Shown: positions 1 to 32,000, counted from the first letter of the stretch. The stretch is 32,000 nucleotides of DNA from Thermosulfurimonas dismutans (GCF_001652585.1 NZ_LWLG01000014.1:30001-62000), one strand, 5' to 3'. Translations and numbers: made by a program. The notes: a model not told the origin generated them from the letters alone.

Positions 1-353
1 TCAAGACTCTCCTTATTTTTCTCTCGGCGTATGCGAAGGGAATCTGCCACAAAGACTATGCCATCGACTCCTTTCAAAACGATCTTTCGGGCATACTTAT
101 AGAGAGATTGCCCGGGAACAGTATAAAGCTGTAACCGGATATCTAGATCTTTTATTTTGCCCAGGCTTAGGGGTAAAAGATCAAAGAAGAGTGTTCTTTC
201 TCCCTTGGTTTCAATGGTTAGAAGTTTCCCCCTAAATTTTTCCGGGAGAGAATTATATATGTAGAGAAGATTAGTGGTTTTCCCTGATCTTCCCGGACCA
301 TAGTAAACTATTTTGCAGTATATTTCCTTTTTCTTGAGATCGATTAAGGCCAT
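1..353 (-). CDS. mglA: MglA-like Ras-superfamily small GTPase (N-terminal ~117 aa; gene continues beyond the window start)
   Basis: Minus-strand translation from the ATG at 353 gives MALIDLKKKEIYCKIVYYGPGRSGKTTNLLYIYNSLPEKFRGKLLTIETKGERTLFFDLLPLSLGKIKDLDIRLQLYTVPGQSLYKYARKIVLKGVDGIVFVADS. It has a P-loop (GPGRSGKT) and switch II (TVPGQ) and is nearly colinear with Myxococcus MglA as I recall it. The start directly abuts the stop of the Roadblock gene. Confidence 0.85.
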   Translation of the reverse strand, partial: MALIDLKKKEIYCKIVYYGPGRSGKTTNLLYIYNSLPEKFRGKLLTIETKGERTLFFDLLPLSLGKIKDLDIRLQLYTVPGQSLYKYARKIVLKGVDGIVFVADSLRIRREKNKESL

Positions 354-737
354 TTATAATTCCTGGATTTGTTTGGCTAGTTGATTAGCTTTTAGACGTA
401 CTAGCCCCAAAGGTACTTCGTCTGTAAATACTGTAACTAGAATTATATCGTCATTAATTTTGCTCAAGTGTATATTATCTTTTTTGCCCTTGTGATACAG
501 AATGCTGAAATCGTCCTCGCCTAGAATTCTGGCGATCTGATTAGTAGCTCCGAAATTGGCAGCCGCCAGGGCCGCTAAAGAAGTGACATCTACATCTGCA
601 TTTTTACCACTTGAGACTAAGATGTTTCCAGCTTCGTCTATCAAAAGAGCCAAGTTTACTCCAATGCTTAGTAAGTAGTTGCGAAGTAGTTTTTCTAGCC
701 TAGACACCTTTTCTGGTGTGAGAACACGTATACCCAT
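354..737 (-). CDS. mglB: Roadblock/LC7-domain protein, MglB-like partner of MglA
   Basis: 127-aa ORF of the size and pattern of Roadblock/LC7 proteins (LALLIDEAGNILVSSG...AALAAANFGA...ILVTVF). It lies immediately upstream of mglA, the same order as the Myxococcus mglBA operon. An AAGAGG RBS sits about 8 nt before the ATG. Confidence 0.7.
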   Translation of the reverse strand: MGIRVLTPEKVSRLEKLLRNYLLSIGVNLALLIDEAGNILVSSGKNADVDVTSLAALAAANFGATNQIARILGEDDFSILYHKGKKDNIHLSKINDDIILVTVFTDEVPLGLVRLKANQLAKQIQEL

Positions 738-747
738 TAGTAGACCT

Positions 748-786
748 CTTATCCATTTAACACTTATCAGGATAATATGGATAATA
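748..786. promoter_or_regulatory. Cluster of GGATAA/TTATCC motifs in the mglB upstream region (candidate operator)
   Basis: TTATCC at 749-754, TTATC-ag-GATAA palindrome at 764-775, and a tandem GGATAATA (770-777) t GGATAATA (779-786). All lie 12-50 nt upstream of the mglB start at 737. Confidence 0.25.
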
Positions 787-1039
787 GGAAAAAATCAAGT
801 CCTTATTTTTCTATAGGAAAGGCGGTTAATGGTATGTAAGCTTTGAATTTGATGGAAAAACTTTCCTAAGCTTATGCATATTGGATGTTAATATGCCGGC
901 CATGGATGCTTTAATCCTACTAAAAAACTTATGCTTAGGAAGCCGCTGCCCATCTTGAACACCCATTAATGGGGCGCTAAACACTAGATATTCGTGACCT
1001 AGAAATACCAAGTTTTTCAGCAGTTATTTGATGCCTGCC

Positions 1040-1450
1040 TTTTAATGACCCCCTGAATACGAAAAGCCGCGGTGAATCGGGTCTTGGTGATAAAAATGGG
1101 CGAGGCCTCTGGGCTATTCCTTTTACGCTATCGTAGAAGTTAAAGAAAGTTCTCCCGGACCGTCTTACCAAAGGTGAGGGAGAATAGTTATACAACTTCA
1201 AAGGAGAATCCATTAAAGTTGTGGTCCTTGACCCAAAGATTCTATAAGCCTCTCCTGTTGTTTGTTTGGAAGGCCGAGTTAGGGGGATGGCCTTTGGGGA
1301 GCTCCTTGGACAACAGGAGGCCTCTCTCAGGCCTTTCATGGAAAGCCTCAGAAGCTATAGTCCTTTTTTCGGACCGCCCAGGCTTTCTGGAAGGGACAAT
1401 AGTTTCGCCTTGGATTACATGATTTTCGAAAAGCTGACTTTTTTGTCAGG
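1040..1450. other. ORF-poor, hairpin-dense segment with coding-like GC: candidate structured RNA or decayed sequence (unidentified)
   Basis: The only ORFs are mutually overlapping, low-complexity ones on both strands. Local helices include 1150-1156/1178-1184, 1192-1198/1216-1222, 1251-1260/1311-1320 enclosing 1270-1275/1289-1294, and 1434-1438/1445-1449. No match by eye to RNase P, tmRNA, SRP or riboswitch cores. Confidence 0.25.
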
Positions 1451-1567
1451 AAAAATCCTCGTAAAAGAAAGGTGGAAAAAGAAGCCTAGGGATTTAATTG
1501 CTTCTTAGATGAGCTTTTAAAATAGCTTTTTCTTCATTTAACCCTCTTTAATCCTCAAAAATTTTCC

Positions 1568-1597
1568 TTGACATTTGTATTAAAGAAATGCTAGGCT
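1568..1597 (+). promoter_or_regulatory. Candidate sigma70-type promoter for dsrA
   Basis: Perfect TTGACA at 1568-1573, an 18-nt spacer, then TAGGCT at 1592-1597 (weak -10, only T1, A2 and T6 conserved). It lies about 50 nt upstream of the dsrA ATG. Confidence 0.3.
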
Positions 1598-1646
1598 CAA
1601 GGCTACCTATAGAAGTAGAAAAATCTGTTTGATTAAGGAGGGAGTG

Positions 1647-2939
1647 ATGGCTGAGATCAAAAAACACGATACACCGCTGTTAGAGGATCTTAAAGGCGGT
1701 CCCTGGCCCAGTTTTGTGGATGACATTTATTCTTATGCCGAAAAGCATCAGAAACAGGCCTGTTTCGACCTCATGGGACAGCTCGAGTTGTCTTACAAGC
1801 ACAAGGAGACCCACTGGAAGCACGGAGGTATCGTGGGAGTGTTTGGGTATGGTGGTGGTGTTATTGGTCGTTATTCCGACCAGCAGGAAAAGTTCCCGGC
1901 TATTTGGGCCTTTCATACCGTGCGTGTAAATCAGCCGGCCAGTAAGTGGTATCACACCTCGGCCCTTCGTAAGCTTTGCGAGATGTGGGATCACCGGGGT
2001 AGCGGTATGCTCAACACCCACGGCTCTACGGGAGACTTGGTGCTTCTGGGAACCACTACCGAACAGCTTGAACCCATCTTCTTTGATCTGACCCATCAGA
2101 TGAATATGGACCTCGGTGGTTCCGGGTCTAACCTGCGTACTCCTTCCTGCTGTGTGGGAAAGGCCCGGTGTGAATGGAGCTGTATTGATACTCAGGCTCT
2201 TTGTTATGACCTTACCATGACCTATCAGGACGAGCTTCACCGTCCGGCTTTCCCTTATAAGTTTAAGTTCAAGATTTCTGGGTGCCCCAACGACTGTGTG
2301 GCCGCTATCGCCCGGGCCGACTTTTCCATCATCGGAACTTGGATTGATGACATCCGGATCGATCAAGAGGCGGTTAAGGCTTATGTAGGTGGCGAGCTTA
2401 AGCCCAATGCTGGAGCTCACTCCGACCGGGATTGGGGGCCCTTTGACATCCAAAAGGAGGTCATTGATCTCTGTCCCACTCAGTGCATGCACTGGGATGG
2501 AGATAAGCTATATATCAACAACAAAGAGTGTGTCCGGTGTATGCATTGTATAAATGTCATGCCTGAAGCCCTGCGTCCTGGTACGGACACCGGTGCTACC
2601 ATCCTCATGGGGGCTAAGGCTCCGATCTTGGAGGGTGCTCAGCTTTCTACGGTGATTGTGCCTTTCATGAGGTTAGAGCCGCCCTATGACAACCTTAAAG
2701 AGCTTGTTGAGAAGGCTTGGGACTTCTGGATGGAAAACGGAAAGAACCGTGAGCGTCTGGGTGAGCTCATTCAGCGGATTGGTCTCAACCGCTTTATCGT
2801 GGACGTCTTGGAGCTCAAGCCTATTCCGCAGCACGTCCGTGAACCGCGGGCTAACCCCTATGTCTTCTGGAAGGAAGAAGAGGTTGAGGGTGGTTGGCAG
2901 CGTGATGTGGCCGAGTTCCGTAAACGTCACCCGGCCTAA
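1647..2939 (+). CDS. dsrA: Dissimilatory sulfite reductase alpha subunit
   Basis: Translation carries the siroheme/[4Fe-4S] cysteine motifs (TPSCCVGKARCEWSC, SGCPNDCVAA) and the ferredoxin insert (CPTQCMHW...CVRCMHCINVMP). The ATG at 1647 is preferred over the track's TTG at 1629 because the AAGGAGGG RBS lies at 1634-1641. Confidence 0.95.
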   Translation: MAEIKKHDTPLLEDLKGGPWPSFVDDIYSYAEKHQKQACFDLMGQLELSYKHKETHWKHGGIVGVFGYGGGVIGRYSDQQEKFPAIWAFHTVRVNQPASKWYHTSALRKLCEMWDHRGSGMLNTHGSTGDLVLLGTTTEQLEPIFFDLTHQMNMDLGGSGSNLRTPSCCVGKARCEWSCIDTQALCYDLTMTYQDELHRPAFPYKFKFKISGCPNDCVAAIARADFSIIGTWIDDIRIDQEAVKAYVGGELKPNAGAHSDRDWGPFDIQKEVIDLCPTQCMHWDGDKLYINNKECVRCMHCINVMPEALRPGTDTGATILMGAKAPILEGAQLSTVIVPFMRLEPPYDNLKELVEKAWDFWMENGKNRERLGELIQRIGLNRFIVDVLELKPIPQHVREPRANPYVFWKEEEVEGGWQRDVAEFRKRHPA

Positions 2940-3005
2940 GAGACCTGAAATTAAATGGTACGAGGGCCTCTTGATATAAAATTAAATTAGAAAGGAGGTT
3001 TGGTT

Positions 3006-4238
3006 ATGTCTGATAAGGTATATGAAGAGATCCAGGGCGTTCAGCTTGATGAGATTTACAGCAAGCCTTATGATCCCGAGTTGGGAGAGAAACTTTATAA
3101 CCCTCAGAAACCGATGGAGAACCGGATCACGGATATCGGTCCTCCTCACTTTGCTCAGTTCTTTCCGCCGGTCATTAAGAAGAACTATGGTAAATGGAAA
3201 AGTCATGAGATCATCCAGCCTGGTGTGATCAAGTATACGAGTGAGACCGGGGACGTGCTCTTTGCAGTAAGGGTAGGTTGTCCCCGTCTTGTAACTACGG
3301 ACTATATCCGTGAGGTCTGCGAGATTGCTGATAAATATTGCGACGGATATGTCCGCTGGACCACTCGTAATAACATCGAATTTCATGTGACAGACGAGGA
3401 AAAGCTTCGGGCCCTTCTTGATGATCTCAAGAGCCGTAAGTTCCCCGGTGGGTCCCAGAAGTTCCCGGTAGGTGGCACGGGTGCCGGTGTGACTAACATC
3501 GTTCACACCCAGGGTTGGGTCCACTGCCACACGCCGGCCATTGATGCCTCCGGCGTGGTGAAGGCCGTGATGGACGAACTCTTCGACTATTTCGGCAGTC
3601 ATAAGCTTCCCGCCCAGGTGCGGATTGCTTTGGCCTGCTGTCTTAACATGTGTGGTGCGGTTCACTGCTCCGACATCGCTATTCTCGGTATTCACCGTAA
3701 GCCGCCTCTGATTGAGGACGATCGTCTCCAGCACGTGTGTGAGATTCCTCTGGTAGTGGCGTCTTGTCCGCTGGGGGCTATTAAGCCTGCTACGGTAGAG
3801 ATCAACGGCGAGAAAAAGAAGACCGTGCGCGTGAATCAGGAACGGTGTATGTTCTGCGGTAACTGCTATACCATGTGTCCGGCCATGCCGCTTGCCGACG
3901 GAGAGGGCGACGGCATTGCCATCCTCGTGGGTGGTAAGATCTCCAACCGGATCTCCCCGCCCAAGTTCTCCAAACTGGTTATTCCTTTTATTCCCAACGA
4001 GCCTCCGCGGTGGCCGACCACCGTTAAGTGGATCAAGAAGATCCTTGAGACCTATGCTCAGCATGCCCGTAAGTACGAGCGGCTCGGTGAGTGGGCTGAG
4101 AGGATCGGTTGGGAGCGGTTCTTTGAGCTCTGCGAGATTCCGTTTACGGAAAAGAGCATCGACGACTACCGTCTGGCCTACGACACCTATCGGACCTCGC
4201 TCCACTTCAAGTTCACTAGCCACGTAGAGCCGGCATAA
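3006..4238 (+). CDS. dsrB: Dissimilatory sulfite reductase beta subunit
   Basis: Colinear with Desulfovibrio DsrB as I recall it ([82 protein letters not shown]). The ATG at 3006 follows an AAAGGAGG RBS at 2991-2998. Confidence 0.95.
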
Positions 4239-4247
4239 AAAGAAAGT

Positions 4248-4269
4248 GGGAGGCCCTTTAGGGCCTCCC
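4248..4269 (+). promoter_or_regulatory. Perfect 9-bp GC-rich stem-loop between dsrB and dsrD (attenuating terminator or mRNA-stabilising hairpin)
   Basis: GGGAGGCCC (4248-4256), tetraloop ttta, GGGCCTCCC (4261-4269). It starts 10 nt after the dsrB stop and is followed by ttaattt rather than a clean U-run. Confidence 0.45.
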
Positions 4270-4299
4270 TTAATTTAAAAGGAAAGGAGGTATATTAAG

Positions 4300-4533
4300 A
4301 TGGCCATGGATAAAGAGGAACTTAAGAAGAAGATCATGGAATTCATGGAGAAGAAATCCGGGGCGAAGTCCAAGGTTTATCTGAAGGATATGCAGCGGGC
4401 TATCCCTGATGCTTCTCCCCGTGAGATTAAAAAGGCTGCTAATGAGCTTGTGCAGGAAGGGAAGTTGGAATACTTCTCCACCGGAAGTACTGTCATGTAT
4501 GGTATTCCTGGAAAGGGTCAGCCTGTAGAATAG
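4300..4533 (+). CDS. dsrD: DsrD, small winged-helix protein of the dsr locus
   Basis: 77 aa, lysine-rich (MAMDKEELKKKIMEFMEKKSGAKSKVYLKDMQRAIPDASPREIKKAANELVQEGKLEYFSTGSTVMYG), with the typical size and position directly after dsrAB. A GGAAAGGAGG RBS lies upstream. Confidence 0.85.
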   Translation: MAMDKEELKKKIMEFMEKKSGAKSKVYLKDMQRAIPDASPREIKKAANELVQEGKLEYFSTGSTVMYGIPGKGQPVE

Positions 4534-4573
4534 GGTCTTAAGTCCCAATAATGTAAATCTAGTGAAAACGTGG

Positions 4574-4598
4574 GGGGAGACGCGTGTCTCCCCTTTTT
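4574..4598 (+). terminator. Rho-independent terminator of the dsr operon; its T-run overlaps the stop of the convergent kinase gene
   Basis: GGGGAGAC (4574-4581), loop gcgt, GTCTCCCC (4586-4593), followed by TTTTT (4594-4598). Confidence 0.7.
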
Positions 4599-5542
4599 CA
4601 TTCAAAAAGGGCCTTTCTCAGATAGGAAGGTAGGAGTTTTCTCAATCTTTTTTCTGCTCTGGGAATATAATCTCGAAACCAGCTTTTCCCCTGAGAACTC
4701 AGTTTTACAAAAGCCCCTAAAGCCTGCATAAGTCTAAAAATGGAGATCCTTTTGAACTCCTCTAGGAAAGTCTGTCGATCCCTGGAAGTTAAACGCAGAT
4801 AGAGATCGAGAAGTCTTTCGGTAGGGATCCTTTCGACATAGGGATCCCACAGTAGGGAGGCCAAATCGTAGGACGGTGGTCCGATACGGGCCCCCTGAAA
4901 ATCTATGACATAGAGCCTGCCATTCTTTACCATCAGGTTTCGGGACTGAAAGTCTCGATGGAGAACTACGGTGTCCGTAAAACAGTCCACACTCTCTTGA
5001 AGGAAGTCTTCCAAGAGACTTCGCGTTTCTATAAACCAAGTCTTTTTTCGATGGATCTTAAGATACCATTTTTCAAAGTAGAGGATCTCTTTATGCCAAA
5101 TGAGATCGCGATCGTAATACAGGGTTTCAAGCGTGGTTTCCCTAGGGAAGCGAGGGGTGAGAGCCTGAAGGTTTACTAGGATTTTTACGGCTTCAGGATA
5201 CAATCTTTCCCGTTCGGGATGTTCGCAAAGTCTTAGGTCCCCTAGGTCTTCGACCAGAAGCAAGCCGTCCTGATCCCGGTAGGCCAGGATATCGGGAACA
5301 GGTATTCCGTGGCTCTTCAGGAAACGCCCGATGCGATAATAGGCTTGGGCTTCCCTAAGACCATACTCTCCAGGCTGGGGGAGGATGAGGATAAAGCTTT
5401 CTTTTGGGGTCTTGATCCTTAAAAATTTTCTCGCCGAACCATCTCCCTGAAGAGGGATAATTTCCTTGATGTTAAGTCCCAGCTCTCGCAGGGCCTCATG
5501 CAGGTAAACTGATTTTTCCTTTACAGGGAGCGTGGGGAACAT
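4598..5542 (-). CDS. Aminoglycoside-phosphotransferase-fold kinase, AmgK-like (possible anomeric MurNAc/GlcNAc kinase)
   Basis: 314 aa with the APH/choline-kinase catalytic loop (VVLHRDFQSRNLMV) and the metal-binding IDFQG motif. It sits immediately downstream of, and overlapping, a sugar-1-phosphate nucleotidyltransferase, the pairing known for AmgK/MurU. The specific substrate is inferred. Confidence 0.6.
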   Translation of the reverse strand: MFPTLPVKEKSVYLHEALRELGLNIKEIIPLQGDGSARKFLRIKTPKESFILILPQPGEYGLREAQAYYRIGRFLKSHGIPVPDILAYRDQDGLLLVEDLGDLRLCEHPERERLYPEAVKILVNLQALTPRFPRETTLETLYYDRDLIWHKEILYFEKWYLKIHRKKTWFIETRSLLEDFLQESVDCFTDTVVLHRDFQSRNLMVKNGRLYVIDFQGARIGPPSYDLASLLWDPYVERIPTERLLDLYLRLTSRDRQTFLEEFKRISIFRLMQALGAFVKLSSQGKSWFRDYIPRAEKRLRKLLPSYLRKALFE

Positions 5543-6224
5543 GGGCTTTACCCGAAAGGATTTCTTCTTGAGCCTTAAGGTAGTTTTCAGGGGTGCCTAT
5601 ATCCCGCCAGTAGAAACCGGTAGCCACCAGGGCCTTAATCCCGTAGCCCCGGCCCAAGAGCTTCTCGTAGGCTGACACGAGCTCTCTGTCTTCCGGCAAG
5701 ACTCTTATCCATTCTGGAGAAACTACTTGGATGCCGGTATAGGCCCATCCTTCTTCGGAGTCGTCTCCAAAACCGCGGATCCATCCGTTTTCTATCCGTA
5801 CTTTGTTTAGCCCGGGATAGCGATGGAGGAACATGAGACAGGGCGGAGTCTCTCTTATAAAGGCCTCATAGACCACTCGCAGGGGGAAGTTGGTGAGGAT
5901 GTCTCCGTTTATTACTAAAGTGGGTTCCGAGAAAAATTCGGTGGCGTTTCGTAGGGCGCCGCAGGTTCCAAGGAGCTCAGGTTCCTCAAAGACCTCTATT
6001 TTTATGGCTGGAACCCTTTTCGTATAGGTTTTTACAAATTCCAGGAGTCTTTCCTTGAGATGCCAGGCATTAAGGCCAATACGGTTGAAACCCTGGGAAA
6101 CCAGTTGATCGAGGATGATGGCGAGTAGAGGCTTTCCCAGAATAGAGAAGAGCGGTTTGGGGAGATGGTCTGAGTACGGACGGAGGCGTTTGCCCCGTCC
6201 GGCACACAGTACGAAGGCCTGCAT
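5496..6224 (-). CDS. Sugar-1-phosphate nucleotidyltransferase (MurU-like NTP_transferase family)
   Basis: N-terminal LCAGRGKRLRP signature of nucleotidyltransferases, 242 aa. The start overlaps the tatA stop by 1 nt. Confidence 0.7.
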   Translation of the reverse strand: MQAFVLCAGRGKRLRPYSDHLPKPLFSILGKPLLAIILDQLVSQGFNRIGLNAWHLKERLLEFVKTYTKRVPAIKIEVFEEPELLGTCGALRNATEFFSEPTLVINGDILTNFPLRVVYEAFIRETPPCLMFLHRYPGLNKVRIENGWIRGFGDDSEEGWAYTGIQVVSPEWIRVLPEDRELVSAYEKLLGRGYGIKALVATGFYWRDIGTPENYLKAQEEILSGKAHVPHAPCKGKISLPA

Positions 6225-6427
6225 CAGGCCTGGGCCTGGGTTTTAACCCCTTCGGTTTTTTCGATTCGTTCCACTTCTTCTTTGATGTCAGCTTCTCGTA
6301 AGGCCTGTTTGAAGGAACGTATACCTTTGCCCAGACCGGCCCCGATTTCCGGAAGACGCTTGGCTCCGAAAAGAAGGAAAGCCAGGAATAGAATGATTAA
6401 CAGTTCCTGAGTCCCGAGTCCGAACAT
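6224..6427 (-). CDS. tatA: Twin-arginine translocase subunit TatA/E
   Basis: 67 aa: [40 protein letters not shown]. This is the canonical TatA TM helix, FG hinge and amphipathic helix. Confidence 0.85.
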
Positions 6428-6446
6428 AGCCGCCTCCTCCTATAAT

Positions 6447-7193
6447 TTAACCCTTGGTTTCCAATAACCATACCACAAAGATACTTAGTTCGTAAAGGAT
6501 GACCAGAGGTACGGCTAGGAAGAGCTGATTGACTACGTCGGGAGTAGGCGTGAGAATGGCCGCCACTACAAAAGCCGCTAGTACGGCGTAAGGTCTTATG
6601 CGGGAGAGGGTGCGAGCTTTGATTATCCCCAGTCTGGCTCCCACCGCAAGGGCTACTGGTATTTCGAAGCAGAGTCCGAAAACGAGTAGCATCCTGACCG
6701 CAAAGCTTACATAATCCCGAAATACGGGTTTGAAGACCAGAAATTGGCCGCCAAAGGTGGCCAAAAAACGAAAGGCTTTCGGAAAAACCAAGAAATAGGC
6801 GAAGGCCGCGCCCCCGAGAAAGGCTATACAGGAAAAAAAGATTAGAGGTCGAGCGAAGCGTTTTTCGTGGGCATAAAGCCCCGGGGCCACGAACCGCCAA
6901 GCCTGAAAGATGATGAAGGGACTGGCCAGGATGGCCCCACAAATGAGGGCGATCTTGAGATAGGTAAAAAAGGCCTCTTGGTAAGCAATGAAGATAATCT
7001 TCCCTTTCTCCGGAATGACCGGAAGAAGGGGTTTCAGAAGAAAGTTTAGCAGGGGTTCAAGCTGCCAGTAGCAAAGGGCCGAGGCCAAGATCCACGCAAT
7101 AAGGCTCTTTACGAGCCTTTCCCGAAGCTCAAGAAGATGGGCCGTTAAAGGGAGGTTCTGGTCTTCTTCGGGAAGGACGTTTTCGGTATTCAC
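6447..7193 (-). CDS. tatC: Twin-arginine translocase subunit TatC
   Basis: 248 aa and polytopic, with the TatC N-terminal pattern (PLTAHLLELRERL...). It has a GTG start whose first base overlaps the transketolase stop. Confidence 0.9.
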   Translation of the reverse strand: MNTENVLPEEDQNLPLTAHLLELRERLVKSLIAWILASALCYWQLEPLLNFLLKPLLPVIPEKGKIIFIAYQEAFFTYLKIALICGAILASPFIIFQAWRFVAPGLYAHEKRFARPLIFFSCIAFLGGAAFAYFLVFPKAFRFLATFGGQFLVFKPVFRDYVSFAVRMLLVFGLCFEIPVALAVGARLGIIKARTLSRIRPYAVLAAFVVAAILTPTPDVVNQLFLAVPLVILYELSIFVVWLLETKG

Positions 7194-9139
7194 TAGGCCT
7201 TTATAAGGGCCTCCATTTCTTGAGCTAGGCTTTCGGGATCAAGACCAGCCCGGGCAAATAGCTCATCCGGTTTCCCAGAGGTGGTATAACTTTCAAACCC
7301 TTTGAGTTTGATCTTGGCCGAGATCCCAGAAAGACCCAGTTCTTTGGCACACAGGGCTCCCAGGCCGGTTTCTACCAGATGGTCCTCCACCACCACGACC
7401 GGACCACTCCTTGCTGCCGAAAGTAGGTCTTCTCTAGGGAAAGGTCGTATGGAGGCTATGTTGAGAAGACCCACTTCATAGCCTTTTTCTTTGAGGATCT
7501 CGCAGGCCGTAAGGCAACGATGAACCATAGGCCCATAACTCACAAAGGTGCCATCCTTCCCCCGACGTATCCAGTCGGCTCTTCCCGGCTGAAAACGGTA
7601 GGCCTTTCCGAAAAAGGGCTGCCCCTCTTCATCCGTAATTACCGGAACTTTGGATCGACCCATACCCACGAAGACGTTTCCTGGCTGAAGAGCCACGAAG
7701 CGTATGATGTGGTCGGTCTGATTGGGGTCGGCAGGAAGATAGATGTCGAACCCCTTAAGGCTCAAAAGCAATCCCAGATAGTCTACGCACTGATGGGTAG
7801 GCCCGTCTTCGCCTACATCTACCCCCAAATGGGTGCAGACTACTTTGAGAGCCGTGTGATTGAGGGCGTTGAGACGCAGTTGGTTATAAACCTCGTCCAC
7901 CCCAAAGACCCCGAAGGTGGAGAAGAAGACTAGAAAACCTTCCTTGGAAAGGGCTCCAGATACGGTGGCGGTGTGGTGTTCCTGAATCCCGGACTCGTGA
8001 AAGGCCTGCGGGGAGTGTTTTTTGAAGGCCGTCATCTTGACCGAGGACTCCAGATCGCAGGTGAGCCCCAACACCTTCGGAGGTTTTCCGGGAAGATTGT
8101 TCTTTTCGGCTAGAGAGAGTAGGGCTTTTCCGTAAGCCGAACGGCAGTCAGTTTTGAGGTCGGGTTCGTAGAGAACCGGCTCTCCGGGATCGATTGCCAC
8201 CGATTCGGGCTCGTGAGGCTGGTGAGGGAAACTTACAGGATAGTTTTTGCGTTTTTCGGCCAAACGGTCTAGCTCTTCGGGATCAAAGCCGAGCTCTGAA
8301 AGGGCCTTCTTACATAGTTCGGAAGAAAGAGGGGCCCCGTGCCATTTGGCGTCGTTTTCCATAAAGGAGATGCCTTTCCCCATGACGGTGTGGGCCAGGA
8401 TGGCAGTCGGTCTTTCAGGATGGGGGACCTCGCCCCGGATAAAGTTTCGCAGGGCCCGGTAGAGGGCCTGAAAGTCGTGGCCGTTCACCTCAATTACGTT
8501 CCAGCCCGTGGCTTCGATTTCGGCCCGGAGATCCTGCGGCATAACCTGATAAATATCGCCTCCGATCTGGAGGCGGTTGTAGTCAATTAGCACGCAGAGG
8601 TTGTTGAGCCCAAACTTGACTGCCCAGCGCCGGGCCTCGATGACCTGACCTTTTTGTTGTTCGCCGTCTCCCATGAGGCAAAAGACTTTGGCGGGAAGCC
8701 CTTTGAGCTTGATAGCCCGGGCCATACCGCAGGCCGCGGACAATCCCTGTCCCAGGTTCCCGGTGTTCCATTCCACCCCTGGCACGGCCTGCTCCACATG
8801 TCCGGCGAAGGCTGAACCCGCTCTCCGGAATTCCATGAGAAAGGGTTCCTCCGGAAAGAAGCCGTATTCACAAAGGACACTATAGACTCCCGGACTTATG
8901 TGTCCGTGGCTTACCACCACTCGGTCCCTTTCGGGATGACGGGGCTTTTGAGGATCGACTTTGGCCAAGGCGTAGACCATGAGAAGAAGGGAAAGAGAGG
9001 AAAGGGAACCTCCGGGATGCCCCGAGCCTGCAAGAGTGGTAGCCAGAATTATTCTACGGGCGCAGCGCCTGGTGGCTTCTTTGAACCATTCTACTTCCTC
9101 CGGGGAAAGCTCGGCTTTTTCCGGATCGAGCTTGAGCAT
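7193..9139 (-). CDS. tkt: Transketolase (full-length, N- and C-terminal halves fused)
   Basis: 648 aa with TPP-binding motifs (SGHPGGSLS, GDGEQQKGQV, GEDGPTHQ). A GGGAGG RBS precedes the ATG. Confidence 0.9.
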   Translation of the reverse strand: MLKLDPEKAELSPEEVEWFKEATRRCARRIILATTLAGSGHPGGSLSSLSLLLMVYALAKVDPQKPRHPERDRVVVSHGHISPGVYSVLCEYGFFPEEPFLMEFRRAGSAFAGHVEQAVPGVEWNTGNLGQGLSAACGMARAIKLKGLPAKVFCLMGDGEQQKGQVIEARRWAVKFGLNNLCVLIDYNRLQIGGDIYQVMPQDLRAEIEATGWNVIEVNGHDFQALYRALRNFIRGEVPHPERPTAILAHTVMGKGISFMENDAKWHGAPLSSELCKKALSELGFDPEELDRLAEKRKNYPVSFPHQPHEPESVAIDPGEPVLYEPDLKTDCRSAYGKALLSLAEKNNLPGKPPKVLGLTCDLESSVKMTAFKKHSPQAFHESGIQEHHTATVSGALSKEGFLVFFSTFGVFGVDEVYNQLRLNALNHTALKVVCTHLGVDVGEDGPTHQCVDYLGLLLSLKGFDIYLPADPNQTDHIIRFVALQPGNVFVGMGRSKVPVITDEEGQPFFGKAYRFQPGRADWIRRGKDGTFVSYGPMVHRCLTACEILKEKGYEVGLLNIASIRPFPREDLLSAARSGPVVVVEDHLVETGLGALCAKELGLSGISAKIKLKGFESYTTSGKPDELFARAGLDPESLAQEMEALIKA

Positions 9140-9149
9140 TTCAGCCTCC

Positions 9150-9647
9150 CTAAAGACTTTTCTTTTCGCGTTTCATGGCTATTACACCGGTGCGCACAAT
9201 CTCCTTGATGCCGATGGGTTTCAGGAGTTCGATAACTGCCTGAAGCTTGCTTTGTGGACCGGTAACCTCGATGGTGTAGGTCTTAGGACTTACGTCCACC
9301 ACCTTGCAACGGAAGATGTCACACATCCTGAGGACTTCGGCTCGGGTCTCCTTTTCGGCCCGAACCTTGATGAGGGCCATTTCTCTTTCCACGAATTCGC
9401 CCTCTTCAGTGACGTCTACTACCTTGTAAACGTCTACCAGACGCCGGAGTTGCTTGATGATTTGCTCGATAATCAAATCGTCGCCGTAAGTCACCAGCGT
9501 CAGGTGAGAAAGGGTAGGGTCCAGGGTTTCGGCCACGCACAGGCTGTCGATGTTAAACCCCCGTCCGCTGAAAAGCCCCGCAATTCGGGCCAGCGCTCCC
9601 GGAGTATTTTCCACCAACACCGAAAGGGTGTGTTTCCTTTCCGCCAT
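9150..9647 (-). CDS. ilvN: Acetolactate synthase small (regulatory, ACT-domain) subunit
   Basis: 165 aa: HTLSVLVENTPGALARIAGLFSGRGFNIDSL, the classic IlvN/IlvH ACT domain. It lies directly after ilvB, with an AGGAGG RBS. Confidence 0.9.
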   Translation of the reverse strand: MAERKHTLSVLVENTPGALARIAGLFSGRGFNIDSLCVAETLDPTLSHLTLVTYGDDLIIEQIIKQLRRLVDVYKVVDVTEEGEFVEREMALIKVRAEKETRAEVLRMCDIFRCKVVDVSPKTYTIEVTGPQSKLQAVIELLKPIGIKEIVRTGVIAMKREKKSL

Positions 9648-9656
9648 TTCTGCCTC

Positions 9657-11360
9657 CTAAACCAGTATCATTTCGGTGGTGGCCCTTCCGGCCGGAACCA
9701 TTGGAAAAACGCCCTCCTCCGGGGCGATATGGATATCAACCAGAGTGAGCCTATCGCTTTCTAGGGCCTGTTTCAGAACCGGTTCCACCTCTTCTATTTT
9801 GGTAGCCCGCAGTCCCAAGGCCCCGTAAGCCTCGGCCAGTTTAACAAAGTCTGGGGTGACCTGGAACTTGACCGCTGAGTAACGCCTTTCGTAGAAGAGC
9901 TCCTGCCACTGTCTCACCATACCCAGGTAGCCGTTGTTGAGGATGATGACCTTTACCGGAAGTCCCTGTTCCATGGCAGTGGCCATCTCCTGGATGTTCA
10001 TCTGAATAGAACCGTCCCCGGCAATGTCTATCACCATTTTATCGGGATTGCCCATCTGGGCTCCGATGGCTGCCGGAAACCCAAAGCCCATGGTGCCCAA
10101 ACCACCGGAGGTGATGAGGGTGCGCGGTTTGTCGAACTTGTAATATTGGGCAGCCCACATCTGATTTTGTCCCACTTCCGTGGTGATGATGGCCTCACCT
10201 TTGGTAAGCTCATAGAGTTTCTCTATCACAAACTGCGGCTTTATGTATTCCCCTTCTTGTTTGTAGGAGAGGGGATAGCGCTTTTTCCAGATTTCAATCT
10301 GTTCCCACCATTCTTTGAACTGTTCCCGCCAGATTTTCTCCGGGCGTCCCACCTCTTTTACGATTTCCAGAAGTTTTTCAAGGACCCGCTTACAATCGCC
10401 CACAATGGGCACATCCACCCGTACGTTCTTCTGGATGGAGGTGGGGTCGATATCGATGTGGATGATCTTGGCCATAGGGGCGAAGGCATCCACCTTGCCG
10501 GTCACCCGATCGTCAAACCGAGCGCCCACGGCCAAGATAAGGTCACTATTGGCCACGGCCATATTGGCGTAATAGGTTCCGTGCATGCCAAGCATCCCCA
10601 GCGACTGGGGATGAGTTCCGGGAAAGCCCCCAAGGCCCATGAGGGTCATGGTGACGGGAATATTCAGACGCTCGGCAAGCTCTTTTACCTCTTCATGTGC
10701 ACCGGAGGCAATCACTCCTCCGCCAACGAGGATTACCGGCCGGGTAGAGCTTTCGAGGAGTCGATAAGCTCTTTCCACCTGGCGAGGATGGGGATCATAA
10801 ACCGGATGATAGCTTCGAAGTTTCAGGTCCTCCGGCCAATAAAATTCGGCTTTCCCCTGCTGGACATCCTTGGGCAGATCCACCAATACCGGCCCCGGTC
10901 TTCCGGTACGGGCGATATGAAAGGCTGCTCTCAAAATCCGAGGGAGATCCTCCGTCCGTTTAACCAGGAAATTGTGCTTGGTGCAGGGCCGGGTAATTCC
11001 GGTTATGTCCACCTCCTGAAAGGCGTCGTTTCCGATGAGTTTGGTGGGCACCTGTCCGGTAAGAATAACTATCGGGATAGAGTCCATGTAAGCGGTGGCG
11101 ATCCCGGTGACGGTATTGGTAGCGCCGGGTCCGGAAGTTACCAGACACACCCCCACCCTTCCTGTGGAGCGAGCATAGCCATCCGCCGCATGGGTTGCTC
11201 CCTGCTCGTGCCTTACCAGGACGTGTTTTATCTCCGGAGTCTTGTAGAGTTCATCGTAGATATCGATAACTGCCCCTCCGGGATAACCGAAAATAACATC
11301 CACTCCCTCGCGCTTCAGGGCCTCCACGATCATCTGGGCCCCGGTCATAACCTTCCCCAC
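9657..11360 (-). CDS. ilvB: Acetolactate synthase large (catalytic) subunit
   Basis: 567 aa with a TPP-enzyme signature throughout ([38 protein letters not shown]). The GTG start at 11360 sits 8 nt after a GAAGGAGG RBS; the first ATG would be 20 nt away. Confidence 0.93.
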
Positions 11361-11364
11361 GGCC

Positions 11365-11577
11365 TTAACCTCCTTCTCGTTTTATGAGTTCGTAAATCTG
11401 ATCCTTTAAGGCCAGTTTTTCCTTTTGAATCTGCTTCTTTCTTACCTCTTCGTCCGCGGAGAGATAAGCCTTTCGCACCAGTTCCTCGAGCTCCCGCTCA
11501 AGGGCCTGGTGTTTTTCGAAAAGCTCCTTGACCTCCGGATTTTTTTGGGCATACTGTTTCACTAATTCTTTATCCAT
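11365..11577 (-). CDS. Small coiled-coil protein, DUF465/YdcH-like
   Basis: 70 aa: [20 protein letters not shown]...[23 protein letters not shown] matches my recollection of the DUF465 pattern. It is the first gene of the minus-strand string. Confidence 0.55.
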
Positions 11578-11772
11578 AGGGCTCTCCTTTTATTTGGATT
11601 TTGGGAGGTTGTCAAGGATTGTGAAATCTGTATCAAAGTGAAAAACTTTGGCATCCCTTACTTAAGATGCTAGCGAAAAAGATCGATGAAAGTCAAGGGG
11701 TAATTCTTTTCTTGAATATTAGGCTTTTTTGTATTAAAAAAGTCTAAAATTTTTGAAGGGAGGTAAGACCCG

Positions 11773-12855
11773 ATGGCTGACGAGCGCAATTACAAGATTG
11801 CGGTTATCCCCGGAGATGGAACCGGACCGGAAGTTATAAGAGAGGGCGTAAAGGTCCTTCAGGCCGCGGCTGGGCGATTCGGTTTCAATCTGGACCTCAA
11901 TTATTTCGACTGGGGAGGAGATCGATATCTTCGTACCGGAGAGACCATCCCTGAGGGGGGGATCGACGAACTCAAAAAACACGACGCTATCTATCTTGGA
12001 GCTATCGGACATCCGGATGTGAAACCGGGGATCTTGGAAAAGGACATTCTTCTGAGGATTCGCTTCGAGCTCGATCAATATGTGAATTTGCGGCCGGTGA
12101 AACTCTATCCCGGTGTCTGGACCCCCATTAAGGACAAGGGGCCGGAAGATATAGACTTCGTAGTAGTTCGAGAAAATACCGAAGGTCTTTACGCCGGCGG
12201 GGGATGCTTCCTTCGCAAAGGCACCCCGCAGGAAGTGGCTATTCAGGAATCCGTAAACACCCGCTACGGCGTGGAGCGTTGTATCCGTTTCGCCTTCGAA
12301 TATTGCCGTAAGCGCAACAAGAAGAAAAAGGTCACCCTGGTGGGCAAGACCAACGTCCTTACTTATGCCTGGAACCTTTGGGAACGCACTTTTTATGAGG
12401 TGGCCAAGGAATATCCCGATATAGAAGTCGATTACGCCCATGTGGACGCCACCTGCATGTGGTTTGTGAAAAATCCCGAATGGTTCGATGTTATCGTGAC
12501 CGACAACATGTTCGGGGACATCATTACTGACCTTGGGGCCATGATCCAGGGGGGCATGGGTATCGCCGCTGGGGGTAATATTAATCCTCAAGGGGTTTCC
12601 ATGTTCGAGCCCATTGGGGGTTCGGCTCCGAAGTATACCGGGAAGAACGTGATTAACCCGCTGGCGGCCATCTGTGCTGGGATGATGATGCTTGAGCATC
12701 TAGGTGAGGAGGAGGCTGCCCGGGCCATTGAAAAGGCGGTCATTAAGGTCTGTCGCGATCACCTGAAGAGCATGTCTGCCGGAAAGATGGGGTATTCCAC
12801 CAGCGAGGTGGGAGACCTCGTGGCCAAGTACACCGAAGAGGGGGTAGATCTTTAA
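11773..12855 (+). CDS. leuB: 3-isopropylmalate dehydrogenase / tartrate dehydrogenase family oxidative decarboxylase
   Basis: 360 aa with [43 protein letters not shown] and [12 protein letters not shown]. The sequence leans toward the TtuC-like subgroup. The leuB call rests partly on the divergent ilvBN context, so substrate assignment is uncertain. Confidence 0.75.
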
Positions 12856-14162
12856 TGGGCTTAACCGAACTTGAAGCCGCGCGGAAAGGGGAGATCACGC
12901 CGGCCATGCGTAAGGCCGCCGAGGCCGACGGGGTTTCCCCGGAGTTCGTCCGCGAAGGGGTGGCCCGAGGAACCATTGTGCTCATCAAGGCCCCCCAGAG
13001 CGGGCGTGCGGTAGCGGTGGGCGAAGGCGTGCGTACCAAGGTCAATGCCTCCATCGGAACCTCGAGCGATCTTTGTGATCTCGAGCTCGAGAAACGCAAG
13101 GCCCGGCTGGCGGAGGAGGCTGGAGCCGACACCCTGATGGAGCTTTCGGCCGCCGGTGATATTGACCACATTCGTCGGGAGATCATCGCCAGTGTCAGCC
13201 TTCCGGTGGGAAACGTGCCCCTCTATCAGGCCTTCTGCGACACCATTCGCAAGTACGGAGACCCTACCAAACTCGATCCCGAGTATCTTTTTGATCTTAT
13301 TGAACGCCAGTGTGCCGATGGCATCGCTTTCATGGCCATCCACTGCGGGATAAATCTCTTTACGCTTGAGCGCCTAAAGGCTCAAGGTTACCGCTATGGG
13401 GGGCTGGTTTCAAAGGGCGGGGCCCTCATGGCCCAGTGGATGGTGAAAAACCGCAAGGAGAACCCTCTTTACGAGCAATTCGACCGCCTCTTGGGGATAC
13501 TCAAAAAATACGATACCGTGCTTTCTCTCGGAAATGGCATGCGGGCCGGAGCCATACACGATTCCCTTGATCGGGCCCAGGTGGCCGAGCTTCTCATAAA
13601 CTGCGAGCTTGCAGAGAAGGCCCGGGAGGCCGGTTGCCAGGTGATGGTGGAGGGCCCGGGCCATGTGCCGCTTGATGAGATCGAGACCTCGGTGAGGCTC
13701 GCTAAGAAGATGAGCGGTGGAGCGCCGCATTACATGCTTGGGCCGCTTCCCTGCGATGTCGGGGCCTCGCAGGATCACATCACCGCGGCCGTTGGGGCCG
13801 CCCTTTCGGCTTGGTACGGAGCCGACCTCATCTGTTATGTCACACCTGCCGAACACCTCTCCCTTCCCAACGAGGAAGACGTGGTCATCGGGGTGCGGGC
13901 TGCCCGTCTTGCGGCCCATATCGGAGATGTGGTCAAGCTCCGGGGACGGGCCGATCTCCGCGACCGAGAGGTCAGTAAAGCCCGTCGTGAGCTGAAATGG
14001 GCCGAACAATTGAAACATCTACTTTTCCCGGAGGAGGCCAAACGAATAATCGAGGAAAGGCGTTCAGTGAAGGAGAGAAGGTGTTCCATGTGCGGTGAGC
14101 TCTGTGCCCTTGAGAACGCTGAGGTGGTCTTCCGAGCCTTTTTGAAGGGAGAGAAGGTCTAA
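12855..14162 (+). CDS. thiC: Phosphomethylpyrimidine synthase ThiC (short form; the ThiC-paralog BzaF/HBI synthase cannot be excluded)
   Basis: 435 aa with ThiC-family blocks (VEGPGHVPL, MLGPLPCDVGASQDHIT, CYVTPAEHL) and the C-terminal radical-SAM-like CSMCGELC cluster. The start overlaps the leuB stop (TAATG). Confidence 0.85.
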   Translation: MGLTELEAARKGEITPAMRKAAEADGVSPEFVREGVARGTIVLIKAPQSGRAVAVGEGVRTKVNASIGTSSDLCDLELEKRKARLAEEAGADTLMELSAAGDIDHIRREIIASVSLPVGNVPLYQAFCDTIRKYGDPTKLDPEYLFDLIERQCADGIAFMAIHCGINLFTLERLKAQGYRYGGLVSKGGALMAQWMVKNRKENPLYEQFDRLLGILKKYDTVLSLGNGMRAGAIHDSLDRAQVAELLINCELAEKAREAGCQVMVEGPGHVPLDEIETSVRLAKKMSGGAPHYMLGPLPCDVGASQDHITAAVGAALSAWYGADLICYVTPAEHLSLPNEEDVVIGVRAARLAAHIGDVVKLRGRADLRDREVSKARRELKWAEQLKHLLFPEEAKRIIEERRSVKERRCSMCGELCALENAEVVFRAFLKGEKV

Positions 14163-14357
14163 GAGGAAACATCAGTACCTAAAAAACGTCTGAGTTGCGG
14201 TTTAAGTCTCTCCCTCGCCCGGGGCTGAGAATCATGTCCTCCTTTCGGATAAAGGCGTTAGGCGAGCACCTATCCACATAAAGTTCAAAATCGCGACAAA
14301 GTTCCGGCCCAGCCTCCGGGTTTAATCGTTCCAAAACTTAGGCAAGGAGGTTGGGCT

Positions 14358-15806
14358 ATGAGGTTCGGAAGTAATGGATGGCTGGTTTTCGGGCTGATGT
14401 TTATAGCGATGCTGGTCTTAGGGGCCGGGGCCTTCGCGGCTTCGCGGATAGACGATCCCCTGCTTAGGGTTCTGGTACGCAAGGGGATACTTACTGAGGA
14501 GGAGGCCTTGGAAATCAAGCGGGAGGCGGAGCTTGAGGCTCAAAAGGAGAACGAGGCCATTGCAAAGGCTGCGGCCGATAAAGTGAAAAAGGAAGGCCTG
14601 GTGCTGCCGAAGGGGCTAAAGGGGGTGAAGCTCGGGACTCTCACTTACATCGATTACTCGAACGGTTACGGGCCCTTCGATTCGGGAAAGGAAGAAGGCC
14701 AGAGCTACTTTGCCATCACCCGGGCCTATTTCAACTTCAAGAAGAAGATCACGCCATGGCTTTCCTTCCGCTTCACCCCGGATCTCCATGGCGGAAATGC
14801 CGATGACTACGACCTCCGTATCAAGTACGCCTATGCGGAGTTCAAACTTCCGAACTTGGGCTTTTTTACCGATCTTAAAATGGAGGTCGGACAGGGGCAC
14901 TTTCCCTGGCTCGATTTCGAAGAACACATGAACCCCTACCGCATGCAGGGGACTATGGCCCGGGAGTTTTTCGGGACTTTCAATTCCGCCGACCGAGGGA
15001 TATCGCTGGCTGGTTACCTCGGGGGCAAACTCGATAAGTCCTATGTGAACCGGCTCACGGTCCACTATCCGGTCTTTGATCACTACGCCGGGAAGTACGG
15101 TTCCTTTTGGTTCTCCTACATGAACGGTTCGGGCTATCACGGCCGGGAAACCAATGAGAACAAGGGTTTTGAAGGCCGGATCACGTTAAGACCTTTCGGT
15201 ACCCGCACCTCCGGTTCTTTTCCGCTCGCCGGTTTGCAGTTCAGCTACTTTTTCATTCGGGCAAAGGGCGGAGATAAAGCTGATTTAAACCCCTTCCGCA
15301 AACCGGAGTATCCCGACTACAACGTGGATCTTTTGATGTTGTCCTACCAGCATCCCTGGTTTGTGATCGCGTTACAGTATAGCACCTCCGAGGGCAACAG
15401 CGCTGGAAGCTGGGTGGTGGATACCGATGGGGACGGTATCGGAGACGAGGAGCTTGAGACCCGCTGTTGGTCTCTCTTTGCGGATGTGACTTTGCCTATT
15501 TTCAACGAAAGACTTCACCTCTTTGGCCGCTATGACCGTTTCGATCCCAACGACGGAGACGATTTTTATGATGGCACGAGGTGGGTTTCGGACTCAAACG
15601 ACGAGGCCGAACACTACATGGTGGGTCTGGCCTACTATCTCACCGGGAAGAACATCCTCATGCTGAACTTCGAGTGGCTGAACTACGCACGCAATTTCCG
15701 CAACTCGAGCGACCAGTTCACCAAATGGGGGAAATATGACCCCTCTGGAAACGACCGGCTGGACGATGGCTTCCGGGTGCAGACCGTGTTGCAGATAAGT
15801 TTTTAA
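14358..15806 (+). CDS. Outer-membrane beta-barrel porin (phosphate-selective porin O/P-like), signal peptide plus N-terminal coiled coil
   Basis: Signal peptide (LVFGLMFIAMLVLGAGAFAAS), alternating beta-strand pattern, aromatic-rich, and a C-terminal ...VQTVLQISF beta-signal ending in Phe. An AAGGAGG RBS is present. Confidence 0.6.
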   Translation: MRFGSNGWLVFGLMFIAMLVLGAGAFAASRIDDPLLRVLVRKGILTEEEALEIKREAELEAQKENEAIAKAAADKVKKEGLVLPKGLKGVKLGTLTYIDYSNGYGPFDSGKEEGQSYFAITRAYFNFKKKITPWLSFRFTPDLHGGNADDYDLRIKYAYAEFKLPNLGFFTDLKMEVGQGHFPWLDFEEHMNPYRMQGTMAREFFGTFNSADRGISLAGYLGGKLDKSYVNRLTVHYPVFDHYAGKYGSFWFSYMNGSGYHGRETNENKGFEGRITLRPFGTRTSGSFPLAGLQFSYFFIRAKGGDKADLNPFRKPEYPDYNVDLLMLSYQHPWFVIALQYSTSEGNSAGSWVVDTDGDGIGDEELETRCWSLFADVTLPIFNERLHLFGRYDRFDPNDGDDFYDGTRWVSDSNDEAEHYMVGLAYYLTGKNILMLNFEWLNYARNFRNSSDQFTKWGKYDPSGNDRLDDGFRVQTVLQISF

Positions 15807-15811
15807 AATCG

Positions 15812-15838
15812 GGCTAGGGGGCGGAAAGCCCCCTAGCC
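15812..15838. terminator. Perfect 11-bp hairpin between the convergent porin and histidine-kinase genes
   Basis: GGCTAGGGGGC (15812-15822), loop ggaaa, GCCCCCTAGCC (15828-15838). The T-run (ttttaaaa) is on the 5' side, so a canonical U-tail exists only for the minus-strand transcript. Confidence 0.5.
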
Positions 15839-15918
15839 AACCGAAAACAGGTCTTCTGGAAGAATATAAAAGGAAAATTCGGCCGGGCCGAAACTGGAGT
15901 AACTTCATAGGGAAATAC

Positions 15919-17289
15919 TTAAGAAGATTTTGGAGAAATAGGTAAGATTATTTCCACTCGTGTCCCTTTGCCTTCCTCGGAATAGATTTCTATTTCTCCT
16001 CCCAGGCTCTTTACCAGATTATAGGTGATGGCCAAGCCCATACCGGTGCCATCGGGTTTGGTGGTGAAGAAGGGGTCAAAGACCCGGTTAAGGATTTCTT
16101 TGGGAATCCCGGGGCCGGTGTCTTTTATCGTTATGACTACGTGATCGTCGTCTTTAAGAGCGGTTTTTACGCGAAGTTCCCCTCCACCCTCCATGGCCTG
16201 AATGGCATTTAGGATGACGTTTAAGAAGATTTGTTTCAAGGCCTCTGGAGAACTCTGGATGGCAGGAAGATCCGCAAACTCGGTATGGATTTCTATTTTG
16301 TTTTTTCTGGCCTGAAAGCCGATCAGTTTCAAAGTCTCTTCGAGTATAGAGTTGACTTGGGTTTCAACGAATTTGAGGTCCTGACGTTGGCTTCTAGCAA
16401 ACTCTAGGAAGTTTTTAACGAGACGATCTATGCGTTTAATTTCCTTTTCTATGATTTCGAAAGTCTCGGGCCGAGCTTTTCCCATTTTTAAAAGCTCAAT
16501 GGAAAGGGAGATAGAAGTTAGGGGATTCTTGATTTCATGGGCCACTCCGGCCGCAAACTGGCCAAGGGCATAAAGCCTTTCCGAACGGGCCATCCGTTCA
16601 TGAGTGCGTTTTATTTCTTCTACTAATTCCTTTAGCTGAAGCGACATGCGGTTGAATGATTCCACTAGTTCTGCAATTTCGCCCACGGCTTTGACTTTTA
16701 TGGTTTTTCCAAAATGTCCTTTTCCGATTTCCCGGGCCGCTTGATTAAGGACGAGGATGGGTTTAGCTACTCGACGGATCATCCAAAGGGCCGCCAAAAT
16801 GCCGGTCAATACGATTATTCCTATTAGTAAAAGAAGTTTACTTTCGGTGGCCTGTAGCCTTGAAAGGAGAAGATCCTTCCGAAGGCCCATTTTCAAGGTT
16901 CCAAGCCTGCCCAGTTCTTCCGTTTTAATCTCTATAGAGATCTCAAAAACATCCTTCTCTTGAATCTCCTCTATTTTGGGATAGTGAAAAAGAGGTTTCC
17001 CGTCTTTGTCTTCTAAGATAATCCAGGATATGTGAGGGTCATTTTTGATTACATTTTTGAAAATGGTATAAATGGTATAAAAATCTTCGTACAGAAGAGG
17101 TTCCACTATTTCATGGGCTAAAAGTCTGGCTTGAGAGATATGCTCCTCTAAAAAGGCCTTGGTAAAGAACTTTTTCTCTTCTTTAATGATCAAGACAGAA
17201 ATCAAAGCGGTGGTTATGACTATGACCAAAGTTATGGCCATTGAAAATTGAAAAACGATACTTTTTGATATCCTTTTTAGAGTGAACAT
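15919..17289 (-). CDS. Sensor histidine kinase (2 TM + periplasmic/extracytoplasmic domain, HAMP, HisKA, HATPase_c)
   Basis: 456 aa with HAMP ([17 protein letters not shown]...LVESFNRM), an H-box ([15 protein letters not shown]), an N-box ([11 protein letters not shown]) and G-boxes ([14 protein letters not shown]). Confidence 0.9.
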
Positions 17290-18122
17290 TCCAATATGTA
17301 ATTTGCGTAGGAATATAGTTCGGGTCTCGGTGGAACGAAGTGGTCTATTCTCATCTTTTTAAGGATTTTTTTGCCTTCTAGATCTTTGTCCATCTTGAGG
17401 AGTATTTTGAGGACCTTTATTCGGAAATCTTTGTCGCTTTGCGGGGACGATACCAGGGGTGGAATGCCGAAGAGAGGAGATTTTTCGATGACTTTGGTCT
17501 TGGAAATAAAATGGATCTTCCTCTCCAGAAGGTTTTCATAAACTAAGCTATCCACAGAAGCCCCTTCTACTACCCCCTCGGCGACAAGCTCAATGGATTT
17601 GTCGTGTGAATAAGAGAAGAAGGTGCGTTCGAAGAATTTTTCAGGTGTGGTCCCCAATCGTTTGAGCCTATAAAGTAAGTAGAGTCTTCCTGTAAGGGAA
17701 AGAGGATCGGTGAAAACGAAACTTTTTCCTTGGAGGTCTTCAAGACGTCGGTAAGGTGCCTCGCTATTCACAATAATATAGGCTTGATAATAGGGCCTAC
17801 CGTACATCACGGGAATGGCCAAAAGTGTTAATCCGAAATCTTTGTGTCCCGCTAAATAGGCCCCGGTGCACACGTGTCCGAAATCGGCTTCCCCGTTTGC
17901 AAGCATGCGGTTTACTTCGATATAGGTGTGCCTTTGTTTGAGGATTACCCTTTTTCCTAATTTAGCGGAAAGATACCTTACGAATTCCTGATAGGTAGCA
18001 ATAGTAATATTAGGGGAAACCATAGGTGAAACTACGAAGATATAGACCTCTTTACCTTCCCCTTTCGGGGCTTGAAAAAAGATAGTAAAAAGTAGAAATA
18101 GAACATACCTTTTCATGTCCAA
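17277..18122 (-). CDS. PhnD-like periplasmic substrate-binding protein (phosphonate-bd family)
   Basis: 281 aa with a signal peptide and the typical PhnD-like pattern (Y..F..YL...LG..V.L......Y.E....L..GE.DF). It overlaps the downstream histidine kinase by 13 nt. Confidence 0.7.
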   Translation of the reverse strand: MDMKRYVLFLLFTIFFQAPKGEGKEVYIFVVSPMVSPNITIATYQEFVRYLSAKLGKRVILKQRHTYIEVNRMLANGEADFGHVCTGAYLAGHKDFGLTLLAIPVMYGRPYYQAYIIVNSEAPYRRLEDLQGKSFVFTDPLSLTGRLYLLYRLKRLGTTPEKFFERTFFSYSHDKSIELVAEGVVEGASVDSLVYENLLERKIHFISKTKVIEKSPLFGIPPLVSSPQSDKDFRIKVLKILLKMDKDLEGKKILKKMRIDHFVPPRPELYSYANYILECSL

Positions 18123-18149
18123 TTAAAGATAACAAGATTTTGGAAATTT

Positions 18150-18755
18150 TTAAGGTGTGCTCGTTCGTACCAAAGGCCACGTTTCGGGAGGATCTCCGCG
18201 GCCTACGGAAAGGCCAAGGGCATGGGCTTCTTTTAAGGCCGAGGGGTGCTTTTTGATATCGTTCCTTTTTTCTATACCCCTGAAAAATAGCCCTCCCTGA
18301 TATTCGGCATTAATGGCGTCAAAGAAGTACCGAACGACCCGTTGAACCCCTTCAAAGAGCTTCTTACCCTTGGTGGCTCCGAGAGAAAGGAAGATGCCGT
18401 GCCTTTTCTTCTGGGCCGTCTCTTTCAGCATATATTTTCTGACCCAGCAGGCCTGAGAGCGCTCCACCAGGGCCTGGGTGCGGGAAGATATGTTGTAAAA
18501 GAAGATGGGTGAGGCCAATACGATCACATCGGCCTCAAAGAGTTTGGGATAAAGAGGCGAGAAATCGTCCTCGAGCACGCACTCCCCGGTCTCGTCACAA
18601 CCGCCGCACTCGATGCAAGGCGAGAATTCGAGCCGGTAGAGATCGTACTTTTCTACCTCCGCTCCGGCTTCCCGAGCGCCTTCCAAAAAGGCCTTGAGCA
18701 GGGTGTCCGTGTTGCCTCCTATCCTAGGACTTCCTTGAAAGGCAAGGATTTTCAC
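18150..18755 (-). CDS. Iron-sulfur flavoprotein (Isf-type, NADPH-dependent FMN reductase fold)
   Basis: 201 aa with an MKILAFQGSPRIGGNT flavodoxin-like N-terminus and the compact CIECGGCDETGEC (CX2CX2CX5C) motif characteristic of Isf proteins. Confidence 0.7.
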   Translation of the reverse strand: MKILAFQGSPRIGGNTDTLLKAFLEGAREAGAEVEKYDLYRLEFSPCIECGGCDETGECVLEDDFSPLYPKLFEADVIVLASPIFFYNISSRTQALVERSQACWVRKYMLKETAQKKRHGIFLSLGATKGKKLFEGVQRVVRYFFDAINAEYQGGLFFRGIEKRNDIKKHPSALKEAHALGLSVGRGDPPETWPLVRTSTP

Positions 18756-18757
18756 CG

Positions 18758-20587
18758 TTAAACCTTCCCCGATGGGGGATTGATATATTTGTCCGCGTAT
18801 TCCCGGACATGGTGGCCTTCGAGCACATGAAAGGTCCGGATTCGGTGAAGGAGGATGGGCGAGAAGGAACCTAGAGGTAGATAGATGACCTTTTTGCCCT
18901 GTCTGGCGGCGAAGTTTCTGGCCAGAGCCGTAGGAGGCCTTCGGGCCACATAGACGACGTACCTCTCAAGGGAGTAGTCAATGGCGGCTACCAGCAGTCT
19001 TTCGGCCTTGGTGCGTGCGAAGTCGAAATAGGGATCCTCCCAGATGTCGTAGACTCGCATGGGAGGGTAGGTGAGCATGAACCCCCCGTAGGTGCAACGA
19101 GATATTCCTGGACCAACCACTACCTCTCCGGGTGGGGTAGCGTAGAAGGCCATGTCCGATTCCTGGTCGTGTTCCCCGTGCCAGGTAAGTTTCCAGGGAT
19201 AGCGTTCCCGGCCCTCTCCCCCGGGAGAATCTTCGTCGAAGATGACCACCACCGACCCGGCTTTGCCCGTGGCCACCGGGGCGTCCACCACGTAGATCCG
19301 GCCTTCGTGCCATCGTCTGATGGTTTCTCTTATGTCCGGCCCGTCCTTCATGGAGACCGTGAAGGGCTCAACCCGCCTGAGCTCCTCCGATATCACCCTC
19401 AGGGCCCGACGCATGACGTCCCGCCCGAAGTTTTCGATCACGATATCCTCCGGGGGGAAAGAACAGATGTATCCGCCTCGCCAGGCCTCTTTCCATTCCC
19501 CGTAACGTCTTTCGGTGGGCCGCTTTTTGATCGGGATTAGGCGCTGACGGTGCAAAGGCTTCATCCTCCGGAAGAAGCGGATCTTTTTGTGGGGCTTCAT
19601 CAGGTCTTCGAGCCTCAAGTCCAGGGGGACCAGGTCAGGGACATCCTGCTGGTAGGGGTAACGGGTTCCGATCTCCCAGAGGTGCCAGGCAAAATCGTCT
19701 CCACCCACGCCACGGGCCGCGACCAGCAACTGATAGAAGTCTGGAGTGAGTCGAGCCGAAAGCAGGGCGTAATTGCGGGCAAACTGGCGGAGGACGGAGA
19801 GGTTCCGTGGGGGGATCTTTTCTTGGAACTCTCTCTCGTAGGCTTTACAGGCCTTTGCAAGGAGGTCCTCATGAAGGCGCAAACGATCGAGGGGAAGATG
19901 GCCTTCCCTCCGGGCCTCCTCGTAGGCTCCCTGAAGGAAGCCGACCTCTGAGAGTACCTCCCGAGAGCCTTCAAAGGAAAGGTGAAAGAGCTTTATGCCT
20001 TCACGGTGCGTACGTGCAAAGGGGGTCGGCAGACTCGGCCGTTTCAAAGTTTCGACCACCGGTTTGATGTGTACCAGGCCACCCACAAAGGCCACCCTCG
20101 AGAATCTCCCGGAGAGCTTCTTCAGACCGTAGGCCATGGACAGCTCACGGCTTTCATCTTGGGGAAGCCTTTGGAATTCGTGCTTTAGGGCTTCTTCTAC
20201 ATAGCGCTCGTAGCCCAGACGGTACACCAGATAGGTGTCTGGGAAGGGGTCTTTCCGACCCGTATAACCCTCAAGATCTAGATCCACGAAAAAGACCGGA
20301 ATCCCCCTCTCTATAGCGAATCTTACGGCTTCGATCAGGGGTTCAACCGGTTCCACAATGAGATAGACCTCTGTGCCGTCCTGTTCTTGATAGGTAATTA
20401 CCGATAAATAGGGGAGGCGCTTTACTCCTCGTAGAATGGCTTCCGAAAGAGTCGGAGGATACTCCACGGCCACCGCTTCGGGGGCTATTTCAGTGAGTTT
20501 TTGATGTACGGCTTGGGCGAATTCCAGGTTCCCGTGAAGGACCGGTAGAAAATAGAATTCGGTACCCTGATCGATTACGCGTAGCAT
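18758..20587 (-). CDS. 609-aa protein of unknown function with an N-terminal TraB/PrgY/GumN (Tiki-superfamily)-like region; possibly DUF5682-related
   Basis: A long, clean ORF tightly coupled to its neighbours. The N-terminus shows FLPVLHGNLEFAQAV..IAPEAVAVEYP and ESRELSMAY...VAFVGGLVHI, resembling the TraB-family GxxH...E / RE..M / GxxH layout. I saw no DxSxS MIDAS motif. The C-terminal ~350 aa has no motif I recognise. The functional call is tentative. Confidence 0.5.
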   Translation of the reverse strand: MLRVIDQGTEFYFLPVLHGNLEFAQAVHQKLTEIAPEAVAVEYPPTLSEAILRGVKRLPYLSVITYQEQDGTEVYLIVEPVEPLIEAVRFAIERGIPVFFVDLDLEGYTGRKDPFPDTYLVYRLGYERYVEEALKHEFQRLPQDESRELSMAYGLKKLSGRFSRVAFVGGLVHIKPVVETLKRPSLPTPFARTHREGIKLFHLSFEGSREVLSEVGFLQGAYEEARREGHLPLDRLRLHEDLLAKACKAYEREFQEKIPPRNLSVLRQFARNYALLSARLTPDFYQLLVAARGVGGDDFAWHLWEIGTRYPYQQDVPDLVPLDLRLEDLMKPHKKIRFFRRMKPLHRQRLIPIKKRPTERRYGEWKEAWRGGYICSFPPEDIVIENFGRDVMRRALRVISEELRRVEPFTVSMKDGPDIRETIRRWHEGRIYVVDAPVATGKAGSVVVIFDEDSPGGEGRERYPWKLTWHGEHDQESDMAFYATPPGEVVVGPGISRCTYGGFMLTYPPMRVYDIWEDPYFDFARTKAERLLVAAIDYSLERYVVYVARRPPTALARNFAARQGKKVIYLPLGSFSPILLHRIRTFHVLEGHHVREYADKYINPPSGKV

Positions 20588-20595
20588 CCGTTCGT

Positions 20596-21462
20596 TCAGT
20601 TCACCGGCCGAAGATGAGGCCTTTCGCTGGCTCCATTTTCTGGGAAGTAGATCAGGGCTTCGGTTCCGAGTACCTGCAGGATGGACTCCTTCAGGACCTC
20701 CGCTAGCGACCTCCCGGAATCAAAGCTTTTGAGGCGTTTTAAGGCGTAGCGGCCGATGTTCACCCCGTCCCTTACGCTGTATGGTTCTCCATGGCGATGT
20801 GCGGCCTGGAGAAAGGCCACCAGGTAATTCAGGATCTCTTCCTCGGCAAAGGGCAGGTTGGCCCTTAAGATCTCCTTTTCCTCTTCAGCCTCGGGAAAGT
20901 CCACAAAGATCTGCGGCTGGAGCCGGGAATGGATGTATTCTGGAAGATCGAAGGTGGAGGCGTCCTCGTTCATGGTCACACAGAGGCGAAAGTCTGGATG
21001 GGCCTTGATCTTGATCCCGGCCACGATGGATTCCACATATCGCCGGGAGTCAAGAAGCGGGGCCAGCGAGGCCCAGCTCTTCTCGCTCATACGGTTGGCC
21101 TCGTCGATGATGGCCACCCCCCCACGGATCATGGCCGTAACAATGGGGCTGGCCATGTACCTGATGCGGCCCTCCTCGGAGATTACCGGGGTTACGATGA
21201 GGTCTTCCGGACGGGTGTCCACCGTGGCCTGGAAGATATAGACCTCGCGAGCAAGCCTTTTGGCCGCAGCATAGGCCAGAGTGGTCTTGCCTACCCCGGG
21301 TTTACCCACCAACCGAGGATTCAAAGGCAGATCCCTTTCGTCCACTACCATCCAGGCCGCAAGGATCTGCCGGAGGACATCCTCCTGCCCCACGCAGACT
21401 AGGTTGAGTTCGTCCGGATGGGCCAGGTGCAGGGTTACCCCTTCGATAGTGACTGTTTCCAT
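20596..21462 (-). CDS. MoxR/CbbQ/NorQ-type AAA+ ATPase (AAA_5)
   Basis: Walker A (VGKPGVGKTT), Walker B (VAIIDEANRM), sensor-1 (CVTMNED) and the PEYIHSRL region. The start is placed at METVTIEG (ATG at 21462, GGAG RBS) because the track's longer ORF would leave zero intergenic space to the divergent gene at 21577. Confidence 0.8.
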   Translation of the reverse strand: METVTIEGVTLHLAHPDELNLVCVGQEDVLRQILAAWMVVDERDLPLNPRLVGKPGVGKTTLAYAAAKRLAREVYIFQATVDTRPEDLIVTPVISEEGRIRYMASPIVTAMIRGGVAIIDEANRMSEKSWASLAPLLDSRRYVESIVAGIKIKAHPDFRLCVTMNEDASTFDLPEYIHSRLQPQIFVDFPEAEEEKEILRANLPFAEEEILNYLVAFLQAAHRHGEPYSVRDGVNIGRYALKRLKSFDSGRSLAEVLKESILQVLGTEALIYFPENGASERPHLRPVN

Positions 21463-21487
21463 AGAATTGCTCCAAGTAGAAAGCTTA

Positions 21488-21515
21488 TTAAGAATTTTAA
21501 CATCCAGGGTATAAT
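21488..21515 (+). promoter_or_regulatory. Candidate sigma70 promoter for the DUF362 gene
   Basis: TTAAGA (21488-21493), a 16-nt spacer, then a perfect TATAAT (21510-21515), about 60 nt upstream of the ATG at 21577. Confidence 0.35.
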
Positions 21516-21576
21516 TTGTACATTCTTTACCAGGAATCCAGCTTGAACTCTTCTTTGCAAAATATCTGCTGGCCAA

Positions 21577-22491
21577 ATGGGTTTTAAAGAACGGATAGAG
21601 TTTTTTGTTTGCGAAAACTATCGCCCGGATCGATTGAAAAGGGCTATAGCCTTTCTTTTGGAAAAATTAAGTTTTCAGGTTTCCTCGGGGACTCGGGTCT
21701 TAGTTAAACCCAATCTGGTGTCTGCCCGTAATGCGGCTCTTTCCTGTACACATCCTGAGATAGTGCGAGCAGTCTGTGAATGGCTAATTGAGAAAAGAGC
21801 CGAGGTTACAGTTGGAGATTCACCGGCCTTTGGGACCACTCGTGGTGTAGCCCGAGCCGCGGGCCTTGTGAGGGCCCTTTCCGATCTACCGGTCAAAATC
21901 GTTAGTTTTAGCCCTTCGCGTCCCATAAAGCTTGCTTGTGGGGTCACGGTGAAACTTGCCCGGGAGGCCCTTTGTGCGGATCTAATCGTGAACCTCCCCC
22001 GTTTCAAGGCCCACGACCAATTGCTCCTAACGCTTGCGGTCAAGAATCTTTTTGGGTGTGTGGTGGGACTGCAAAAACCTTTGTTCCACGCCCGCTTCGG
22101 TGAAAGGGGAGATCTTTTTTATCGCGTGATCCTTGAGGTAAGTGAGCTTTTACCGGTGGGCCTGAACCTGATGGATGCCATCGTGGCCATGGAGGGCCGG
22201 GGGCCTACCACTGGCCGCCCCAAGAATCTTGGCCTTCTCTGGGCCTCAAGAAGCGCCGTGGCTTTGGATACCGCCATTTATCTGGCCCTCGATCTTTCTC
22301 CGGAGGAGGTTCCCCTCTGGCAAACGGCTCAGAAGATGCGGCTATATGGTGCCAGACCCGAGGAGGTAGCTTTCCCGTCCGATTTTCCGGATCTTTCGGA
22401 TTTTAGATTGCCTGAGAAGCCTTCCCCGGTGAGCTTTCACCCCCTGCGCCTGATCCGTGGGATCTTAAAACGGTTACTAATGAAAATCTGA
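21577..22491 (+). CDS. DUF362 domain protein
   Basis: 304 aa: VLVKPNLV, TVGDSPAFG, LPRFKAHDQLLLTLAVKNLFGCV and DAIVAMEGRGP match the DUF362 pattern as I recall it. Confidence 0.7.
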   Translation: MGFKERIEFFVCENYRPDRLKRAIAFLLEKLSFQVSSGTRVLVKPNLVSARNAALSCTHPEIVRAVCEWLIEKRAEVTVGDSPAFGTTRGVARAAGLVRALSDLPVKIVSFSPSRPIKLACGVTVKLAREALCADLIVNLPRFKAHDQLLLTLAVKNLFGCVVGLQKPLFHARFGERGDLFYRVILEVSELLPVGLNLMDAIVAMEGRGPTTGRPKNLGLLWASRSAVALDTAIYLALDLSPEEVPLWQTAQKMRLYGARPEEVAFPSDFPDLSDFRLPEKPSPVSFHPLRLIRGILKRLLMKI

Positions 22492-22506
22492 GACCTTGTT
22501 CTTCAA

Positions 22507-22530
22507 AAATGTATTTGTAATACTACATTT
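22507..22530. promoter_or_regulatory. 7-bp inverted repeat upstream of the RHH antitoxin gene (candidate autoregulatory operator)
   Basis: AAATGTA (22507-22513), 10-nt spacer, TACATTT (22524-22530), 23 nt upstream of the ATG at 22553. Confidence 0.35.
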
Positions 22531-22552
22531 AGAAACCAACCGAAGGAGAATT

Positions 22553-22810
22553 ATGGGAACGGTGGTGAAATCTATTCGGGTTGAAGAGGAATTGTGGGAG
22601 GCGATTAAAGATTTGAGTCGAGAAGAAAAGAAGCCTATCAGCCGGATTGTGGCGGAAGCCATTCAGAAATACTTGGAAGAAAGGCGGATTAAAGGAAAGA
22701 TTAAGGCCATCCGGGAACTGCCGAGGCTCTCTTTAGGGGGAGAGCCCTTCAGGAGAGAGGATTTATATGAAGATCGGTATTGGTACCAATGTGTTTTACT
22801 ATGCCATTGA
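22553..22810 (+). CDS. Ribbon-helix-helix (CopG/VapB-like) antitoxin
   Basis: MGTVVKSIRVEEELWEAIKDLSREEKKPISRIVAEAIQKYLEE shows a beta-strand followed by two helices, typical of RHH DNA binders. A GAAGGAG RBS lies at 22542-22548. The reading frame runs on over the start of the toxin remnant. Confidence 0.65.
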   Translation: MGTVVKSIRVEEELWEAIKDLSREEKKPISRIVAEAIQKYLEERRIKGKIKAIRELPRLSLGGEPFRREDLYEDRYWYQCVLLCH

Positions 22811-22919
22811 TTGTGACAATCCTTTCCATCTGGAAGCTAGGGAAAAGCTAGAAGCTCTGGTAAAAAAGCGGAAAGGCAGTCACGACTCAACAGAATCTCA
22901 TACCTTAAAATCTGGATAA
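22767..22919 (+). pseudogene. Truncated PIN-domain (VapC-like) toxin remnant, 50 codons
   Basis: A small ORF not in the track: MKIGIGTNVFYYAIDCDNPFHLEAREKLEALVKKRKGSHDSTESHTLKSG*. It resembles the VapC N-terminus (M.I.lDTNVliYaid...P.H..A...L), but the first catalytic Asp position is Gly and the ORF stops after ~50 of the expected ~130 aa. Confidence 0.5.
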
Positions 22920-22922
22920 ATA

Positions 22923-23519
22923 ATGTCCTTCCGTGAAATCCAATTCGTAAAGAGTGTGGTAAGGCCGGAGGATCTTCCGGTTCCTGGGCTTCCGGAGGTG
23001 GCCTTTCTCGGCCGTTCCAATGTGGGAAAGTCCTCCCTCATTAATGCCTTTCTCGGCCGCAAGAAGCTCGCCCGGGTCTCTTCCACACCAGGGTTTACTC
23101 GGGCCCTTAACATTTTCCGGGTAGACCACCGCTTCCTGGTGGTAGATCTTCCGGGCTACGGTTTCGCTAAAGTTCCTCCCCGGGTGCAACAGGCCTGGAA
23201 GCGCCTTATAGAGGGTTATCTCTCGGCCCCCAGGCCTTTGAAGCTTTTGGTACTCATTTTTGACATTCGCCGCCAACCGGACGAACTGGATCAGAGGCTT
23301 ATAGAATACGTCAACGCTTTAGAAAGGCCTTTTATCGCAGTACTCAACAAGATCGACAAACTTCCGCGCACCAAAATAATCTCGGCCAAAAAGAGTTGGC
23401 AGGAAGCTCTATCTCTTCCTGAGGAAAAGGTTTTTCTTACCTCTTGTCGGACAGGGGCGGGGGTAGTAAATGTAAGGAATATAATCCTAGAAGTCTTAAA
23501 AAATAGGGGGCGCAAATGA
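22923..23519 (+). CDS. engB: Ribosome-biogenesis GTPase EngB/YsxC/YihA
   Basis: PEVAFLGRSNVGKSSLINA (G1), DLPGYG (G3) and NKIDK (G4). 198 aa. Confidence 0.9.
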   Translation: MSFREIQFVKSVVRPEDLPVPGLPEVAFLGRSNVGKSSLINAFLGRKKLARVSSTPGFTRALNIFRVDHRFLVVDLPGYGFAKVPPRVQQAWKRLIEGYLSAPRPLKLLVLIFDIRRQPDELDQRLIEYVNALERPFIAVLNKIDKLPRTKIISAKKSWQEALSLPEEKVFLTSCRTGAGVVNVRNIILEVLKNRGRK

Positions 23520-23839
23520 AAAAGCTGGTGATGAGCTTGGTGGGGGTGGGCTTGCTTCTTGGAGGTGTAGGGCTAGCTTCCGGGGCCGACCTTAAGAAGG
23601 GCGAGAAGCTTTTTCGGCGGTATTGCAGTTTCTGTCATCCTGATGGTGGCAATACTATTCGTTCAGAAAGAAATCTCAAACGCGATACCCTGATAAAGAA
23701 CGGAATTACCTCCCCTGAAGGCATCATTGAGAAGATGCGTCGTCCAGGGCGGGGAATGCCTGCCTTTTCTGAAAAGCGGATCTCTCCAGAAGATGCCGAA
23801 AGTATAGCCCACTACATCTGGGAGGCCTTTAAAGACTAA
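23516..23839 (+). CDS. Monoheme class I c-type cytochrome (c553/c6-like), secreted
   Basis: Signal peptide (LVGVGLLLGGVGLASGA), a CSFCH heme-binding motif and a distal GRGMPAF Met ligand region. 107 aa. The start overlaps the engB stop (ATGA). Confidence 0.8.
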   Translation: MKKLVMSLVGVGLLLGGVGLASGADLKKGEKLFRRYCSFCHPDGGNTIRSERNLKRDTLIKNGITSPEGIIEKMRRPGRGMPAFSEKRISPEDAESIAHYIWEAFKD

Positions 23840-24968
23840 AGAGCGATAGGTTTCGGGCCGGTCGTTTCCCTCCGATGGTGATGAAAGGCAGGGCCCGTTC
23901 AACTCTTATTCCTAAGCGAGCTAGCCCCTTCGTAGTGAGGACACAGTCTTTTCTCAAAGAAAGGAGTTTCTTGGCTGAACGAGGCCCTATCCCTGGAACC
24001 CTGATGAGCTCCTCATAGGAGGCCTTCTTTAACTCTACCGGAAAGAATTCCGGGTGTCTTTCGGCCCAGGAAAGCTTGGGGTCCTTGGCAAGATCTAAGT
24101 TTTTCCCGGGGCCGAGAAGTTCCTCGTAACTAAAACCGTAGAGCCGCATGAGGAAATCGGCCTCATAAAGACGCCGTTCTCTAAGGAGCGGTGGGGGAGT
24201 TTCTTTCGGTGGGAGCCGATGGTCATCGTTTACCGGGAGATAGGCCGAAAAGTACATGCGTTTGAGAAGTCCCTGGCGATAGAGGTTTTGGGCCGCACGC
24301 AGGATATCGTAGTCTGTCTCTTGGGTGGCTCCCACGATGACCTGGGTGGTAAGAGAGGTCGGAAGTTCCTCCTCCAGTTTAAACCTCCGGGCTTGGGCTA
24401 AGGCCCCTACGAGAATTCGTTTTTCCTTTCCTGGGGCGAGGAGGGCCAGGCTCTTTCTCCTTACAAACTCCAGGTTGGCGCTTACCCGGTTGGCGAGCCT
24501 TACCGCCTGACGCACAAGCTCCGGATCAGAGCCCGGAAGGAGCTTGAGGTGAAGGTAACCCCGAAAGCTGTAAACTTGTCGAAGGAGTCTTGCGACCTCT
24601 AGCATGCGCTCCATGGTGTAATCCGCGGAGCGGGCCACCGCCGAGCTCAGGAATATTCCCCGGATTACACCCTTTCGGTAAAGTTCCATGGCCAGCTCGG
24701 CCAATTCCCGGGGTTCAAAGCTTGCCCGTGGAACGTCCTTTGAGGCCCGATTCACGCAATAGACACAATCATAACGGCACCGATTGGTAAAAAGGACTTT
24801 GAGGAGCGGCAGACACCGGCCGTCGGCGGTCTGGGCCAGATAGATACCGGGGATGCGCCTTCGGCCCTCAAAGGAGGCCGGCGCTTCCCGCTTAAAGCCC
24901 GTCCCGGTGCAGGAGTGGTCGTAACTGGCCGCCGCCCCCAGGATCTCGAGCTTTTCCCAGACAGTCAT
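23829..24968 (-). CDS. Radical SAM protein of the putative DNA modification/repair family with C-terminal helix-hairpin-helix
   Basis: CRYDCVYCVNR (CX3CX2C) and C-terminal YEELIRVPGIGPRSAKKL (HhH). The overall layout matches the family annotated as putative DNA modification/repair radical SAM protein. The start at 24968 is preferred (ATGA overlap with the upstream stop); the alternative is the ATG at 24989. Confidence 0.8.
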   Translation of the reverse strand: MTVWEKLEILGAAASYDHSCTGTGFKREAPASFEGRRRIPGIYLAQTADGRCLPLLKVLFTNRCRYDCVYCVNRASKDVPRASFEPRELAELAMELYRKGVIRGIFLSSAVARSADYTMERMLEVARLLRQVYSFRGYLHLKLLPGSDPELVRQAVRLANRVSANLEFVRRKSLALLAPGKEKRILVGALAQARRFKLEEELPTSLTTQVIVGATQETDYDILRAAQNLYRQGLLKRMYFSAYLPVNDDHRLPPKETPPPLLRERRLYEADFLMRLYGFSYEELLGPGKNLDLAKDPKLSWAERHPEFFPVELKKASYEELIRVPGIGPRSAKKLLSLRKDCVLTTKGLARLGIRVERALPFITIGGKRPARNLSLFSL

Positions 24969-26542
24969 TTTCCAAAAAGTCTTAGACATTCAAAAAGCCT
25001 GGTCTTCACCTTTTCAGCCAGGTTTTTCGGGGGTTCGGTGGTCTCAAGGCGAAGCAGGTTTTCAGGTGGAATCTCTCCCGGGGCCTCAAAGCGTTTCTTC
25101 TGGGCTAAATAGATCTCCCAGCGTCCGTCCGAGGGTTCCTCTGCTTCTTGCGCCCGTCTCTCAAGCCTTTCCCGGATAACCTCAGCTGGAGCCTCGCAAA
25201 GGATGAAGAGGATCGGCACTTCCAGTTTTCGGGCCAGCTGCAACAGGGTTTCTCGGTGGGCGCGCTTGCGGTAGGTGGCATCAAGCACCACATCCCGGCC
25301 GGAGGTGAGGGACGCCTCCGCCCGCCGCAGGAGTTCCTCATAGGTGCGCTCGGTCATCTCCGGGGCGTAAAGTCCCTTTTCAAAGGGTTCGTAGCGGTGT
25401 TCTGAGGGTAAAAGGCCCGCAAGCTCCTTTCTTACTACATCCGAGTTGTAGTATTCCGCAAGGAGTTCGGCGTAAAGTGTACGGCCTAAAACACTCTTTC
25501 CCGTGCCCGAAAGCCCGAAGACCACGATAAGAAAAGGTTTTCCCCCGGCATAGCGGTAGGCCAAATCAAAGTACCTGCGGGCGGCGGTAAGAGCGGCCTC
25601 GCGCTCTTCCTGCGGCACCCCCTCCGAAGCCCAGGTAAAACAGCCGATCTTTCCTCGCACGTAAGCTCGATAGCACTTATAAAAGTCGAGGATGTCGTAA
25701 AGCCTGCGGTCATTGGAGAGTTCCACATAGCGCTCAATAAAGAAGCGGGAAAAATCCTCCAGGCCATGAAAATCGAGATCCATGGAAAGAAAAGCCAGAT
25801 CCTGGGCTACATCCCCGCAGCGGAAACGCTCATTAAACTCTATACAGTCAAAGACATAGACCTCGCGCAGATCGTCGTAACAGACATTGGCGGAGTAGAG
25901 GTCTCCGTGCCCGTCCCGGATAAAGCCCCCTTCTATGCGGGCGGAAAAGAGGGCCTGATTTTCCTCCATAAAACGCCTGGACCAGGAAACAATATACTCA
26001 TAGCGCAGGCGACTTAAGGCCTTTCCCACGAAATCCCGGGTCTGCTCAAAATTTTCCTCCACATTGAAGCGCACGGTCTCAAGGCTTCCGTAGCGGTTAA
26101 CTTCGGGGCCGGTCTCGGCCTCCTGATAAAAAGGTACAAGTTTTTGGACGAGAAGCTCCAAATGATTGCGGGTAAGGGCACCTTCTCTTATGAGGCGGCT
26201 CATCATGCCTTCTTCTGGAAGACGTCTCATTTTAACTGCCCATTCCACCACCTCGCCCTCACCCTCAAACCGAAAACCATCCGTGGTCTTCACCACCGGA
26301 ACCACCCCGAGGTAAATGTCAGGGCAGAGCCTGCGGTTTAGAACCACTTCCCTTTCGCAGAAGTGTTTGCGTTTTTCCAGGGTGGTGAAGTCCAGGAAGC
26401 CGAAGTCCACCGGTTTTTTTATCTTATAGACCAGTTCGCCTGCCAGAAAGACCCAGGAAATGTGCGTTTGTCTAAGCTCGATCCGTTCAGGCCGATGGGG
26501 ATAAGCCTCGGGACCCAAAAGATCTTCTATTAACCTTTCCAT
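24965..26542 (-). CDS. Fusion protein: N-terminal APH/protein-kinase-like fold plus C-terminal P-loop (AAA_33-type) kinase
   Basis: The N-terminal half has a kinase catalytic loop (IRDGHGDLYSANV) and FDCIEF. The C-terminal half has a Walker A (VFGLSGTGKSVLG) and an LDATY Walker-B-like motif. 525 aa. Confidence 0.75.
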   Translation of the reverse strand: MERLIEDLLGPEAYPHRPERIELRQTHISWVFLAGELVYKIKKPVDFGFLDFTTLEKRKHFCEREVVLNRRLCPDIYLGVVPVVKTTDGFRFEGEGEVVEWAVKMRRLPEEGMMSRLIREGALTRNHLELLVQKLVPFYQEAETGPEVNRYGSLETVRFNVEENFEQTRDFVGKALSRLRYEYIVSWSRRFMEENQALFSARIEGGFIRDGHGDLYSANVCYDDLREVYVFDCIEFNERFRCGDVAQDLAFLSMDLDFHGLEDFSRFFIERYVELSNDRRLYDILDFYKCYRAYVRGKIGCFTWASEGVPQEEREAALTAARRYFDLAYRYAGGKPFLIVVFGLSGTGKSVLGRTLYAELLAEYYNSDVVRKELAGLLPSEHRYEPFEKGLYAPEMTERTYEELLRRAEASLTSGRDVVLDATYRKRAHRETLLQLARKLEVPILFILCEAPAEVIRERLERRAQEAEEPSDGRWEIYLAQKKRFEAPGEIPPENLLRLETTEPPKNLAEKVKTRLFECLRLFGK

Positions 26543-26598
26543 TTCGCTTGCCCTCCTTTTTCAAAGGTTTTTATGAGATCAGACGGTAAGGGTCAAGG

Positions 26599-26627
26599 TT
26601 TGCATTTATTTTGATTATGCTTATAAT
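26599..26627 (+). promoter_or_regulatory. Strong candidate sigma70 promoter for the SPFH gene
   Basis: TTGCAT (26599-26604), a 17-nt spacer, then a perfect TATAAT (26622-26627), 30 nt upstream of the ATG at 26658, with an AAAGGGGGG RBS in between. Confidence 0.5.
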
Positions 26628-26657
26628 TTTAAATTAAATATCCCAAAGGGGGGCAAA

Positions 26658-27428
26658 ATGATTTATTCTTTTTATTTTTTAATTATTTTGGCTGTTTTGT
26701 TTTTGGCTTCGGCTATAAGGATACTTAGGGAATACGAACGGGCGGTGGTCTTTCGCTTGGGCCGGTTTCTTTCGGTAAAAGGCCCGGGCCTGATCATTCT
26801 CATTCCGGTTATTGACAAGATGCGCAAGGTAGATCTGCGAATAGCCACCTTGGATGTTCCTACTCAGGAGGTCATTACCCGGGACAATGTGTCCATAAAT
26901 GTAAGCGCCGTGGTTTATTTCCGGGTGGTTGAGGCCGAGAAAGCCGTGATTCAGGTTGAGGATTACTATTACGCCACGAGCCAGCTTGCCCAGACCACCC
27001 TGCGGAGCATCTGCGGCCAGGCGGAGCTTGATGAGATCCTTGCCGAGCGGGATAAACTTAACGCCAAGATACAAAAGATCCTTGATGCCGACACCGAGCC
27101 CTGGGGAGTCAAGGTTTCCAAGGTGGAGATCAAGGAGATTGATCTTCCCGAAGAGATGAAGCGGGCCATGGCCAAGCAGGCCGAGGCCGAGCGTGAGCGG
27201 CGGGCCAAGATCATCAATGCCCATGGCGAACTTCAGGCCTCAGAGACCCTGGCCGAGGCGGCTCGCATTATGTCCGAACAACCGGCTTCACTTCAGCTCC
27301 GATTCTTACAGACACTGCGGGAAGTGGCTACCGAAAATAATTCCACCATTATCTTTCCGTTGCCTATCGACCTCATTAAACCTCTTTTTGAAAAACTTTC
27401 GAAGTCCACGGAAACCGAAAAGATCTAA
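26658..27428 (+). CDS. SPFH/Band 7 (stomatin/slipin-like) membrane protein
   Basis: An N-terminal TM followed by [17 protein letters not shown]...[13 protein letters not shown]...TRDNV and an [10 protein letters not shown] coiled-coil tail. Confidence 0.9.
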
Positions 27429-27442
27429 AAAAACGAACCGTT

Positions 27443-27537
27443 CATGCTCTCTAAAGAGCTCAACGAGAGCATGGAAAAGTTTGGTAGGGGCGGGCTTTAG
27501 GCCCGCCCGTAATTTCAGGGCGGGATGACCCCCGCCC
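27443..27537. repeat. Three consecutive hairpins after the SPFH gene; two are built from the GC-rich heptamer GGGCGGG/CCCGCCC
   Basis: CATGCTCTC (27443-27451) pairs with GAGAGCATG (27465-27473). GGGCGGGC (27488-27495) pairs with GCCCGCCC (27501-27508). GGGCGGG (27518-27524) pairs with CCCGCCC (27531-27537). No U-tails follow. Further heptamer copies occur at 27607-27613 and 27809-27815. Confidence 0.4.
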
Positions 27538-27671
27538 CTATTGAAGCTTTCCCCCATTCCGAAAGAAGAAGTCTTACACGGGACTTTGACGACCTTTTTA
27601 ATACCTCCCGCCCGCCATGCAGAAATGCCCCGTCCCAGCGGCTTCAAAAGCAGATGAGCTACCCCTCTAAC

Positions 27672-27702
27672 TTTGCACATTTAAAATTTTGCACACTTAA
27701 AA
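27672..27702. repeat. Two tandem ~16-nt direct repeats, TTTGCACAYTTAAAA
   Basis: TTTGCACATTTAAAA (27672-27686) and TTTGCACACTTAAAA (27688-27702) differ by one mismatch with a 16-nt period. A partial GTGCAC follows at 27710-27715. Confidence 0.5.
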
Positions 27703-27864
27703 TGTTAAGGTGCACGGTCCAAGATTCTGGCATAGCCGGTCCAGATGTTCTGCCACTTTCTCCTCTACAAATTTAAAGGTTTTTCTGAAACAAATATCCA
27801 ATAGCCCCGGGCGGGATGCTCAAAAGCCAATTTTTGAATGAGGTTTAGCAACCAGGGAGGATAT

Positions 27865-28237
27865 TTATAATAATATAATAATTAAACTTGAAAAGGCTCG
27901 TTGAGCCAGACGGGCTAAAGGTGCTCTAGTGATTTTAGCGGCTTCTTTGAGCATAATTTTCAGTTCCTTTCGGCTAAGCCGTTTTTTAATTTCGGTAAGG
28001 TCCTGGATTTCGAGTTCTTTTTCGGCCAGCATAGCCGTTTTAGTCTGGCATTTCAGCTTCAAGAGCGTTGAGGCGATTAGCCTCGGATGCGGAGAAGCCG
28101 TGTTATTTTTGGCGCCAGCGGTAGATGATTTGCTCAACAATGCCGTACTTTCTAGCGGTAGTGGCCATGGAATTACTTGGTGCCTCGGTTTCGGACAAAA
28201 TCTTTGCGATTTGGTCGATTTCAAAGCATTTTTTTAT
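27865..28237 (-). mobile_element. Decayed IS3-family transposase OrfA (HTH_Tnp_1-like) remnant; no OrfB/DDE domain present
   Basis: Minus-strand reading from 28237: (ATA)KKCFEIDQIAKILSETEAPSNSMATTARKYGIVEQIIYRWRQK*HGFSASEANRLNALEAE, then a frameshift to ..TAMLAEKELEIQDLTEIKKRLSRKELKIMLKEAAKIT. This matches the IS3/IS911 OrfA layout (HTH, YRWR, leucine zipper). A GAGGAG RBS lies 7 nt before ATA (a probable mutated ATG). There is an in-frame TAA at 28103-28105 and at least one frameshift near 28050. Confidence 0.6.
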
Positions 28238-28584
28238 AGTGTTGCTCCTCTTTTCTAGTATTTTCGCCTAATACAAAGGGTGTGCTAAATTTGGAAGGCA
28301 CTTCAAATATATGAAGCCTATTCGAAGCTTTATTTGCACCACGAATCAGCTTGAGGGACTGATTAAGGAGGTCAAGCTGAGGCTCAAGGTAATAGAGTTT
28401 TTTGTGAGCCTGGGCACCTTCCAAGGTGGTTATCTGGTGCTCAAGGGCCTGGAGGAATAAGGGACTGTAGGAGTTGAGAGAGGACGGGCTTGGTGCCTTT
28501 AGTCTTGGCCTCCCAGAAGTTTTTGACGATTCCTTCGAGCTATTTGTTTGGGAAAAGATAAGGTTCGAGTTTTCGTCTGGGCAT
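28238..28584 (-). pseudogene. Unidentified frame-disrupted ORF fragments upstream of the IS remnant
   Basis: The sequence GGAGGGAGGtggatcATG (ATG at 28584) opens MPRRKLEPYLFPNK, then an in-frame TAG at 28540-28542, then LEGIVKNFWEAKTKGTKPVLSQ..., with continuation only after a frame change (..LEGAQAHKKLYYLEPQLDLLNQSLKLIRG..). No family recognised. Confidence 0.25.
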
Positions 28585-28681
28585 GATCCACCTCCCTCCG
28601 AGATCTTTCAAATTCTACCCTTACACAAAATTTCTCCCGTCATCCTATCCAAAATTTTTTGATTCCGATTTCGATGGATGT

Positions 28682-28711
28682 TTGCAAAGAATCTATTGAA
28701 TGTCATATTAT
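28682..28711 (+). promoter_or_regulatory. Candidate sigma70 promoter for galE-pglB
   Basis: TTGCAA (28682-28687), an 18-nt spacer, then TATTAT (28706-28711), about 150 nt upstream of the galE start. Confidence 0.35.
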
Positions 28712-28775
28712 ACCAGGGGGGAGGAAGCTCAAGGAATGGAGGAAAAAATCAGCACAAGATAATCCGGGAATCTGA

Positions 28776-29843
<1,068 letters not shown>

Positions 29844-29844
29844 A

Positions 29845-31920
29845 TTGGATAAAAATAGGCTTTTGCTAGGGCTTAAATATTTTTTGCTCCTTTTGGTATT
29901 GGTAATAGGTCTTTACTTTCGGTTTGAGGACTTAGGGGGTTGGAAAGCTAGATATGCCTCTCTCTTTTATCTAGACGATCGGCCGCTTTTTACCAGTTAC
30001 GATGCCTTCTGGTTTGCGCGGCTAGCCAAGGATTATCAGGAAGGGCTCTATGATTTCGGCGATCGCGATCCCTTTAAATTCGTGCCGGACAACTATCTTA
30101 CCGAAAACTTCACCTATCCCCTTCTACCCATGGAAAGCTTTCTGGCTGCTGGAACCGCCAGACTTTTCGGGATCTCCATAGAGAAGTTTGCCCTCTATTT
30201 TACCCCTGTGGCCGCCGTCCTGTTTGCGATTCCGCTTTTTGTTTACTTAAACCGCCTGGGCTATCCCCTGGCCGGTCTTATGGGAGGGCTGGTGGGGGTC
30301 ACCAGTCTTATCTACCTCATCCGGACCTCCATTGTGCGGTTTGATACCGACAGCCTCAATCTCTTTTTCCCTTTTACGATAGCCTTTTTCCTGTGGAATT
30401 ACTTCCGGAGTTCAAGGCCTCTGTTCCAGGCCCTAGGAGCCTCTGTGGCTTCTTTGTTGTTTTACTGGTGGTATAGCAAAGCCCATCTGATATTGGTTCT
30501 TTATGCGGCCTTTTTGGTGCGTCTTTTTTGGGAGCGTGGGAAAAAGCTGACCTCTCTTGATTGGAAGGCCTTGGGTATTCTTATCCTTCCCCAGATCTGG
30601 TATCTGTGGCAGGCCCCTTGGGGGCTTTACAAGCAGATTATGGGGTATGTGATAAATATAACTTCTTCCGCTAGCCAACGTGGAATTTTTTCGGGTTTTC
30701 CCAATGTTTTGCAATCTATCTCCGAATTACAGAGCGCTCCCGGACTAAAGGGAGTGGCCTATTTTTGCCTCAACCACCAGTTTCTGCTGATCCTCGGACT
30801 TCTAGGAGCTTTCTTACTTTTCATAAAACGCTTCAGAGACCTACTCTTCCTTCTTCCTTATTTTGCTATAGGTCTTCTTACCTTCCGATCCGGGAATCGG
30901 TTTGCCATGTATCTGGCTCCTTTTATCGGAATGGGGTTGGGCTTTCTGCTGGAAGAGGTCCTGGCCCAGGGGAAGGGGTTAAGGCCTGATGGCTCCTTTG
31001 GGAATCGGCTCCTGAGGGAGGCGGTAGTCCTTGGTTTAGGGGTGCTTCTGGGAGCCGTGGTGGTTCTTTCTCAAAGCAAGAGCCTGGCCTACACAGCGGT
31101 TCCCAAGGTATTGGCTCCCCTGGCCCGGGACATGGAGGCCCTTCAAGAGAAGACCCCCCGAGAGGCTTGGATCTATACCTGGTGGGACCTGGGATACGCC
31201 TTTCAGTATCTTTCCAGACGGCCGACTTTTATAGACGGCGGTTCGCAGGGGACTCCTAAAACCTATTTTGTGGCCCTTTCTTTTACTACTCCTTCACAGG
31301 AAAAGGCCTACCATGTAACAGCCTTTCTCGCCGAAAAGGGGCTAAAGGGTCTGCGAGAGATCCTTGAGGAGTCCGGAAAGGATGCCGAGGAGGTGGTGGC
31401 CGACATCGTCTCCGGTAAATACGTCCAAAGGCTATCCCATCCGGTTTACTGGGTCTTCACTCCGGATCTACCGGCCAAGTTCGGCTGGATCCACTACTTC
31501 GGGAGCTGGGACTTTAAGAAAAAGAAGGGAACCTTCGGGTTTGTCAGGCCGGTTGAGGGCTGTCGACCGGCAAAGAAAAATCTTCTGGCCTGTCGAGGAA
31601 TGCTTCTGGATCTGGAAAAGGGCCTGGTAATCCAGGGCCTAAAGGCGTTGAAACTAAAGGAGATCGTGATCAAAAAAGGTGATGTCCTTTCAAGGAAAAG
31701 TTTGGCTTCGAAAGGCTTGATTTTAGAGATCGCTCAGGAAAAGGGCCGGACTTATTTTTATCTTGTGGATGAAAAGAGTTTTGTAAGCAACTTTAACCAA
31801 ATGTATATCTTGAGGCGTTACGATCCTCGCTATTTTCAATTGGTGTGGGACGACTTTCCTACCATGGTGGTCTATCGGGTCCGAGAAGATGATAATATAC
31901 TTGCCGGTCCGGATAGATAA
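29845..31920 (+). CDS. PglB/STT3-family oligosaccharyltransferase (N-linked protein glycosylation)
   Basis: 691 aa with a polytopic N-terminal ~430 aa and a soluble C-terminal domain. Catalytic-site layout: D53 (TSYDAFWFAR, nt 30001-30003), D167-T-D169 (RFDTDSL, nt 30343-30351), SISE294 (nt 30715-30726) and WWDLG at aa 446-450 (nt 31180-31194), followed by FIDGGSQGTPKTYFVALSF. This parallels Campylobacter PglB D56, D154/D156, E319 and WWDYG as I recall them. It has a TTG start 1 nt after the galE stop. Confidence 0.8.
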   Translation: MDKNRLLLGLKYFLLLLVLVIGLYFRFEDLGGWKARYASLFYLDDRPLFTSYDAFWFARLAKDYQEGLYDFGDRDPFKFVPDNYLTENFTYPLLPMESFLAAGTARLFGISIEKFALYFTPVAAVLFAIPLFVYLNRLGYPLAGLMGGLVGVTSLIYLIRTSIVRFDTDSLNLFFPFTIAFFLWNYFRSSRPLFQALGASVASLLFYWWYSKAHLILVLYAAFLVRLFWERGKKLTSLDWKALGILILPQIWYLWQAPWGLYKQIMGYVINITSSASQRGIFSGFPNVLQSISELQSAPGLKGVAYFCLNHQFLLILGLLGAFLLFIKRFRDLLFLLPYFAIGLLTFRSGNRFAMYLAPFIGMGLGFLLEEVLAQGKGLRPDGSFGNRLLREAVVLGLGVLLGAVVVLSQSKSLAYTAVPKVLAPLARDMEALQEKTPREAWIYTWWDLGYAFQYLSRRPTFIDGGSQGTPKTYFVALSFTTPSQEKAYHVTAFLAEKGLKGLREILEESGKDAEEVVADIVSGKYVQRLSHPVYWVFTPDLPAKFGWIHYFGSWDFKKKKGTFGFVRPVEGCRPAKKNLLACRGMLLDLEKGLVIQGLKALKLKEIVIKKGDVLSRKSLASKGLILEIAQEKGRTYFYLVDEKSFVSNFNQMYILRRYDPRYFQLVWDDFPTMVVYRVREDDNILAGPDR

Positions 31921-31938
31921 TTGTAATTTTACTTTCGA

Positions 31939-32000
31939 GCCCGGGTGGCGGAACTGGTAGACGCTGGGGACTTAAAATCCTCTGGGGTAACCCCCCGTGC
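31939..32000 (+). tRNA. tRNA-Leu (anticodon UAA), 3' part cut off by the window end
   Basis: GCCCGGG acceptor stem, TG, GCGGAACTGGTAGACGC D-arm, GGGGA-CTTAAAA-TCCTC anticodon arm (UAA at positions 34-36), and a long variable arm (GGGGTAACCCC) typical of class II Leu tRNAs. The T-arm is truncated. Confidence 0.85.

Follow-up and report, generated by a model that had tools for sequence, protein, structure and literature searches.

Genes at the locus

The window, a stretch of 32,000 nt of Thermosulfurimonas dismutans DNA, carries on its minus strand three consecutive open reading frames (ORFs) and, 5′ of them, a promoter candidate:

21494-21522, minus strand: sigma-70-like promoter candidate (TGTACA-17-TAAAAT with TG; consensus scan), 5′ of the ATPase ATG
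20596-21462, minus strand: ORF for a MoxR-class AAA+ ATPase of 288 aa (Pfam AAA_5; core AAA+ module alone)
18758-20587, minus strand: ORF for a partner protein of 609 aa, directly after the ATPase
18150-18755, minus strand: ORF for an Isf-type iron-sulfur flavoprotein (FMN_red match, CX2CX2CX5C motif)

The ATPase and partner genes are separated by 8 nt (TGA-acgaacgg-ATG, read directly from the DNA), and the partner and Isf genes by 2 nt (TAA-cg-GTG), with a Shine-Dalgarno-like run (GGGGAAGG) upstream. On re-reading of the window sequence, the coordinates, gap lengths, and motifs of the original prediction all proved exact. An alternative TTG start of the ATPase ORF is possible at 21576. The ATG at 21462 was favored because homologs are about 285 aa long and the promoter-like site (21522-21494) lies inside the TTG extension. 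This site is a weak candidate, as the number of promoter-type sites in the consensus scan was not above shuffled expectation. The window proteins are identical to T. dismutans WP_068671320.1 (hypothetical protein) and WP_068671321.1 (MoxR family ATPase), and homologs of the partner form more than 3,138 clusters at 90% identity and 1,140 representatives at 50% identity. As judged from sequence, the ORFs of the pair are real genes and not chance reading frames.

The ATPase and its pairing with the partner gene

The ATPase matched Pfam AAA_5 well above the gathering cut-off of 22 (67.7 bits, E = 1.4 × 10−18), with the Walker A motif GKPGVGKT at aa 53 and the Walker B motif IIDEANR at aa 118. Its nearest solved proteins in a PDB sequence search were the Midasin AAA domains (E = 1.5 × 10−22), CbbQ (E = 3.9 × 10−9), and NorQ (E = 3 × 10−8); MoxR-like 2r44 was also among the top matches. 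The predicted MoxR/AAA_5 class was thus supported both by Pfam and by the MoxR-clade membership of the closest solved proteins. Mean identity was 67% among 24 sequences from several phyla, and the Walker A/B, sensor, and Arg regions were at least 90% conserved in the 24 orthologs; this conservation of motifs suggests that the ATPases of the family are active. The window ATPase is of the MoxR class and has intact motifs; a hexameric ring and ATP hydrolysis are predicted for it by analogy.

In 93 of 95 loci, the partner gene is directly preceded by an orthologous ATPase gene of the same strand; in the loci surveyed, the two genes usually overlap or stand a few nucleotides apart. The adjacency noted in the original prediction is therefore kept across phyla. 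The pair spans at least seven of them, comprising Thermodesulfobacteriota, a Geobacter relative, Chlamydiota, Acidobacteriota, Burkholderiales, UBP9, and Vulcanimicrobiota. Distance matrices of ATPases and partners were strongly correlated (r = 0.93), which points to co-inheritance. One partner gene (locus L126) had no ATPase within 4.7 kb upstream. No third conserved gene was detected beside the pair in the neighborhoods surveyed; these are heterogeneous, with downstream genes varying from lineage to lineage (e.g. a Transglut_core protein directly downstream in two phyla, L014 and L038) and most neighbors being unrelated housekeeping genes. The conserved unit consists of two genes, ATPase and partner, and not of three.

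The Isf ORF matched FMN_red (E = 1.6 × 10−18, Pfam), and its cluster motif CIECGGCDETGEC (CX2CX2CX5C) begins at aa 47. Possibly, it is co-transcribed with the pair in this genome. It lies outside the conserved module: the survey of the ATPase/609-aa/Isf trio recovered the pair, but Isf adjoined it in only one of about 118 loci (L001, the closest relative). The earlier description of Isf as an attached redox partner did not hold up, given this single other locus and the differing downstream genes between lineages. We consider it very improbable that the locus encodes a three-component system with Isf as obligate redox partner, or an anti-phage or conflict system. The 2-nt gap and the Shine-Dalgarno-like run do suggest co-translation of Isf in this genome, and a rubrerythrin occupies the position of Isf at two other loci, but comparative genomics largely refutes the three-component arrangement. 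AAA+ two-gene modules are common in defense islands, which would fit a role in conflict. PADLOC, however, returned no match for the partner and only weak generic AAA matches for the ATPase. Hits in sequence searches came to a single plasmid of 72,556 and a single contig of 2.9 million viral contigs, with none in phages. The housekeeping neighbors, and sequences that are highly conserved rather than diversifying, also speak against defense.

Domain organization of the partner protein

Three domains and a linker were distinguished in the partner:

20033-20587, minus strand: aa 1-185, TraB/Tiki-like alpha/beta domain with H18, E42, R147, E148, and H173
19625-20032, minus strand: aa 186-321, middle domain of one strand plus helices (AF2 secondary structure)
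19472-19624, minus strand: aa 322-372, disordered K/R-rich linker (17 K/R in 51 residues)
18761-19471, minus strand: aa 373-609, family-specific C-terminal alpha/beta domain of about 240 residues

The motifs LPVLHGN (14), PEAVAVEYP (36), ESRELSMAY (145), and VAFVGGLVHI (165) are all present in the N-terminal domain. A Foldseek search of the full-length model against BFVD returned ‘TraB family protein [Marseillevirus LCMAC201]’ (E = 4.0 × 10−6, probability 1.00, 230 columns, TM-score 0.46 normalized by target length), the target being itself a predicted structure; the N-terminal domain is presumably the part matched. The best solved Tiki-fold match was RRSP (6a7h_C), with an E-value of 0.64 in the Foldseek PDB search. 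Pfam gave no PF01963 match to the window protein, while five relatives scored 12.9-16.3 bits over HMM positions 215-256, all below the cut-off of 26.8 and all at the cognate motif. An hhalign comparison with a YbaP/TraB profile gave no match, the profile being shallow (Neff ~2, all enterobacterial). The Tiki-family catalytic signature consists of 2His/2Glu and a basic residue (PMC6254334). The H-to-E and R-to-H spacings of the partner measure 24-27 residues and match those of YbaP and YehM. Together, the Foldseek match, the weak PF01963 matches, and the TraB-like spacing of the 2His/2Glu/Arg residues uphold the TraB/Tiki-like N-terminus of the original prediction. Among the members whose source names were checked, all were hypothetical proteins except for one UniProt ‘TraB determinant protein’.

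At the motif level, the window protein has H18/E42/R147/E148/H173 intact, and so do 41 of 58 diverse members; in the other 17, the set is eroded. Two eroded members were checked, and each is still paired with an ATPase whose Walker motifs are intact. Since the pentad is eroded in these members while the pairing is kept, hydrolysis by the Tiki-like domain is not essential to what the family does.

The middle domain is modeled with high confidence (helices 205-308, pLDDT >90, AF2), and its first ~100 residues still belong to a region shared with YehM, the DUF5682 protein encoded beside the MoxR ATPase YehL in E. coli. Against a 24-sequence YehM profile, hhalign gave a probability of 94.9% (E = 4.2 × 10−8) over 271 columns (query positions 13-294; alignment of this domain to about aa 286), and the equivalents of the partner’s H-E-R-E-H set are invariant in YehM. 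By profile comparison, homology to the YehM/DUF5682 N-terminal module extends over the first ~290 residues of the partner. The suspected DUF5682 link is in this respect correct, but the rest of the partner is unrelated. It is improbable that the pair is simply a divergent member of a DUF5682/YehLMPQ-type system, i.e. of a family already catalogued though uncharacterized. In its favor, the window protein has a DUF5682 (PF18934) match of 17.3 bits and some relatives score up to 37.7 bits, and an AAA_5 ATPase adjoins both families. However, the window protein stays under the gathering cut-off of 26 bits, and just 8 of 58 diverse members reach E < 0.01. Only positions 1-82 and 154-216 of the 727-position HMM are covered, homology ends at about aa 290 and leaves ~320 C-terminal residues unrelated, the ATPase is not YehL-like, and neither a VWA (YehP) nor a SWIM (YehQ) gene adjoins the pair in the loci surveyed. 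No papers mentioning DUF5682 were found in a literature search.

The linker is of low model confidence in the window protein (pLDDT 55-73, AF2), and across the family its K/R content averages 24%, compared with 13% in the whole protein. Conservation of this basic segment, together with Midasin AAA domains as by far the best solved match of the ATPase, would fit a Midasin-like prokaryotic machine that removes or processes an RNP factor, with the linker binding RNA. Several neighbors are compatible with such an RNA- or ribosome-directed remodeler, namely EngB GTPase (window and T. indicus), an RlmL/THUMP methyltransferase (L034), TtcA-family proteins (L013, L124, and L125), Tex (L014), RF3 (L022-L029), and LigD 3′-phosphoesterase (L011 and L030). 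These RNA- and translation-related genes, however, are mostly divergent or just nearby and lineage-specific, and such genes are common. Moreover, as dynein and midasin sequences went into the AAA_5 model, the strong score may stem from the ATPase clade alone, and no RNA-binding domain was detected. We regard an RNA-directed function as distinctly improbable.

The original prediction had seen nothing recognizable in the C-terminal part, and database searches agree: the C-terminal domain had no Pfam match even at E = 10, no match to PDB sequences, and nothing below E = 0.25 among PDB folds (Foldseek). The domain is confidently modeled (pLDDT 93.7, pTM 0.88, AlphaFold) as a beta-rich part and, after it, a beta-alpha unit of three strands. 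In this domain, sequences are 52-76% identical to the window protein, vs. 26-63% in the other two regions of the partner; by this measure, it is the best-conserved part. The emphasis formerly placed on the TraB-like domain thus has to shift, as the C-terminal half is best conserved and the catalytic set is lost in ~30% of diverse members. Near-invariant residues are E380, D381, E385, D415, G416, E421, E472, E476, H587, and R595.

VWA or MIDAS features were not found in the partner by motif, Pfam, or Foldseek, in agreement with the original prediction. Neither D.S.S nor D.[ST].[ST] occurs in the window protein, and only 3 of 58 family members have D.S.S anywhere. Pfam searches with 58 full-length and 40 C-domain sequences gave no VWA match up to E = 10, and VWA or integrin I-domain structures were absent from the Foldseek PDB matches of both confident models. 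Nor was a VWA domain detected in the annotated window genes or in annotated neighbors at related loci. A standard MoxR-VWA pair, with the VWA/MIDAS domain hidden in the 609-aa protein, is hardly credible in view of these results and of a C-domain topology that lacks the alternating VWA order. It could draw on the size of the partner, which is similar to that of NorD and CbbO. It could also draw on the general co-occurrence of MoxR ATPases with a VWA partner (PMC3893208). This co-occurrence is typical though not absolute, and the window ATPase departs from it.

Eight of the near-invariant C-domain residues (E380, D381, E385, D415, E421, E472, E476, and H587) resemble a set of metal ligands. The pair might hence be a metal- or cofactor-insertion chaperone, in which the ATPase opens a client metalloenzyme and the acidic/His cluster binds and delivers the metal; the cluster would do the job of the VWA MIDAS, and the Tiki-like domain would serve for binding, as a scaffold, and not for hydrolysis. 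Precedents for such insertion are NorQ/NorD (FeB into cNOR), CoxD/E, and the chelatases. Dispensability of the Tiki pentad in some lineages agrees with this possibility, as does the role of CbbQ and NorQ, the nearest characterized prokaryotic relatives of the ATPase, as maturation or activation factors. In several lineages, iron proteins lie immediately up- or downstream of the pair, i.e. Isf (window and L001) and rubrerythrin (L010 and L036), and TtcA-family PP-loop proteins, which are Fe-S enzymes, also adjoin it (L013, L124, and L125). On the other hand, no metalloenzyme is consistently nearby, with most neighbors being unrelated housekeeping genes, and the partner is not similar to any known metal-binding fold. 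Overall, we consider metal insertion unlikely.

Proposed mechanism and relation to known systems

With moderate confidence, we favor the explanation that the pair is a chromosomal MoxR remodeler with a dedicated non-VWA adaptor or effector and a cytoplasmic client. The ~600-aa cytoplasmic partner would fill the place that a VWA adaptor usually has. Analogy with NorQ/NorD and CbbQ/CbbO suggests that the ATPase most likely assembles into a hexameric ring docking on one partner molecule; NorQD provides a precedent for this geometry of ring and single adaptor, with a pore-inserting finger (PMC9976466). We infer that, in such a complex, ATP hydrolysis would drive remodeling of either a cytoplasmic client or the partner. 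The pairing of the genes, the domain homologies, the pattern of conservation, and the lack of a VWA domain were observed in the sequences, and the complex, remodeling, hydrolysis, and the kind of client are predicted from them. The ring may engage the partner at the K/R-rich disordered linker, and the invariant acidic/His/Arg cluster of the C-terminal domain is a likely core site of docking, catalysis, or metal binding, although the role of this domain is guesswork because it has no detectable relatives. ATP-coupled cleavage of the client, by a peptidase or esterase activity, appears plausible in the window lineage, as the Tiki-type 2His/2Glu/Arg set is intact there, and systems joining MoxR with a peptidase offer a precedent (PMC3495828). 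Judging from the family’s sequences, such cleavage cannot be a function common to all partners. Counted against the favored explanation are the L126 partner without a nearby ATPase, the heterogeneous neighborhoods, the erosion of the pentad, the sub-threshold PF01963 scores, and the lack of an hhalign match to the low-diversity YbaP/TraB profile. No published description of a module of ATPase and non-VWA partner was found, and a MoxR-class ATPase with a dedicated partner of this kind is apparently an undescribed form of MoxR system.

Among known systems, the TraB/PrgY/GumN - Tiki superfamily (Tiki, RRSP, and erythromycin esterases) resembles the partner in fold, as seen in the match to a predicted TraB-family structure, and in the order of the 2His/2Glu and Arg residues (PMC6254334). 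The partner differs in scoring under the Pfam thresholds, in the large C-terminal region, specific to the family, to which the domain is fused, and in its coupling to an AAA+ ATPase. PMT is an inactive Tiki-fold protein and in this respect resembles the ~30% of diverse partner members that have lost the catalytic set. Operons of MoxR, vWA, and YebA, a transglutaminase-like peptidase, were proposed to be ATP-dependent degradation systems (Zhang and Aravind 2012, PMC3495828). They likewise join a MoxR ATPase with a peptidase-like domain, but the pair described here has no vWA component, no membrane anchor, and a Tiki rather than a papain-like fold.

The YehL-YehM-YehP-YehQ cluster shares with the pair the order of an AAA_5 ATPase gene followed by a protein with homologous first ~290 residues (Tiki-like domain plus first helices), including the same invariant H-E-R-E-H set. 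The C-terminal halves of YehM and the partner are unrelated, and YehL and the window ATPase are not close relatives, with a BLASTP match confined to the P-loop. The VWA protein (YehP) and the SWIM protein (YehQ) of the Yeh cluster accompany the window-type pair in none of the loci surveyed. NorQ/NorD and CbbQ/CbbO, of the CGN subfamily of MoxR, differ in that NorD and CbbO have a VWA domain where the partner has a TraB/Tiki-like domain and a C-terminal domain without detected relatives, and in their linked client enzyme genes (nor, cbb, or cox), which have no counterpart here. They are alike in the compact AAA_5 ATPase of ~270-290 aa without extra domains and in the ATPase gene immediately preceding a single, dedicated, large partner gene. 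As in NorQD (PMC9976466), a hexameric ring with one partner molecule is the likely geometry of the pair.

The gene pair in its chromosomal setting

The three minus-strand ORFs lie exactly at the positions assigned to them in the original prediction, and every motif quoted there was found in place. These ORFs and their immediate neighbors are:

Genes around the ATPase/partner pair (window coordinates)
21577-22810, plus strand: DUF362 protein, divergent from the ATPase and followed by a small ribbon-helix-helix protein
20596-21462, minus strand: MoxR-class AAA+ ATPase
18758-20587, minus strand: 609-aa ORF (the partner), start 8 nt past the ATPase stop (TGA-acgaacgg-ATG)
18150-18755, minus strand: iron-sulfur flavoprotein-like (Isf-like) ORF, GTG start 2 nt past the TAA of the partner and preceded by a GGGGAAGG run
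17277-18122, minus strand: PhnD-like periplasmic binding protein, 27 nt after Isf
15919-17289, minus strand: HAMP/HisKA histidine kinase, overlapping the PhnD-like gene

The ATPase and partner sequences are identical to the Thermosulfurimonas dismutans entries "MoxR family ATPase" and "hypothetical protein". A TTG start that would lengthen the ATPase ORF to 21576 is improbable, since orthologues are about 285 aa long and the added stretch would contain a promoter-like site. The cluster motif of Isf is CX2CX2CX5C. The sole good terminator-like hairpin (15892-15878) is located after the kinase, and ATPase, partner, Isf, PhnD-like protein, and kinase may form a single five-gene transcript in T. 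dismutans. The DUF362 protein matched NCBIfam Npun_F2552 below threshold (202 bits; cut-off 500), and in T. indicus its slot is directly filled by an EngB-like GTPase gene.

As a whole, the window is chromosomal DNA of an ordinary kind, which also encodes a transketolase-like protein, a thiamine-pyrophosphate enzyme, an isocitrate/isopropylmalate-dehydrogenase-family enzyme, ThiC, an EngB-like GTPase, and similar genes; no annotated gene of the window contains a VWA domain. We also noted (i) a 482-aa protein (14358-15806, plus strand) with a signal-peptide-like N-terminus, a C-terminal end ...QISF, and no Pfam match, probably an uncharacterized outer-membrane beta-barrel; (ii) a radical-SAM protein with a helix-hairpin-helix motif (23829-24989, minus strand), overlapping by 25 nt the gene of a 525-aa protein with a C-terminal AAA_33 kinase domain (24965-26542, minus strand), with which it possibly forms a coupled pair; and (iii) a 691-aa STT3/PglB-like oligosaccharyltransferase homologue (29845-31920, plus strand) in T. 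dismutans (Thermodesulfobacteriota).

Pairing and genomic neighborhood

Partner homologues comprised more than 3138 clusters at 90% identity and 1140 representatives at 50% identity (E ≤ 0.001). Nearly all are about 600 aa long, and those with a source name were labeled hypothetical, save for one UniProt "TraB determinant protein". With its thousands of members, the family occurs in sediment, hydrothermal, and endosymbiont bacteria.

Gene neighborhoods were compared for 32 genome loci from at least seven phyla, 80 metagenome loci (retrieved with a narrow alignment of the family), and several single look-ups. Of the 95 loci in which the upstream DNA was long enough, 93 carried an orthologous ATPase directly upstream of the partner on the same strand, mostly with an overlap or a gap of a few nt. 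The adjacency is conserved beyond T. dismutans. The two exceptions are L007, where about 700 nt separate the ATPase from the partner, and L032, a partial match. A later look-up, L126, carried an orphan partner (4702-6588) with no ATPase within 4.7 kb upstream, the sole clear uncoupled case seen. ATPase and partner have co-diverged (distance-matrix r = 0.93). Mean ATPase identity across phyla was 67%, the Walker, sensor, and arginine regions being invariant.

All-vs-all clustering of the neighbors, in the 32 genome loci and then in about 118 loci, revealed no third conserved gene; no family of neighbors exceeded 10 loci. Isf was rejected as a conserved third component, and the attached redox partner of the original prediction did not hold up: Isf adjoins the pair in 1 of about 118 loci, that of the closest relative (L001). 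In other lineages, the downstream slot is taken by a rubrerythrin, an RlmL-like methyltransferase, a prephenate dehydrogenase, a LigD 3′-phosphoesterase, a transglutaminase-like protein, an FGGY kinase, an IF-2B-family protein, an IS element, or a convergent gene, and the genes upstream are equally varied. Because nothing else around the pair is kept, the conserved unit is two genes, chromosomal and housekeeping-like. A defense or mobile element was rejected: PADLOC gave no match for the partner and a phage search none to the pair, plasmid carriage was limited to the Neochlamydia megaplasmid pS13, and viral contigs yielded one match in 2.9 million.

In three Chlamydiota-type loci, a PP-loop gene (TtcA-family, tRNA 2-thiocytidine) lies just upstream of the ATPase:

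PP-loop TtcA-family genes (locus coordinates)
L013, 4425-5147, same strand as the ATPase, abutting it
L124, 4127-4873, same strand as the ATPase, about 240 nt from it
L125, 3393-4145, same strand as the ATPase, abutting it

This synteny is lineage-specific and hints at a link to tRNA or Fe-S; an RNA- or ribosome-directed, Midasin-like role is one alternative explanation of the pair. One Acidobacteriota and one Syntrophobacterales genome carry a gene for a transglutaminase-like peptidase:

Transglut_core genes (locus coordinates)
L014, 5574-7106, directly downstream of the pair
L038, 8184-9881, directly downstream of the pair

In the literature, the Transglut_core family is linked to MoxR-vWA operons, and MoxR-plus-peptidase systems have been proposed earlier (PMC3495828), a theme that the occurrence of this gene after the pair in two phyla fits weakly.

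Domain organization of the partner

The partner was modeled with AlphaFold2 from a 58-sequence alignment (pLDDT 93.5) and divided into four parts: an alpha/beta domain (aa 1-185), a helical middle domain (aa 186-321), a disordered linker of about 50 residues (aa 322-372; 19472-19624), and a C domain (aa 373-609), which is beta-rich and includes a beta-alpha-beta element.

The TraB/Tiki-like N-terminus of the original prediction gained support. Foldseek matched the full-length model to a predicted marseillevirus "TraB family protein" (E = 4 × 10−6, probability 1.00, TM-score 0.46 normalized by target length); the aligned residues are not reported by Foldseek, and the matched part is presumably the N-terminal domain. 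Furthermore, H18, E42, R147, E148, and H173 make up the 2His/2Glu-plus-basic-residue signature of Tiki-family hydrolases (PMC6254334), with H-to-E and R-to-H spacings of 24-27 residues, the same as in YbaP and YehM. Pfam TraB_PrgY_gumN matched the family weakly at the C-terminal motif, and hhalign against E. coli YbaP (single sequence and a shallow 13-sequence profile) gave no signal.

Pfam DUF5682 matches to the family were sub-threshold, and of the 727 HMM positions they covered 1-82 and 154-216 only. A DUF5682 profile built from true members, starting with E. coli YehM (itself scoring 331 bits), aligned to the family by hhalign over residues 13-294 and nothing beyond (probability 94.9%, E = 4 × 10−8). 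The suspected DUF5682 relation thus applies to the N-terminal ~290 residues, the rest of the partner giving no alignment, and full membership was rejected. A divergent Yeh-type system is a further alternative. Judging from its invariant H-E-R-E-H set, YehM also appears to carry a Tiki-type module. We found no description of such a module in YehM in the literature, nor any paper mentioning DUF5682. In the yehI-yehQ region of E. coli K-12 (L033, 5280-15945), a DUF4132 protein, YehI, is encoded upstream of yehL-yehM-yehP-yehQ.

Of 58 diverse members, 41 retain the five-residue set unchanged, among them all of the closer genome loci bar L010 (one substitution, GEREH). It is degraded in the other 17 diverse members (e.g. 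PDILW, SSFAW, HPSFK), and in the orphan partner of L126 it reads SSFAW. In L125 and L127 it is degraded, yet the partner immediately follows an ATPase with intact Walker motifs; the ATPase-coupled core function thus does not depend on catalysis by the Tiki-like domain.

The linker is rich in K/R (33% in the window protein, 24% as family mean, vs 13% for the whole protein), its composition being kept across the family and its sequence not. Conceivably, the AAA+ pore grips this segment, or the linker tethers nucleic acid.

Nearly all invariant polar residues of the partner are in the C domain, where E380, D381, E385, D415, G416, E421, E472, E476, H587, and R595 are near-invariant. In this domain, members share 52-76% identity with the window protein, vs 26-63% in the other two regions, and among the 58 diverse members the residue set of the domain is essentially invariant even where the Tiki-type set is degraded. 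Such conservation marks the C domain as the probable indispensable part of the partner. In another alternative, the acidic/His cluster of the partner would serve to insert a metal or cofactor.

No Pfam match to the C domain was obtained even at E = 10 (40 sequences), and PDB sequence searches with the single protein and a profile returned nothing meaningful. Modeled alone, the domain reached pLDDT 93.7 and pTM 0.88. Against the PDB, Foldseek gave nothing better than E = 0.25 for this model and, counting searches with the whole model as well, nothing below E = 0.03; weak matches (KaiC, Argonaute/SPARTA, Rossmann fragments) had probabilities below 0.1 or covered only about 50 columns. Insertions in longer family members (700-800 aa) contained no Pfam domain. 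A hidden VWA was rejected for lack of motif (no DxSxS in the 609-aa protein), Pfam, or Foldseek support, in line with the predicted absence of VWA. Confidently modeled, highly conserved, and with no detectable sequence or PDB-fold relative, the C domain is a good target for structural and functional work.

Possible mechanism and relation to known systems

Among solved proteins, Midasin AAA domains, CbbQ, and NorQ are the closest to the ATPase, a minimal AAA+ protein of the MoxR clade. In the NorQ/NorD system, a single adaptor molecule binds to the side of the hexamer, a VWA-domain finger plugs the pore, and the client is remodeled through ATP hydrolysis (PMC9976466). By analogy, the most economical reading would be an architecture of this type with the adaptor swapped. 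Contact with the ring would be made by the conserved C domain of the partner, its basic linker, or the two together. The Tiki-like module would help to bind the client and might also hydrolyze it in proteins with an intact residue set, such as that of T. dismutans. For the pair, this mechanism as a whole is inferred. It would be a long shot that the pair is an unrecognized ATP-dependent processing machine, in which the MoxR ring remodels or threads a client via the linker and a new-fold C domain and passes it to a Tiki-type hydrolase. If so, the pair would be a further independent AAA+-peptidase combination beside Clp, Lon, FtsH, HslUV, the proteasome, and YifB, and the C domain a genuinely new fold functionally replacing the VWA/MIDAS adaptor.

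The ATPase/partner pair is real, widespread, and uncharacterized, and its conserved domain is a structural orphan. MoxR ATPases with unusual partners have precedent. Among the papers listed in our literature search, none tied MoxR to TraB or Tiki proteins, and an eLife 2020 survey of NTP-dependent conflict systems treats vWA-MoxR systems without mention of TraB, Tiki, or Yeh. The N-terminal part common to E. coli YehM connects the pair to the uncharacterized YehLMPQ cluster and suggests the Tiki-like module as a recurrent MoxR companion.

MoxR AAA+ ATPases are usually explained via VWA/MIDAS adaptors. A widespread, strictly paired family with another adaptor therefore offers a natural test of which part of MoxR function needs VWA. 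Like MoxR-VWA systems, the pair joins a MoxR ATPase to an adaptor, but it lacks the VWA partner that characterizes most such pairs (PMC3893208). With DUF5682/YehM, the partner has the N-terminal module in common, although it falls outside DUF5682. Finally, it has the fold and signature of TraB/Tiki proteins, whereas its sequence stays below every threshold of that family.
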